Assembly: GCA_963739455.1 (NCBI GenBank)
Contig: CAVUAK010000001.1
Coordinates: 224,001-288,000, forward strand
Source of the DNA: an uncultured Gemmatimonadales bacterium
Lineage (GTDB): Bacteria > Gemmatimonadota > Gemmatimonadetes > Gemmatimonadales > GWC2-71-9
Reading direction: 5' to 3'
DNA: 64,000 nucleotides
Positions 1-64,000 of the stretch are shown piece by piece. The position numbers were made by a program, and so were the translations under genes. Each line of letters starts with the position of its first letter. Within the stretch, counting starts at the first letter, position 1. The notes under the pieces were generated by a model, which was given only the letters and a program-made list of their open reading frames with translations, had not been told where the DNA came from and searched no databases.

Positions 1-105
1 CAGAAGGCGCTGGCGCGCGCCGACGGCAACGTCGCCGGGGCCGCCAAGGCGCTCGGCCTGAGCCGCAGTGCGCTCTATCGCCGGCTGGAGCGGTTCGGGC
101 TCTAG
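1..105 (+). CDS. 3' end of sigma-54-dependent (NtrC-like) response regulator, Fis-type HTH
   Basis: Frame 1 reads QKALARADGNVAGAAKALGLSRSALYRRLERFGL*. The stop overlaps the start of the histidine kinase. Confidence 0.85.
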   Translation, partial: QKALARADGNVAGAAKALGLSRSALYRRLERFGL

Positions 106-1430
106 TGCCCATGGCGACATATCCCCGTCGCACCGTCACCATCGCGCTCTGGTCAGCGCTCCCAGCCGTTCTCCTCGCCCTCGGTCTTCTCTGGACCGGA
201 CCGTATGGCGCCCGCGCACAGTGGACCGGCACAATCTTCATCCTGGTCATCCTGGCCGTCGGCCTCAGCGTCCTCTACGACCACGTCATCCGCCCGATCC
301 AGACTGCCTCGAACCTTCTCGCCGCCATGCGCGAGGGTGACTTCTCCCTTCGTGCCCGCAGCACCGGCCCCGACGACGATCTCGGCCTCCTTTATATAGA
401 GGCCAACGGACTCGCCGAGATGTTGCGAAGCCATCGGCTCGAGGCCCTGGAATCCGGTGCCCTGCTCCGGGCCGTCATGGCCGATATCGACGCCGCCGTG
501 CTCGCCTTCGATGCCGATGACCGGCTTGTCCTCGTCAACCGCGGCGGCGAGGAACTGCTGGGTGCACCCGCGACCCAGCTCATCGGCAAGCATGCGCGAG
601 ACCTCGAGGTCAGCGACTGCCTCGACGGGGAGACGCCTCGGGTCCTCGAGCGCGCGGGAGCGACCCGCTGGGAACTCCGGCGCACCACCTTCCGACAGGA
701 TGGCCGCCCGCATCAGCTGGTGCTGCTCACCGATGTAAGTCGCACCCTGCAGGCGGAAGAGCGCGAGGCCTGGCAGCGACTCATCCGCGTGCTCTCGCAT
801 GAGATCAACAACTCCCTCACCCCGATCCGGTCGTTCGCCGGCTCGCTCCGCACCATCGTGCAGCAGGGACCGCGCACCCCCGAGGGCGACGAGGACCTTC
901 GTCGCGGGCTCGACATCATCGGGCAGCGGGCCGATTCGCTGGGGCGCTTCATTGCGGCATACGCGCGCCTCGCCCGGCTGCCGATGCCCGTGCTGCAGCC
1001 TGTACTGGTGGAAGATTGGGTGCAGCGGGTGGTGGCACTGGAGAGGAGGCGCCCCGTCACCATCTCCCCAGGACCGTCCGTTGTCCTGATTGCCGACACC
1101 GGCCAGATGGAGCAGTTGCTCATCAACCTGGTCCGCAATGCCGCCGATGCCGCCGCCGAGACAGGCGGTACCGTCGAGGTCACCTGGTCGGTGCGCGATC
1201 GCGAACTCGAACTTGCCGTGCTCGATGACGGACCGGGCATTGCCGACACCGCGAACCTGTTCGTCCCCTTCTATACCACGAAGCCGGGCGGCTCCGGCAT
1301 CGGGCTCGCACTCTCCCGCCGCATCGCGGAGGCACATGGGGGCAGGTTGTCGCTGGAGAACCGGAAGGAAGGCGGCTGCCGCGCGACACTGAGATTGCCG
1401 TTGAGTCGTGGTGGGTCACAGCTTTCCTGA
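105..1430 (+). CDS. Membrane sensor histidine kinase (HAMP-PAS-HisKA-HATPase)
   Basis: Two N-terminal TM segments, H-box LSHEINNSLTPI, N-box NLVRNA, DDGPGI, FYTTK and GSGIGL motifs. Confidence 0.92.
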   Translation: MPMATYPRRTVTIALWSALPAVLLALGLLWTGPYGARAQWTGTIFILVILAVGLSVLYDHVIRPIQTASNLLAAMREGDFSLRARSTGPDDDLGLLYIEANGLAEMLRSHRLEALESGALLRAVMADIDAAVLAFDADDRLVLVNRGGEELLGAPATQLIGKHARDLEVSDCLDGETPRVLERAGATRWELRRTTFRQDGRPHQLVLLTDVSRTLQAEEREAWQRLIRVLSHEINNSLTPIRSFAGSLRTIVQQGPRTPEGDEDLRRGLDIIGQRADSLGRFIAAYARLARLPMPVLQPVLVEDWVQRVVALERRRPVTISPGPSVVLIADTGQMEQLLINLVRNAADAAAETGGTVEVTWSVRDRELELAVLDDGPGIADTANLFVPFYTTKPGGSGIGLALSRRIAEAHGGRLSLENRKEGGCRATLRLPLSRGGSQLS

Positions 1431-1504
1431 CGACACGATCCCAAGTTGCGGGGTAAGGAACCACTACTGGCACGTGCCGATCGACTGGCGTCCCACTTCG
1501 CAAC

Positions 1505-1880
1505 ATGAGGTCCGCTATGCGTCCCCTCCTCGCCCTCTCGCTCCTTGGTCTCGCCTCCCTCGCCGGCACCGCCGCCTGCAGTTCCGACAACAACGGACCC
1601 GCGGTCACCGGCGACGTCTCCATAACCTCCGGCGCGAGCGCCAAGACCACCACCGCCTTCGCACCCAATCCGTTTACGAAAAGCGTCACGACCCCGCTGG
1701 TCACCTGGGTCAACAACGACGGCGTCACCCACCGCATCGTCTCCGATGCGCCGTTGTTCGCTTCTGCCAACCTCGGTAACGGGGCGTCGTTCAGCTTCTC
1801 CTTCACCGCCCCCGGCGACTACGCCTATCACTGCTCCATCCACCCCGGCATGGTCGGGCACGATCACGATCACGCCGTAA
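1505..1880 (+). CDS. Plastocyanin/cupredoxin-family lipoprotein (probable 1-nt assembly insertion near 1857)
   Basis: Lipobox TAAC, then H...YHCSIHPGM type-1 copper ligands. Removing one G gives the typical end MVGTITITP* at TAA 1878-1880. Confidence 0.8.
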
Positions 1881-1881
1881 G

Positions 1882-1951
1882 GACGTGAAGACGTGAAGAC
1901 GTGAAGACGTGAAGACGTGAGGAACGACCTCAAGTCCTCAAGTCCTCAAGT
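1882..1951. repeat. Two opposed octamer tandem arrays, (GACGTGAA)x5 and (CCTCAAGT)x3
   Basis: Read directly at 1882-1921 and 1928-1951. The second unit's reverse complement (GACTTGAG) matches the first unit at 6 of 8 positions. Confidence 0.9.
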
Positions 1952-1996
1952 CTTTACAGACTGGTGCCCGTCGGGACGCGCCGCCATCTTCCCCCC

Positions 1997-4612
1997 ATGA
2001 ACGACGCCACCCGCCTCGCAAATGCCCTGGAAGAACGCTACCGCATCGAGCGCCAGCTCGGTGCCGGTGGCATGGCAACCGTCTACCTCGCCACCGACCT
2101 CAAGCACGATCGTGAAGTCGCCCTTAAGGTCTTGAGGCCCGAGCTCGGCGCCGTACTCGGCGCTGAGCGCTTCCTGGCCGAGATCAAGATCACCGCCCGG
2201 CTCGACCACCCCCACATCCTCACCCTGATCGACTCGGGCGAGGCTGGCGGCTTCCTCTTCTATGTCCTTCCGCTTGTCCGCGGCGAGTCCCTCCGTGACA
2301 AGCTCAATCGCGAACAGCAGCTCGGCCTCGAAGAGGCTCTGGCTATTACGAAGCAGGTCGCCAGCGCCCTCGACTACGCCCATCGCTCCGGCGTTGTCCA
2401 CCGCGATATCAAGCCCGAGAACATCCTGTTGTTCGAGGGTGAGGCGATGCTGGCCGACTTCGGCATCGCACTCGCCGTCAAGGAAGCCGGCGGCAATCGC
2501 CTCACGGAAACCGGCCTCTCACTCGGCACGCCGCAGTACATGAGCCCCGAGCAGGCGACGGGTGACCGGCTCCTCGATGCCCGGAGCGACGTCTACTCCT
2601 TGGCCGCCGTGCTCTATGAAATGCTTGCCGGCGAGCCGCCGGTGACGGGGCCGAACGCCCAGGCGATGATCGCCAAGCTCATGACCGAGCGCCCGGTGCA
2701 CCTGCGCGTGGTGCGCGGCTCGGTGCCCGAGAACATCGACGCCGCGGTCGCGAAGGCGCTCGACAAGACCCCGGCCGATCGCTTCGGCAGCGCCGGCGAC
2801 TTCTCCCGCGCGCTCGACCTGAAGCCGATCACCGGAACGGTGCCGATCGCATCGAGCCCCGTCGCGGCAGCAGGGAAGTCGAAGCGCGGTCTCTGGATCG
2901 GCCTTGCCGCCGCGGCACTCCTCGCGGCCGTGGCTGGCGCCTTCGCCATGAAGGGCAAGGCGGCACCTGTCGCTGCAAAGCCGGAGTCGTTCGCCCTCCG
3001 CGACCGCACCCAGCTCACCACCAGCGGCAACGTCTTCGTCTCCGCCATCAGCGCCGACGGCAAGCAGCTCGCGTACATCACGCACAACTGCGGCACGACC
3101 GGCTGCTCCTACGCCGTGGACATCCAGGACGTGGGCGGCACCGCGACCCATCGCATTCTCGACAACATCAGCGCCGGCTACGGACTCGAGTGGAGCCCCG
3201 ACCGCCGCAACCTGATCTTCGTCGGGACCTGGCAGGGTCGCTACGGCTAGTTACCTGCTCTCGGCGCTCGGCGGAACGCCGCGCTTCCTCGGCCCGGTCG
3301 CCGCCATGTTCTACGCCGGCGGTGACTCGCTCCTCATCGGGCCGTCCGGGCCGAGCGCCGACTCCTCGTTCCAGGTCAAGGTGACGTCCATCGACGGCAC
3401 AGTGCGCGACAGCATCCGCGTCGCCGGTCCGGGCCTCGGCCTCGACGGGCTGAGCGTGTCACCCGGCGGCAAGTGGATCGTGGCGCTGGTGGTGCAGGCG
3501 GGCCGCGGCTTCTGGCAGGTGTTCGATCGCAGCGGCAAGGTCGCAGATCACGTCCTCAACTCGTGCACCTGCCCCGGGCGCATCACCAGCGATGCGCTCT
3601 GGCTCACCCGCTCCGGCCAGGGCTTCGAGTCGATCGTCCGGCTCGGCATCGACCCCGCCACCGGCAAGCTGGCATCACGGCAGGACACGCTGCTCGTCGG
3701 GCAACTTCAACAACTTCAGTGTCACCGCCGACGGCTCCACCCTGGTGGTCGACGACGGCAAGGCCGAGTATTCGCTCTGGGCCCTGCCGGCGTCGGCGGC
3801 GCTTGCCGGGAAGTTCAACGACGCCGATCGTCGCACCCGGTCGTCCACCCAGATCATCAGCTCGCTGTCCCCCGATGGCGCTCGCATCCTGCTGGCGCGC
3901 GACGTCGCCTCATCCTCCGGGTCGGCCGAGCGACGCTTCACGGTCATGCCATTCGGCGGCGGACCTGAGGCGCCGCTCAACGTCGCCCGCCGGCACCCGG
4001 GTCTCGCAGTGGATCGATTCCGTCACGGTGGAGTTCGGCGGTCAGTTCGAGGGCGGCGCCCGGGTCAGCCTGGTGGACGTGCGCACCGGCGCCACCGCGC
4101 GTACCGTTGACCTGCCCGATTCTCTCGTGTCCGACGTGGTGCCGCTGGCCGATGGCTGGGCCTGGATACCGGCCGGCAGCGATCGCGTCGTTGTGCGCCG
4201 CGGCGACAAGACCACGGAGATCCCGAAGCCAGACTGGTACGCGGCGCTCTACCTCCTCGACGTTGACCCGTCAGGCAAGAACCTTCTCATGATCGGCTGG
4301 GGCCGTACTCAGGACTCGCTCGGCGCGGCCGTCGTGCCGGTCGATGGCGGCGCCCCCGTCATGTGGGCCCGATCGTTCGCCGAGCGCGGCGCGGCTCGCT
4401 TCATCGACGACGGCTCGATCCTCTTCCAGCCGTGGGATACGCCGGAATCGATCGTCTTCTACAAGGTCACCGCTCCGGGTAAGATGCAGCGGCTCGGCAA
4501 GGTGCCGCGATCGGTGGCAGGCGTGAGCCTCTCCGACGACCTCAAGCGCGCCATGGTGCTCGAGGCCGACTACCATGGCGACGCCTTCATGAGCCGCGTC
4601 GTACGACCGTAA
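1997..4612 (+). CDS. Ser/Thr protein kinase K1 with TM helix and TolB-like beta-propeller (frameshifts near 3250, 3700, 3990)
   Basis: [26 protein letters not shown] and YMSPEQ motifs, TM GLWIGLAAAALLAAVAGAF, and SADG/WSPD propeller repeats continuing through the ORF pieces at 3306, 3592 and 3473. Confidence 0.85.
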
Positions 4613-4650
4613 GCGGACGCCTGACGACCGCCGACTGCCGACTCCCCAAC

Positions 4651-4710
4651 GTGACGATCCAGTCACGACACCACCATCAATCCGTCCCAGTCCCGTCCGA
4701 GTCGCGTCAC
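4651..4710 (+). promoter_or_regulatory. Array of Pho-box-like half-sites with 11-bp period upstream of the plcP-like gene
   Basis: GTGAC 4651, GTCAC 4662, ACCAT 4673, GTCCC 4684, GTCCG 4695, GTCAC 4706. The PhoB half-site is GTCAY repeated every 11 bp. Confidence 0.55.
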
Positions 4711-4785
4711 TTCAGCATTTTCCCGTTGTGCCCGCCCCATCCTCTTCATAACATTGCCCCATGACGCCAGCAGCCGGGGTGCACG

Positions 4786-5619
4786 GTGGCTACGACGCCT
4801 GACGTACAACGATGGCGATCCATCTGGATATCCGACGTTCACCTGGGCACGAAACACGCCCAGGTGGATGCCCTGCTCGAGTTCCTCAAGGGCACGAGAT
4901 CGGACTACCTCTATATCGTGGGAGACTTGATCGACGGCTGGGAACTGAAGCGCAACTGGTATTGGCAGGACAGCTATAACACCCTCATCCAGAAGCTCCT
5001 CCGCAAGCAGCGCAAGCACACCCGCATCATCTACGTCACCGGCAATCACGACGAATTTCTCGAGACCTTCATCGGGCTCACCTTTGGCAAGCTCACGCTC
5101 GTCAAGGAAGCGATTCACGAAGCCGCCGATGGACGCCGGTACCTGGTCATCCACGGCCACCAGTTCGACGGCCTCACCCACTTCAATCGCCTGCTCGAAC
5201 GACTCGGCTCGCGCCTCTACGACTGGGTCCTCAACCTCAACCAGTACCTCAATCGACTGCGCCGTCAGTTCGGGCTCGGTTACTGGTCATTCGCTGCCTT
5301 CCTCAAGGCGAAGGCCAAGAGCGCGGTTCAGTACGTCACCGAATACGAATCAGCCATGATCACCCTCGCTGCCGCGCACGGGGTGGACGGCATCATCTGC
5401 GGTCACATTCATCGCGCCGAGATTCGCGACATCAACGGCCTGACGTACCTCAATGCGGGAGACTGGGTCGAGAGCTGCACGGCGCTGGTGGAGGATTTCG
5501 CGGGCAACTTCAGCCTCATCCACTTCCATGAAGATCCTGTTCACGGTGCAGGGCGAGGGGCGGGGGCACATGACCCAGGCCCTCGCCGTGCACCGGAACC
5601 TGTCCCGCTGGGGGCATGA
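4786..5619 (+). CDS. plcP: Metallophosphoesterase, LpxH-like / PlcP-type phospholipase C
   Basis: WISDVHLG, GDLIDGW, GNHDE, CGHIH and GDWVESCTALVE motifs. It is adjacent to a glycosyltransferase, as in lipid-remodelling loci. Confidence 0.7.
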   Translation: MATTPDVQRWRSIWISDVHLGTKHAQVDALLEFLKGTRSDYLYIVGDLIDGWELKRNWYWQDSYNTLIQKLLRKQRKHTRIIYVTGNHDEFLETFIGLTFGKLTLVKEAIHEAADGRRYLVIHGHQFDGLTHFNRLLERLGSRLYDWVLNLNQYLNRLRRQFGLGYWSFAAFLKAKAKSAVQYVTEYESAMITLAAAHGVDGIICGHIHRAEIRDINGLTYLNAGDWVESCTALVEDFAGNFSLIHFHEDPVHGAGRGAGAHDPGPRRAPEPVPLGA

Positions 5620-6631
5620 ACTCGTGGGTGTCGCGGCCGGTCGGCACAACGACCGGTCGCTGCCCAGCTATTTCGCGAATGCCTTTGACGTACCCGTGAC
5701 CCTGCTTGAAAGCCCCGGCTTCAACTTCCGCGAGAGCCGGTCGATCGACCTCCCCGCGACGCTCATAGGCACGGTACAGCGCGCGCCCGCCTACCGCGAC
5801 AGCATGGCCCAGCTCCGCGCCATGGTTCGCGACACCAGTCCCGACCTCGTCGTCAATTTCTTCGAGCCACTCACGGGCCTGGTTCAGTTCATCAAGCCAT
5901 TGCCAGTGCCCGTACTGGCGATAGCGCACCAGCACATGATCGAGCATCCCGCCTACGTGCGCCGGCCTGGGGGCACGATCGACCGGACTGGCCTCTCACT
6001 CTTCGCCGGCCTCGTCGGCACCAAATCGTGGAAGCTCGCCCTCTCGCTCACGCCGGCAGGGGACCTGCCGGCTCGACGGCTGCTCGTTGGACCGCCTCTC
6101 CTGCGGCCCGAACTGTTCGAGCTCGTGCCATCGCCTGGCGCGTTTATCCTGGTGTACGTGGTCAACCACGGCTACAGCGAGGAGATCCGCGCCTGGCACC
6201 GGCTCAACCCGCTGGTCCCCCTGCACTGCTTCTACGACCGCCCGGGCGCGCCTGATGAAGAAGTGGTGGATCGCACGTTGAGCTTCCATCGGCTGGATGG
6301 GAAGAAGTTCATGCAGATGATGGCGGGATGCCGCGCACTGGTGAGTACCGCCGGCTTTGAGTCGATCTGCGAGGCGGCCTGGCTCGGCAAGCCGGTGCTG
6401 GCCGTTCCGGTACAGCACCACGCGGAGCAGATGCTTAACGCACTTGATGTAGTCGAGGCAGGGCTCGGTATTGCTGACAGCACCTTCCGGCTCGACCGGT
6501 TGGCTGAGCTCCCCGATCAACTCGACAATACCGGCTTTCGGGCATGGGTCGGTCGTGGCGACGAGGTACTCCGGGGTGCGCTGTGCCAGGCCGCCGGGAG
6601 CACCCGCCACGCACGTGGATCGATTCTGTGA
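5528..6631 (+). CDS. GT-B glycosyltransferase (MJ1255/VC2487-like)
   Basis: MKILFTVQGEGRGHMTQA N-terminus and STAGFESICEAAWLGKP...EQ motif. It overlaps the phosphoesterase. Confidence 0.85.
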   Translation: MKILFTVQGEGRGHMTQALAVHRNLSRWGHELVGVAAGRHNDRSLPSYFANAFDVPVTLLESPGFNFRESRSIDLPATLIGTVQRAPAYRDSMAQLRAMVRDTSPDLVVNFFEPLTGLVQFIKPLPVPVLAIAHQHMIEHPAYVRRPGGTIDRTGLSLFAGLVGTKSWKLALSLTPAGDLPARRLLVGPPLLRPELFELVPSPGAFILVYVVNHGYSEEIRAWHRLNPLVPLHCFYDRPGAPDEEVVDRTLSFHRLDGKKFMQMMAGCRALVSTAGFESICEAAWLGKPVLAVPVQHHAEQMLNALDVVEAGLGIADSTFRLDRLAELPDQLDNTGFRAWVGRGDEVLRGALCQAAGSTRHARGSIL

Positions 6632-7061
6632 CGGTGCAGTTTGGCGGTCAGTTTGAGGGCGGTACCAGGATCAGCCTGATGGATGCGCGCACCGGCGCCA
6701 CCTCGCGCACCGGCGCCAACTCTCGTACCGTTGACCTGCCCGACTCCCTGATGCGTGCCGTGATCCCGCTCCCCGATGGCTGGGCCTGGGTGCCCGCCAG
6801 CGCTGATCGCATCATCGTTCGCCGCGGCGAGAAGACACTGGAGTTTCCGAAGCCGGAGTGGTTCATTGCGCTACACATGCTCGATTTCGATGCAGCCAGC
6901 CAGCGGCTGCTATGCTCGGCTGGGCCCTTCGCAAGACACCCTGGGCGTGGCCGTCGTACCGATCGATGGGACCGTGAACCTCTCCGATGACCTCGAGCGC
7001 GCCATGGTGCTCGAGGCCGACTATCACGGGGATGCATTTGAGCAGGGTCGTACGCCAGTAA
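6615..7061 (+). pseudogene. Degenerate partial copy of the K1 C-terminal propeller region
   Basis: WIDSVTVQFGGQFEGG...PDGWAWVP...ERAMVLEADYHGDAF matches K1 4009-4612. It has no start or kinase part, an internal deletion and a short internal duplication. Confidence 0.85.
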
Positions 7062-7152
7062 GCATATCGGATGGGACTCCGAGGCCTTCGACGCTACACC
7101 AGCCGGAGGTAACAGCTCCGTGACACACTAGCTGGCGAATGAATCCGCAGGT

Positions 7153-7551
7153 ATGCTCCTCGCCATGAAGAGTCGTCTTCTTTGCCTCGCGGCTTTGACT
7201 GCATGCTCCAGCGTGGACACCTCCACACCGCCTGATGCCTACTGTACGGACAGCATAGAGCCCGGGTTGATGGTCTATATCGTCGATGCGGTCACGGGAA
7301 TTCCCCAGGCGGACGACGCACGGGCATTTGCCATCGATGGTGCATATTCGGACTCGCTGAGGTTCGGCATTGCAGCCGGCACGACACTGATCGCGCTTCA
7401 GGGAGCTGCTGAGCGCCCAGGTCTTTACCATCTCCGCATCGACAAGCAGGGTTACCGCACCTGGACACAGGCCGACGTTCGGGTTTTCGCCGACGCTTGT
7501 CATGTGCGGACCGTGCAGGTAACGGCGAGGCTGCAGCCCATCGAGCCGTAG
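7153..7551 (+). CDS. Small lipoprotein, carboxypeptidase-regulatory-like (prealbumin) fold
   Basis: Lipobox LTAC, and VDAVTG...GLYHLRIDKQGY motif. Confidence 0.7.
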   Translation: MLLAMKSRLLCLAALTACSSVDTSTPPDAYCTDSIEPGLMVYIVDAVTGIPQADDARAFAIDGAYSDSLRFGIAAGTTLIALQGAAERPGLYHLRIDKQGYRTWTQADVRVFADACHVRTVQVTARLQPIEP

Positions 7552-7557
7552 CGCCGC

Positions 7558-7573
7558 GTAACACTTCCGTTAT
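7558..7573 (+). promoter_or_regulatory. Possible Pho box upstream of the phoX-like gene
   Basis: GTAAC (7558) and GTTAT (7569) are 11 bp apart. The match is degenerate. Confidence 0.35.
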
Positions 7574-7669
7574 GTACCCTTCGCCCAACCCACACACGAC
7601 GCGCATGCAGCGGTGACAGCAGCCTCCGAAGTTTCCCGGATACTGGTTTACCCAATCCCGGAGCTTCCC

Positions 7670-9229
7670 ATGCATGTGCGCTGGATTCTGACCGCCGCCG
7701 CCGCTCTCGCGGTCGCGGCCGCGTGTAACAAGGATCAGGACAGCGTCGCCCCAGCGGCCGACGCCGATATCGCGCTCAACAAGGGCCACGACCGCGACCG
7801 CGGCTTCCGCACCGAGCAGCCCGCCCAGGCCGAAGCCCTGGTCAGCGGCGCCCGCCTGGTGCCGATCCTTACCACTGGTGACATCCTCCCTGGCAGCAAC
7901 CTTCCATGGGCCCCGGTCCCCGACGGGTTGGGTGCCTATCGCGACGGGCGCGGCATTGTCGTCTTCGCCAACCATGAAATCACCGCCAGCGGCGTCTCCT
8001 CTTCCAACGGCGGGCCATCCTTCCTCTTCTCGCGCGTCTCCCGCCTCACGCTCGATCCGTCGTCACTCAAGGTGCTGGGCGGCGACTACGCTGAGGATGG
8101 GAGCGGCGGCTACATCCGCTTCTGTTCCGCCACCTGGGCCGGCGCGAAGGAAGGCCTCCCCACCGGCTTCTTCCTCACTGGCGAGGAGAATGGCGCAACC
8201 GCCAAGGGCTCCGTCGTGCTCGCCGTCAGCGGTCAGGGACAGAAGACCGAACTGCCGCACCTGGGCGCTTTCAGCCATGAGAACACCGTGCCGATCGACG
8301 GCTATGACCAGGTGGTCGTGCTGGGCACTGATGACTCGCAGGGCCAGTCGGAGCTGTACATGTACGTGGCCAGGAATGAGCGCGCCTTCCTGAGCGGTGA
8401 CCAGTCGAAGGGCCATCTCTACGTCTTCAAGACCGACGCCAAGTCGGTCGCAGGCAACCCGCTCCACTCCGGCAACCTCCAGGTCGGGGAGACGATCAAG
8501 GGTTACTTCGTTCCCATCGATGACCCTGCCGATCTCGGCGCCGCTCCCGCGGACCGCTATGCCCGGTTGCAGGCGAAGGTCGATGCGCTCGGTGCCATGC
8601 CCTTCGTGCGCCTCGAGGACGCTGACTATGTGCCCGGCCGCCGCCATGCGCGTGGCGAACCCACCGCGTACTTCGTGGACACCGGCGCGGAAAGCACCAC
8701 CGGACGCCCACAGGTGGGCGCCGACTGCGGCGGGCCGTGTGATGCCTACGGCTCGATCTACCGCATCGAGCTCTCCGAGAATGATCCCACGAAGTGGGCT
8801 GAGCTGACGCTCGTCGCCCGCTCCTCCGGGCCGAAGAGTGGATGGTCGTCGCCCGACAACATCGCGATCTCCCGGAAGAGCATCATGATCATGGAAGATC
8901 CCGCCAACACCCAGTGGGACGGCAGCCGCGCTCCCGGCATCTGGAACGCATCACTCTATCCCCGCGGTCGCGTCGGCGCCTTCCAGGAAGTGGCGCAGGT
9001 GACCCAGGAGTCGCTCATTCCCGGCCCCGGCGGCAAGTGCATCGACGCATCCGGCCTCTGCTGGGAGTCGAGTGGCATCATCAGCACCGATGACCTGCTC
9101 GGTCCCGGCACCTGGCTGTTCGATGTGCAGGCACACACCTTCCCGTTCGCCGTCGGCACTGGCGCCGACGCGAAGCAGTATACGAAGGAGAGCGGCCAGC
9201 TCCTGTACCTCCGCGTCCCGGGCAGCTGA
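7670..9229 (+). CDS. phoX: PhoX-like (DUF839) alkaline phosphatase lipoprotein
   Basis: Lipobox AAAC with GGAG RBS, and PDG, NHE, RFCSA, GEE, SHEN, RLED, SPDN, MED, WESSGI and DVQAH motifs. Confidence 0.75.
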   Translation: MHVRWILTAAAALAVAAACNKDQDSVAPAADADIALNKGHDRDRGFRTEQPAQAEALVSGARLVPILTTGDILPGSNLPWAPVPDGLGAYRDGRGIVVFANHEITASGVSSSNGGPSFLFSRVSRLTLDPSSLKVLGGDYAEDGSGGYIRFCSATWAGAKEGLPTGFFLTGEENGATAKGSVVLAVSGQGQKTELPHLGAFSHENTVPIDGYDQVVVLGTDDSQGQSELYMYVARNERAFLSGDQSKGHLYVFKTDAKSVAGNPLHSGNLQVGETIKGYFVPIDDPADLGAAPADRYARLQAKVDALGAMPFVRLEDADYVPGRRHARGEPTAYFVDTGAESTTGRPQVGADCGGPCDAYGSIYRIELSENDPTKWAELTLVARSSGPKSGWSSPDNIAISRKSIMIMEDPANTQWDGSRAPGIWNASLYPRGRVGAFQEVAQVTQESLIPGPGGKCIDASGLCWESSGIISTDDLLGPGTWLFDVQAHTFPFAVGTGADAKQYTKESGQLLYLRVPGS

Positions 9230-9234
9230 TCCCG

Positions 9235-11043
9235 GTGCACAGTCACTCCCTCCGCCCGGTGCTGTTGTCGCTGGCCTGCGCCCTCTCGGCAGGTTGCGAG
9301 GCAACGACGCCGGCGGCGGGAAGCAGTACTCCGCAGGCCAACATCGCGGCGCAGGCCTTTTATCAGGCCGGCCTCGATTCCCTCGCTGTCCGTACTTCCG
9401 CACTGATCATCGCCATCGACGCCATCGATGGCTCGCCTGCCCGGGCCGACTCGGCCCGGCAGGCGTTTGTTCAGGCTCGCAACTCGTACAAGCGCATCGA
9501 GGCCCAGGCTGAGTACTACTCTGCTACGGCAGTGGAGCCGGTCAACGGTCCCTCGCTCGAGGCGGAGGAAGAAGACGATCCCCGGCTCAGCGTGGCGGCC
9601 GATGGCTTCCAGGGCGTCGAGGAAGGACTGTACCCGGAGGTAGACCCGGCCCGGCGCGATTCGCTGCTGAAGATTGCCGCGATGCTTCAGGCCCAGCTCC
9701 CTACGCTCAAGGAGTACGGCCGCCGCGTCTACATGACCGACGCCACGCTCCTCGATGCGATGCGCCAGGAACTGGTGCGCATCCAGGTACTCACCCTGTC
9801 CGGCTTTGATTCACCACTGGCGCAGCATGGGCTGGAGGAAGCAGTCGCGGCCCTCTCGGGACTTCGCGATCTCGCCTGGCTGGTGGCACCCAACGTCGCG
9901 ACAAATGAGCGTGCCGCCTTCCTCCTGGAGCTGGAGCGCACTGCACGCGCCCTCGAGGGCAGCGACTGGGACCGCTTCGACCGGCTGGGGTTCTACCGCG
10001 AGCGCGTCCCGCCACTCTCAACCGCGCTGGCGCAGTTCCGGATCGCGGCCCGCATCCCATCGCCGCCCGACGCCCGCATCTGGCGCGCAGAGGCCTCGTC
10101 GGTGTTCGAGGCTGGTGCCTTCGATCCCTACGCGCCTTCCGAGCAATGGGTGGGACGTCCCGACTCGGCCCGCATCGCCGAGGGCCGCCGGCTGTTCTTC
10201 GATGCCCGCATGTCCGGCAGCGGCGCGCGAAGCTGCAGCACCTGTCACCAGCCCGGGCGCGCCTTCACCGATGGTCTCGCGCGCAGTGCACCGCTCGCGA
10301 CATCGCCTCATGCCGTCCTGCGAAACGCGCCCACTCTCATCAACAGCGGACTGCAGACGTCGAACTTCTACGACCTGCGCACTGAGACCCTCGAAGGACA
10401 GGTCGGCGAGGTGGTGAGAAACCGGGATGAGATGCACGGCGATCCCCAGGTCAGCAGCGATACTCGGCAGGCGATCGCCGCGTACGTGCGCTCGCTCACT
10501 TCACTCAACAGCCGCTTCGATCGCTATGTCCGGGGAGAAGATGTGGAGTACACCGCCGAGGAACGCCTCGGCTTCAATCTCTTCATGGGCAAGGGCCTCT
10601 GCGGGACCTGTCACTTCGCACCACTCTTCAATGGCACCGTGCCTCCCGCCTACACCCAGACCGAGTCGGAAGTCATCGGCGTGCCGTCACGTGCGCAGAC
10701 GCGGAACGCCACCATCGACCCCGATCTGGGCCGGATCGCCATTACCCGACGTCCCACGCAGAAGCACGCGTTCAAGACCCCGACGCTTCGCAACGTCGAA
10801 CTCACCGCACCCTATATGCACAATGGGGTTTATCGAACGCTGGAGGAGGTCCTGGACTTCTACAATCGAGGCGGGGGGGTGGGGATCGGAAGCCAGGTAC
10901 CTAACCAGACACTGCCCTTCGACAAGCTGGACCTCACAATCGCAGAGCAGCGCGCGATCATCGCCTTCCTTCGCACACTGACCGACACCACTGGGCTCGG
11001 AGGCAACCTCAAGGTCGTCACTGTCGCGACAACAAAACAGTGA
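9235..11043 (+). CDS. Di-heme cytochrome c peroxidase/MauG-family lipoprotein with N-terminal imelysin-like helical domain
   Basis: CSTCH and CGTCH heme sites, RNAPTL, FKTPTLRNVELTAPYMHNG. The N-terminal region ARNSYKRIE...GFQGVEEGLY resembles imelysin. Confidence 0.85.
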   Translation: MHSHSLRPVLLSLACALSAGCEATTPAAGSSTPQANIAAQAFYQAGLDSLAVRTSALIIAIDAIDGSPARADSARQAFVQARNSYKRIEAQAEYYSATAVEPVNGPSLEAEEEDDPRLSVAADGFQGVEEGLYPEVDPARRDSLLKIAAMLQAQLPTLKEYGRRVYMTDATLLDAMRQELVRIQVLTLSGFDSPLAQHGLEEAVAALSGLRDLAWLVAPNVATNERAAFLLELERTARALEGSDWDRFDRLGFYRERVPPLSTALAQFRIAARIPSPPDARIWRAEASSVFEAGAFDPYAPSEQWVGRPDSARIAEGRRLFFDARMSGSGARSCSTCHQPGRAFTDGLARSAPLATSPHAVLRNAPTLINSGLQTSNFYDLRTETLEGQVGEVVRNRDEMHGDPQVSSDTRQAIAAYVRSLTSLNSRFDRYVRGEDVEYTAEERLGFNLFMGKGLCGTCHFAPLFNGTVPPAYTQTESEVIGVPSRAQTRNATIDPDLGRIAITRRPTQKHAFKTPTLRNVELTAPYMHNGVYRTLEEVLDFYNRGGGVGIGSQVPNQTLPFDKLDLTIAEQRAIIAFLRTLTDTTGLGGNLKVVTVATTKQ

Positions 11044-11343
11044 TCAGCGCGTGGAATTTTCGCGGCGCGGCTTGGAGCTGTGATGTAACTGCTTTGGCAT
11101 CGCTAGGTTGCGCGGCCCATGATCCGAGTTCAATCCCCACCATTCGATCGGCTCCGCCCACAGCGCGGCATACGTGCGGGCCAAGCGGATCGCCGATTCC
11201 GTCGAATAGGGCTCGCGGATCTCTTCGATCGTACCGGTCCGCGTTCCGCGCACAACGATGCCCTCGGGGAACCACTCGTCTGTAAGCATCGCCGATACTG
11301 CAGCCCGGGACTGCGTTCGTCCAGTAGCCCCGATGTAACACTC

Positions 11344-11365
11344 CCCTGTTCCCTGTTCCCTGTTC
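11344..11365. repeat. (CCTGTTC)x3 heptamer array
   Basis: CCCTGTTCCCTGTTCCCTGTTC abuts the stop codon of the 11365 gene. Confidence 0.85.
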
Positions 11366-11925
11366 TACTGCCCCACCTTCGGCATGCTTGGAAGCGGCGC
11401 AATGGCCTCGGACGCCGGGGGCGCCGGCGGACGGGCCATCGCCGTCGTACCGGTGGACCGAACCCGGCGTGGGGCAGCCTCGTGCAATGCGCTGGTGACG
11501 GCCGGCCGGTGTTGCATCGCCGTCACCGAGTCACGCAGGTGACTCACCTCTATCGAGAGCGAGTCGTACCGCAGGCGAGCCGCCGCCAGCTCGACCGCCA
11601 CCGTCGAGTCGGCTTGTCCATGCTCTTTCCGGCCCGGACGCCCGGCCACCATGCCGATGGCGAACAGGCCCGCAGCCGCAAACGCCAGAGGCACGCCTGG
11701 CCACGTGGTGAGGCCATCGAGCGGTCCTGGCTTGTCCTCGTACAGCTCACCGAACATCGGGCGCACGTCGGCGGTCCGCTTGGTGCTGGGGGCTGCCTTC
11801 GGCGTGAGTGCCCGCAGTTCCTCCAGTTCGACGCGCATGCGTGCTGACTGTCGCGCAATCTGTACGACAGCGATCACGCTCGCCGCGATGGCAGCGACCC
11901 AGAGAAGGAGACTGAAGAGATTCAT
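11365..11925 (-). CDS. Hypothetical membrane protein (2 TM, coiled coil)
   Basis: ORF starting MNLFSLLLWVAAIAASVIAVV, with a second hydrophobic segment. Confidence 0.6.
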   Translation of the reverse strand: MNLFSLLLWVAAIAASVIAVVQIARQSARMRVELEELRALTPKAAPSTKRTADVRPMFGELYEDKPGPLDGLTTWPGVPLAFAAAGLFAIGMVAGRPGRKEHGQADSTVAVELAAARLRYDSLSIEVSHLRDSVTAMQHRPAVTSALHEAAPRRVRSTGTTAMARPPAPPASEAIAPLPSMPKVGQ

Positions 11926-12043
11926 GACTCGTCCATGTCGGGAGGCCTGAAACAGCCCACCCCACAATTGACAGCCACTTCGTCACGGGAACATCGCCGC
12001 CAAGTCACACACGCATCCCACCCCAGCTGTTCCCTGGTCCGGC

Positions 12044-13210
12044 CTACGCCCTCCGCATCAGCGAAAGCACCAGCTCACTGAGGATGAGCAACACGATGAT
12101 GATCTCGAGCGCTTGCGACCGCGCCGCCACCGCCATGTCGTTCAGTGCCTCGGCCATGGTGCGGGCCAGCATCAGCTTGCGCTCCACACTCTGCCGCCAT
12201 GCCGGTTCATTCATCACGTCGAGGACAGCCCGGTAAATCCTCGCCAGGTAGATGTCATCAGTAATGCGCAGCGCGTTGGTTGCCTGCTCGATCAGGCGCG
12301 AGGTCTTTGCGGTGAGCTGGTGGACTTCCGTCACCAGCCGCTGCGAGCGGCGCGCGAACAGCGCGCCCGGGCCTACACCCATCGCCGTGGCACGGGCTTC
12401 GAGTTGCGGGACCCGGCTTTCCAGGATCGCATCGTACACTTCGAGTTCCAGCAGCTGCGCATTGGCAAACTCGATCAGGAGCTCGACGTCGTGGTCGGTG
12501 GCGTCCGGCTCCACCACAAGAGCGGCGTCGTAGGCAACGATGGTGCGGTCCAGCTGCGTGTATCGAAAGTCTCGCCCGAGCAGGCTCTCGCGCGCCGCCG
12601 GCGCCAGCGCCCGCGGCTCGCCGAGCAGAAGGCGTGGGATATCCGATTCGCCAAAGTCCCCCTCTGGTTCGCGGCTGAGCCGCAGGATGGCATACTCCTC
12701 GTTCACCGGGCTTCGATCCGGCTCCTGGATCGCCGGACCCAGCAATGACTCCACGCTGCTCACGAGCGGATCACTCCAACCCCGTGTGTCAGCCCCGTGG
12801 ATCATGTCGGCAATCACGGGTACGAGCTCCGCCCAGCTCTGCTCCGGTTTCCAGGTCAGGATGCGTCGACAGCTCACCACGCCGAAGTCGTAAACCGCGA
12901 CATGCAGCGCCTCCGACCACCCTGAGGGAGCGGCTGCCCCGGATAGGCTGGGCAGCTCCTCCGAGAAGTCGAGAATCAGGGGTGGTACCGGGATCCGGAT
13001 GCTTCCCTTGGCCTCGTTGCGACGCAGCACCGGACGACGACCCGCCCGCCCCGCCGAGCGTATCCGTGCCTCGGCGATCGCAAGATCAATGCGTTCGCCA
13101 ACGTCAACCAGCTGTGTCAGGGTGAGCATTCCCGGCGGGGCGATGGGCATCGTGTACGATAGCCACTCAGCCGAACTTGCGCGCCGGAGCCGAATCACGC
13201 CGCCCGTCAT
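12044..13210 (-). CDS. RMD1/DUF155-like protein with C-terminal TM helix
   Basis: YDFGVVS, EFANAQLLELEVYD, DIYLARIY and LEIIIVLLILSE motifs. Confidence 0.65.
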   Translation of the reverse strand: MTGGVIRLRRASSAEWLSYTMPIAPPGMLTLTQLVDVGERIDLAIAEARIRSAGRAGRRPVLRRNEAKGSIRIPVPPLILDFSEELPSLSGAAAPSGWSEALHVAVYDFGVVSCRRILTWKPEQSWAELVPVIADMIHGADTRGWSDPLVSSVESLLGPAIQEPDRSPVNEEYAILRLSREPEGDFGESDIPRLLLGEPRALAPAARESLLGRDFRYTQLDRTIVAYDAALVVEPDATDHDVELLIEFANAQLLELEVYDAILESRVPQLEARATAMGVGPGALFARRSQRLVTEVHQLTAKTSRLIEQATNALRITDDIYLARIYRAVLDVMNEPAWRQSVERKLMLARTMAEALNDMAVAARSQALEIIIVLLILSELVLSLMRRA

Positions 13211-13213
13211 CGG

Positions 13214-13591
13214 CTAGTCGCTCCCACCGATCAGGACTGAGATCTCCATGGGCGAGATGCCCTCGCTCGGGAGGTCGAGCGTGGGCGCGTGACACACGTG
13301 GTTGACCTTGACCCAATACCTGCCGGCCGGCACGTTGCGGATCGTCACCATGTAGGAATGCTCCTCCAGGTTGGCGGCGCTCTCCGCACCCTCGTAGCGC
13401 GCCACCACATGCAGGTTGATCTTCTGCCGATGGCGGTTCGCGTGTGCGCTCAACGCCCATCGGCCCATCCCCACGCTGAGGCTGCCGCGCACCACCACCG
13501 TTCCTGGTCCACCTTCCGCTCCCACACTCGGACGCCCAGTCGCTGCTGCGCCAGTCTGGCTCTGGAACTCCGTCGGAAGCCGGTGCGCCAT
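13214..13591 (-). CDS. Hypothetical small beta-sandwich protein
   Basis: Coupled to the upstream gene (TAATG). Contains YMVTIRNVPAGRYWVKVNH. Confidence 0.55.
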   Translation of the reverse strand: MAHRLPTEFQSQTGAAATGRPSVGAEGGPGTVVVRGSLSVGMGRWALSAHANRHRQKINLHVVARYEGAESAANLEEHSYMVTIRNVPAGRYWVKVNHVCHAPTLDLPSEGISPMEISVLIGGSD

Positions 13592-15696
13592 TACCAGCCC
13601 ACCGTCCAGCCGGTGAACCAGGGAACCACGTTGCCTTCGATCGGGGCACCACCCGTGTAGGTGAGCGTCGGATCGAAGAAGCCGGTGATCGGAATCGGTC
13701 CGCCGGTCGATGCCGCGCTACCGGGCATTGGACGGAAGTCGGGCGTGAGCGTCAGGAAGGGTGCGGCAAGGCCGGGGTTAGTCACGATATTGCCGAGTGA
13801 CGGGGTCAGGGCGTACGCCGCCTCATCGATGCAGTCCACATCGTCTGAGAAGTTGGGCTGTCCCTGGAAGAAGATGCTTGCCCGTACCGTGAGGCTGTCC
13901 GCTGTAAGCGCACAGCCTTGTGCCCCATCGATCTGCAGGCCGGCGCCGGAGGTGCGCAGGATGACCGCATTGCTGATCAACCCGCCGGTGCCGTGGCCAA
14001 GCAGCAGTCCCGGCGCATTCGTCTCCGTCCCCAGCGCGCCAATCACCGTGAGGTTGTAGATCGTCGGATACGTGAGGCGACGCGCCGAAGCGCTTCCGTC
14101 CGCGTTGCTCCCCAGCACCGCTGGACTGGCCGAGGCAGGCTGCTGCACGATCACGTTCTGGGCTCGGCCCTGCCATCCGTTGCTCCACCGGAGCCCGGTG
14201 CCAAGGTTGCCGGTCAGGAGCACCGCCCGGAATTCCGCACGGCCGCCCGACACGTACATCCCGTCACCGAAACTGTTGGCCACCTGGATGGTGTCCATGA
14301 CGGTGCCGCTGCCCACGCCAAGCAGCGACAGGCCCGGCGTGATGACGCCCTCTGCCGTCGCCATGCCGGCATTCTCGATCCTCACGTATCGCAGGGTGCC
14401 ACTGTTGAACCCGTCCTGGCATCCACCGTAGTAGCCAAGGTTCCCCGGCGACGCTTTCTGCGGACAGGGCTCGATCTCGTTTCCACTGCTCATGCCGTCA
14501 TTGTTGAGCACTCCAGGACCGTTGATGTTGAGCCCGCCCCAGCAGCCGGGATGCATTGATGGCGTGCAGCTGAATACCACCGGCTGCAGTCGGGTGCCGA
14601 TCGCGACGATCTTCGCGCCCCGCAGGACGGCCAGCCTGCCGGCGGTCGCGGTCTGCCCCTCGATGCGCGTCCCGGCCTCGATCGTGAGCGTCACACCGTT
14701 CTCCACGCTCACCACGCCATCGAGTTCGTAGACCGTGTCGCGTCGGAGCGTGCGATCCGCACTGATGACGCCGCTGAGTACCGCACGCAGGCCCGGCACC
14801 ACCCGGCCCGGAATCGGTCGTCCCACAATTGGTGCCGGCTGGCCCACCGACGCATTCGCGATCGCAAGGGCATCGAGCAGGTTGATCACGAACGTTCCGT
14901 TCAGCTCCCGGCCCGGCGGATTCGCATCGTCGGGCTCGCCAAGGCCTGGCAGGTTGGCCGGCTCGACGTTGGCCGCTATGACGTTGTCATTGGCCGCATT
15001 GGTGATCAGCGACTGGCTCCCGACGCCAACGTCCGCCGCCGCCAGGGCATCGAGCAGGGTGATGGAGCCGTCCAGCGTCGCGTCGCCGTAGATGGTGCCG
15101 GCGCCGGCCACGAACACGATCGACCTGGCCGGCGCCCGCTCACCGAGTTCCACTGCCCAGGCGTTGATGTCCATCATCCGGCCATCGGACCGCGGCAGTC
15201 CATTGTCCACCTCGGTCCCACCATGCACCACCAGGACGACAAGCCGTCCATCCGCCCCGACGCTCAGCGTCGGGCCCAGCCGCAGCGCGTCCGCGTAGCC
15301 CGGCGCGAGCACCCGGAAGGTCAGGACCACCATCCGCTCGGGGAGTGGCCCCAGCCCGAAAGTGATCAGCCGAAGCCGGGAGGACGGTGAGTCCTGCGTT
15401 GCTGCCATGGTGTAGCTGCCGGGTTCCACGATCTGGCCAGCGTACGCGAGCTGGCGCGAATCGAAGAGCAAGTCGGCTTCGAGCCCGCGCAGCCCACGGT
15501 CGAGGCCCCGCGCGCGAATCGCGACGGCGACCACCGCACCGACCGGCGCGGCGCGATCGGACACGACCACTTCGAGCGCAGGGGCATCCGAGGTGGCGTC
15601 AGGCTCCGGCGGCACATCCCGTCCACAACTCGCGAGTGCTATCGCGAGCAGCAGCGAGGCCAACACGCGCGGCGCGGCCAGCGCAGAATGCCTCAC
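13591..15696 (-). CDS. Lipoprotein A: cohesin-like + dockerin-like + beta-helix domain
   Basis: Lipobox LASC, then LRGLEADLLFDSRQLAY...LTFRVL, then YGDATLDGSITLLDALAAADVGVG...INLLDALAIANASVG, then YYGG...NSGTLRYVRIENAG, ending WFTGW. Confidence 0.75.
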   Translation of the reverse strand: MRHSALAAPRVLASLLLAIALASCGRDVPPEPDATSDAPALEVVVSDRAAPVGAVVAVAIRARGLDRGLRGLEADLLFDSRQLAYAGQIVEPGSYTMAATQDSPSSRLRLITFGLGPLPERMVVLTFRVLAPGYADALRLGPTLSVGADGRLVVLVVHGGTEVDNGLPRSDGRMMDINAWAVELGERAPARSIVFVAGAGTIYGDATLDGSITLLDALAAADVGVGSQSLITNAANDNVIAANVEPANLPGLGEPDDANPPGRELNGTFVINLLDALAIANASVGQPAPIVGRPIPGRVVPGLRAVLSGVISADRTLRRDTVYELDGVVSVENGVTLTIEAGTRIEGQTATAGRLAVLRGAKIVAIGTRLQPVVFSCTPSMHPGCWGGLNINGPGVLNNDGMSSGNEIEPCPQKASPGNLGYYGGCQDGFNSGTLRYVRIENAGMATAEGVITPGLSLLGVGSGTVMDTIQVANSFGDGMYVSGGRAEFRAVLLTGNLGTGLRWSNGWQGRAQNVIVQQPASASPAVLGSNADGSASARRLTYPTIYNLTVIGALGTETNAPGLLLGHGTGGLISNAVILRTSGAGLQIDGAQGCALTADSLTVRASIFFQGQPNFSDDVDCIDEAAYALTPSLGNIVTNPGLAAPFLTLTPDFRPMPGSAASTGGPIPITGFFDPTLTYTGGAPIEGNVVPWFTGWTVGW

Positions 15697-16994
15697 TGGA
15701 ACGTGTCCATGTCTTCGATCCGGGTGAAATTGCCCCGCGCATCCACCACATACAGGATGATGCCGTACACGTCGGTGTACGCGATGCTGTTGCCTAGTGG
15801 CAGGTCGGGCACCTGCGTGCCGAGATAGCCGGGTGTGTTGTAGATGCCGATGTCCTGCTTGCCATCGGGCGGGCCCAGGATCCCGTCCCGCAGCACCGCC
15901 GCCACGAAGAAGCCCACCTGGTCGCCCTCCGGATCCGCAACGGAGAAGTGCGTCTTGAGTACGTCTGGGCCGTTCAGCACCGCGTTGAAATCGCTGACAC
16001 CCGGGCGTGATCCCGCCTCGTCCCGGAGCGGCTGCTCCACCGTCACCGACGTATTGCCGAAGTTGTCGTCCACCCGGAGCGAAGCGCAGCGCCCGGCGAG
16101 CTCTGCGTCCGGCAGCCCGACCTCGAACGCCCCGATGATCGTCGCCGAGTCCGCGAACCCCGTGCGCCCATCGAGCAGCCCGCCCCGCACGCGCACACCG
16201 CCAGGCAGCACTGACGCACCGTGGCAGTCCGTGATGTCCCAGTAGTAGTTGGTCAGGTTTCGGTTGGGTGAGGTGACCCGCGCAATGAAGACGCCCGCCC
16301 CGTCATGGTACGATGGGTTGAACGACAGGATGGAGGGACGCTGCGTCGGCGACGAGCAGATGGCGTTGAAGCTGACGTCGGTCCCGCCATCCTCGCTCAC
16401 GGTCACCGTGCGTGACGAACCGCCGTCGTTCACGAAGGTGCAGTTGCTGCTCACGTGCTGCAGCGAGACGGTATACGTGCCTGCCGGAAGCTCAGGGAGC
16501 AGTACCGCGGAGTTTGCGCCGACCACTCCATGTGCCTCGGCGGCGGCCCCACTCACCTGCCACACATACATGCTGTCGTTCGCGACACCAGTGGTGTTGA
16601 CGGTGATGCTCAGCGACGCACCGCACACCACGAAGAACCGGCTCAGTGCCGTGTTGGTGCCCTCCGGAATGACGAGCACATCCGTCGTGCCGTACCGGCT
16701 GCGGCATTGTGTCGGAAGGTCCTGCAGTTCGATCGAGTAGGTTGACGGCGCTACCGAGAGGATGATGGTGTCGGTCGGCGCCGCCGTGATCGTGGTGTCG
16801 AGCATCTTGAGGGTGGAAAGGTCGCGCACGTGATACCGGTACTGTTGTGCCAGCTGGGTACCCTGCGGCTTTGCCACGATGGCCAGGTACGGTGGTCCTG
16901 CCGATGATGGCTCTGCCGCGTTGCTGCACGCAGCAAGTGCCCCGGCTGTGAAAAGCAGCCGGAGCACCCGCCACATACACACTGCCTTGTTCAA
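15693..16994 (-). CDS. Lipoprotein E with repeated Cys-containing Ig-like modules
   Basis: Lipobox LAAC, and modules YSIELQDLPTQC...FVVC and YTVSLQHVSSNC...FNAIC. It overlaps gene A (GTGA). Confidence 0.7.
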   Translation of the reverse strand: MNKAVCMWRVLRLLFTAGALAACSNAAEPSSAGPPYLAIVAKPQGTQLAQQYRYHVRDLSTLKMLDTTITAAPTDTIILSVAPSTYSIELQDLPTQCRSRYGTTDVLVIPEGTNTALSRFFVVCGASLSITVNTTGVANDSMYVWQVSGAAAEAHGVVGANSAVLLPELPAGTYTVSLQHVSSNCTFVNDGGSSRTVTVSEDGGTDVSFNAICSSPTQRPSILSFNPSYHDGAGVFIARVTSPNRNLTNYYWDITDCHGASVLPGGVRVRGGLLDGRTGFADSATIIGAFEVGLPDAELAGRCASLRVDDNFGNTSVTVEQPLRDEAGSRPGVSDFNAVLNGPDVLKTHFSVADPEGDQVGFFVAAVLRDGILGPPDGKQDIGIYNTPGYLGTQVPDLPLGNSIAYTDVYGIILYVVDARGNFTRIEDMDTFQ

Positions 16995-17006
16995 CTGCGC
17001 ACTACC

Positions 17007-19430
17007 CTACCGGCCGGTCGGGGTGGACCAGCCCGTCCACCATGGCAGGCTGCCCGGGCCGGTCGCGCCCAGGTAGGTCGCCGAGACGTCGAAGAAACCG
17101 TCGTTGGGTGGCGTGGCACCGGTTGCCGTCGCCGCGGCACCGATCGGCGTGTAGTTCGCGATCGTCGTGAACGGCGACGCGATGAAGCTCGTCGTCGCAC
17201 CCGCCGGAACCGCCATGGCATTGCTCGGGTAGGTGATGGTGCCAGCCAGCCCGTAACCGGGGAGGAGGCTGTAGTCCTGCGTCCCGCCGGTGTACCCGAT
17301 CCACGTCGCTTCCAGGTCGCTGTTAGCGGCGTTCACCGTGTACTGACCACAGACCGTGCCAGGCGTCGGCAGGACTGGGTCCCCGGTGTCACCATCGCCG
17401 TTCGCCGAGTTGCCGAAGAACATGGCGTTGCGGAACGTCAGCGAATCCTTGGCGATCACCTTGCAGATATCCTGCGACAGCACCAGGCCGGCAGTTGCGC
17501 CAGCGGGCTGGTCGATATCGAGACCCGCCTTCCAGCCACCGACCAGGAAGTTGCGCAGCGTCCCGCCGGTGTTCTGGCGCAGGATGACACCCGCCGTAAC
17601 GGAGGAGGTGGTCGGGTCCGGCGCGCCCAGCAGCGTGAAGTTGTAGAGCGTCGGCGCCGAACGCGGCGCTGCTTCCGGGTCGGTCCCGTTGCCGTCGATG
17701 CCGAAGTTGTCGGCCTCGATGCCACGATCACAGCCGGTCTGGCAGCCGCGCACGATCACGAACTGCGCCTTGCCCCGGTAGCCAGCCACCCAGTCGAATC
17801 CGTCATCCTGGGTGCGGTTGATCACGAGGTGCTTCACGTTCACGGTGCCGCCGAAGAACTCGACGCCGTCATCCAGGCCGTTGTCGGTGCTTACGTAGTC
17901 GATGGTCGTTCCACTGCCGATGCCCTGCAGCGTGAGCGAGTTGCGCTCGTTCGTTGCCGTGAAGCGCGTACCGGCGTTGACGATGCGAACGTACGTCAGG
18001 CTGCCGCTGTTGTCGGCCGGGTCGTTGCCGCCGTAGGGGCCGGTGTTGCCCTCACCGGTCGGGCAGATGCCGCCCGAGCCCGCACCGCGACCGGCCTGGT
18101 CGCCCGGAACCGTCACGGCCGGACAGGCGGAGCCGTTGTTCACCGGCGCCAATCCGTTGATGTAGACACCGCCGAAGCAGCCGGCGCCGAACGGGCCACC
18201 GTTGGTGGCCGAGGCCACCGGCTCATAGCAGTTGAACTCGACCGGCTTGAGGAACGTGCCATTCGCGAAGATCTGCGAGTTGCGGTCGATCACCAGCGTG
18301 TTGCTGTCCGACAGCACCAGAGTGCCCGGCCCGATCGTGAGCTTGGCGCCGGTGACGTTGCAGACCGGGTTGGCGCCGGTCGGCTTCGGGATCACCCACA
18401 CATGCGTGGAATCCCACGTGGTGTTCACCGTGATCGGGCAGCTCACCACCTGCTCCGAGGCCAGCGCGCCGCGGCCGGCGATCTGCTTGCCGGCCACCGG
18501 ACGGGTGCCCGGGGCCACCGCTTCGTTCGCAATTTCGAGCGCGTCGATCAGGTTGATCGTGCCCGAGTTCGGGTTGCTGCAGCTCTCGAGGCCGGGACGG
18601 CAGGCACCAGCGAGGCCACCGTTGGTCGGCTGCACGTTCGCCGCCACCACCAGGTCCTTGCGTGATGCACTTCCGATGGCTCCATCAGTGCCCTGGATCG
18701 CGAACAGGTTGCCCACCGCGACGTTGCTGACATCGAGCGCATCGGCGAGGGACACGCCGCCGCTCAGGTTCACGTCACCATACTTGAGGTTGACGAGTCC
18801 CAGGTCGCCCGGGTTGGCGCTGATCGGGCCGGTCGGCCGGTAGCCGGCGTCGAGCAGCCCCTGCCAGTCCTGCACGGTGAGGATGCGGGCCGACTCCGGC
18901 ACGCTGAAGTTCCCCACTCGCACTTCCGGATCCACGTTCGCTCGCTTCACGTACAGCAGCTGCTGGCCTGCGGTGCCACCGATCTCATAGTCGAACTTGA
19001 GGCTCGCCGCGTAGTTGGCACGCGTCACTTCGAACAACAGCACCGATGCGTGCTCCGGCAATCCCGCCGGGTTCAGCACGCCCAGCCGCAGGCTGCCCTC
19101 ACGCGCCGCGGAGGCGTTGACGATCGTCGCCGTCGAGCGATCCTCCGGCTGGCCCACATAGCGGAGCGCCGCAGGACTGAAATGCAACGTGCCCTGCAGG
19201 GCGCCCAGCGACTTCCCGTCGATCTTCCCGACGCGAAGGGCCACGGCCACGCGCTGGCCGACCGGCGTATTCAGGTTCGAAACCTCGACCGCGAGGTTCA
19301 CATCCTGGCTTGACTCGGGCACCGCCGCCGGCTCGCTCGGCACGCCATGGTCGCTGTTACAGGCAGCGGCCAGGACGAGTCCGGCGGCGACCAGCGCGCG
19401 CTCGAATCGTGAGTTGAGGTGCAATCGCAT
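17007..19430 (-). CDS. Lipoprotein B: cohesin-like + dockerin-like + beta-helix domain (paralog of A)
   Basis: Lipobox AAAC, then LGALQGTLHFSPAALRY...LLFEVT, then YGDVNLSGGVSLADALDVSNVAVG...GTINLIDALEIANEAV, then YGGNDPADNSGSLTYVRI, DDGVEFFGGTVN, DDGFDW and GIEADN, ending WWTGW. Confidence 0.8.
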   Translation of the reverse strand: MRLHLNSRFERALVAAGLVLAAACNSDHGVPSEPAAVPESSQDVNLAVEVSNLNTPVGQRVAVALRVGKIDGKSLGALQGTLHFSPAALRYVGQPEDRSTATIVNASAAREGSLRLGVLNPAGLPEHASVLLFEVTRANYAASLKFDYEIGGTAGQQLLYVKRANVDPEVRVGNFSVPESARILTVQDWQGLLDAGYRPTGPISANPGDLGLVNLKYGDVNLSGGVSLADALDVSNVAVGNLFAIQGTDGAIGSASRKDLVVAANVQPTNGGLAGACRPGLESCSNPNSGTINLIDALEIANEAVAPGTRPVAGKQIAGRGALASEQVVSCPITVNTTWDSTHVWVIPKPTGANPVCNVTGAKLTIGPGTLVLSDSNTLVIDRNSQIFANGTFLKPVEFNCYEPVASATNGGPFGAGCFGGVYINGLAPVNNGSACPAVTVPGDQAGRGAGSGGICPTGEGNTGPYGGNDPADNSGSLTYVRIVNAGTRFTATNERNSLTLQGIGSGTTIDYVSTDNGLDDGVEFFGGTVNVKHLVINRTQDDGFDWVAGYRGKAQFVIVRGCQTGCDRGIEADNFGIDGNGTDPEAAPRSAPTLYNFTLLGAPDPTTSSVTAGVILRQNTGGTLRNFLVGGWKAGLDIDQPAGATAGLVLSQDICKVIAKDSLTFRNAMFFGNSANGDGDTGDPVLPTPGTVCGQYTVNAANSDLEATWIGYTGGTQDYSLLPGYGLAGTITYPSNAMAVPAGATTSFIASPFTTIANYTPIGAAATATGATPPNDGFFDVSATYLGATGPGSLPWWTGWSTPTGR

Positions 19431-19505
19431 GGATCACGTTCTCCAGTCTTCGGGTGATTCCGGACCCGGCCAGTGCTCCTGGCCGGGCCGGAATGAACTG
19501 TTGGT

Positions 19506-21446
19506 TCAGGGCGTGGTCGGGATCGTGGTCGACCCGTCGTTGCCCTGCACGAAGGCGCTCACGTTGATCGTGCCCGTGGTGATCGCGTTGTAGATGTTGA
19601 CGTCGAAGGCCGAGAGCGCGGCGGTGGTGGCCAGCGATGCACCCGGGAGCAGCTCGAACGTGCATGAGCCGATCGGGATGTTGGCGCTGTTGGCGACACC
19701 AGTGCCTGCCTGGACCGCACCCGGCACCAGCACGCCCGGGGTGGCGGTACCGACGGTGAAGATCGTCCACGCCCGGCCCGGCGCGCAGTTGGACGTCGGG
19801 TCGTTGTCGAGGATCTGGAGGCGCGACGTCGGGTAGGTCGAGTTGAACTGGATCGTGTTCAACCGGTCCGTCGCCGCTTCCGTCGCGTCGTTGCGCGTGC
19901 TCATGTCGATGCGCCACGAGATCGTGATCAGCTGCCGCGCCTGGCCCAGCGCGTTGGTGCCCGCCGTAACCGGGCTCCACGTCGCGTACGCCTGGTAGAA
20001 TGACGGGGCCGGTGAGCAGGTCACCGCGAATGACACCGTCTGCGCCGCCGCGCCGGTGAGCCCGCTGTAGTTGGCCGCCGTCGCACCGGTGAAGCTGGTC
20101 GGCGTGCAGCTGGCCGGAATGCCGGTCACCGACACCGTGCCGGCGCCGCCCGGGGCGACGTACTGCACCGCGCTGCTGAAGGCACCAGCGGCGCTCGGGC
20201 TGATCGTCACCGGCGGAAGGCCGGCACCGGTCGGCGTGATCGTCACCGACGCGCCCGCGAGCGACGGCGCCACGGCCAGGCCACCGGCCAGCGTGACGTT
20301 GATCGTGCCGTTGACGGTGCCGGTCAGGGCGCTGCAGGTGACGCTGACGTCGGGCAGGGAAACAGTGCCGGCAGTGCTGATCGCCGGGACCGCGACGCCA
20401 GCCGGGGCAACGCAGCCGCTCGGCAGGTTGGTCAGCGTCAGCGTGCGCGCCGGACCAGCCGTCACATTGTTGATGATGAGGTTGTACGCCGGGGCGGCCG
20501 CGTTCGTGCTGACGCCGCTGAAGCCGCCGGGGGCGATCGTGCCCGTGGCGCCGGTGATCACGCCGATCTGCGGGGAAGACACCCGTGCCTGCACCGTCGC
20601 CGTCACCGCCGGGCCGCTGTTCTGCAGGTCGGCCGCGGTGAGGATCAGGGAACGGAAGTTGGAAACCGTCGCGTCGATGATGTAGCCGACCGTCTGGGTC
20701 GAGCTGCTCGCCAGCGGCCCGAGCGGGGCGCCGAAGGCCTCGTAGCGATAGCAGTCGTTCGCCGCTGCCGCTGCGCAATCGCTGTCGTTGAACCAGTTCC
20801 ACGGCGCGCCGTTGAGCGCCGCGGTACCGTCGCCATTCCAGTCATCGCTCGTGGTCACTTCGCCCCGGTTCGGCATCACGATGATCACTTCGTTCTGGCT
20901 GCCGGTGGCGCCGCCAGTGGTCGTGGTCACGTTGTTGGCGAAGGGGAAGCTGTAGATAGCCTGTGCGGTGAGGCTCGGCGGGGTCGGAAATGCCACGTTG
21001 CTGTTGCCGCCTGGACGGACCAGCTGCACCCCGCTCAGCTTGTTGGTCAGGGTGATGTCGAACGTCACCCGGATCTTGCCCGGGGGGGCGTTCACGCCCG
21101 GCAGGCCGGCGTTGAAGTTGGAGGCCGTGATGTCAATGACGTCACCACCCTGCAGGCCGGCGTTGATGTCCTTCGACACGCCACGACCCTTCCCGGCTGA
21201 CCCGATGCTCCCGCTCAATCCCGTCACGGGCGCCGACACCTTCACCGTCTTCTTCGCGACGTTCACGTCGAACACAAACGCTGCCTGGTTGAACTGCGGA
21301 TTCGGTGCCGGGTCACCCGGAACGTCCGGGCCGGCGGGCGAATCGGACTTCGCGCTGCAAGCGCCGAGTCCGAGTGCGGCGGCGGTGACCAGCATGGTCA
21401 TCGTGCGCGCGTTGACGCCCCGGTTGAGGGGGAAACCGAGAAACAT
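19506..21446 (-). CDS. Lipoprotein C: Ig-like modules and C-terminal cohesin-like domain
   Basis: AGGAGG RBS before ATG 21446, lipobox LGAC, LTNLPSGC and VTGIPASC modules, and C-terminal LNTIQFNSTYPTSRLQI...IGSCTFELL. Confidence 0.7.
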   Translation of the reverse strand: MFLGFPLNRGVNARTMTMLVTAAALGLGACSAKSDSPAGPDVPGDPAPNPQFNQAAFVFDVNVAKKTVKVSAPVTGLSGSIGSAGKGRGVSKDINAGLQGGDVIDITASNFNAGLPGVNAPPGKIRVTFDITLTNKLSGVQLVRPGGNSNVAFPTPPSLTAQAIYSFPFANNVTTTTGGATGSQNEVIIVMPNRGEVTTSDDWNGDGTAALNGAPWNWFNDSDCAAAAANDCYRYEAFGAPLGPLASSSTQTVGYIIDATVSNFRSLILTAADLQNSGPAVTATVQARVSSPQIGVITGATGTIAPGGFSGVSTNAAAPAYNLIINNVTAGPARTLTLTNLPSGCVAPAGVAVPAISTAGTVSLPDVSVTCSALTGTVNGTINVTLAGGLAVAPSLAGASVTITPTGAGLPPVTISPSAAGAFSSAVQYVAPGGAGTVSVTGIPASCTPTSFTGATAANYSGLTGAAAQTVSFAVTCSPAPSFYQAYATWSPVTAGTNALGQARQLITISWRIDMSTRNDATEAATDRLNTIQFNSTYPTSRLQILDNDPTSNCAPGRAWTIFTVGTATPGVLVPGAVQAGTGVANSANIPIGSCTFELLPGASLATTAALSAFDVNIYNAITTGTINVSAFVQGNDGSTTIPTTP

Positions 21447-21568
21447 GCGACCTCCTGAAGTTGGTGGGCTGGCGACTGCGGTTACCGCAGCGACCACAAG
21501 ATCCCGCCCACCACACACAGCACGGTGATTCCTCTGTAGCACGTTGATAAGCGACGGAGGCGCAATCG

Positions 21569-21585
21569 GTGACACCGTTGTGATG
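21569..21585 (-). promoter_or_regulatory. Possible Pho box upstream of gene C
   Basis: The minus strand reads CATCACAACGGTGTCAC, with ATCAC and GTCAC 11 bp apart. Confidence 0.4.
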
Positions 21586-21589
21586 TCGC

Positions 21590-23995
21590 TCACGGCGCGG
21601 TGAACGTTCCCTCGACCACGCGCGTGAGCGAGCCATAGCTGAAATCACCAGTCGCCGGCGTGCCTAGCAGCGCGCCGAGGATGCTTTGTGTCGTTGTCGT
21701 GGTACCTGGCGCACCAATGACATCGAACTTCACCCGTGCGATCGGTACCACACTCTGGGAGTTCTGCGCGGTCACCGATCCGCTGAAGCTGATGTCACCC
21801 TGCGGCGCGTTCGTGAAGTTGAACCCGCCCGGTGTACCCGAATCGATGTTGAGCGCGAAGAAGCGAAGCACCGCCGGGTCCCACTTGAGGCGCACCACCG
21901 CCCACGCGGCGAGCGCCTCCGGCCCCGGGGTCTGCGGGATATCAGTGGTCAGGTCGAACAGGATGGTCAGCGTCACCTGGCCGTTCACTACCGGCCCGAA
22001 GGACGATGACCAGGTGAAGGGTTGCCCGCCGCCACCTCCTCCGTCGGAGATGGTGACGCCGGCCGTGGCCGAGTTCTGGGCGCCGGAGTTGTCAGTCACC
22101 GTGAGCGTCGCGGTGTACGAGCCCGCCGCGGCATAGGCATGCGGGGCGACAGCGCCACTGCCCGTGGCACCGTCACCGAAGTTCCAGGCATATGACACGA
22201 TGCTGCCGTCGGGATCGCTCGACGCCGAGCCATCGAACGAAATCGACGCCCCGACTGACCCGGCATACGGGCCGCCCGGACGTGCGATCGGTGGCAGGTT
22301 GCCTCCACCGCCGCCCTCGCTGATCGTCGCCGTCGTCGTCGCCGTCGAGCTGGCACCGAGGTTGTCGGTTACCCGCAGCGACACCGTGAACGGACTGCCG
22401 CTGGTGCTGGTGTACGTATGGCTCGGCGTTGGCCCGATCGCGGTGCCACCGTCGCCGAACGACCACTCATAGGTCGCAATCGTTCCGTCGGGATCCGACG
22501 ATCCCGCGCCGTTGAACGCGATCGGCGATCCCACGGTCCCGCTGTACGGACCACCCGGTGCCGCCACCGGCGGCTGGTTCGTGCTGCCGCCACCAGTCCC
22601 CACCGTCAGCGTCGCTTCCTGCTTGCGCACCTGATCCGAGATGTTGAGCACCTCAGTCGGGTTTGCGGCGGTGTTCGCACTGACCTCGATGCCGGTCGTC
22701 TGCGTCGTGAACGTGGCGCCGTTGGCGGCTCCCGGGAGCACGGTGAAGTACAGCCTTGCCACGGTCACCAGCCCCGGCACGCCAAGGCCCGCCTTCACGC
22801 CGCCCGGGATGACCTGACCCGGGGTTGCCGTGCCGACGACGAAGATCGTGTTCAGCTGGCCCGCCAGCGCACTGTCGTACTGCACCACCGCCTGGTCGAA
22901 GGTGATCGTCGCCTGGGCCGTCGTGGCCCGCTTGTCCGGCTCGGCGCGCAGGTCGAGTTGCACCAGGAGCTCAACCACCGAACCCGCCGGTGATGTCGCC
23001 GGAGTGAAGGTGCTCGTCAGGATGAACGGCTTGTTGCCCGCGTCGGGATCAGTGCAGGTCACCGTGAAGGTGCGTTCGGTGGTCACGCCCGCCGTCACCG
23101 GTACGTCATCCAGCGTGGCCCCACCTTCCACCGTGCAGTTGTCCGGCACCTCCTGCAGCAGCACCTGGTAGCTGCCCGGCCGGAGCCCCGTCAGCAACTC
23201 CGTGCTGTTGGCGCTCGATGTCGTCTGCTCGATCACCACCGCCTGCAGTGAATCGGTGATCCCGACCACCTTGAGGTGATAGTTGGCCGGCAGGTCGTCG
23301 CCCGTCGTCGCGATCGTGAGCTTGAGGTCGCCCAGCGACGGATCGCTGCACGACACGAGGTAGGACACCGCCTGCACCGTGTTGAGCCCCTGGTCCGTGA
23401 CGGTGACATTCCGCTGAAGGCTGTCGACCGGGACACAGTTGGGCGCGAGATCGCCCAGGACGATGTGATACGCGCCCGGCCGGAGCGGCGACACGGTCCT
23501 GGTGCCGGTAGCATCCAGCTGCACGACCGCGGTGTCCGTGGCACTGCTGATGTGCGCCTCGAACCCGTCCGGGTCGAGCGCCACGGCCGGTCCCTGGGTC
23601 TTCGTCTGGATCGTGATGCCCGGCAGCGGCGGGGTGGACGTTCCCGACACCGTGGTGAAGCCGAGGCTCGAGCCCTGGCGATCGATGACCTCGAGCCGGT
23701 AGCCGTAACGCGTGTCCGGCCGGACTGCCTGGTCGAGGTATTCGCTTTGGCTGCGATTGACGTTGTCTGCCAGCAGGTCGAATGGCCCGGTGAGGTTTTC
23801 CCTGCGGTACAGCCGGTAGAAGCTGGCGTCGTCCACCGGGGTCCACCGCACTCGGACTGACCTGAGGTTGAGGGCCTCCGCCGAGAACGGCATCGCGCTG
23901 GGTTCGGGCGCGCTGTCTTCGCCGTGGCATCCCGCAGCGACTAGCAGCAGCAGGCCGACGGTGTACCGGGCAATCGAGCGGAGGCTAGAACGCAT
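21590..23995 (-). CDS. Lipoprotein D, scaffoldin-like: FN3 + 2 Ig-like + cohesin-like + 2 PKD + cohesin-like
   Basis: Lipobox AAGC, FN3 (VRVRWTP...YRLYR...PDTRYGYRL), two PKD repeats (NxPPxAxPGGPY...SSDPDG.I..YxWxFGDG), and cohesin-like ATITFDQAVVQY...VARLYFTVL and LKWDPAVLRF...IARVKFDVI. Confidence 0.8.
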   Translation of the reverse strand: MRSSLRSIARYTVGLLLLVAAGCHGEDSAPEPSAMPFSAEALNLRSVRVRWTPVDDASFYRLYRRENLTGPFDLLADNVNRSQSEYLDQAVRPDTRYGYRLEVIDRQGSSLGFTTVSGTSTPPLPGITIQTKTQGPAVALDPDGFEAHISSATDTAVVQLDATGTRTVSPLRPGAYHIVLGDLAPNCVPVDSLQRNVTVTDQGLNTVQAVSYLVSCSDPSLGDLKLTIATTGDDLPANYHLKVVGITDSLQAVVIEQTTSSANSTELLTGLRPGSYQVLLQEVPDNCTVEGGATLDDVPVTAGVTTERTFTVTCTDPDAGNKPFILTSTFTPATSPAGSVVELLVQLDLRAEPDKRATTAQATITFDQAVVQYDSALAGQLNTIFVVGTATPGQVIPGGVKAGLGVPGLVTVARLYFTVLPGAANGATFTTQTTGIEVSANTAANPTEVLNISDQVRKQEATLTVGTGGGSTNQPPVAAPGGPYSGTVGSPIAFNGAGSSDPDGTIATYEWSFGDGGTAIGPTPSHTYTSTSGSPFTVSLRVTDNLGASSTATTTATISEGGGGGNLPPIARPGGPYAGSVGASISFDGSASSDPDGSIVSYAWNFGDGATGSGAVAPHAYAAAGSYTATLTVTDNSGAQNSATAGVTISDGGGGGGQPFTWSSSFGPVVNGQVTLTILFDLTTDIPQTPGPEALAAWAVVRLKWDPAVLRFFALNIDSGTPGGFNFTNAPQGDISFSGSVTAQNSQSVVPIARVKFDVIGAPGTTTTTQSILGALLGTPATGDFSYGSLTRVVEGTFTAP

Positions 23996-26693
23996 AGTTC
24001 ACCGCCACGTTGAGGTCGACGCCGTAGCGCACCGACCCGGCGATGCGCTGTGCGTCGGAGGCACTCTCGTCATCGGTTTCCAGCAGCACCAGCGCGTTGG
24101 TCAGGTTTTTTCCATCGATCGAGAGCTGCCAGTGCTTGGACAGCCCGAACACGACCTTCGCGTCCAGCGTCTCGTGACCAACCTCGATGTAGTTGGGCCC
24201 CTGGGTCTGCCCGCTCAGCGCGCCGTAGCGGAACACCCGGTTCCCGAACCAGTTGAAGAGCAGCGACGCCGTGATGTTGGGCCGCTCCGCCTGGTAGATG
24301 AAGTCGATGTTGATGAGGTAGGGTGACTGACCCTGGAACTGCAGGTCGGGCGAGAACACGCCCAGGCTGTCCGGCAGCGTAATCCGCGACCGCAGCAGAG
24401 TGACGTTGGCCTGCAGCAGCAGCCCGCGCAGTGCATGGGAAATGAACCCGAGTGACTTCTGGGCCTCGAGCTCGATGCCAATCGTCGAGCCCCGCGTCGC
24501 GTTGACCGGCAGCGACACGAACTCGCCGCTCTGGTATTGCACCACCGTCACGATCGGGTTGTCGAACTGCTTGTAGAAAACGCTCGCCGAGAGCTGCTCA
24601 CCCGCGCCCGGGTAGGTCTCGAACCGGAGGTCATAGTTGAGGATCGTTCCCGGCTCCAGCGCCGGGTTGCCGATCTCGAAGAGGCCGCCCACCACCGGCG
24701 GATAGCCGCCCGGGGCGAACTCCCTGAGCTCCGGACGCACGACCGTCTGCGAGAACGCCGCGCGAAGGTTGCTCGCCGGCGACACCGCCCACGTCAGGTT
24801 GACGGAGGGAAGCCAGTCGGTACTCGCCTTCGAGGGAACGCTCCCTGCATCGGTGGTATCCGCCAGGCGCACCGTGGCGTTCCACTGCTCCATCCGCAGG
24901 CCTCCCACGAAGCGAAGGCGCGGGAACACCTCCATGTCCGCCATCACGAACGCGGCGAAGACATCGTCGGTGCCGGAGTAGGGAAAGATGATGCCGCTGG
25001 TGGGAACGATCTGGATGAGGCCGTCGCTGCTGGCGCCCATGTTTTCCGGCGCGAACGCCTGTTCCGGCGGCAGCAGGCGCGTGGAAAGCGGAGCTCCGCC
25101 GGTGATCATCTGGTAGGCGGCGCCGTCCAGGTTGCGGTTCGTGAACCGCCCCAGCGCACCCACCTTGAATTCCGCGTCCCCCTCCTCACGCAGGGTGAAG
25201 GGCGTCGCGTACGAGAAGTCGCCCTGCGTGGTGATGTCGGTGAAGTCGTAGTTGTACCGGAAATTGGGAAACTGGTCCAGCAGCTGGAATCCCGGCCCGC
25301 CGGCCTGTGACACATAGGTCAGCTGGCGGTTGTCGTTGTCGCTCCGTCCTGCCCGGCCATACCCGGCCCGCCACTCCAGCCGCCCGTTGGGTAGCAGGTG
25401 CTCCCCCTCGACCAGGCCCTGGTAGATGAACCGCTCGATGAAGAACATCTGGTAGAGCTTGATCGCCGCGTCGTTCGGGTCGATGCGGACGCCCGAGCCG
25501 AGCGTGGAAGTGCTTGTCGATCCCGTGGTGTAGAAATTCTTGAACGACAGCTTGTTGCGGGAGCCAAGCCGGTAACTGAAGTTCGCGATCGCGCCGAAGT
25601 CGGCCAGCGCGGAGGCCACGTTGTAGGTGTACGCCCCCGAGCCCAGTGTGCTGTACAGGTCCGGCACGTACGTCCGCGCCGCCGAGGTGTTGAGCGCCAG
25701 TGAAAGGCCGAAGACATCCGACTGGCCGATGTCGAAGCTTGTGCCGAACGACGCCTGCAGCGATGCCGCGGGCAGCACGGTGCTGCTCGCCGGGGTCCAC
25801 ACATTCGCGAATCCCTGCGAGAAGACCACCGGATCCGGGTTGGGCGGCGGCGTGGCACCCGCACCGCGCCAGCCTGGAAAGGGAACGTCCTCGAAGGTGC
25901 CGTTGCTGTTGTAGCCACCCTTCACCTGGAAGGTGAACTCCGTCTCCTCCGGGAACTCCTTGGTGCGGATGTCTGCCGATCCGCCGGCAAAGTCGCCCGG
26001 CCGGTCGGGCGTGGCCGTCTTCTGCACCACGAGTGCCTCGAGCAACGACGACGGGAAGGCATTGAGCGGTACCAGCTGCTTGTCCGGCTCGGGGCTCGCC
26101 ACCTCGATGCCGTTCAGTACCGACGTGCTGTATCGCTCCGTGAGTCCACGAATGACGACCTTGTCGGCCAGCACTGCAACGCCGGAGACCCGGGTGATCG
26201 CAGCACCCGCGTCCGAGTCCGGTGTCTTGCTCATGAACTCGGCGCTCACGCCGTCACTCTCCACCGCAGAGTTCTTCTGTTCCGAGAGCAGCCCCGCGTC
26301 AGATGACGCCGCCTCGGGCAACTCGGCCGCGACCGCGAGCTCCTCGAGCTGCACTGTGGCCGTGTTGAGCGCCATGGTGATCACCGTCGTCTGGCCCGCC
26401 GTGACCCGCACGCTGTCCACCCGCGCCGGCTTGAATCCGAGCTGCCGCCCCGTCACCGAGTAGACACCCACCGGTAGTGCCACCGACCGGAAGCGGCCGT
26501 CGAGGTCGGACTCCGCCTTGCCGAGTTGTCCGGTTACCTCGATGGTCACTCCCTGCAGTGGCTTGCCGGAGCCGCCATCCACCACGCGTCCCGCAATCCT
26601 CCCGGTGGCAGCCGGCGCCTGTGCCGCAGCCACACGCGCCAGCCCCAGGCCGATGATCACGAGCCCGGTGAAGACCCGACATGTCACGCGCAT
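23985..26693 (-). CDS. TonB-dependent receptor with N-terminal carboxypeptidase-regulatory-like domain
   Basis: Signal peptide, GRIAGRVVDG, plug TPDSDAGAAITRVSG...IRGLTERY, RPELRE...GNPALEP, KNLTN, and C-terminal Phe (VNYAF). Confidence 0.9.
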   Translation of the reverse strand: MRVTCRVFTGLVIIGLGLARVAAAQAPAATGRIAGRVVDGGSGKPLQGVTIEVTGQLGKAESDLDGRFRSVALPVGVYSVTGRQLGFKPARVDSVRVTAGQTTVITMALNTATVQLEELAVAAELPEAASSDAGLLSEQKNSAVESDGVSAEFMSKTPDSDAGAAITRVSGVAVLADKVVIRGLTERYSTSVLNGIEVASPEPDKQLVPLNAFPSSLLEALVVQKTATPDRPGDFAGGSADIRTKEFPEETEFTFQVKGGYNSNGTFEDVPFPGWRGAGATPPPNPDPVVFSQGFANVWTPASSTVLPAASLQASFGTSFDIGQSDVFGLSLALNTSAARTYVPDLYSTLGSGAYTYNVASALADFGAIANFSYRLGSRNKLSFKNFYTTGSTSTSTLGSGVRIDPNDAAIKLYQMFFIERFIYQGLVEGEHLLPNGRLEWRAGYGRAGRSDNDNRQLTYVSQAGGPGFQLLDQFPNFRYNYDFTDITTQGDFSYATPFTLREEGDAEFKVGALGRFTNRNLDGAAYQMITGGAPLSTRLLPPEQAFAPENMGASSDGLIQIVPTSGIIFPYSGTDDVFAAFVMADMEVFPRLRFVGGLRMEQWNATVRLADTTDAGSVPSKASTDWLPSVNLTWAVSPASNLRAAFSQTVVRPELREFAPGGYPPVVGGLFEIGNPALEPGTILNYDLRFETYPGAGEQLSASVFYKQFDNPIVTVVQYQSGEFVSLPVNATRGSTIGIELEAQKSLGFISHALRGLLLQANVTLLRSRITLPDSLGVFSPDLQFQGQSPYLINIDFIYQAERPNITASLLFNWFGNRVFRYGALSGQTQGPNYIEVGHETLDAKVVFGLSKHWQLSIDGKNLTNALVLLETDDESASDAQRIAGSVRYGVDLNVAVNYAF

Positions 26694-27703
26694 CAAGGCT
26701 GGCTCGACGCGGCGGCGCTCACCTGGGTGGCAAAGGGCTCCGGCTTGGCTGCCGACTCCGGCCACTCACCGCGAAGGAAGGTGGCCGCGGCGGTATCGAA
26801 TGCCGGTTCCGCCCCCAGCCAGGGGAAGCCGAACGCCCCGGCGATGAACGCGACACGTGCGTTCGGCAGGTGCTGCGCCCAGCGGGTCGCCGCAGCCTCC
26901 ACCATCTCGTTGCCCGATCCCTCGATCACCAGCACCGGTGCCGGGACGTCATTCAGCGCCAGCCGCCAGCTCCAATAGCCCAGCTTCGACAGCACCGCGT
27001 AGTTGATGCGCTCCACCTGCTCGATGCGGTCGTCGGGTGCGCTGCACACGCTCCTGCCCACCGTCCGTGTGTCGGCGCGTGGATCCTTGAGCGTGCCGTA
27101 GAAGAACGTCGGCCACACCACCCGGCATGCACGCGACACACTCTCCCCACGCCGCAGTTGCCCCAGCATCTGGGCCTCTCGGCCACGTCCGGTGGTATCG
27201 GTGCGCTGCATGCCGATCTCAAAGGCGAAGGAGGGGTGTACCACGAAGGGACTGACCATCAGGATGCGAGATACCCGATCCGGATGGCGTATGGCATAGA
27301 GAGCGCCCACCGCTGCACCCCAGTGGTGCCCGACCAGCGTGAGTCGCGAAAGGCCGAAGTGCTGACGCACCGATTCGAGGTCGGCCACGTCGGAATCGGG
27401 CGAGAGGGCAAGCGAGTCGGTCACGGCATCCGACCGCCCGCGTCCCCGCATGTCGTAGTAGATCAGTGTCCGCCCCGCCTGCAGCGCCTGGAGCGGTGCC
27501 TCGAGGTACACATGATCCACACCGGGCCCGCCATGCAGCACGACCACCGTGTCCGGCCCCGATCCAAGCGCGACGTATGACAGTCGAATCCCGCTCGCGG
27601 TTGTGACCGTTCCCTGTTCCCTGTTCCCTGTTCCCTTGGCGGTACACGCGGTTCCCGCCCATACCACGGCACACACGATGGACAGCACGCGTAGCGGACT
27701 CAT
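26693..27703 (-). CDS. Alpha/beta-hydrolase-fold lipoprotein (proline iminopeptidase-like), catalytic residues apparently lost
   Basis: VLHGGPG and YDMRGRGRS are present, but the nucleophile elbow reads GHHWG and the expected C-terminal His region reads GAFGFPWL. Its stop overlaps the receptor start (TGATG). Confidence 0.8.
   Translation of the reverse strand: MSPLRVLSIVCAVVWAGTACTAKGTGNREQGTVTTASGIRLSYVALGSGPDTVVVLHGGPGVDHVYLEAPLQALQAGRTLIYYDMRGRGRSDAVTDSLALSPDSDVADLESVRQHFGLSRLTLVGHHWGAAVGALYAIRHPDRVSRILMVSPFVVHPSFAFEIGMQRTDTTGRGREAQMLGQLRRGESVSRACRVVWPTFFYGTLKDPRADTRTVGRSVCSAPDDRIEQVERINYAVLSKLGYWSWRLALNDVPAPVLVIEGSGNEMVEAAATRWAQHLPNARVAFIAGAFGFPWLGAEPAFDTAAATFLRGEWPESAAKPEPFATQVSAAASSQP
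27609..27634. repeat. (CCTGTTC)n heptamer array inside coding sequence (encodes GTGNREQGT)
   Basis: GTTCCCTGTTCCCTGTTCCCTGTTCCC lies just after the lipoprotein Cys codon. Confidence 0.85.
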
Positions 27704-27841
27704 TGAATTCCCGGCTGACATGGAGAACGTCGGAAGAGCGCGCCAAGTATCCCCCGCCGCGGCTGCATCAAGTGCAGCGCGCGGTATCGTCCTTGGCACG
27801 TCTGGGTATCGTGTTCGTTACTTGACGGAAGGCGTACGGAG

Positions 27842-29485
27842 CTATCGGATGCGTGCGATCGCGATACGGGCGGCGAGCAATGGTGCGATGGCCTGGCCGC
27901 CTCCACCCGTCAGGCGCACCGGCACCGCCGCCGCATTGGCCGGCAGCACGAACCGCACATGCTGCCCCGATCCCGCGCGCAGCGTGCCGCTCCGGGCGTA
28001 GCTGGCACCGCTGGTGCTGTCGGGACGGAGCGGATACACCGGTGAGAGCTGCGACATCGTGGCACGCAGGTTGACCGACAGGTACTGCAGTTGTGGTGGA
28101 ACCGTGGGAAGCCCCTCGAGATTGTCGAGGTAGTTGGCGAGCTGCCATGCGCCCACCAGCTGGTCGAACGCCGTGCCGGTCACTGCAGCAACATTGTCAC
28201 TGCCGACGACGCTCGTCTGTACCAGCGCGCGGGTAAGCGCCGTTCCCTTCACATCCGCTCCGGCGTACTGGTCCGCCAGCCACCGCACGAAGAGCCACTG
28301 CGCACCCCGCTCCTGCAGGTAGCCCAGTGAACTCCCAGGGTTCACCAGGAAGTAGTTCGCCGGTTCGCCGAAGTAACCCGATGCATTGTAGACGTCGCCC
28401 TGCAGGAACTGGGATTGCCGGGTCGCGGCATCGCCCTGTGCCGCCCCGTCGGGAATGAGCCGGCCGCCGAGTTCCTCGGCGAAGTGGGACAGGCCCTCGT
28501 TCAGCCAGACGTTCTCGGAGCTGCCACCGCGAACCAGCACATGCTGGTTGAAGCTGATCATGTGCTGGAACTCATGAATGAACGTCGGCGCCAGGCCCCG
28601 CAGCACGCGCTCCCGCGTGTGACCGCAGCCTGGATTGGCGGCATCTGGCACCCGGCTGTAGAACACCTCGCCCCCGTTCGATCCCGGCTCGCTCGGCACC
28701 AGGTCCACCCCGTAGAAGTAGCCCAGGATGACCGACCCGTTGCTGCAGTCGCCGCTCAATGCGTTCACCGCACCCGAAAGGAGGATCGCGACGACCCCGT
28801 TGTCGTCGAGGTCCGATTCCCGTCCGAACGCCGTCGTGTCGATGGGATACATGTAGGTGTCGAAGAGCACGCCCACGTCGGTGATATCCTGGTCGGTCAG
28901 GCCGCCGGCCGGGACAGCGTCATCCACATAGATCGCGCCCTTGGCGCCCACGTAGCGCGCCGTCGCGGCCACCCGGACAAAAGCGGTGCAACTCGTCGTA
29001 GAGCAGACATTGAAGTCGCGATGGTCGCCCACGACCGGAAGGGCGACGAGCCTCGCGGCGCGCGGACCTGCAGGTGGTACGTCGCGAGTCAATCGCGCTT
29101 CCAGGTTCCGGAGTCGCTCGTGAAACGCTCCGTTCGGCTGGGGCGAGCCATCCGGTGAGGTAGCCCGCGCTCGCGTTGGGCTCCGCAGCGACGCCGATGT
29201 GCCTGCACCTGCCGTGAGCGAGTACGTACCACTGATCCCGCTCGTCACCTGCACTCCGTTTGTCGCGATCGCCGCCACGAGATACTCTGCGCCCGCAGGT
29301 CCCGCCGCCGGCAGCACCAGGCACCCCTCCGATAGCGACGGGTCAACCACGCGGTACTCGCCCGCTGCGAGGACAGTGGGTGTGATGGCGTCACATGGGC
29401 TGGCTGGCACCGGATCTGAGCCACCACAGGCAGTGGCAGCGGCGACTACGAGCAGTACGTGGTAGGCACGATGGGAAGAACGCAT
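27842..29485 (-). CDS. Zinc metallopeptidase lipoprotein (M30/hyicolysin-like)
   Basis: Lipobox ATAC, FIHEFQHMI followed by WLNEGLSHFAEE, and FGRESDLDDNG. Confidence 0.8.
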   Translation of the reverse strand: MRSSHRAYHVLLVVAAATACGGSDPVPASPCDAITPTVLAAGEYRVVDPSLSEGCLVLPAAGPAGAEYLVAAIATNGVQVTSGISGTYSLTAGAGTSASLRSPTRARATSPDGSPQPNGAFHERLRNLEARLTRDVPPAGPRAARLVALPVVGDHRDFNVCSTTSCTAFVRVAATARYVGAKGAIYVDDAVPAGGLTDQDITDVGVLFDTYMYPIDTTAFGRESDLDDNGVVAILLSGAVNALSGDCSNGSVILGYFYGVDLVPSEPGSNGGEVFYSRVPDAANPGCGHTRERVLRGLAPTFIHEFQHMISFNQHVLVRGGSSENVWLNEGLSHFAEELGGRLIPDGAAQGDAATRQSQFLQGDVYNASGYFGEPANYFLVNPGSSLGYLQERGAQWLFVRWLADQYAGADVKGTALTRALVQTSVVGSDNVAAVTGTAFDQLVGAWQLANYLDNLEGLPTVPPQLQYLSVNLRATMSQLSPVYPLRPDSTSGASYARSGTLRAGSGQHVRFVLPANAAAVPVRLTGGGGQAIAPLLAARIAIARIR

Positions 29486-29567
29486 ACACTCCGCGGGCGC
29501 GAGTTGGCGGGTAAGGTCCGCCGTCCGCGTCACGGATCAATGATGGTACCGCAACGTTCGTCTATCT

Positions 29568-29597
29568 CTGTTCCCTGTTTCCCTGTTCCCTGTTCCC
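29568..29597. repeat. (CTGTTCC)n heptamer array
   Basis: CTGTTCCCTGTTTCCCTGTTCCCTGTTCCC abuts the sulfatase stop codon. Confidence 0.85.
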
Positions 29598-29598
29598 G

Positions 29599-31995
29599 CT
29601 ACTTCAAGTACTCGATCGTCGTCTTCCCAATCGTGCCATTGAACGGGAACGGAGCTTGGTCGTAGTAGTCCGCTGATACCGGTGAGTCCAGGTCGGTGCC
29701 GATGTCGAACGTCGCGTTCGACGTGAAGTGAAGCGACATCGCTCGCGGCACCCGGCCCGTCCCCACCACCGCGCCATCCACCCGGAGCGTGATGTCCATC
29801 GGGCCACCGATCGGGCCGGCCAGCTTCGACTCCACTTCAATCGTGCGTTGGCCCGCTGGCACCCGGCCCTTGGACCGGATCCTGGTGCGCTCCACCTCGA
29901 AGAGGTTGAACTCGTACCAGAGGACATTGTCCTTCAAATAGCTCGTGACACCGCCGGAAAATCCCGCCAGCGCATAGAGCACCCCATTTGCCCTGGCAGG
30001 CACATCCACCTTCATCGTCACCAGGCTGCTGTTCTTGCCCAGCTTTGGTGCTGCCGATTCTGGCATCCGCGTAATCGGCGCATCGAAAGACCAGCTCGTG
30101 GCGGTGGGAGCCGGTGCATCCTCCGGATGGAACAGCGCGGTAGACCACAACCCGCCGCCGATCGGCATGTTCTTGTTCTTCTTCGACTCCTCGATGAAGA
30201 GCGCCTTCATCTCCTCGAGCTTGGCGGGCTCCGCCGCCGCCAGGTCGGTCGCCTGGCTCCAGTCGTCGTCGATGTGGTAGAGCTCCCACTTGTCCGTAAG
30301 TGGCGACCACTCCTTGATCCCCTTCGGGATGCCACCGACCCACGGGTCACGCGGCCCCGGCGCGCTCGCGAACCAGCCGTCGTGGTAGATCCCGCGACTC
30401 GCCATGATGTCGAAGAACTGGGTGTGGCGATGCCCGGCCGCCGCCGGGTCGCCGAACGCGTACACCATGCTGGTGCCCGCGATGGAGTCCTGCGTGAACC
30501 CGTTCACCACCCGCGGCGGCGTGATCTTCGTCAGTTCATAGATCGTGGGAACGATGTCGATGACATGATGGAACTGAGGGCGCGGCGTCGTATCGTGGGT
30601 AATGTGCCCCGGCCACGCAATCGCCATCGGCTGGCGCGTGCCACCGAAGTACGCCCCCATCAGCTTGGTGCCCTGGTACGGCGTGCTGCCGGCCCACGCC
30701 CACCCCGCGTGGAACATGTTGTCGGTCTTTGGCCCGCCCAGCACCGGCAGCCCGCCGAGCTCCTGCAGCGCCTTGATGTGCTGCGCGATCGTGGTCGGTA
30801 TCCCGTTCTGCGCCAGCTGCTCGCTGATCGTGCCGTTCAGCCCCTCCGATGACGACCCGTTGTCGCCCCAGATGTACAGCACCAGGGTGTTGTCGAGCCT
30901 GCCCTCCTTCTCGATTTCATCGATCACCAGGCCCGCGTTGTAGTCGGCGTGCTCGGCGAAACCCGCCCAGATCTCCATCAGGCGGCGCTGGAACGGCTTC
31001 TCCGATTCCGGGATCGATTCCCACGACGCCATCGTCGTGGCTCGCGGCGTCAGCTTCGCGTCCTGCGGAATCCATCCCTTGGCCTTCGCCCGCTCGAATG
31101 TCCGCACCCGGTATGCATCCCAGCCGTCGTCGAACTTCCCCTTGTAGCGGTCGGCCCACTCCTTCCACACCTGGTGCGGGCCATGCGCCGCGCCCGGTGC
31201 CCAGTACATGAAGAAGGGCTTGTCAGGTGCGTAGGCCTTCTGCTCGCGGAGCCACCGGATGGCGTCCTGCGCGAGATCCTCCGACAGGTGATAGCGCTTG
31301 GGCCTCTCCTCCGTCACCTGCGTCGTGTTTCGGACGAGCGTCGGTTCGTACTGTGATGCTTCACCAGCGAGGAAACCGTAGAAGTACTCGAACCCGTAGC
31401 CGGTGGGCCAATAGTCGAATGGGCCCTTGTCGGTGATCTGGTCCTCTGGCGTGTTGTGCCACTTCCCCCAGGCCCCCGTGTTGTAGCCGTAGTCCTTGAG
31501 CACCTCGACCATTGTCGCTGAGGTCTTGGGGATGACGCCGCTGAAGCCGTCGAAGTCATTGGCGATCGCGGAGATCTGCCCGTTGCCCACGAAGGTGTGG
31601 TTGCGGCCCGTCAGGAGCGACGCTCGCGTCGGCGAGCACATCGCGGTCGAGTGGAACCGATTGAAGGAGATCCCCATGTTCGCGATGCGGCTGAGCGTCG
31701 GCGTGTTGACCTCGCCGCCATAGGTGGACGGGGTGCCGGGTCCGACATCGTCCATCAGGATGATCAGGATATTTGGCGCATCCGCCGCGAGATGTTTCGG
31801 CTCGACCCGCTTGTGGTAGGTCGAGGTCTCCATCGTCAGTCCCGGAGTGGACGCGGAGGGCGCAGGCGGAAAGGGCAGCACCTCACCCGTCATCACCTGC
31901 TCGGTCCCCTTGCTTGCGGACTCCTTGCAGGCGGTTACGATGGATGCGAAGACCAGGGCGGACGCCAGCCGCCGGTACCGGCAATGGATTCTCAT
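29599..31995 (-). CDS. Arylsulfatase (Cys-type, formylglycine-dependent), lipoprotein
   Basis: PNILIILMDDVG, CSPTRASLLTGR, GKWH and GDNG motifs, lipobox VTAC. Confidence 0.93.
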   Translation of the reverse strand: MRIHCRYRRLASALVFASIVTACKESASKGTEQVMTGEVLPFPPAPSASTPGLTMETSTYHKRVEPKHLAADAPNILIILMDDVGPGTPSTYGGEVNTPTLSRIANMGISFNRFHSTAMCSPTRASLLTGRNHTFVGNGQISAIANDFDGFSGVIPKTSATMVEVLKDYGYNTGAWGKWHNTPEDQITDKGPFDYWPTGYGFEYFYGFLAGEASQYEPTLVRNTTQVTEERPKRYHLSEDLAQDAIRWLREQKAYAPDKPFFMYWAPGAAHGPHQVWKEWADRYKGKFDDGWDAYRVRTFERAKAKGWIPQDAKLTPRATTMASWESIPESEKPFQRRLMEIWAGFAEHADYNAGLVIDEIEKEGRLDNTLVLYIWGDNGSSSEGLNGTISEQLAQNGIPTTIAQHIKALQELGGLPVLGGPKTDNMFHAGWAWAGSTPYQGTKLMGAYFGGTRQPMAIAWPGHITHDTTPRPQFHHVIDIVPTIYELTKITPPRVVNGFTQDSIAGTSMVYAFGDPAAAGHRHTQFFDIMASRGIYHDGWFASAPGPRDPWVGGIPKGIKEWSPLTDKWELYHIDDDWSQATDLAAAEPAKLEEMKALFIEESKKNKNMPIGGGLWSTALFHPEDAPAPTATSWSFDAPITRMPESAAPKLGKNSSLVTMKVDVPARANGVLYALAGFSGGVTSYLKDNVLWYEFNLFEVERTRIRSKGRVPAGQRTIEVESKLAGPIGGPMDITLRVDGAVVGTGRVPRAMSLHFTSNATFDIGTDLDSPVSADYYDQAPFPFNGTIGKTTIEYLK

Positions 31996-32030
31996 GACCG
32001 TATCTTGCTGTCGTGAAGGGAAGAACGCCA

Positions 32031-33224
32031 ATGCCTGCGAACGACGACCTTGAAGATGGCAACGACAGTGGCCACGCGATATCCCTGATCCGTGGCGACC
32101 CGCTCTTCCGCCTCCAGCGTGCAATCGGCCTTATCCCGCCCCAGGGGCTCGGCCTGGTTCGTCGTGCCGTCTTCGCGGCACTGGTCACCTGGCTACCCAT
32201 CGCCATCTGGGCCTGGTGGCGCGGTCACGTCTTCGGCAGCACCATCGATGAACCGCTGCTGCAACACTACGGCGTGCATGTTCGCTGCCTCGTCGCCATT
32301 CCATTGCTGATTTTCGCCGAGGGCATGGCAAGTGCCGTCTCCCGGCGCTTGCTGCCGCAGTTTGTGCGGGCCGGGATCGTGTCGGAGGACGATGCATTCC
32401 ACCAGGTCGTGCGCGACATGGCTCGCCTGCGCGATCGCACCCTCCCCTGGGTCTTCATCGCCGGGGTGGTCGTCGCCTGGATAGTGCTGGAGCCGGCGAG
32501 CCATCAGGCCCATGACCTCTTGTGGGCCGTGGATCCACCGCCGGCCGGCGGCATGGGGTTCGGTGGGTGGTGGTACCTCTACGTCGTGCGCCCCGTCTAT
32601 ATCACGCTGGTGCTCGCCTGGATCTGGCGTCTCCTGCTGCTCACCGTGCTGATGTTCCGCGTGTCACGGCTTCCCCTGTCGCTCGTACCAACGCATCCCG
32701 ACCGCCAGGCTGGGCTGGGATTCCTTGCGGCGGTTCCGGGCGCGTTCTCGCTCGTGATCCTTGCGCTCTCGTCTGTCCTTGCATCCGGCTGGGCCCACAA
32801 CGTCATGTTCCACGAGGTCACGCTCCTGCAGCTCCGGATCCCCGCCGCTGCCTTTCTCGTGCTGACCACGACGGTCTTCCTGGCCCCCCTCCTCGTGTTT
32901 GCACCGGCACTGGCGCGGACCAGGAAATTCGCCAGGCTCGAATATTCCGCGCTCGTGGCACGACACGGCAGGGCAGTGCGCGAACGCTGGATCAATGGCA
33001 AGCCGGTTGTCGAGGACGAGGCGCTCCTGTCGGCCCCCGAGATAGGTCCCGTCGCCGACACCATCTCCATGTATGACGCCGTCGCGCGCATGCGGCCCCT
33101 GCCCGTGGGGCGCACCAGCCTCCTCTCGGTGCTTGTTCCTGCCATCGTTCCCATGTTCGTCGTCGTGGCGCTGCGCATTCCCATCAAGGACGTTTTCCTT
33201 TCCCTGCTCAAGGCCATCACCTAG
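32031..33224 (+). CDS. Multi-pass membrane protein of unknown function
   Basis: About 7 hydrophobic segments and an HPDRQAGLGFL motif. Confidence 0.75.
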   Translation: MPANDDLEDGNDSGHAISLIRGDPLFRLQRAIGLIPPQGLGLVRRAVFAALVTWLPIAIWAWWRGHVFGSTIDEPLLQHYGVHVRCLVAIPLLIFAEGMASAVSRRLLPQFVRAGIVSEDDAFHQVVRDMARLRDRTLPWVFIAGVVVAWIVLEPASHQAHDLLWAVDPPPAGGMGFGGWWYLYVVRPVYITLVLAWIWRLLLLTVLMFRVSRLPLSLVPTHPDRQAGLGFLAAVPGAFSLVILALSSVLASGWAHNVMFHEVTLLQLRIPAAAFLVLTTTVFLAPLLVFAPALARTRKFARLEYSALVARHGRAVRERWINGKPVVEDEALLSAPEIGPVADTISMYDAVARMRPLPVGRTSLLSVLVPAIVPMFVVVALRIPIKDVFLSLLKAIT

Positions 33225-34632
33225 CCGAGAGCACCGATTCCGCAGCCGCTATCGCCCGCGCGACATCGCGGGCATTCGTGCGCCAGTTCACCACGCTCAC
33301 GCGCATCGCTCGCCGGCCGCGCCATGTCGTGCCGCTGAAGAACGCCTCGCCCGTCGCATTGATCCCCGCGATCACCGAGTCGGTATAGCGGTCATCATCC
33401 TCCTGCGACGCACCTGCCCGCGGAGCGTGGAACCGCACCAGCCCCTGGTTCAGGTCCGACACCCACAGTGCCTCCGCTCCCTTCAATGCTCCGATGCCGG
33501 TGACAATCGCTCGGCAGTGGTCACAACACCGATCCACCAGTGCCTCGAGGCCCTCGCGTCCGAGCTCCCGTATCGCCGCGTATACCGTGTAACCGCGACC
33601 ACGCCGGGAGAACTCCGGTGTCCAGTCGAGCTGGTCCCGCGCGCGATCGTCGGGAGCCAGGTATGACGCGCTCACCGTCATTGCCGCGCGATGTGCCTCC
33701 CGGTCGCGCACGATCGCGATGCCGCAGTCGAACGGCACGTTGAGCCATTTGTGGCCATCGGTAGCCCAGCTGTCGGCGGTCTCCACGCCTGCCATCAGGC
33801 CGTGCTTGGCCCGGCTCGCGCGCGCGATCAACCCGAACGCGCCATCGACATGCACCCACGCATTCGACGCACGCGCAATCGGGATCAGTTCCTTGAAGGG
33901 ATCGAACGCCGCGATGTTGAGGTCCGCTGCGTTTAGCACCACGATGCTCGGCCCCTTCCACTCGGCGAGCGCCCTGGTCAGTGTCTCCGGCGCCAGTTGC
34001 CCCACCTCGTTGCTGGGAAGCACCTGCAGGCTGCTGGTGCCGAAGCCCAGGTAACGCACCGCGCGGTCGATCGTGCTGTGTTTCTGGTCGCTCACGAAGA
34101 TCCGGGTGGCCGGCGCCCCGGTCAGTCCGCTGTGCTCGACATCCCAGCCCACGCGCTGCAGCACCGCGTGCCGCGCCGCCGCGAGGCAGGTGAAGTGGGC
34201 CATCTGGCAGCCCGTCACGAATGCGAACGCTGCCGCGCGGGGAAGGTCCAGCAGTTCCTTGATCCAGGCCCCCGCCACCTCCTCCACCACCGCGGGCGCC
34301 GGGGCCACGGCGAACTGTCCGGCATTGCCATCCCACGCGGAGGTAAGCCAGTCCGCGGCGAGCGCGGCATCGAGTGACCCGCCGATCACCCAGGCGTAGA
34401 ACCGCCCGCTCGCCGAGCCGTGATGGCCGCCAGCCGTCTGCGCCACCAGCTCATCGATGATCTGCGCCGGGTCCGTCCCCCGCTCCGGCACGGGCAGGTG
34501 CAACCGCGCGCGCAGTGTCGCGAGATCCGCCCGCGCGCCAACCGGCCTCGTATCGAGACCCGCCAGCCACTCCGAGGCATGATGAACGGCGCGCAGCAGC
34601 GCCGGCGGGGGATTGACCTGTTCACTTGCCAC
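33217..34632 (-). CDS. PLP-dependent group II (aromatic amino acid-type) decarboxylase
   Basis: WVHVDGAFG, DSWATDGHKWLNVP(F)DCG and PEFSRR motifs. Confidence 0.9.
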   Translation of the reverse strand: MASEQVNPPPALLRAVHHASEWLAGLDTRPVGARADLATLRARLHLPVPERGTDPAQIIDELVAQTAGGHHGSASGRFYAWVIGGSLDAALAADWLTSAWDGNAGQFAVAPAPAVVEEVAGAWIKELLDLPRAAAFAFVTGCQMAHFTCLAAARHAVLQRVGWDVEHSGLTGAPATRIFVSDQKHSTIDRAVRYLGFGTSSLQVLPSNEVGQLAPETLTRALAEWKGPSIVVLNAADLNIAAFDPFKELIPIARASNAWVHVDGAFGLIARASRAKHGLMAGVETADSWATDGHKWLNVPFDCGIAIVRDREAHRAAMTVSASYLAPDDRARDQLDWTPEFSRRGRGYTVYAAIRELGREGLEALVDRCCDHCRAIVTGIGALKGAEALWVSDLNQGLVRFHAPRAGASQEDDDRYTDSVIAGINATGEAFFSGTTWRGRRAMRVSVVNWRTNARDVARAIAAAESVLSAR

Positions 34633-34688
34633 AAACGCTCCGGGTAGGACTCGGCTGTTATTCTAGCCGAACCTCCTTCGTACCGCCT

Positions 34689-34725
34689 CCTGTTTCCTGC
34701 TTTCTGTTCCCCGTTCCCTGTTCCC
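34689..34725. repeat. Degenerate CTGTTCC heptamer array
   Basis: CCTGTTTCCTGCTTTCTGTTCCCCGTTCCCTGTTCCC in the divergent intergenic region. Confidence 0.7.
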
Positions 34726-34816
34726 GTATCTGACCACGGCGCATTTCGCAGCGTATGTTCATTGTCAGGCCTGCGAAGCAGGCCGTGGCAATCCAGTTGC
34801 CTGGCACGGAGCCCGC

Positions 34817-37813
34817 TTGAATAGCTTCGATCGCCTCACTGCCGCACTCTCAGACCGCTACCGCATCGAGCGCGAGCTCGGGCACGGGGGCATGGCCACC
34901 GTCTACCTCGCGCACGACCTCAAGCACGACCGCCGCGTCGCCATCAAGGTGCTCCACCCCGAACTCGCCCACACGCTTGGCCCTGAGCGGTTCCTCCGCG
35001 AGATCACGACGACCGCCCAGTTCGACCATCCGTACATCCTGCCGCTCCTCGACAGCGGCGTTGCTGACTCACGACTGACGACTCACGACTCACGACTGCT
35101 GTTCTACGTCATGCCGTATGTCGAGGGCGAATCCCTCCGCGACCGCCTGAAGCGCGGGAAGCAACTTCCGGTCGATGAGGCGCTCCAGGTCACTCGCGAA
35201 GTCGCGGAGGCGCTCGGCTATGCCCACGCCAGGGGCGTCATTCACCGCGACATCAAGCCGGAGAACATCATGCTCTCGGGCGGCCACGCGCGGGTAGCCG
35301 ACTTCGGCATTGCGAGGGCCATCGACGCCGCCGGCAACGAGAAGTTGACAGAAACCGGCCTCGCCATCGGCACACCAGCCTACATGAGTCCGGAACAGTC
35401 CATGGGCGAGCGGCGACCTCGACGGCCGGAGCGATCTCTACGCACTGGGCTGCGTGCTGTACGAGATGCTCGCGGGAGAGCCTCCCTATACCGGGACCCA
35501 CCGCGCAGGCCATCATCGCCAAGCGGATGACGAACCCGGTCCCGTCGGTGCTCACCGTGCGGGAGACGGTGCCGGACTCCGTCGATCGCGCACTGACACG
35601 TGTGCTCGCCAAGGCCCCTGCTGACCGGTTCCCCACTGCCGCGCGGTTCGTCGATGCGCTGAGCCAGACGGCGACGACTGCGCCGATGGCGGTGAGACGG
35701 CCTGGTGCGCGGAAGAGTGCGAGGATCGTGGGAGCCGGCACCCTTCTGGCGGCAATTCTCTTTGGCGGCTGGCGCTTCGCGCGCGCACACCGGCCACAGG
35801 TCGAGCCATCAGTGTCGGTCATTGCCGTTTTCCCGTTTTCTTCCAGCGGAGACACGGCGCTGGCGCGACTGAGCCGTGACCTCGCCCTCACGATCAGCGC
35901 AAACCTCGACGGGCAGGGCGGCATCCGGACTGTGGACCCCCAACAGGTCTTGGCGAAGGTCGGCGACGGCAGCGGCCAGGGAGCCTCCGACGTGACCGCG
36001 CTCGGGAGGAGCCTCGGTGCCGGAAGCGTGCTCCGGGGCAGCATCGTGAAGGCGGGCTCCGACGCGCAACTCGACCTGAAGCTCGTGTCCACCACCGGTG
36101 ACTCCGAGCCGTTGGCGCGGGTATCCCTGCGCAATGCCCCTGACTCCATCAACGCCCTCACGGACTCAATCACCTGGTCCGTGCTCCGGCAGATCTGGCG
36201 CCGGGGCGAGCCGCCCTCTCCGAGCTACGCAAACCTCAGCACCCGATCGGTGCAGTCGCTCCGCGCCTTCCTCGATGGCGAGCGGCTCAGCGTCGCCGGT
36301 CGCTACCCCGAGGCCATCGAGGCTTATTCCGCCGCTATCCAGGCCGACTCGAGTTTCTGGCTGGCCGGCTGGCGATACAATGCGGCGCAGGGATGGATGA
36401 ATGATGCCCAGCCCGACTCGAACCTCGAGCGCGGGTATGAATCTCATCTCGCCGCGTTTGGGGAGCGAGATCGAATGCTGATCGAGGCCGAACGAGATGC
36501 CGAAGCTCAGGGTGCCAGGCACCTTGCCAGTATCGCGGCCATCAAGGATCGGTTCCCCACGGACTGGCTCGCCTGGTTCTACTACGCGGACCACCTCTTT
36601 CATGTCGGTGGTGTGCTCGGGCACACGAACGCCGAGACGAGGGACGCGCTGCAGCGCACCGTGGACCTGAATCCCCGAGCTGGTGCCGATGTGGAAGCAT
36701 CTCTTCCAGGCCAGTGTGAGCCACGATTCAGCCCAGAGCGGCCGTGCTCTGAGGGCTATGACCGCACTGGGTCTCTGGTCGGCAGGGTCCGAGGAATCGA
36801 AGCGGGTCGGCTTCGATACAGGGCTGTTCTGGCGCGTGCTCCAGTCGTACGCTGGCGAACCGTCGCTGCCGCTACTCGATAGCCTCGCGGCCAGTGTGGT
36901 CAGCGTGAAATGGCCGGCGCCTCCCACGTTCCTGACGTCAAACGGGTTCCCGGCCGCGCAAGTGCAATTCAACCAGCGCTGGATGCAGCTGGTCCCGACT
37001 GGCACGCCGATCTGGCGGGCCTGGCGGGGTTCCGCCTATGCGTCGGTGGCCCGCGGCGCGTGGGACTCTGCCCTCGTCATGATGGATCGCTACGCGGCGG
37101 GAAGCCCCGACGACGCGGCAGCCCTCGACATCTATCGACTCGCTGTGATCGGTGCCTGGCTCGGCGGACTCGATACGCTCCGGGCGGCCGAGCGTCGCCC
37201 GGCGGCTGCGAAGTACGTCGCTCGGCTCTCTCCCGACTCCGCCTCCGGCAAGGAGGCGCGCGCGACCTTGGCCTGGAGCGACGGTATGCTCGCAGTGCTT
37301 CGGCGCGACAGGAAATTGCTTTCGACCGCGCGCGAGGCCAACCGGCAGAGTGGCGCCAGCGGGGCCGCGAACACAGGCCGGTTGCTGAGTGCCTTCGAGG
37401 CGCAACTTCGCGAAGAGACGCGAACGGCCGCCGATTCGTTTGCAATGCTGGACATCCCCGACACCACCAGCGCTCTTGCCGAGGTGGATTCGTATACGAG
37501 ATCCGTGGCGCACATGAACGCGGCACAGCTGATGCTCGCGCTCGGTGACACAAGCCGGGCCGTTCGCTTGCTGTACTGGCATGAAGCGCACGGCGTCGAC
37601 AAGGATGCCTTTCCCCTCTTTGAGGCACTCGCGTACGACCAGCTGGCCCGCATCGAGGAGGCGCAGGGTAAGGACGACCTCGCCCGCGACCACTACCAGC
37701 AATTCCTCCGACGCTACGATATGCCACCCCCTGCCCATCAGTACATGGTCGACAACGCGAAGGCGGCGCTGCGGCGCCTGTCCGGCCAGAATGACGCTCC
37801 CGCCACAAGGTGA
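34817..37813 (+). CDS. Ser/Thr kinase K2: kinase + TM + TolB_N-like + TPR (frameshifts near 35405, 35495, 36680)
   Basis: Canonical kinase motifs, IAVFPF...VLRGSI domain, and helical/TPR C-terminus across the ORFs at 34817, 35527 and 36683. Confidence 0.85.
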
Positions 37814-37840
37814 GCGCAGGCAGTACATTCTGTGGCCCCC

Positions 37841-40568
37841 ATGGCCGACAACTCGACCCCACCCGCCGCACTCGCCGCCAGCCTCGCCGACCGCTACCGG
37901 GTCGAGCGCGAGCTGGGCGCCGGCGGCATGGCCACCGTCTACCTCGCTGAAGACCTGAAGCACGGCCGCAAGGTCGCCATCAAGGTCCTCCACCCCGAAC
38001 TCAGTGCCGTCATCGGCGGCGAACGCTTCCTCGCCGAGATCAAGGTCACCGCCGACCTGCAGCACCCCCACATCCTCGGCCTTATCGACTCCGGGGCCGT
38101 TCCGTCTGAACTCTGAACTCTCGACCCCTGACCCGTCTGACGACTCACGACTGCCGACTGCCGGCTTGCTGTATTACGTCATGCCCTTCGTGTCGGGCGA
38201 GTCCCTCCGCGACCGCCTGACCCGCGAGAAACAGCTCCCCGTCGACGATGCGACCCGCCTCGCGAAGGAGGTCGCCTCTGCCCTCGACTATGCCCATCGC
38301 CAGGGCGTCGTCCACCGCGACATCAAGCCCGAGAACATCCTGCTGCAGGAAGGCTCGGCCCTCGTCGCCGACTTCGGCATCGCCCTCGCCGTCCAGCACG
38401 CCAGCGGCAGTCGCATGACCCAGACCGGCATGTCGCTCGGCACGCCCGTCCTATATGTCGCCCGAGCAGGCAATGGGCGAACGCGTCATCGGGCCGCGCA
38501 GCGATGTGTACGCCCTCGGCGCCATGACCTATGAGATGCTCGTCGGCGATCCGCCCTTCACCGGCAGCACGGTACAGTCGATCGTCGCCAAGGTGATGAC
38601 CGAGAAGCCGCTGCCGCCCTCGCGCATCCGCGACACGATCCCGCCAAACGTCGAGCACGCGGTGATGACGGCGCTGCAGAAGCTCCCCGCCGATCGCTTC
38701 TCCACCGCGAAGGACTTCGCTGACGCGCTCGAGGGCGGACGCTCCGGCACCTACGCCGCGACGGTGGTGACCGGCAAGCCTACCCGCCCTCCCCGCCCTC
38801 CCCGCCCTCCCCGCGCTTGCGGCGCGCCCTGGCGCTTGCAGGCACTCGGCGCCGCGGCGACGTTCCTCGGCATGCGCACGCGGCAGGCCGCGAGCACCGA
38901 GCGCCGCAAACTCTCCGCTTCACTCTCGGCCTCCCCCCGGACATCCGGATCGCGACCCCGATCACCAACCCGATCGCGATCTCACCCGACGGTGATCTGG
39001 TCGCATTCTCCGGACGGGCCGGCAACGGGCCGCTCCAGATCTTCATCCGACGCATGGACGAACTGGGCGTGGAGGCGATCCCGGGCACCGAGGGCGGCGA
39101 GCAGCCGTTCTTCTCGCCCGACGGCAAGTGGGTCGCGTACTCCGTCAAGCTCCAGCTAAGGAAGGTGGCGGTGACCGGCGGACCCTCGACCGTGCTGGCC
39201 GAGCTGCCCGGTGGCCGCCCGTCGGGTGGCGCATTCGTTCCGGATGGTCGCATTGTCGTCTCACGCGGAAACTCGCTCGCCATCATTCCGGCCGGCGGCG
39301 GCGCGGCGAGACTCCTCTCCGCGACCGACACCGCGACCGACCGCCTGCTGATGAATCCCAAGGTGCTCCCCGACGGCAAGACGGTGATCGTCACCCGCTG
39401 GCGTGGTTCGACGGTGTCGGCGGGCCTCTGGGTGGCCACGATCGGCGAGGGCAAGGCGACCGACCTGGAACTCCCCGGTACCTATGTGCTGGGCATGATC
39501 GACAGGCACCTCATCTATGACACACAGGCCGGCGTGTTGATGGCGGTTCCCTTCGACATGGCGAAGCGAAAGGTCACCGGACCGCCCGTGTCGTTGCTCG
39601 ATGGCATTGCGGTTGGCGCCAATGGCGCGGCCCAGGCCGCGATCTCGGAGAGCGGGACACTGGTCTACCAGACCGGTGCATTGCTCCGGCATGCCCTGAT
39701 CGTCGACCTCCATGGCGCGGTCGTGTCAAAGCTGCTCGACCCGGGCAAGTACGCCGTCCCCCGCTTCTCTCCCGACGGCAGTCGTATCGCCATAGGGCTG
39801 AACAACCAGGGAACCGCGGACATCTGGATGTATGACCTGCGCTCACAGACGCTCAGCCGTATCACGACGGAAGGCGACGTCAACGACCGCCCCGAGTGGA
39901 GCCCCGATGGCAAGCGCATCGTCTTCCGGTCCAATCGGGGCGGACCACTCGCGCTCTGGTCCCAGCCGGCCGACGGCACCGGGAAGGCCGAGTTGGTATT
40001 TCAGGATCCCAAGGCGGAGATCTGGGAAGGCGTGCCGACGCCTGACGGTGCAAGCATGATCTACCGCACCGGCACCATTGGCACGGCCGACATCTGGCTG
40101 CGGCGGTTGACCGGCGACACCACTCGGCATCCGCTCGCCACGACGCCCTTCACCGAATGGTCCGGCCGGCCGTCACCCGACGGCAAGTGGCTCGCCTACG
40201 AATCCATCGAGACAGGCGACTTCCAGGTCTACGTTCGTCCCATCGCCGAGGGCGGCGCCCGGCAGCAGGTATCGGTCGACGGCGGTGTCGAGCCAGTGTG
40301 GTCGCCTGACGGTACGACGCTCTACTACCGACACGATGACGAATTCCTGGCCGCTACCCTGACCACCACACCCAGCCTTGCCATCGTCCGGCGCGAGAGT
40401 CTCTTCAAGGGCGACTATCCGGTTACGACGGGCCACGCCAACTACGACATCGCGCCTGACGGAAAACGCCTCCTGCTGTTGCGATCGGTGCCCGACTCGG
40501 TCCACGCGATTGTGGTGCACAACTGGAGCACTGAAGTCCGCGCGAAGCTGGCGGCCGCCGGCAAATGA
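37841..40568 (+). CDS. Ser/Thr kinase K3 with TolB-like beta-propeller (frameshifts near 38100, 38450, 38815-38915)
   Basis: Kinase motifs are split across the ORFs at 37832, 38004 and 38455. Repeated SPDG/WSPDG (PD40) motifs occur in the 38817 ORF. Confidence 0.85.
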
Positions 40569-43249
40569 CAATGGACCGCCTCACTGCCTCCCTCGCCGAC
40601 CGCTACCGCATCGAACGCGAACTCGGCCAGGGCGGCATGGCCACCGTCTACCTCGCGCACGACCTCAAGCACGATCGCCCAGTCGCGATCAAGGTCCTCC
40701 GCCCCGAACTCGCTGCCGTCATCGGCGCCGAGCGTTTCCTGAGCGAAATCAAGACCACGGCGAACCTCCAGCACCCTCACATCCTGCCCCTGTTCGACAG
40801 CGGCATCGCCACCCTCGACCCACGACTCACGACTCCACGACCTCTCAACTGCTGCTTCTACGTCATGCCCTTCGTCGAGGGCGAGTCCCTCCGCGATCGA
40901 CTCATACGCGACAAGCAGCTCTCTATCACCGACGCCGTACGCATCGCCACGGAAGTCGCTGGCGCCCTCGACTACGCCCATCGTCGCGGCATCGTCCATC
41001 GCGACATCAAGCCCGAGAACATTCTGCTGCATGACGGCCGGGCCCTGGTTGCCGATTTCGGCATCGCCCTCGCCGCGAGCAAGGCGGGCGACAGTCGCAT
41101 GACCCAGACCGGCATGTCCCTCGGCACACCCGCCTACATGTCGCCCGAACAGGCCATGGGCGAGCGCGATATCGGCCCCCGCAGCGACATCTATGCGCTC
41201 GGCGCCATGACCTACGAGATGCTCGTCGGTGATCCGCCCTTCACCGGCAGCACCGTGCAGTCGATCGTCGCCAAGGTGATGACCGAGAAGCCGGTGCCGC
41301 CCACGCGCATCCGCGACACTGTGCCGCCCAATGTCGAGCACGCGGTGCTCACCGCACTGCAGAAGCTCCCCGCCGATCGCTTCGCCTCCGCGAAGGAGTT
41401 TGCCGACGCCTTGGCGGACAGTGGACGGTCAGGCAACTACGCGGCGACGGTCGCTACGGGGACAACCCGCCTTCCCCGCCCTCCCCGCCCTCCCCGCCTC
41501 GGACTGATCGCTGCGGTTGCACTCATCTCCACCGCCGCGGGCCTGGCGGGCTGGCTCATGCGCGGAAGCTCGCGCGCGGGTCCTGCCACCTACGACGCCG
41601 CCCTCCCCGACAGCGCCGCCATCACGTTCGGCGCGACGACGTCCACCAGCAGCTTCGGTGCTGCCCGTCGCAACCTGTCGATCTCGCCCAGGGGCGACTT
41701 CGCCGTGTACGCCTCGCGGAGTGGTGACTCGACCCAGTTCTGGTACAGGAGCCTGAAGGATGCGGCGTCGCATCCCATCAGCGGCACCGAGGGAGGTACC
41801 GGTCCAAGGATTTCTCCCGACGGATCCCGCATCGCGTACACCGCCGGCAATCGAGTCATGCTGATCCCCATTGCGGGAGGCACGCCCCGGATGCTGCTGG
41901 ACGCCCAGGTGCCCGACAGCCCGGAATGGATTTCCAATACCGAGCTTTTCCTGCCGCAGCGCACCGGAACCCGCTTCACCCTGCTCGACCCCGAGGGTGG
42001 CGTGACGCATACCGTGGATCAGGCACACCCCTGCCTCGTCGGGCACTGGATTCCTGAGTATCGCGAGGTGATCTGCTCTTACAACGGAACGGCATCGATT
42101 GTCGACCCGATCTCCCGCGAGGAGTGGAGCCTGCGCGTCGCCCGGCCCGATGGTTCGCCTGGGGCCAGCGTGGCCGGGTTCGGGTTCCGCGTCGTTGACG
42201 GAGCGTACGTCGTCTACATGTCGGTGGACGGCGTGCTCCGCGCTGCACCCTACGACCACAAGCGACACCTCGTCGGCCGGTCGGTCACGCTCGATGGCGG
42301 AGTTCGCGGTGAGGCGCTGGGCGATGCCCAGATCGACATGGCGCCCAGCGGTACGCTCGTATTCGCCCCGGGAGTGAACGCGGCGGTTGGACACGTGGTC
42401 CGGCTTCGACCAGGACAGGCCCCGGAGCCATTGGTCGCTGAGGCGGCCGCCTTCCAGCGTATCGATATCAGCCGCGACGGCCGCTGGCTCGCCGCCGCGG
42501 TACAGATGGCGGAGGGCCAGGAGCTGCGCATCTACGATCTGCGCGATGGACAGCGCAGCACCATGCTCAGCGCCGAACTGGTTCGCCAGCCGCTGTGGAG
42601 TCCCACCGGAGCCCAGCTCCTCGTGTCCCGGCGCGACTCCAGCCTGAGCTCGATACTGATGACCGTGCCCGGGTCCGGCCACAAGCCCGTCACCCTGCTG
42701 ACCGTCGAGGGCGCACCACTGGCGGTCGATCCGATCGACTATCCCGAGGAGCACACCGTCCTCCTGCAGGACTGGGGCGCCAACGTCACCCGCCGCTTCG
42801 ACCCAGCGATATCCCCGGCGCAATTCGACACCGTCCTCACGGCGGCGAGGTTTCCTTCCGTGGCACCGGATGGAAAGCACATCATCTATCAGGACGGTGG
42901 AGCATCGGGCGTTCTCGTCACCAGCTATCCCGTGGCCGGCCGGCGCTGGCAGGTCGCCGCTGACGGGGTCGAGCCGCTATGGCTTTCCTCCACCGAGATT
43001 CTCTGTCGCATCGGCGTCTCCTGGTACCTGACGCGCATCAACCCCGCGACTGGCGAACCGCTCGGGCCCGCGACGCTCTGGGGTCGTGACCCTCGCTTCA
43101 ACGACACTGCAGGATGGTCCAACCGCCCCGACTGGCACGGCGGCATCATCTATGTCCAGGGCCCGGCCGAAGTGAGCGCCAGCTTCCTGCGCGTCGTGCC
43201 CAACTGGGTGGCACAGATGAAGAACGCTGTCGCCGCAGCCAATCGCTAA
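40565..43249 (+). CDS. Ser/Thr kinase K4 with TM and TolB-like beta-propeller
   Basis: Complete ORF with [39 protein letters not shown] and ISPDG repeats. ATGA-coupled to K3. Confidence 0.9.
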   Translation: MTMDRLTASLADRYRIERELGQGGMATVYLAHDLKHDRPVAIKVLRPELAAVIGAERFLSEIKTTANLQHPHILPLFDSGIATLDPRLTTPRPLNCCFYVMPFVEGESLRDRLIRDKQLSITDAVRIATEVAGALDYAHRRGIVHRDIKPENILLHDGRALVADFGIALAASKAGDSRMTQTGMSLGTPAYMSPEQAMGERDIGPRSDIYALGAMTYEMLVGDPPFTGSTVQSIVAKVMTEKPVPPTRIRDTVPPNVEHAVLTALQKLPADRFASAKEFADALADSGRSGNYAATVATGTTRLPRPPRPPRLGLIAAVALISTAAGLAGWLMRGSSRAGPATYDAALPDSAAITFGATTSTSSFGAARRNLSISPRGDFAVYASRSGDSTQFWYRSLKDAASHPISGTEGGTGPRISPDGSRIAYTAGNRVMLIPIAGGTPRMLLDAQVPDSPEWISNTELFLPQRTGTRFTLLDPEGGVTHTVDQAHPCLVGHWIPEYREVICSYNGTASIVDPISREEWSLRVARPDGSPGASVAGFGFRVVDGAYVVYMSVDGVLRAAPYDHKRHLVGRSVTLDGGVRGEALGDAQIDMAPSGTLVFAPGVNAAVGHVVRLRPGQAPEPLVAEAAAFQRIDISRDGRWLAAAVQMAEGQELRIYDLRDGQRSTMLSAELVRQPLWSPTGAQLLVSRRDSSLSSILMTVPGSGHKPVTLLTVEGAPLAVDPIDYPEEHTVLLQDWGANVTRRFDPAISPAQFDTVLTAARFPSVAPDGKHIIYQDGGASGVLVTSYPVAGRRWQVAADGVEPLWLSSTEILCRIGVSWYLTRINPATGEPLGPATLWGRDPRFNDTAGWSNRPDWHGGIIYVQGPAEVSASFLRVVPNWVAQMKNAVAAANR

Positions 43250-43268
43250 GTCTTTGCCCATCAATACC

Positions 43269-43304
43269 TTGCTAAACTCACCATGAGCATATAGATTTCT
43301 ATAT
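43269..43304 (+). promoter_or_regulatory. Sigma-70-type promoter with overlapping palindromic operator for vapBC
   Basis: TTGCTA (43269), 17-bp spacer, TAGATT (43292). The palindrome ATATAGA-TT-TCTATAT at 43289-43304 covers the -10 element. Confidence 0.65.
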
Positions 43305-43322
43305 CACTTTCTGGACAGCTAG

Positions 43323-43574
43323 ATGGCCATCAGCATCAAGGACGCCGAAACCGACCGCCTCGCCCGCGCACTCGCCGCCGTTACCGGCGAGTCCCTCACC
43401 GAGGCAATCAGGCGCGCCCTCCACGAACGCCTCGAACGTGAGTCCCATCGCGCACGCCGCGGCATCGATGCAGAGGTCCGCCGAATCCAGGAGCGCGTCG
43501 CTCGCCTGCCAATAGTGGACTCCCGGCCCGCAAGCGAAATTCTGGGCTACGACGAGCACGGCCTGCCGCACTGA
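43323..43574 (+). CDS. vapB: VapB antitoxin (Rv0623-like)
   Basis: [29 protein letters not shown]...[10 protein letters not shown]. Confidence 0.9.
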
Positions 43575-43577
43575 ACC

Positions 43578-43970
43578 ATGGTCATTGATACCTCTGCCCT
43601 TGTGGCCATCCTGACACACGAGACGTCAGCCGATCGGCTCGTCGTGGCGCTTGAGGCCGATCGCACGCGCCTCGTGTCCGCGGCAACAGTGGTCGAGGCA
43701 TCGCTCGTCCTGCTCGGGCGCTACGGAGAGGCCGGCGAGGCTCAACTCGATCGATTACTGCGTGGCATCGGGGCGGAAGTCGTTCCGGTCGGGGAGGAAC
43801 AGGTCGTACTGGCACGCGATGCCGCGCTGCGCTTCGGGCGCAGCCGTCATCCGGCTGCGCTCAACTTCGGCGATTGCTTCAGCTACGCCCTCGCCGTCGC
43901 ACGGGACGAACCGCTCCTGTTCGTGGGTGACGATTTCTCGAAGACTGATGTCGAGGTCTGCTCCTGGTAG
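43578..43970 (+). CDS. vapC: VapC PIN-domain toxin
   Basis: MVIDTSALVAIL, LNFGDCFSYALA and LLFVGDDF motifs. Confidence 0.93.
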   Translation: MVIDTSALVAILTHETSADRLVVALEADRTRLVSAATVVEASLVLLGRYGEAGEAQLDRLLRGIGAEVVPVGEEQVVLARDAALRFGRSRHPAALNFGDCFSYALAVARDEPLLFVGDDFSKTDVEVCSW

Positions 43971-43972
43971 GC

Positions 43973-46240
43973 CTGAATGACGTTACGACCCGCCTCACCG
44001 CTGCCCTCGGCGACCGCTATCGCATCGAGCGCGAGCTCGGCCAGGGTGGCATGGCCACCGTCTATCTCGCCCACGACCTCAAGCACGACCGCAAGGTCGC
44101 CATCAAGGTCCTCCGGCCCGAGCTCGCCGCCTCACTCGGCGCTGATCGTTTCCTCTCCGAGATCCGGACAGTCGCCGCACTGAGCCACCCGAATATCCTG
44201 CCACTCTTCGACAGCGGCGTAGCCACCCTCGACCCTGAACGCTTAACTCCTGACTCTCAACTGTTGTTCTACGTCATGCCCTTCATCGAGGGCGAGACCC
44301 TCCGCGCCCGCATGACCCGCGAGAAGGCTCTCCCCGTCGACGAGGCCGTGCGCCTCACCCGCGAGATTGCCGACGCCCTCGCCTATGCCCACGCGCACGA
44401 CGTCATCCACCGCGACATCAAGCCGGAAAACATCCTGCTCCAGTCCGGCCATGCCGTGGTCGCCGATTTCGGTATTGCCCGCGCCGTGAGGACGGCCGGC
44501 GCCGAGCGCATGACGGAGGTGGGCCTGGCCATCGGCACGCCCGCCTACATGAGCCCGGAACAGTCGGCCGGTGAGCGCGACCTGGACGGCCGGAGCGATC
44601 TCTACGCCCTGGCCAGCGTGCTCTACGAGATGCTTGCCGGCGAGCCGCCGTTCACCGGCGCAACCGTCGAGGCCATCCTGGTCCAGCGCTTCACCCAGCC
44701 GCCCCCGAAGATCACGAAGAAGCGGCCCACCATTCCGCGCGCGATCGAGGCAGCCCTGTACACGGCGATGGCCCGCGCCCCCGAGGAGCGCTTCCCCACC
44801 GTCGAGCGGTTTGTTGCCTCACTTGAATCGAAGGAGACGTCGAGCACCGAGCTCGAGCGCTCCATTGCCGTGCTGCCCTTCGCCAACATGAGCGGCGATC
44901 CGGAGAACGAGTACTTCTCCGACGGCATCTCCGAGGAGATCATCAACGCCCTGACCCAGTTGCCGAAGCTTCGCGTCGCGGCACGGACGTCTGCCTTTTC
45001 CTTCAAGGGCAGGAACCTCGACCTCCGGAGCGTCGGCGAGCAGCTGAACGTCGCCACCGTGCTCGAGGGGAGCGTGCGGCGCGCCGGCGGACGGATCCGC
45101 ATCACCGCGCAGCTCGTCAATGTCGCCGACGGCTACCATCTCTGGTCCGAGCGCTACGACCGGGAGCTCACCGACATTTTCGCCATTCAGGATGAGATCG
45201 CCACTGCCATCGCCGGGAAGCTGAAGGTGACGCTCGGCGTGGGCAGCGAACGACAGCTGGTCCGTGCCCCTACCACGAACGTCGAGGCGTACGACCTCTA
45301 TCTCAAGGGACATGCCTTCGTGAAACAGCGGGGCCTCGCCCTGCTGCGCGCGGCGGATTGCCTCGAGCAGGCCATCGCACTCGATCCCGACTTCGCGCTC
45401 GCACACGCGGAACTCGCCGAGGCGCTGGTCCTGATGAGCCTGTATGGAATCGTCCTTCCTGCCGACATCCGCGACCGGGCGCGTCACGCCACCTCTCGCG
45501 CGCTGGAGCTCGATCCCGCCCTCGTCACCACCCAGATCGCGCTCGCCCTCTACTCCATCATCGTTGAGTTCGACCAGGCCGGGACGAAAGCGGCCTTCGC
45601 CCGCGCCATCGAGCTTGACCCTGCCGACATCGACGCCCGGACCTTCCAGGCGGCGTTCGACTTTTGCTACATTCGCGGCGAGCACGAACGCGCCGTCGCG
45701 CAACTCCTCGGCGTTGTCGAGTCGGATCCGCTGAGTGCAGTAGCACGCGGTCAGGCCGGTATCGTGCTCGCCTTCGCCGGAAGGCTCGACGAGGCGGAGG
45801 CACAGGCCCGGCGGGGCATCGCGCTCGACCCGGGCGCGTTCTACTCCCACTGGGCCCTGCTCCACGCCTTGATGCTGGGTTCCAGGCCAGCGGCTGGAGT
45901 GCAGGAAGGCCGCGCGATGCTGGCGCGTTTCGGCCGCCACCCGTGGCTCATGATGGGTGTCGCCTATGCCTGCGGAGCGGCGGGGCAGCCGGACAAGGCC
46001 GCGGCCATCTACGCCGAGCTCGAGGCTCGCTCCCGTGGCGAATACGTCCAGCCGGTGTCGCTCGCCGTCTCCGCCCTGGGAGCCGGCCGCCGGGATCTGG
46101 CGTTGCAGCATGTTCGCGAAGCCGGTCGCATCCGTGACCCCATGCTCGCAGCCACCGGTCTCCACGGCCCGATGTTCCCCTCGATCCGTAACGAACCGGA
46201 ATACATTGCCATCCTCGAAGAGCTTGGTTGGCACAACTGA
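43973..46240 (+). CDS. Ser/Thr kinase K5, cytoplasmic: kinase + TolB_N-like + TPR
   Basis: Homology extends upstream of the 44051 ATG to CTG-AAT-GAC at 43973. SIAVLPFANMSGDPENEYFSDG and TPRs follow, with no TM. Confidence 0.88.
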   Translation: MNDVTTRLTAALGDRYRIERELGQGGMATVYLAHDLKHDRKVAIKVLRPELAASLGADRFLSEIRTVAALSHPNILPLFDSGVATLDPERLTPDSQLLFYVMPFIEGETLRARMTREKALPVDEAVRLTREIADALAYAHAHDVIHRDIKPENILLQSGHAVVADFGIARAVRTAGAERMTEVGLAIGTPAYMSPEQSAGERDLDGRSDLYALASVLYEMLAGEPPFTGATVEAILVQRFTQPPPKITKKRPTIPRAIEAALYTAMARAPEERFPTVERFVASLESKETSSTELERSIAVLPFANMSGDPENEYFSDGISEEIINALTQLPKLRVAARTSAFSFKGRNLDLRSVGEQLNVATVLEGSVRRAGGRIRITAQLVNVADGYHLWSERYDRELTDIFAIQDEIATAIAGKLKVTLGVGSERQLVRAPTTNVEAYDLYLKGHAFVKQRGLALLRAADCLEQAIALDPDFALAHAELAEALVLMSLYGIVLPADIRDRARHATSRALELDPALVTTQIALALYSIIVEFDQAGTKAAFARAIELDPADIDARTFQAAFDFCYIRGEHERAVAQLLGVVESDPLSAVARGQAGIVLAFAGRLDEAEAQARRGIALDPGAFYSHWALLHALMLGSRPAAGVQEGRAMLARFGRHPWLMMGVAYACGAAGQPDKAAAIYAELEARSRGEYVQPVSLAVSALGAGRRDLALQHVREAGRIRDPMLAATGLHGPMFPSIRNEPEYIAILEELGWHN

Positions 46241-46280
46241 CGACTCCCTGACGACTGATGACTGCCGACTGATGACCGAC
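46237..46280. repeat. Degenerate GACTCAC/GACTGAC heptamer array, intergenic
   Basis: CTGACGACTCCCTGACGACTGATGACTGCCGACTGATGACCGAC runs from the K5 stop to the next start. Confidence 0.8.
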
Positions 46281-47225
46281 ATCCGTCCCATCACACTCGA
46301 CGAAATCCGCGCCGCGCGCACCCGCATCGCCGGCACCATCCTGCGCACGCCACTCGTCAAGCTCGAGCTCGGCCCCGGCTATCCCGACATCCGCCTCAAG
46401 CTCGAGAACCTGCAGCCCATCAACTCCTTCAAGCTTCGCGGTGCCGCCAACGCCGTTGCCCTGCTGACAGATGCCGAACGGAAGCTCGGCGTCTGGACCA
46501 TCAGTGCCGGCAACGCCGGCCAGGGTGTGGCGTATGCCGCGCGGCAGGCTGGAGTCCCCTGCACGGTCGTCGTCATCGAGACGGCGCCCGCCTCCAAGGT
46601 CGAGCGCATGAAGGCGCTCGGCGCCAAACTGGTGCTGGTGCCGTTCGCCGTCGCATGGAAGGCGCTCGAGGACCGCACCTATCCCGGCATCGAGGGCACC
46701 TTCGTGCACCCCTTCGATGACCACAACTTCATCGCCGGCAATGCCACGGTTGGTCTCGAGATTCTCGAGGACGTCCCCGATGTCGCCGTCGTCATCGCTG
46801 CCCTAGGCGGCGGCGGCCTCATCGCCGGCGCCGGCAGCGCAATCAGGCCGCTGCGCCCAGACGTCAGGATCCTCGCCGCCGAACCCGAGACGGCGGCGCC
46901 CATGTCGCTCTCACTCGAGAAGGGCTCGCCCCAGGCGTTTCCCGGCTGGCAGGCCTCCTTCATTGACGGCGCAGGTGGCAAGAGTGTCTTTCCGCGCATG
47001 TGGGAACGCATGCACGGCCTGCTCGACGGCAGCATTGTGGTCACCCTCGAGCAGGTGAAGGCCGCGGTCCGGCTCATGGCCGAGAAGTCCCGGGTCATCG
47101 CCGAGGGCGCCGGCGCCTTGCCGCTCGCCGCCGCACTCACCGGCAAGGCCGGTCCGGGCCCGATCGTGTGCATCGTCTCCGGTGGCAACATCGACCTCGA
47201 CAAGTTCGCCGAGTTCATCGCATGA
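46272..47225 (+). CDS. PLP-dependent threonine/serine dehydratase family protein
   Basis: LKLENLQPINSFKLRGA, SAGNAGQG, GGGGL and SGGN motifs. Confidence 0.9.
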   Translation: MTDIRPITLDEIRAARTRIAGTILRTPLVKLELGPGYPDIRLKLENLQPINSFKLRGAANAVALLTDAERKLGVWTISAGNAGQGVAYAARQAGVPCTVVVIETAPASKVERMKALGAKLVLVPFAVAWKALEDRTYPGIEGTFVHPFDDHNFIAGNATVGLEILEDVPDVAVVIAALGGGGLIAGAGSAIRPLRPDVRILAAEPETAAPMSLSLEKGSPQAFPGWQASFIDGAGGKSVFPRMWERMHGLLDGSIVVTLEQVKAAVRLMAEKSRVIAEGAGALPLAAALTGKAGPGPIVCIVSGGNIDLDKFAEFIA

Positions 47226-49273
47226 GCCTGGACGCGCGCCTTGTTGCCGCCCTTGCTGATCGCTACCGCATCGAGCGCGAGCTCGGTGAGGGCGGCATGG
47301 CTACCGTCTACCTCGCCCACGACCTCAAGCACAACCGTCCCGTCGCGATCAAGGTCCTCCGCCCCGAACTCGCCGCCGCACTCGGGGCAGACCGATTCCT
47401 CCGCGAAATCGAGACGACGGCTAATCTCCGCCACCCGAACATCCTCCCATTGTTTGACAGTGGTGCACTGCCGACTGACTCACGACTGCCGACTGACGAC
47501 TCACGACTGCTGTACTACGTCATGCCCTTCATCGACGGCGAGTCGCTCCGAGATCGCTTGAAGCGCGAGGGACAGCTGTCGATTCCCGATGCCCTCCAGG
47601 TCGCCCGCGAAGTGGCCGATGCCCTCGGGTATGCCCACAGCCGCAATGTCATCCATCGCGACATCAAGCCCGAGAACATCCTTCTCGAGCGGGGACATGC
47701 CGTCGTCGCTGATTTCGGCATCGCCCGGGCCGCGAGCACCGCTGGCGCCGGGAGGCTCACCCAGACCGGCATGGCTATCGGCACCCCGGCCTACATGAGC
47801 CCGGAGCAGTCAGTGGGCGAGTCGGATGTCGACGCCCGCAGCGACCTGTACGCGCTCGGTTGCGTGCTGTACGAAATGCTGGCTGGTGAGGCACCCTACA
47901 CCGGGCCGAATGCGCAGGCCATCATCGCCAAGCGTTTCATGGAGCCGGTGCCACGCATCTCCACCTTGCGGAGCACCGTTTCGCCTGCACTCGAGGCGGC
48001 CGTGAGTCGGCTCCTCGCCAGGTCGCCCGCCGATCGCTTTGCGACTGCGGATGAGTTCGTGAGGGCGCTCGACGATCCCGCGCCAGCCACGGTCACGGCG
48101 CCGGTGGTCGTTGAGGAGGGCTTCTGGATCGTGGTGATGCCCTTCCGGTTCAGCGGCGCGAGCACCGAGCTGACCGCACTGGCAGAAGGACTCACCGATG
48201 AGATCGTGGCTGGGCTGTCACGATTCTCGTATCTCCGCGTTTCGCTCGGCGAGAAGCCCGGCGCGCGCTATGTGATCGAGGGAACCCTTCGTCAGGCAGG
48301 CGCAGCCCTGCGGCTGTCGGTGCAGCTGGTGGACACGAACTCGCGCGCCCACGTGTGGGCCGAGACCTACGATCGTGCCTTCCAGTCGGGGGACATCTTC
48401 GTGCTGCAGGACGATCTCGTCCCCCGCATCGTCTCCACGGTGGCTGACGCACATGGCGCCCTCCCTCATACCCTGAGCGAAGCACTGCGCGGCAGGGATC
48501 CGGGTCTGCTCACGCCATACGAGGCCGTGTTGCGCAGCTTTGGCTACGGCTATCGCATGACGCCGGAAGAGCACGCTGCCGTGCGGGCCTGCCTGGAGAG
48601 AGCCGTCACGCAGGCGCCCGGCTACGCCGATGCCTGGGGCATGCTGTCGCTCGTGTATGCGGAGGAGTTCTCCAACGGGTTCAATGCGCGGCCCGATCCG
48701 CTCGGGCGTGCACTCCAGGCGGCTCGGCGCGCAGCCGACGCTGCACCGTCAAGCGCCCTGGCATACAACGCCCTGGCCCGGGCACTGTTCTTCCGGAAGG
48801 AGTTCCCCGCCTTCAGGGTCGCGGCGCAGCGTGCCATTGAACTCAATCCTTTCAACGGACCCACGCTCGCCGGCCTGGGTGGCATGGTGGCGTACGCCGG
48901 CGACTGGGAAGCTGGCTGCGCCCACGTCGAGCGGGCGTTGCGGCTCAACCCGCGACACCCCGGCGGCTACTGGTTCCCCCTGTACTACAATGCCTATCGT
49001 CAGGGGGACTACCGCGCTGCGCTGAACTTCGCCCTCAACATCGACCTCCCGGAATTCTTCGCGACGCACGAGGTCCTGGCCGCCGTCTATGGCCAGCTCG
49101 GGGAACGTGACGCGGCCGCGAGGAGCCTGCGGGAACTGCTCCGGCTGAAGCCCGACTTCGCCGCGACGATGCGCGAAGAAACCGGGAAGTGGCTCGATCG
49201 AGACCTCGTCGAGCACCAGGTCGATGGGCTTCGCAAGGCGGGACTGGAGCTTCCCGATGACATTGGACACTGA
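47222..49273 (+). CDS. Ser/Thr kinase K6, cytoplasmic: kinase + TolB_N-like + TPR
   Basis: ATG 47222 overlaps the upstream stop. Kinase motifs, IVVMPF...LSRFSYLRV...YVIEGTLR, TPRs and GLRKAGL end. Confidence 0.9.
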   Translation: MSLDARLVAALADRYRIERELGEGGMATVYLAHDLKHNRPVAIKVLRPELAAALGADRFLREIETTANLRHPNILPLFDSGALPTDSRLPTDDSRLLYYVMPFIDGESLRDRLKREGQLSIPDALQVAREVADALGYAHSRNVIHRDIKPENILLERGHAVVADFGIARAASTAGAGRLTQTGMAIGTPAYMSPEQSVGESDVDARSDLYALGCVLYEMLAGEAPYTGPNAQAIIAKRFMEPVPRISTLRSTVSPALEAAVSRLLARSPADRFATADEFVRALDDPAPATVTAPVVVEEGFWIVVMPFRFSGASTELTALAEGLTDEIVAGLSRFSYLRVSLGEKPGARYVIEGTLRQAGAALRLSVQLVDTNSRAHVWAETYDRAFQSGDIFVLQDDLVPRIVSTVADAHGALPHTLSEALRGRDPGLLTPYEAVLRSFGYGYRMTPEEHAAVRACLERAVTQAPGYADAWGMLSLVYAEEFSNGFNARPDPLGRALQAARRAADAAPSSALAYNALARALFFRKEFPAFRVAAQRAIELNPFNGPTLAGLGGMVAYAGDWEAGCAHVERALRLNPRHPGGYWFPLYYNAYRQGDYRAALNFALNIDLPEFFATHEVLAAVYGQLGERDAAARSLRELLRLKPDFAATMREETGKWLDRDLVEHQVDGLRKAGLELPDDIGH

Positions 49274-50825
49274 TGTTCTCATCGTCGGCGCCGGACCAAC
49301 GGGGCTGATGCTCGCCAATCAGCTCGCTCGCCGCGGCGTCCGCACCATGATCATCGATCGCCATCCTGCACCCGCCCGCGAGTCACGCGCGCTCGGCGTG
49401 CAGGCGCGCACCCTCGAGATCTACTCGCGCCTTGGCATCGTTGATCGCGCCCTCGCCCTCGGCCGCCGCGCGACCGGCGCCAACCTCTGGTCGAATGGAC
49501 GTCGCGCCGCGCGCGTTCCCCTCGGTGACATCGGGCGCGACGTGAGCCCCTATCCCTATCTCCTCATTCTCGGGCAGGACGACAACGAACGGATCCTGGG
49601 TGAGAACCTGGCCCAGTGGGACCTGAAGGTGCAGTGGAATACCGAACTGGTCGGCCTGGCGCAGGACGACAACACGGCGACGGCCACGCTGAAGCACGCG
49701 GATGGAACGCTCCACCAGGTTACCGCCGCGTGGGTGGCAGGGTGCGACGGCGCCCGCAGCGCCGTGCGCAGCCTGACAGGCATCGCGTTCGACGGCGCGC
49801 CGTATGAGCACGTGTTCTTCGTCGCCGATATCGAGGCGACCGGCAACATGGTGCCGGATGAACTCAACATCTACCTGTGGCGGGAGGGGTTTCACCTTCT
49901 CTTCCCGATGCGCGGCACCAACCACTGGCGCCTCGTGGGAATCCTGCCGCCGGAGCTGCGCGACAGGGACGACCTGGTGTTCGACGAAGTCATTCCGTCG
50001 ATACACCAGCAGGCGGGAACCGGCTTGGTCTTCAAGTCGTGCGACTGGTTCTCCACCTACCGCATTCACCATCGCCGGGCCGCCCGCTTTCGCGACCGCC
50101 GCTGCTTCCTCCTCGGCGACGCGGCACACATCCACAGTCCCGTGGGTGCACAGGGCATGAACACCGGCCTGCAGGACGCGTACAACCTGGCGTGGAAGCT
50201 TGCCCTCGTCGTGGCGGGTCGCGCGGCGCCCGCGCTGCTCGATTCCTATGAGGAAGAGCGCATTCCAGTCGCCAGGCGACTGCTCGACACCACCGACCGC
50301 GCCTTCTCGCTCATTGTGTCCGCGAGTCCGCTCGCCGCCCTGCTGCGCTCGACCGTACTCGCAAGAGTTGGTGCGTTCGCCATGCGCTTCGAGCGGGTCC
50401 GGATGTTCGCCTTCCTCACCATCTCGCAGACCGGTATCGAGTACCGCGCCAGCTCGTTGTCCCGGACGCTGCCGGGTTTGCCGGCCGCGGCGCCTCAGGC
50501 CGGCGATCGCTTCCCCTGGGTCAGGCTCAAGCTCGAGCAGGATGCTGAGGCCACAAGCCTGTTCGACGAGATCGACGACACGCGCTTCACCCTCCTCCTG
50601 TTTGGCCAGCAGCAACCCACGACAGTCATACCCGAACTCGACGACATGCTCGACACGATTGTGATCCCAGCTGACCTGGCCAACGTCCGGGAACTGGCCC
50701 GCGTCCAGGTTTCCCGGCCTTCGTTCTATCTTCTCCGCCCCGACGGCCACATCGCGCTCGCCGGGACGATATTCGATGCCGCCACAGTGGCCGACTATCT
50801 GGCTGTCATTGCGAGGCCCGCGTAG
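49257..50825 (+). CDS. FAD-dependent monooxygenase (PheA/TfdB-like)
   Basis: VLIVGAGPTGL, GCDGARS and LLGDAAHIHSPVGAQGMNTGLQDA motifs. Confidence 0.92.
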   Translation: MTLDTDVLIVGAGPTGLMLANQLARRGVRTMIIDRHPAPARESRALGVQARTLEIYSRLGIVDRALALGRRATGANLWSNGRRAARVPLGDIGRDVSPYPYLLILGQDDNERILGENLAQWDLKVQWNTELVGLAQDDNTATATLKHADGTLHQVTAAWVAGCDGARSAVRSLTGIAFDGAPYEHVFFVADIEATGNMVPDELNIYLWREGFHLLFPMRGTNHWRLVGILPPELRDRDDLVFDEVIPSIHQQAGTGLVFKSCDWFSTYRIHHRRAARFRDRRCFLLGDAAHIHSPVGAQGMNTGLQDAYNLAWKLALVVAGRAAPALLDSYEEERIPVARRLLDTTDRAFSLIVSASPLAALLRSTVLARVGAFAMRFERVRMFAFLTISQTGIEYRASSLSRTLPGLPAAAPQAGDRFPWVRLKLEQDAEATSLFDEIDDTRFTLLLFGQQQPTTVIPELDDMLDTIVIPADLANVRELARVQVSRPSFYLLRPDGHIALAGTIFDAATVADYLAVIARPA

Positions 50826-50859
50826 CGGGCCGCGGCAATCCCGTGAAATCAGCTTCGAT

Positions 50860-51672
50860 CTAGTTCACCGTAAACACCTGGCTCATCCCCCGCTCGGCAT
50901 GATTCTGCTTCTCTCCTTCCTTCTGGAAGAAGCAGAACATCCGGTACGTGCCCGGCGTGAATGTCGCCGTCATCACTGTCGTGTCCCCCGGGGTCAGGTC
51001 CGCCACGCCGCCGTAATTCTCCCACGGTGACGGCCCCTTCGGGTCGGCGCTGTCGGCCCGCGCCTTCGCCTGCTCCAGCGTGAACCCGTCCTTGAGCCGG
51101 GAAATGATCATTTCGTGCGGCTCGTCGCTCGTGTTGACCGCGCGAATGACCTGGGGCCCCGCGCTGATTGGCTTGGACACATTGAACCCGAAGCTGATCA
51201 GCTGCACCTCCAGGTCCGGTTGGGGCGGGGCGGCCGCGAGCGTCGGACCCCGCACAATGATTTCCCTTATCATGCCCTTCGCGAAGTGCGGCTCATGGTC
51301 GGGCGCGCTGAAGTAGCACAGCATCACGTACACCCCGGGCTCCAGCTTCAAGGTGTAGGTCGGGCTCGTGCCTGACTTCGACGTGACGCCACCACCAACC
51401 GACTTCACCCACGAGGAGTCGTACGCGCTTTCACCAACCGCCAGCAGGTCGTTGATGCGCTTGCCCTGTTCCAGTCGCAGCAGGTCCAGCACATGCGCCG
51501 CATCGCTGGCCAGCTTGAGCTTCAGGGTGACGGTTCCGGCCGGGATCGTGTCAGGTCCCTGGAAGAAGTAGTCGCCCAGGGTGTACTCGATCACCGGCGG
51601 AGTCTTCACCAGCGGCTCACCCTTGCACGCCAGCACGCTTCCGAGCAGCACCAGGCATACAGTCGCTCGCAT
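50860..51672 (-). CDS. Lipoprotein with two cupredoxin-like domains
   Basis: Lipobox VLAC and two repeats: H...PGVYVMLCYF...HFAKGM and H...PGTYRMFCFF...HAERGM. Confidence 0.7.
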   Translation of the reverse strand: MRATVCLVLLGSVLACKGEPLVKTPPVIEYTLGDYFFQGPDTIPAGTVTLKLKLASDAAHVLDLLRLEQGKRINDLLAVGESAYDSSWVKSVGGGVTSKSGTSPTYTLKLEPGVYVMLCYFSAPDHEPHFAKGMIREIIVRGPTLAAAPPQPDLEVQLISFGFNVSKPISAGPQVIRAVNTSDEPHEMIISRLKDGFTLEQAKARADSADPKGPSPWENYGGVADLTPGDTTVMTATFTPGTYRMFCFFQKEGEKQNHAERGMSQVFTVN

Positions 51673-51711
51673 GAATCCTCTTTGTTGAAGTGGCGGAACC
51701 AAATACTAGCG

Positions 51712-51749
51712 TCCTCCCCGTCCTCCCCGCCCTCCCCGCCCTCCCCGCC
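51712..51749. repeat. (CCTCCCCGC)n nonamer array
   Basis: Four units in the divergent intergenic region. Confidence 0.85.
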
Positions 51750-51862
51750 ATATTATCCCCATGCCCAAACCCCGACTCGCCGCCATACTCTCCGACATCC
51801 AGTTCTGGGTCCCCTTCGCCGTCCTGCTCACCGGCGCCCTGATCCTCGTTCTGGGTCAGCCG

Positions 51863-53135
51863 ATGAGTACCTGGCCCGCTGACCTCGACGGACGCCGTCG
51901 CGCGCTCCGCACCGCCGGTCTCCTGAGTGGTGTTGCTGCCGGGGCCTGGCTCGGTGCCGCCGAGGCGCCCGCCAAGCTCGTCGCCACCGGCCTGAGTCCC
52001 GTCACCGTCTCGCTCGTCATGGTGTGCGGCGTCTTCCTCGCCCGCTGGAGCGTGCCCGCCCTGCTGCAGGGAACCTCCGCGGTCGGCGCCGACGTGAAGC
52101 AGGCCCCGCATCTCGTCATCTGGGCCATACTCGCCGGCAGCCTCTGGTCCATCGCCAACACCCTCACCGTCTACGCCATTCGCGATGTCGGCCTGAGCAT
52201 CGCGTTCCCGCTGTGGAACTCGAACAGCCTCCTCGGCATCCTCTGGGGCGCCCTCTTCTTCGGGGAGCTGCGCGGTGCCACCGGCGGCCAGCGCACGCGC
52301 GTCATCGGCGGCACCATCGCGATGTGCATCGGCGCCACGCTCCTCGCACTCGCCTCCACCCACGAGGCGGCGCACGGCTCTGCCGCCCGCGGCGTCATCG
52401 CGGCACTCGGTGCCGGCGCACTCTGGGGAACGATGTACATCCCCTACCGGAAGGCGTACCTCACCGGCATGTCGCCGTTGGCGTTCATCACCTTCTTCAC
52501 CGTGGGTGAGCTCGCCTGCATGGGCATCATCGCCCTCACCATCAATGGCGCATCGGTCACCGCCACCGAGCTCGCCGCCGCCCGCGGCGTCCTCTTCTGG
52601 CTCATGCTCGGCGGCTTCATCTGGGTCATCGGTGACCTCTTCCAGCAGTATGCCGCCAAGTACGTCGGCATCAGCCGCGGCATTCCGCTCTCGAATACCA
52701 ACCAGCTCTGGGGACTCCTCTGGGGAACGCTCGTGTTCGGCGAACTCCGCCAGGGCGGCGTCTCCCTGCCCCTCGTCATCATCGGTTCGCTCACCATGGC
52801 CACTCGGCGCCGCCGCCGTTGCCCTCGCCACCACCGGCGATACCGAGCACGGGCGATGGCAGGAGGCCGCTGAGCGCGAAGCCCGTCGCTATGGCGTCGA
52901 TATCGAGTGGGTTCGCGCCCGCCTCCTCGGCACTGCCTCCGAACCCGCGCGACGGACATGGATTGACTGGACCTTGGTGGCAATTTCTACGGCAGTGTTC
53001 GTTTTTCTTGCACGCCAGGCCGAGGCTCCGGCGCTCGCCATGGACCTGCGCTGGGTAGTCATCCTGTGTATTGTGTCGGTCGCGCTGCTCGTGGCTGCGG
53101 GATGGATCCTGTGGCGAACGACCAGGTTCAATTGA
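51863..53135 (+). CDS. GRP-family (DMT superfamily) sugar transporter (frameshift near 52800)
   Basis: About 10-12 TM, with GLSIAFPLWNSNSLLGILWG and GISRGIPLSNTNQLWG repeats. The C-terminus continues in the 52275 frame. Confidence 0.8.
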
Positions 53136-53180
53136 GAGTAGGAGGCGGGAGGGCGGGGCGCCCCTCAGGACTGGCGCAGC

Positions 53181-53230
53181 TCACGACTCACGACCCACGA
53201 CTCACGACCCACGACCCACGACCCACGACC
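53181..53230. repeat. (CACGACT/CACGACC)x7 heptamer array
   Basis: TCACGACTCACGACCCACGACTCACGACCCACGACCCACGACCCACGACC. Confidence 0.92.
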
Positions 53231-53240
53231 GAGGTTCCGC

Positions 53241-54075
53241 GTGATCGATATCGCCCAGTTCCATCCCCAGTTCGTCCACTTCGTCGTCGCACTCGGCGTT
53301 GCCGGCGTCATTTTTCGCCTCATCTCCCTCACCGGCAAGGCGACGTGGACCAATCCCGCCGCCACCACCCTCCTCCTTGTCGCCGCGCTGTTCAGCATGG
53401 CCGCGGTCAAGTCAGGCGCCGAGGCCCACGGACCCGCCGAGCGCGTCCCTGGCGCTCGTGACGCCGTTGAGGAGCACGAGGAACTCGGCGAGCGCACCCG
53501 CAATCTCTTCCTTCTCGTCGCCGCACTCGAGCTCGCCGCGATCGCCTTCAAGCAGCGCCACAACTGGCAGCGCGGATTTCGCGTCGCTTCCGGCATCGGT
53601 GGCATTGCCGCCGCCTTCACGCTCTACCAGGCCGGCGAGGCGGGCGGCAAGCTCGTCTATTCGTATGCCGGTGGTGTTGGTCTTCGGAGCGGCGACCCCG
53701 CCGACGTCCAGCGCCTCCTCGTGGCCGGCCTCTATCATCAGGCCCGCGCCGCTCGCGCCGCTGGCAAGCACGCCGAGGCCGCGCGCCTCATCGACGAGCT
53801 CGCCCTCCAGCGCCCCGACGATCCGTCGATTGTTTATCTGTCGGTCGAATCCATGATCCGCGATCGCCAGGATGCCGCGGGAGCACTCGTCGTCCTCGCC
53901 GCCCAGGCTCCAGCCGGCCGACAACACCCGCCTCAACATCCAGAAGGGCCTGCTCACCAGCGAGGCCTTCGACTCGCTTGGCCAGCCCGACTCCGCCCGC
54001 GCCACGCTCCAGGCGCTCGCGACCCAGTTCCCCAAGAACCGCTTCATCGCCGAGGCCGTCGCGAAGCACCAATAG
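53241..54075 (+). CDS. DUF2231-like membrane protein with C-terminal TPR-like region (frameshift near 53910)
   Basis: HPQFVHF, EEHEELG and GGKLVYSYAGG motifs. The C-terminus continues in the 53872 frame. Confidence 0.7.
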
Positions 54076-54096
54076 GGGGCCTAGATTCCATCCTCT

Positions 54097-56778
54097 GTGA
54101 CAGCCCCCATTGTCAGGCTCCGAGATGCACTTAGCGACCGCTACCAGCTCGAATCCGAGCTCGGAGCGGGCGGAATGGCCACCGTATATCTCGCACAGGA
54201 CCTGAAGCACGGTCGGCAGGTCGCCATCAAGGTCCTTCACCCAGAGCTCGCGGCCGTCATCGGCGCCGATCGCTTCCTCGCCGAGATCAAGGTCACCGCC
54301 AGCCTCCAGCACCCCCACATCCTGCCGCTCTTCGACAGTGGTGCCATCTCCGCAGATGGACGGCTGTCGACTGACGGCTCACTGACGACTCACGACTCAC
54401 GACTGCTGTTCTACGTCATGCCCTATGTCCAGGGCGAGTCGCTCCGCGGCCGGCTCAACCACGATCGCCAGCTTCCCGTTCCCGACGCTGTCCGGATCGC
54501 GACTGAAGTCGCCAGTGCACTCGACTACGCCCATCGCCGCGGCGTCATCCATCGCGACATCAAGCCCGAGAATATCCTCCTGCACGACGGCACCGCGCTG
54601 GTGGCCGACTTCGGCATCGCGCTCGCCCTCACCGCGGCGGGCGGCGGACGCCTGACGCAGACTGGCCTCTCGCTCGGCACGCCAGCCTACATGAGTCCCG
54701 AGCAGGCCATGGGCGAGCGCGACATTGGCGCACGCAGCGATGTCTACGCCCTTGGCGCCATCACCTACGAGATGCTCACCGGCGAGCCCCCCTTCACCGG
54801 GCCCACGGCACAGGCCATCGTGGCCCGCACACTGACGGAAGCTCCGCGCCCCATCTCGCCGCAGCGCAAGAGCGTGCCGCCGTCGGTCGAGAACGCCGTG
54901 CTCACCGCGCTCGAGAAGCTCCCCGCCGATCGCTACGCGACCGCGAAGGAGTTCAGCGACGCCCTCGCCGACGAGAAGGCAAGACCGCGCTCCGGCAAGG
55001 GGAGCACGGTGCAGATGCGGCAGCACACCTGCCGCTCCTGCCGCCCGGTGGGGGTGGGTGGTGGGCGGTGCCGCCGCCGTTGCCGGTGCGATTGCTCTCG
55101 GCATGGCCCTGGGTCGGAGCACCGGCAACGCTGCCGCCTCCACCGCGGGCCCCGTCCGCTTCAGCCTGCCCGAGCTCAACAACGTCGGGTACTTCTCCGT
55201 CGCACCCGACGGTCGCCAGATCCTCGGCGTCTCGCCCGACTCGAGCGGAGTGCTTCACGGCTGGATCCGGAAGCTCGACGATCTCCAGCCGTCCGGCCCT
55301 CTCTGGCACCGCAGGCGCGGAGCGCGTCTGGCTTTCGCCTGACGGCAAGCAGGTGGTCATGCGCGTCGGCGGAGCGCTCAAGCTCCTGCCGCTGTCTGGA
55401 GGGACAGCCCGCGAACTCGACCCAGGTGCGCGGCTATGTCACCGCCGAGTGGGGACCGCAGGACAGCATCGCGGTGGTGAGTGGAGCCGACCTCCTGCTC
55501 GTGCCGGCGCTGGGCGGGCAGCCGCGGGTCATCGCCACGGTTGATAGCGCGGCAGGAGATATCTCCTTTTACATCCCGCGTTTCCTGCCCGGTGGCCGCC
55601 AGCTCCTGGTTGGCCTACGTCACGCGCTCGACTCCATCGCGCTCTACCAGATGGACATCGCGACCGGCAAGCGCGACCATGTGCTGCCAAACGTCCAGGA
55701 GGCGCGCTTCTACGAACCGGGCCGTCTCCTGTGGCTCGACGCCGATGGGACTGTTCGCTACGCGACGTATGACCCGGGCACGAGGAAGGTTGGCGCCAGC
55801 CAGGTCGGCGTGGCCGAGGGCATGGATGACTTCTACGCCAATGGCGATCTCGTGGTGCTCCGGCCCGGCCTGCCCAACCGCAACCTGCGCTTCTACAACG
55901 AGCGGCTTGGCACCAGCACCGAGGTCGCGTATCCCGACAGTACGGTCAGCGTTCCGGTGTTCTCGTACGATGGCTCCCGTCTCGCCATGTCGATCACGCC
56001 GAGCACCGAGCTTCGCAGCGTGCAGCGGGCCGATCAGGCGCGGGGCACCGACCTCTGGATCCTCGACCGCGCCACCGGGTTGCGCCGCCGCGTCGCTGAG
56101 CAGGCATTTGGCGCCGCCTGGTCGCCCGACGACCAGCGCATCGCTTTCACGCGCACCAACGTGGGCAGCAGTGACCTCTGGATTGCGCCGTCGGCGGGTG
56201 GCGAACCGGTGCGGATCGGCAACGAGAAGACCCGCAAGTTCGGGCTGACCTTCACGCCAGATGGACAGGCGCTCGTCTATGCCCAGCTGCCGACCAATCG
56301 CATTACGATCCAGCCGCTGGCGGCCAGTGCCCCGGCGACGGCACTGTTCGACGACGACGCCGGTGCGGAGGGCGACGCCACCTTCTCGCCCGACGGGAAG
56401 TGGCTGCTCTACCAGACCTTCGACGGACTGAGTGGGCGCGCGGTGGTGCGGGCCTGGCCCGGTCTCGATCGACGCACCGTCATCATGACGGTGGGAAACT
56501 GTGGCGCACACTGGGGCGACCACGGCACGCGCATCTATGGCTGCACGCCCGATGGCAAGGTGGCCTGGATCGGGTTCGACCCGGCCACCGGCCGTCCCGT
56601 CGGCTCCCCGCAGCCGGTGCCGCAGGTGACCCAGAGCGAGCCCGACTTCGACGTGAACCCGACCGGCCTCGACATCGCCTGGATCTCTGCCCCACCGCGC
56701 TTCGGCACCGAGCCCGTCGTGCTCGCGCACTGGCTCGCCGACGCCGAGCGTCGCCTTCAGGGACTGGGGAAGAGATGA
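54097..56778 (+). CDS. Ser/Thr kinase K7 with TM and beta-propeller (three compensating frameshifts near 55030, 55300, 55425)
   Basis: Kinase motifs are intact. The real TM (WVVGGAAAVAGAIALGMAL) and first propeller blades lie in the alternative frames at 55058 and 55068. Confidence 0.85.
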   Translation: MTAPIVRLRDALSDRYQLESELGAGGMATVYLAQDLKHGRQVAIKVLHPELAAVIGADRFLAEIKVTASLQHPHILPLFDSGAISADGRLSTDGSLTTHDSRLLFYVMPYVQGESLRGRLNHDRQLPVPDAVRIATEVASALDYAHRRGVIHRDIKPENILLHDGTALVADFGIALALTAAGGGRLTQTGLSLGTPAYMSPEQAMGERDIGARSDVYALGAITYEMLTGEPPFTGPTAQAIVARTLTEAPRPISPQRKSVPPSVENAVLTALEKLPADRYATAKEFSDALADEKARPRSGKGSTVQMRQHTCRSCRPVGVGGGRCRRRCRCDCSRHGPGSEHRQRCRLHRGPRPLQPARAQQRRVLLRRTRRSPDPRRLARLERSASRLDPEARRSPAVRPSLAPQARSASGFRLTASRWSCASAERSSSCRCLEGQPANSTQVRGYVTAEWGPQDSIAVVSGADLLLVPALGGQPRVIATVDSAAGDISFYIPRFLPGGRQLLVGLRHALDSIALYQMDIATGKRDHVLPNVQEARFYEPGRLLWLDADGTVRYATYDPGTRKVGASQVGVAEGMDDFYANGDLVVLRPGLPNRNLRFYNERLGTSTEVAYPDSTVSVPVFSYDGSRLAMSITPSTELRSVQRADQARGTDLWILDRATGLRRRVAEQAFGAAWSPDDQRIAFTRTNVGSSDLWIAPSAGGEPVRIGNEKTRKFGLTFTPDGQALVYAQLPTNRITIQPLAASAPATALFDDDAGAEGDATFSPDGKWLLYQTFDGLSGRAVVRAWPGLDRRTVIMTVGNCGAHWGDHGTRIYGCTPDGKVAWIGFDPATGRPVGSPQPVPQVTQSEPDFDVNPTGLDIAWISAPPRFGTEPVVLAHWLADAERRLQGLGKR

Positions 56779-58331
56779 CCGCACCCGCGTCGAGCTGGCG
56801 TGACAATCTCCGCGCCGACCTCCCCGCGTCCCTCGTCGTTTTCCTGGTGGCGCTCCCGCTCTGCCTCGGCGTGGCGCTCGCCTCCGGTGCACCGCTCGTC
56901 GCCGGCCTCATTGCCGGCGTCATCGGCGGCCTCGTCGTCGCACCGCTCAGCGGCTCGAACCTCATGGTCAGCGGCCCCGCCGCCGGCCTCACGGCCGTCG
57001 TCCTCTCCGCCATCGCCAAGCTCGGCGGCTTCGACGTCTTCCTCACGGCACTCGTCCTCGCCGGCGCCATGCAGCTCGGCTTCGGCCTGGCGAAGGCCGG
57101 CTTCATTGCGAAGTACTTCCCCTCGTCCGTCATCAAGGGAATGCTCGCCGCCATCGGCATCACCCTCGTCCTCAAGCAGGTCCCCCACGCCATGGGCTAC
57201 GACGCCGAGGCGATGGGCCTCGAGCAGTTCCAGGCGGTGGGGGACGAGAACACCTTCACCTCCATCCTCCATCTCGCGGGTCGCATCAATCCGACGGCGG
57301 TGGTCCTCTCCGTCGTGTCGCTGCTGATCCTCTTTCTCTGGGACAACCCGCGCTTCAAGGGGCTCAAGCGTGTTCCCGGCGCGCTGGTGGTGGTGCTGCT
57401 CGGCACCATCGGGAACGAGCTCCTCGTCCGCTTCTGGCCCGCGCGCCAGCTTTCGGGTGACGAGCTCGTGCAGGTGCCGGTGGGCGGCATTGCCGCCTAC
57501 GTCGGTGAGGTGACCCTGCCCCGGTGGGACGTGCTGCTGCAGCCGCAGGTGTGGGTCGTGGCCGCGACGATCGCCCTCGTCGCCAGCCTCGAGACGCTCC
57601 TGTCACTCGAGGCCACCGACAAGCTCGATCCGCTCAAGCGGCACTCCTCCGCCGATCGCGAGCTTCGCGCTCAGGGCATCGGCAACTTCCTCGCCGGCAT
57701 GGTGGGTGGCCTGCCGCTCACCGGCGTCATCGTGCGGAGCGCCGCCAACATCGAGTCGGGCGGCCGCACCCGTACCAGCGCCATCGCCCACTCGGTGTGG
57801 CTGCTGATCGCCATGCTGCTCATTCCCGGCGTCCTCAACCGCATGCCGCTCGCGGCACTCGCGGCCATCCTCATTCATGTCGGCTGGAAGCTGGCGCACC
57901 CGGCCCACCTGCTGAAGGCGTGGCGCATCGGTCGAGACCAGTTCATCCCGTTCACCGTCACCATCGTGGCGATCCTCTTCACCGATCTCCTGGTGGGCGT
58001 CATCATCGGCCTGCTGGTCGGCGCCTTCTTTATCCTGAAGGAACAGGCCGACGCACCTGGGCTCACCGTGCTGAGCCCGCCCGGCGCCGTCCTCACCCGC
58101 TACGCGCTTGGCCAGCAGGCCACGTTCCTTACCAAGGTGCGTATCGAGAAGACCCTCAACGCGCTCCCGGCCGGCTCGCGGGTGGAGATCGATGCCCGCG
58201 ATTGCCGCCGCATCGACCCCGACGTGCTGCAGCTGCTCCATGACTTTCGTTACACCGCGGCCGAGCGGAACATTGACTACCGCCTTGTCGCCGTGCCCGA
58301 CCTTGCCGTCATCGGCGCCACCTCACACTGA
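56775..58331 (+). CDS. SulP-family anion (bicarbonate/sulfate) transporter
   Basis: ASLVVFLVALPLCLGVALASG, SGPAAG and GGLPLTGVIVRS motifs, with a short STAS-like tail. Confidence 0.92.
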   Translation: MTAPASSWRDNLRADLPASLVVFLVALPLCLGVALASGAPLVAGLIAGVIGGLVVAPLSGSNLMVSGPAAGLTAVVLSAIAKLGGFDVFLTALVLAGAMQLGFGLAKAGFIAKYFPSSVIKGMLAAIGITLVLKQVPHAMGYDAEAMGLEQFQAVGDENTFTSILHLAGRINPTAVVLSVVSLLILFLWDNPRFKGLKRVPGALVVVLLGTIGNELLVRFWPARQLSGDELVQVPVGGIAAYVGEVTLPRWDVLLQPQVWVVAATIALVASLETLLSLEATDKLDPLKRHSSADRELRAQGIGNFLAGMVGGLPLTGVIVRSAANIESGGRTRTSAIAHSVWLLIAMLLIPGVLNRMPLAALAAILIHVGWKLAHPAHLLKAWRIGRDQFIPFTVTIVAILFTDLLVGVIIGLLVGAFFILKEQADAPGLTVLSPPGAVLTRYALGQQATFLTKVRIEKTLNALPAGSRVEIDARDCRRIDPDVLQLLHDFRYTAAERNIDYRLVAVPDLAVIGATSH

Positions 58332-58342
58332 TCGGAGCGCCC

Positions 58343-58977
58343 ATGGACGACGCTACCAGCGCCTCTTCGAGAACAACCGCCAGTGGGTTCGCGAGCGCCT
58401 CCAGGCCGACCCCGACTACTTCAAGCGGAACGCCAAGTCGCAGACCCCCGAGTTCCTGTTCATCGGCTGCTCCGACAGCCGCGTGCCGGCAAACGAGATC
58501 ACCGGCACGAACCCGGGCGAGATGTTCGTGCATCGCAACATCGCGAACCAGGTCTTTCCCAACGACATCAACGTCCTGTCGGTGCTCCAGTACGCGGTGG
58601 AAGTGCTCGACGTGAAGCACGTCATCGTCTGCGGGCACTACGAGTGCGGTGGCGTGAAGGCGGCGGCACAGAAGGCGGTGCACTACGGCCTGGTCGACAA
58701 CTGGCTCTCGGAAATCCGCACCATCGAGCGCCTGCACGGCCGCGAGCTCGAGGGCATGAAGGACGAGCATGCCCGCATCAACCGGCTCGGCGAACTCAAC
58801 GTCATCCACCAGGTCTACAACCTCACGCTGACCCCGGTGGTGCGGCAGGCCTGGGAGCGCGGCCAGCGCCCGGTGCTGCACGGATGGATCTACTCGCTGG
58901 AGAACGGCCTGCTCAAGGAACTGGTGCAGGGCGTCGACACCCCCGAAGAGGCCGATCGCCTCCTCCCCATGCTGTAA
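58343..58977 (+). CDS. can: Beta-class carbonic anhydrase (probable 1-nt deletion just after the start)
   Basis: IGCSDSRVP, HRNIAN, YAVEVL and CGHYECGG motifs. It follows SulP. Confidence 0.92.
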
Positions 58978-59000
58978 CCTGTTCCCTGTTCCCTGTTCCC
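58978..59000. repeat. (CCTGTTC)x3 heptamer array
   Basis: Starts immediately after the can stop codon. Confidence 0.85.
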
Positions 59001-59044
59001 GCTATTTTCCGGGTCGACACCCCCAATGACCTGAGGTTTAGCGA

Positions 59045-60136
59045 ATGAGCCCGGAGACTCGCCGAGCAGGAAACGCCCACGTCGACAGCGGTCGACTGGA
59101 ACGCCATGCTCGCCCCATATCGCCGTCCCGTCATGTGGAAGAGCCTCTTCCAGCTTGTAACGACGGCGGCGCTGCTCGCGGCCTTCTGGTTCGCGATGCT
59201 GTGGAGCCTCGACGTCGGCTACTGGCTCACCCTCCTGCTGGCCGTCCCTGCCGCCTGCATGGTCGTCCGCCTCTTCATGCTCCAGCACGACTGCGGACAC
59301 GGCGCCTTCTTCCGGTCCCAGAAGCTCAACAACGCGCGTCGGCACCGTCCTCGGCGTCTTCACGCTCGTTCCCGTACGACTACTGGCGTAAGACCCACGC
59401 GATTCATCACGCCACCTCGGGCAACCTCGACCTCCGCAGCCTGGGCGACATCGACACGCTCACGGTCAAGGAGTACCTGAGCCGCTCGAAGACGAAGCGC
59501 GTTCTCTATCGCCTCTATCGCCACCCCGCCGTCATGCTGCTCGTCGGCCCGGCGTGGCAGTTCATCCTGAAGCACCGCCTGCCGCTCGATATCCCGCGCG
59601 CCTGGAAGCGCGAGGCCATCAGCGTCCAGGTCACCAACCTCATGCTCGCCGCCCTGCTCGTGGTCATGTGCATGGTGGTCGGCGTGAAGGAATTCTTCAT
59701 GCTCCAGCTGCCGATCACCCTCATCGCGGGCTCGATCGGTGTCTACCTCTTCTACGTGCAGCACCAGTACGAGGACACCTACTGGCGCTACCGCGAGAGC
59801 TGGAACTACTTCGCCGCCGGCCTCGAGGGTGCGTCACATCTCGTCATGCCGAAGCCGCTCCAGTGGCTCACGGCCAACATCGGCTTGCACCACATTCACC
59901 ATGTGTCGAGCCGCATCCCGAACTACAACCTCCAGCGCTGCTACGACTCGCACCCCGAACTCCGGGACGTGACAAAGCTGACGCTCTGGCAGAGCGTGAA
60001 GACCCTCCGGCTGACGCTGTGGGATGAAGACGACCGCAAGCTGGTCGGGTTCCGGGAACTGCGCACCATCCGCCAGCGGCTCGGCTCACCGGTCCTCGCC
60101 ACCAAGCCCGAGGTCGTCCCAGCCACTTGGAGGTAG
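59045..60136 (+). CDS. Fatty acid desaturase (Des-like; compensating frameshifts 59055-59370)
   Basis: His boxes QHDCGH (59106 frame), HAIHH, YVQHQ and HHIHH, then IPNYNL. Confidence 0.88.
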   Translation: MSPETRRAGNAHVDSGRLERHARPISPSRHVEEPLPACNDGGAARGLLVRDAVEPRRRLLAHPPAGRPCRLHGRPPLHAPARLRTRRLLPVPEAQQRASAPSSASSRSFPYDYWRKTHAIHHATSGNLDLRSLGDIDTLTVKEYLSRSKTKRVLYRLYRHPAVMLLVGPAWQFILKHRLPLDIPRAWKREAISVQVTNLMLAALLVVMCMVVGVKEFFMLQLPITLIAGSIGVYLFYVQHQYEDTYWRYRESWNYFAAGLEGASHLVMPKPLQWLTANIGLHHIHHVSSRIPNYNLQRCYDSHPELRDVTKLTLWQSVKTLRLTLWDEDDRKLVGFRELRTIRQRLGSPVLATKPEVVPATWR

Positions 60137-60184
60137 GGAGGGCGGGGGAGGGCGGGGAGGGCGGGGAGGTAACTACAGGGCGGG
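60136..60184 (-). repeat. Nonamer-based element, inverted copy of the element at 63201-63281
   Basis: The reverse complement of 60151-60184 matches 63201-63234 at 32 of 34 positions. Confidence 0.85.
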
Positions 60185-60350
60185 TCGAATGGGGATGGCT
60201 CCCGAGGCACCGTTGCTCGGCGCGCCGCTATCGAAGACCGAGTGCCCGGACGGTCAAGGCAGCGCCGGCACGTGTGCCGACGGGGCCGCCCCAGAGACCC
60301 GCCGGTAGCGCCAACCTAAAACGTTCAAGCTCAAAATCTTAGCGAAACTC

Positions 60351-60386
60351 AGAACGCGGCCAGCCTTGGCCGCGTTCTTGCTTTCT
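60351..60386 (+). terminator. Perfect 12-bp hairpin, possible intrinsic terminator or operator
   Basis: AGAACGCGGCCA-GCCT-TGGCCGCGTTCT followed by TGCTTTCT. Confidence 0.5.
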
Positions 60387-60445
60387 GCTAGCCCGGATAT
60401 GCCTGTGACCAGCTTGCTGTTGCGGTCTGCAACTCCCGGAGCCCG

Positions 60446-63215
60446 ATGACCTCGTTGCGCCACGAAGACGCCTTCCGCCCTGCCGCTCCAGACCCGCTCG
60501 AACCAGGTCGGGATCGTAACCGCGCTCGCCGCGGTCTACGGCCTCGCCTACCTGGTCTTCGAGCGGGCTGGCGTTGGCAGCCAGGGCCTGCGCGATCTCC
60601 TCGGCAACGTCGCCTTCATGCCGCTCAACATCGCCGTCGCGGCCCTCAACTGGTTCGCCTCGCGCCAGACAGTCCTCGACACCGGCGTCCGCCGTGCCCT
60701 GCGCATCATGTGCTTCGGCGCGCTGAGCGTCTTTATCGGGAACTGCATCTCGGTCTGGTACCTGCTCGTCCTGCACTCGAAGCCCACGGCCTCACCCGCC
60801 GACTTCTTCTACCTCTCCGACAGCATCCTTCTCCTCGTCGGCCTGCTGATGTTCCCGCTCAGCCGCCGGATCCGCGTGGAGCGCTGGAAGCTCGTCCTCG
60901 ACGCCGCCATGGTGCTCGCCGGCGGCGTCGTGCTCGTCTGGTACTTCGCCATCCGGCCGTCGGCCGATGCCCAGGGTGACAGCACGACGCTCACCCTGCT
61001 GACCTACGCCTTCCCGCTCACCAGTCTCCTGTTGCTGCTCGGCGTCACCACCGTGCTGCTGCGCGGGCCGCTCGACAAGAACCGCGAGGCGTTCAGCTGC
61101 CTGGTGGGCGGCATCCTGGTCAGCATCGTCAGTGACCTCGCCTTCGACCTGGTGCTGCTCGAGACCGGTGAGCGGAGTGCCAGCTGGACCGATGGCGTCT
61201 ACCTGCTCTCCTATCTCCTCCTCATCGCCAGCGCCGAGCTCTACTGGAAGCGGCCGGTCGCGAGGGGATGGACCACCGCCGATCAGGAGCCCCGCGCCCA
61301 GGTCCTGAGCCCCCTGCCGTATCTCGCGGCGGCGGCGGTGTTCTGGCTCCTGTTCACTGATGGCGTGCACCCCTGGATCGACCCCCTGAGCGGGCTCGTG
61401 GCGGGCGCCACCGTGATCACGTTCCTCATGGTCATCCGGCAGGTGGTGGCAGTGCGCCAGAACGTGCGACTGCTCGAGGAAACCGCCGCCCGTCAGGGCG
61501 AGGCGCGCTTCCGCTCGCTGGTCCAGAACTCGTCCGACGTGATCATCCTCGTGAACACCGCGGCCAGCGTCACCTACGTCAGCCCGTCGGCGTCGCGCGT
61601 GCTGCGCTACGATCCCACCGCCCTCATGGATCGCTCGCTGCTTCACGCTCATCGATCCCGACGATCGCGCGCGCGCCGAGTCCTTCTTCCGCGAAGCGAC
61701 GACCTCCCGCGGCGTCAGTGCACCCACCGAGTTGCGCTTCCTGCAGCCCGAGGGTGCGCCGCTGCATGCCGAGGTGATCGCCACCAACCTTCTCGGCGAC
61801 CCGATCGTGAACGGCATCGTGCTCAACACCCGGGACATCTCCGAGCGGAAGCGCTTCGAGCAGCAGTTGCTGCACCAGGCCTTCCACGACCCGCTCACCG
61901 GCCTCGCCAACCGCGCGCTGTTCCGCGATCGCGTGGATCACGCCCTCAAGCTCGCGAAGCGGCAGCGGCACGCGATCACCGTGCTCTTCCTCGACCTCGA
62001 CGACTTCAAGAAGGTCAACGACAGCTTCGGGCACGGCGAGGGCGACAAGCTGCTGGTCGCTGGCCGCCGAGCGCTTCCGCTCCTGTGCCCGCGCCGCCGA
62101 CACCGTGGCCCGGCTGGGTGGCGACGAGTTCGCCATCCTGATCGAGGATTCCACCGGCCCCGAGGAACAGCAGGCCCTGATCGAGCGGCTCACCAGTTCC
62201 ATGGCGCAGCCGTTCATGCTGAGCGGCAACGAGGTGTTCGTCACCGCCAGCGTCGGCATCGCCGCCGCCGTCACCGGCGAGAGCGTGAGCGACGTGCTCC
62301 GCAACGCCGACACCGCCATGTACGCCGCCAAGCGCGCCGGCAAGGGCCGCTTCGAGGCCTACGCCTCGCAGATGTCCTCCGACGTGCGCCATCGCCTGGA
62401 GCTCGAGCGCGGCCCTGCGGCGCGCGCTCGAGAAGGGCGAGCTGGTGCTCCACTACCAGCCCATCGTCTCCCTGCACACCGGCAGCATGACCGGCGTCGA
62501 GGCCCTGGTGCGCTGGGAGCACCCGCAGTTCGGTCACCTGCTGCCCGGGCATTTCATCCCCATGGCGGAGGAGACGGGGCTCATTACCCGCGTTGGCAGC
62601 TGGGTGCTCCACGAGGCTTGCCGCCAGGTCGGGCGCTGGCGCCGGGAGCATCCTGCGTTGAACCTGACGGTGGCAGTGAACATCTCCGGGCGCGAGCTGC
62701 ACGAGCACAACATCGTGGAAGACGTGCGCATCGCCCTGGCCGAGACCCGCATCGATCCCAAGGCCCTGGTCCTCGAGATCACCGAGAGCGTGCTGATGCA
62801 GGAGACACCGATGGTGCTCGAGCGCCTGCAGCAGCTCAAGGCACTCGGCGTGCAGCTCGCCATCGACGACTTCGGCACCGGGTACTCGTCGCTGAGCTAC
62901 CTGCAGCGGTTCCCCATCGACATCCTCAAGATCGCCAAGCCGTTCATCGACGAAGTCGGCGGCGGCGGCGATCGATCTGCCCTTGCCCGCGCCATCATCG
63001 GCCTGGGCGACACCCTGAAGCTCCGCACCATCGCCGAGGGCATCGAGACACCCGCCCAGGTGGCAGCGCTCCTCGAGCTCGGCTGCAACATGGGCCAGGG
63101 CTATCACTTCTCCACGGCGCTTACCGCCACGCAGCTCGAGCACGCCCTCGCCGGCCGCACATTCCCCGCCCTACCCGCCTCACCCGCCCTCCCCGCCCTC
63201 CCCGCCCTGTTGTAA
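60446..63215 (+). CDS. Membrane PAS-GGDEF-EAL diguanylate cyclase/phosphodiesterase (frameshifts near 60470, 61645, 62060, 62410)
   Basis: Multi-TM N-terminus, RFRSLVQNSSD PAS, HDPLTGLANR, RLGGDEF, VEALVRW and DDFGTGYSSL. Confidence 0.88.
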
Positions 63216-63281
63216 CCTCCCCGCCCTCCCCGCCTTCCCCGCCCTGTTGTAACCTCCCCGCCCTCCCCGCCTTCCCCGCCC
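63163..63281. repeat. Nonamer array with two exact 37-bp copies
   Basis: TGTTGTAACCTCCCCGCCCTCCCCGCCTTCCCCGCCC occurs at 63208 and 63245. The upstream units encode PALPASPALPALPAL. Confidence 0.9.
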
Positions 63282-63300
63282 TGCAGTATCCTTGGGCGCC

Positions 63301-64000
63301 ATGCAGCGATCCGTTCCAGAACTGCTTTCCCCCGCCGGCACCCTCGACGCCGCGCGCGCTGCCCTCGCCAACGGGGCCAACGCCGTCTATCTCGGCGCTG
63401 AGCGCTTCAACGCCCGTGACGACGGTGCCCAGCTCACCATGGACGAGCTGGAACAGGCCTGCCTCCTGGCGCACGCCCGCGGCGCCCGCATCTACCTGAC
63501 GTTCAACGTGCTCATGAAGCCCGCGGAGCTGCGCGAGGCGCTGGTCCACCTGGGTGACTGCATCGACCGCGGCATCGACGCCGCGATCGTCCAGGACATT
63601 GGCGCCGTGCGGCTCATCCAGCAGGTCTACCCGGAACTCGAGATCCACGGTTCCACCCAGATGACGGTGCACGATGAGTCCGGTGCGCGGGTAGCGCAGG
63701 AACTGGGTATCGACCGCGTCGTGCTCGCCCGCGAGAACACCCTGGAGGACATCCAGGCCATTCGTCAGGCCGTTCCAGGCCTTGGCCTCGAGAGCTTCAT
63801 TCACGGCGCGCTGTGCATCGCCTACTCCGGGCAGTGCTACATGTCGGGCATGATCTCGGAGCGGAGTGCCAATCGCGGCGCCTGCGCCCAGTCCTGCCGC
63901 AAGGACTACGTGCTCACCGACACCGCCGACGGCGCCGAGCTCGATCGCGGTTACCTCATCTCGGCGAAGGACCTGTCGGCGGCAGAGCATCTCGAGGGCA
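63301..64000 (+). CDS. U32-family protein (RNA hydroxylation/peptidase U32), runs off the window
   Basis: PELLSPAG, GANAVYLG, FNAR, HGSTQM, RVVLARE and FIHGALCIAYSGQCYMS...SANRGACAQSCR motifs. Confidence 0.9.
   Translation, partial: MQRSVPELLSPAGTLDAARAALANGANAVYLGAERFNARDDGAQLTMDELEQACLLAHARGARIYLTFNVLMKPAELREALVHLGDCIDRGIDAAIVQDIGAVRLIQQVYPELEIHGSTQMTVHDESGARVAQELGIDRVVLARENTLEDIQAIRQAVPGLGLESFIHGALCIAYSGQCYMSGMISERSANRGACAQSCRKDYVLTDTADGAELDRGYLISAKDLSAAEHLEG

Follow-up and report, generated by a model that had tools for sequence, protein, structure and literature searches.

A conserved outer-membrane operon of Gemmatimonadales with cohesin and dockerin modules predicted to gather lipoproteins around a TonB-dependent receptor

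Cohesins and dockerins are the plug-and-socket parts of cellulosomes. The clostridial examples compared here are the C. thermocellum type I pair (1ohz/2ccl) and the ScaB-ScaC pair (4uyp/4uyq). Cohesins also have roles outside cellulose degradation: NagJ/NagH (2w1n, 2o4e, 2ozn) and NanJ (2vo8) of C. perfringens link glycoside hydrolases that a monoderm secretes, and the cohesin of Archaeoglobus fulgidus (2xdh) stands alone in an archaeon. In the SusCD utilisomes of Bacteroidota polysaccharide utilisation loci, a TonB-dependent transporter (TBDT) and several surface lipoproteins are encoded in one operon, and some of the lipoproteins have Ig-like spacers bearing a binding domain. Pairs of a lipoprotein and a TonB-dependent receptor (TBDR) are also described. 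ElpS (CC0170) of Caulobacter crescentus is an outer-membrane lipoprotein encoded beside the TBDR CC0171 (Le Blastier et al. 2010, PMC2996285). BT4056 of Bacteroides thetaiotaomicron is a pectin-lyase-superfamily lipoprotein that neighbours its TBDT across 621 genera and is a predicted lid (Price et al. 2023, bioRxiv 10.1101/2023.03.17.533168).

The locus studied here lies in a window of 64,000 nucleotides, the whole stretch of DNA analysed, from an uncultured Gemmatimonadales bacterium. An original prediction had listed, on the minus strand, a hydrolase, a TBDR and then the lipoproteins D, C, B, E and A, and the gene calls agree with that order:

27842..29533, minus strand: g563, a lipoprotein whose HEFQH...WLNEGLSH is a zinc-peptidase motif of the gluzincin type
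26693..27799, minus strand: hyd, an alpha/beta-hydrolase-fold lipoprotein, proline-iminopeptidase-like
23985..26765, minus strand: TBDR, made of CarboxypepD_reg domain, plug and beta-barrel and probably starting with M25 (26693)
21590..23995, minus strand: lipoprotein D, with FN3, two Ig-like domains, cohesin 1, PKD, PKD and cohesin 2
19506..21593, minus strand: lipoprotein C; likely start ATG at 21446, behind AGGAGG
17007..19430, minus strand: lipoprotein B, with cohesin, dockerin and Beta_helix_4 domain
15693..16994, minus strand: lipoprotein E, with two Ig-like domains and a C-terminal half of unknown family
13591..15696, minus strand: lipoprotein A, a paralogue of B with cohesin, dockerin and Beta_helix_4 domain
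13214..13591, minus strand: a 125-aa ORF adjoining A

Four overlapping junctions, of the kind predicted, are read in the sequence: hyd/TBDR (1 nt, TGATG), TBDR/D (11 nt), E/A (4 nt, GTGA) and A/125-aa ORF (1 nt, TAATG). D and C overlap only with a GTG start at 21593, and the C/B and B/E junctions are gaps. Each of the five proteins A to E carries a lipobox signal peptide.

The TBDR scores 103.3 bits for TonB_dep_Rec_b-barrel, 58.7 for CarboxypepD_reg and 30 for Plug in Pfam. Its nearest subfamily is the Xanthomonas/Caulobacter type (TIGR01782 TonB-Xanth-Caul, 248.4 bits, under the cut-off of 310), and it is not a member of the SusC family (TIGR04056, E 0.053). The protein hyd matches Pfam Abhydrolase_1 with 74.3 bits and TIGR01250 with 78.7 bits, the latter under its cut-off. 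Its nucleophile Ser is replaced by His (GHHWG), and H or N occupies this position in all six orthologs, in keeping with the earlier view of a dead hydrolase. The g563 gene is a frequent neighbour and accompanies the operon at 6 of the 15 loci; proteins of this type match Pfam Peptidase_MA_2 weakly (E 0.03 to 0.005, in four of the six scanned). A second locus in the same genome encodes a TBDR paralogue and an FN3-beta-helix lipoprotein, without a cohesin-dockerin cassette.

All five cohesin-like domains that had been proposed, two in D and one each in C, B and A, prove to be cohesins, whether through Pfam, through comparison of profiles or through their fold:

22592..23038, minus strand: D cohesin 1 (aa 320-468), over the Pfam Cohesin cut-off
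21593..22027, minus strand: D cohesin 2 (aa 657-801), aligned by hhalign to D cohesin 1
19509..19994, minus strand: C cohesin (aa 534-695), C-terminal, aligned by hhalign to the D cohesins
18915..19313, minus strand: B cohesin (aa 40-172), predicted fold matching cohesins
15208..15591, minus strand: A cohesin (aa 36-163), aligning with the B cohesin

Scanned alone, residues 329-453 of D reach 24.9 bits against the Pfam Cohesin cut-off of 24.1. Orthologs of D cohesin 1 reach 35.9 and 46.9 bits, and the C-terminal domain of the D ortholog L041 reaches 25.7 bits; among orthologues, 3 of 15 for D and 2 of 14 for B pass the cut-off. By hhalign, D cohesin 1 is matched by D cohesin 2 (99.2%, E 8e-20), the C cohesin (98.4%, E 4e-15) and the N-terminal cohesins of A and B (92.2%), and the C cohesin also matches D cohesin 2 (91%, E 1e-6). 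On its own, the A cohesin has no Pfam match. The model of the B cohesin (pLDDT >90) was compared with solved structures, and the fold proved to be that of a cohesin rather than a generic Ig fold. Foldseek against the PDB gave 63 matches at E<=1e-3, cohesins throughout among the matches listed, and in VIA, over 48,161 PDB chains, the best 19 were cohesins (Z 12.6 to 7.9). Cohesins outnumber dockerins, by 5 to 2 here and by 3 or 4 to 1 in loci that have only B, and the number of cohesins varies from 1 to 3 among D orthologues.

As had been proposed, A and B are dockerin-bearing beta-helix proteins. Both begin with an N-terminal cohesin-dockerin cassette, which is followed by a pectate-lyase-like beta-helix (Beta_helix_4):

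18465..18845, minus strand: B dockerin-like module (aa 196-322), placed by alignment in one family with the A dockerin
17010..18464, minus strand: B beta-helix domain, assigned to PF28492 Beta_helix_4 from the precomputed Pfam labels of its homologues
14794..15138, minus strand: A dockerin (aa 187-301), two F-hand repeats and an insert of ~27 residues
13594..14793, minus strand: A beta-helix domain, weak Pfam Beta_helix match (E 0.053)

The dockerin-like modules are divergent true dockerins. In sequence, both remain under the Pfam Dockerin_1 cut-off of 22.9 bits (A 14.3; B 17.1, E 0.006), 21 A/B orthologues have no Dockerin_1 match at E<=0.01, and a Dockerin_1 family search of this genome did not retrieve A or B. 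In this genome, a profile built from the modules themselves matches only A and B, and among 1.84 billion it retrieves six genuine multi-Dockerin_1 proteins (E 1e-14 to 4e-11), with one of which both repeats align in hhalign (E 1e-4, 58%). Models of the A and B dockerins have pLDDT values of 81.8 and 40-83, respectively. When the A model was set against solved structures, it matched dockerins rather than generic EF-hands. In VIA, only 16 of 48,161 chains reached Z>=2, and the best 14 were dockerins with the whole targets covered, led by 2ccl_B (Z 7.2, rmsd 1.9 A, 62/62 residues). In Foldseek, ranks 1-33 were dockerins (27 listed), the best being 4uyq_B (E 0.015, TM 0.74). Over 48 sequences, the repeats carry D/N or E/N at position 1, N/T/D or D/N at position 3, S/D/N or T/S at position 5, V/I at position 8 and D at position 12 in all 48, and each repeat is followed by a helix A-L-x-I-A-N-x-A-V-G-N. 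The insert between the two repeats is conserved; canonical dockerins do not have it.

The cassette is not confined to A and B, which are 30% identical to each other (tblastn, E 4e-51). Cohesin and dockerin lie in one chain in 126 of the best 150 representatives, and the remaining 24 are fragments or true multi-dockerin proteins. Elsewhere the cassette carries other cargo (Peptidase_S8 subtilase, RHS, RCC1, DUF11), and the Trp in its linker helix is invariant. A single-chain cohesin-dockerin model of B reached pTM 0.78, with only the cohesin half confident. The beta-helix of B scores 0.95 to Beta_helix_4 clusters in the ESM Atlas.

The predicted FN3, PKD and Ig spacers were also recovered. D has two strong PKD domains in Pfam, its FN3 is weak here but above the cut-off in five D orthologs, and its central part shares ancestry with E's N-terminal half. 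C has, in its N-terminal part, a conserved domain that belongs to no known family (aa 85-330), then an Ig/CarboxypepD_reg-like middle and the C-terminal cohesin. Neither C nor E has a Pfam match, and the ESM Atlas gave nothing at >=0.9 for C. Consistent with the absence of a recognisable glycoside hydrolase noted before, Pfam scans of the operon proteins found no glycoside hydrolase family, carbohydrate-active enzyme or CBM.

Related Gemmatimonadota loci were compared in sets of 15 and 21, with some contigs common to both. The order TBDR-D-C-B-E(-A) is kept across the 15 loci (D, C and B in 15/15, TBDR and E in 14/15 each, A in 8/15, the absences lying at contig ends) and, in the further set, wherever the contig extends far enough. 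The genes co-occur in synteny. The dockerin is present in 22 of 401 sampled genomes of the phylum. D-type cohesins occur in 20 of these 22 against 17 of the 379 dockerin-free genomes, and those 17 are weaker matches. No consistent substrate-related genes flank the operon in other genomes.

The two folds are shared with clostridial cellulosomes: the A dockerin superimposes on 2ccl_B as given above, and the B cohesin matches 1ohz_A (Z 10.2). Duplicated F-hands in the dockerin and several cohesins on one protein (D) are further likenesses. Unlike in cellulosomes, the host is a diderm, lipid anchors replace SLH domains or sortase, the genes stand in an operon with a TBDR, carbohydrate-active enzymes and CBMs were not found, and cohesins are in excess. 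The dockerin is also internal, directly after a cohesin in the same chain, and has an insert of ~27 residues. The best matches of the B cohesin are the non-cellulosomal structures of NagJ/NagH, NanJ and A. fulgidus (Z 12.6, 12.2, 10.6 and 10.4), which likewise work outside cellulose degradation; in contrast to these, the modules here are carried by outer-membrane lipoproteins encoded together with a transporter. With SusCD utilisomes, the locus shares a TBDR and several lipoproteins in one operon, but it has no SusD, its TBDR is outside the SusC family, and its assembly is predicted to proceed via cohesin-dockerin modules. ElpS/CC0171 and BT4055/BT4056 likewise place a lipoprotein beside a TBDR, and the receptor here is nearest to the Xanthomonas/Caulobacter-type subfamily. 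The pectate-lyase-like beta-helix of A and B has a possible counterpart in BT4056 of the pectin-lyase superfamily. The available portions of these two accounts mention no cohesin, dockerin or extra scaffold lipoproteins.

With a probability of roughly 0.55, we read the locus as a conserved Gemmatimonadales outer-membrane uptake operon, whose cohesins and dockerins are predicted to join the lipoproteins into a complex around the TBDR. The beta-helix proteins A and B would be surface partners of the receptor, acting as its lid or binding the ligand, in line with proposals for ElpS/CC0171 and BT4055/BT4056. Their dockerins, with calcium, would plug into the cohesins of D, C or each other. Such docking might keep a number of long, flexible lipoproteins close to the transporter, akin to the surface glycan-binding proteins around SusCD. 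The original prediction had D and C as scaffolds displaying A and B beside the receptor. This picture is borne out in part: true modules, co-occurring genes and the lack of a recognisable glycoside hydrolase agree with it, and the lipid anchors of A and B themselves count against it. The excess of cohesins, the dockerin scores under the Pfam cut-off, the conserved insert and the flanks without consistent substrate-related genes also weigh against the favoured complex. Every lipoprotein has its own anchor, and therefore anchoring is possible without docking. The idea that D and C are needed to anchor A and B was abandoned, as both are lipoproteins carrying their own cohesin next to the dockerin. 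Cis or reciprocal binding accounts for the fixed cassette no less well than does its display on D or C.

It is possible, if rather unlikely, that the A or B dockerin pairs with its own chain's cohesin, or reciprocally with the one of another copy to give a dimer. In that case the cassette would serve the beta-helix cargo as a rigid stalk or as a handle for dimerisation, and the D and C cohesins would have other targets, for instance the CarboxypepD_reg domain of the TBDR, the substrate or the cell envelope. The frequent same-chain arrangement, the unrelated cargo, the invariant Trp and the surplus of cohesins in every locus all point this way, and the single-chain model may be read as a fixed mutual arrangement. 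However, the alignment has 23 rows only, and D-type cohesins accompany the dockerin in nearly all genomes that have it, always in the same operon, which is hard to explain if the two are unrelated. The same close co-occurrence makes it doubtful that the modules are spacers and calcium-stabilised linkers without specific pairing, as may hold for many scattered non-cellulosomal copies. The divergence of the dockerin below the Pfam cut-off, the position of the cohesins among FN3, PKD, Ig and CarboxypepD_reg spacers and their varying number in D would suit mere spacers, but both repeats show strong conservation of the calcium-loop positions and helix motif, and the dockerin module occurs nowhere else in this genome. 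It is very improbable that the lipoproteins face the periplasm, attached to the outer membrane's inner leaflet or to the inner membrane, and take the substrate from the TBDR as a periplasmic complex. Surface export of lipoproteins is not known from Gemmatimonadota, which would agree with this location, yet cell-surface proteins are where FN3, PKD and cohesin domains typically occur.

For the favoured uptake operon, the substrate is probably not a plant polysaccharide. One weak lead, by analogy with ElpS, may be phosphorus compounds. Another weak lead is peptides or proteins, because the HEXXH lipoprotein and the Ser-less S33-like lipoprotein accompany the operon and the cassette bears subtilases elsewhere. 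A literature search found no description of such a cohesin-dockerin TBDR operon, and the earlier remark that no described system with this organisation was known can be kept in part. The core pair of a TBDR and a beta-helix lipoprotein resembles the already described kind, ElpS/CC0171 and BT4055/BT4056, whereas the cohesin-dockerin layer alone appears to be undescribed.

The gene cluster lies on the minus strand and encodes an alpha/beta-hydrolase-fold lipoprotein (hyd), a TonB-dependent receptor and five lipoproteins, which are referred to as D, C, B, E and A. Its genes follow one another in this order:

26693-27799, minus strand: hyd, alpha/beta-hydrolase-fold lipoprotein
23985-26765, minus strand: TonB-dependent receptor
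21590-23995, minus strand: lipoprotein D
19506-21593, minus strand: lipoprotein C
17007-19430, minus strand: lipoprotein B
15693-16994, minus strand: lipoprotein E
13591-15696, minus strand: lipoprotein A
13214-13591, minus strand: small ORF of 125 aa

The overlapping stop/start junctions of the original prediction were confirmed by direct reading of the sequence in four places. The hyd and receptor genes share one base (TGATG), the receptor and D genes share 11 bases, E and A share four bases (GTGA), and A and the small ORF share one base (TAATG). The overlap of D and C is doubtful because C more likely starts at ATG 21446, behind AGGAGG. Lipobox signal peptides are present in all five proteins A–E. 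C and B are separated by 75 bases (19431-19505) that include a G+C-rich inverted repeat, TTCCGGCCCGGCC...GGCCGGGTCCGGAA, right before the ribosome-binding site of B, and this repeat may form an intercistronic hairpin. The run ends with a gene (12044-13210, minus strand) whose 388-aa product has a hydrophobic helix at its C-terminus and belongs to no Pfam family. A protein with 81% identity occupies the same place in another genome of the genus (locus L046), and a 36% identical copy is found upstream of the receptor in another locus (L072).

Pfam assigns CarboxypepD_reg, plug and barrel domains to the receptor, which is closest to the Xanthomonas/Caulobacter subfamily TIGR01782 (248 bits, below the cut-off of 310), and two strong PKD domains to D. 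The site of the nucleophile serine in hyd reads GHHWG, and H or N is found there in six orthologues. The description of hyd as a dead hydrolase is therefore fair with regard to a serine mechanism, and only to that mechanism. NCBIfam gave no match for A, B, C, the small ORF, the 388-aa protein, a 563-aa lipoprotein encoded next to hyd, the beta-helix parts or P0018, a paralogue; for E, it gave a weak adhesin-domain match (NF045619, E 0.0028) and nothing else. For the N-terminal domain of C, the top ESM Atlas score was 0.87, to unnamed clusters.

The cohesin-like domains, of which five had been proposed (two in D and one each in C, B and A), are real cohesins, judged by a predicted structure in the case of B and by sequence comparison for the other four. 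With a Pfam gathering cut-off of 24.1 bits for Cohesin (PF00963), D cohesin 1 (aa 329-453) scores 24.9 bits when scanned alone and 19.9 in the whole protein, and the A, B, C and D cohesin 2 domains of the window stay below the cut-off, with B at the top (15.7 bits). Among the orthologues of D, 3 of 15 exceed the cut-off (35.9, 25.7 and 46.9 bits) and four more reach 19.8-22.4 bits. Two of the 14 B orthologues exceed it (26.1 and 25.6 bits) and three score 17.7-20.2, while none of the seven A orthologues has a match. The groups are linked by hhalign, in which homology among all five domains was found. D cohesin 1 (alignment A3) matches D cohesin 2 (A4) at 99.2% (E 8e-20), the C-terminal domain of C (A5) at 98.4% (E 4e-15) and the N-terminal domain of A and B (A2) at 92.2% (E 6e-7), and the C cohesin matches D cohesin 2 at 91%. 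PDB sequence searches returned no matches for whole B or for the D cohesin 2 profile, and whole D matched PKD and FN3 domains only.

The fold of the B cohesin was examined in an AlphaFold2 model of B aa 40-322, with a pLDDT above 90 across the first 133 residues. The modelled domain matches the nine-stranded beta-sandwich fold of solved cohesins. Foldseek returned 63 PDB matches at E<=1e-3 (best E 1.2e-7), and all of the rows listed were cohesins. In an independent structure search against PDB chains (VIA, 48,161 chains), the best 19 matches were cohesins with Z from 12.6 to 7.9. They were led by the non-cellulosomal NagJ and NanJ of Clostridium perfringens and included an Archaeoglobus cohesin, and pilins and other beta-sandwiches appeared from Z 7.5 down.

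The two dockerin-like modules of A and B are real but divergent dockerins, judged by conservation and, in the case of A, by a modelled fold. Pfam Dockerin_1 (PF00404) has a gathering cut-off of 22.9 bits, and B (17.1 bits) and A (14.3 bits) stay below it, with the first repeat only; none of 21 A and B orthologues has a match at E<=0.01, and a search of the whole genome with this family missed both proteins. In an alignment of 48 modules, the calcium-loop pattern is present in both repeats, with D12 in 48 of 48. Positions 1, 3, 5, 9 and 12 of the loop are occupied by D, N, E, S or T: position 1 is D/N or E/N, position 3 is N/T/D or D/N and position 5 is S/D/N or T/S, with V/I at position 8. Each loop is followed by a near-identical helix, A-L-x-I/V-A-N-x-A-V-G-N. 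The alignment and the model show two tandem F-hand segments, each made up of a 12-residue calcium loop and a helix. Between the repeats lies a conserved insert, R-D-x-V-I-A-G-N-V-x-P-x-N-L-P-G-L-G-E-x-x-D-x-x-P-P-G, because of which the module is not a compact unit of ~60-70 residues with a short inter-repeat linker; canonical dockerins are without it.

The model of the A dockerin (pLDDT 81.8, pTM 0.75) places helices at 28-39 and 87-97, right after the loops. Sixteen of the 48,161 chains matched it at Z>=2 in VIA. The first 14 were dockerins aligned over the whole target (Z 7.2-2.7), led by 2ccl_B (Z 7.2, rmsd 1.9, 62/62 residues, 23% identity), and unrelated chains appeared only at Z 2.2 or lower. 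In Foldseek, ranks 1-33 were all dockerins (27 rows shown), none at E<=1e-3, and the top match was 4uyq_B (E 0.015, probability 0.99, TM 0.74). The dockerin profile searched against the PDB gave ten matches, eight of them dockerins, all weak (best E 0.019), and the top match was an unrelated phage protein. Among 1.84 billion proteins, profile A6, built on these modules, found six with Dockerin_1 at 126-282 bits (E 1e-14 to 4e-11), values that are summed over 5-11 repeats. The dockerin alignment A8 was aligned by hhalign to one true dockerin (P0157) over both repeats with E 1e-4 and a probability of only 58%, and the insert was gapped out. A reading of these domains as generic Ig or EF-hand folds was rejected because the fold searches of the B cohesin and the A dockerin put cohesins and dockerins on top, with no EF-hand among the 16 chains at Z>=2. 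On both kinds of module, the original prediction was borne out.

The operon is conserved in other Gemmatimonadota genomes. Of 401 genomes sampled from the phylum, 177 have a match to the beta-helix of B, with few matches taking in the N-terminal part, and synteny was studied in 15 of these genomes, up to 20 kb around the match. The order TBDR-D-C-B-E, where TBDR is the TonB-dependent receptor, and the strand are the same across the 15 loci. D, C and B are present in 15/15 and the receptor and E each in 14/15, both misses being at contig ends; A is next in line in 8/15. When species-representative genomes were searched by pattern, 21 loci came up, all in Gemmatimonadota MAGs and six of them on contigs of the first set, and the gene order is the same wherever the contig extends. 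One complete genome in a single contig (G103) has the operon. An extra C-like gene follows A in five loci (L047 4578-5870, L048 1705-3159, L057 11609-13048, L060 11796-12929 and L066 11593-12909), and the two C-termini examined (L047 and L048) are without a cohesin.

The dockerin profile was found in 22 of the 401 genomes, all within two families of one order (16/166 and 5/93 genomes of the two families versus 0/141 elsewhere), and only one of five other same-genus genomes has it. The D-cohesin profile was found in 37 of the 401 genomes, including 20 of the 22 with the dockerin. Its 18 strong matches over the full length (E<=1e-24) all fall in dockerin genomes. These counts include relatives and are not independent observations. 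Within the genome of the window, A and B are the only proteins that match the dockerin profile.

The domain that follows the cohesin and dockerin in A and B is the beta-helix PF28492 (Beta_helix_4), described as 'pectate-lyase like' (precomputed labels; ESM Atlas 0.95). A and B share an operon with the receptor in every locus that extends to it. A second locus of the same genome (L007 3933-8649, G000:C1:342932-347648, outside the window) carries a paralogous receptor followed by a 552-aa FN3-Beta_helix_4 lipoprotein without a cohesin or a dockerin. Because this second pair exists without them, the receptor and the beta-helix protein form the core and the cohesin-dockerin layer is an addition. 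The coding sequence of the second receptor is broken into two frames (3933-6095 and 5809-6798 of L007), probably through a frameshift or an assembly error.

Such pairs have known counterparts. ElpS (CC0170), which Shewanella and Bacteroides also have in conserved form, is an outer-membrane lipoprotein that is induced by phosphate starvation, and its gene adjoins that of CC0171, a TonB-dependent receptor (Le Blastier et al. 2010, PMC2996285). BT4056 is a pectin-lyase-superfamily lipoprotein distantly related to ElpS; it occurs close to its transporter in 621 genera, and its predicted role is that of a lid (Price et al. 2023, bioRxiv 10.1101/2023.03.17.533168). As lipoproteins encoded beside a TonB-dependent receptor, A and B resemble this type, and their putative link to it lies in the shared 'pectin/pectate lyase-like' description. 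No named relative of ElpS or BT4056 was among the 120 matches listed for the paralogue P0018, which were unnamed, 'hypothetical' or from Gemmatimonadota. The earlier statement that no described system of this organisation was known stands in part: full-text literature searches, at the level of the titles returned, gave no description of such an operon, but its receptor and beta-helix pair resembles ElpS/CC0171 and BT4056.

How the cohesins and dockerins are paired allows several readings. It had been proposed that D and C are lipid-anchored scaffolds on which A and B are displayed. Anchoring does not require D or C, as A and B are lipoproteins themselves and each carries its own cohesin, directly before the dockerin. 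Pfam scans of hyd, the receptor, D, C, B, E and A gave no match to a lyase, esterase or CBM family, nor to a glycoside hydrolase, the last in agreement with the first reading of the sequence. A cellulosome joins dockerin-bearing carbohydrate-active enzymes to a CBM-bearing scaffoldin, neither of which was found in this operon by Pfam, and because no CAZyme or CBM was found this reading was rejected; the cargo here is a Beta_helix_4 domain. The unit of cohesin and dockerin, the cassette, is fixed: a cohesin lies upstream of the dockerin module in 126 of the 150 best representatives, and the other 24 are fragments or true multi-dockerin proteins. Scanning of 25 proteins picked from these 150 gave Peptidase_S8, RHS, RCC1, DUF11 and PKD as other cargo. 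In P0119, P0123, P0147, P0148, P0153 and P0164, an N-terminal cassette is fused to Peptidase_S8, RHS-repeat or RCC1-repeat domains and not to a beta-helix.

In the main rival reading, each dockerin would hold on to the cohesin of its cassette, either within the same chain or reciprocally between two chains of a dimer. This is compatible with the fixed cassette and with the pTM of 0.78 of the single-chain model of B, and we consider it unlikely. Complex prediction for D cohesin 1, the A cohesin and the A dockerin gave scores of 0.05, 0.34 and 0.33 in a three-chain design that is unlike the tool's calibration, against 0.00, 0.01 and 0.19 in the controls (chain 1 replaced in the last), and these scores count neither for nor against binding. 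There are more cohesins than dockerins, five to two in the window and three or four to one in loci with B alone. The reading that we prefer, with a probability of about 0.55, is a capture complex of several proteins at the transporter. The beta-helix lipoproteins A and B would be partners of the receptor, and calcium-dependent cohesin-dockerin contacts would, in this lineage, tie them to the long lipoproteins D and C and perhaps E. In such a complex, the modules would bind one another at the cell surface, and the beta-helix might serve as a lid. A wider and more tentative proposal, on the doubtful side, is that the cassette is a portable self-assembly handle of surface lipoproteins in a diderm and that the operon encodes a modular cellulosome-like capture complex on a TonB-dependent importer, with exchangeable cargo (beta-helix, subtilase, RHS or RCC1).

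On the substrate of the proposed capture complex, there are hints of two kinds. The 563-aa lipoprotein (27842-29533, minus strand) carries HEFQH and WLNEGLSH, which follow the HEXXH/WLNEG motifs of M1-like gluzincins, with a weak Peptidase_MA_2 match. Its homologues are found near the operon in 6/15 loci, in varying position and orientation, and the Ser-less S33-like lipoprotein hyd was also called near the operon in 6/15. Together with the subtilase cargo elsewhere, these two proteins hint at peptides. Phosphorus is hinted at by the analogy with ElpS and by a PhoX-like gene 4.4 kb away. The PhoX-like gene (Pfam PhoX 50.5 bits) and the gene right after it, for a di-haem cytochrome c peroxidase (CCP_MauG 108.7 bits), together span 7613-11043 on the plus strand, opposite to the operon. 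The flanks of the 14 other loci hold no recurrent substrate clue beyond hyd and the 563-aa lipoprotein; 5'-nucleotidase, HAD, M20, EAL-HDOD, TPR and other genes are found there. EAL-HDOD genes flank the operon on both sides in L048 (360-1700 and 18492-19706), and one also flanks it in L051 (2968-4167).

Cohesin and dockerin are the best-known natural protein 'snap fasteners', and their non-cellulosomal role is mostly obscure. Non-cellulosomal copies are known to be widespread, as Peer et al. 2009 reportedly found. Here, the operon that encodes both partners is small, conserved and closed, and it gives them a defined neighbour in the TonB-dependent receptor. With five cohesins and the genome's only two dockerins in a single operon, the role of a non-cellulosomal pair becomes testable in ten pairwise binding assays. 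If the cassette is a portable handle, cellulosome-style architecture would for the first time be seen in connection with outer-membrane transport. If the pairs bind, a divergent class of dockerins with an inserted loop would join the toolbox of orthogonal protein connectors, and it would become clear how a diderm bacterium can bring a number of surface lipoproteins together at a transporter that has no SusD-type lid.
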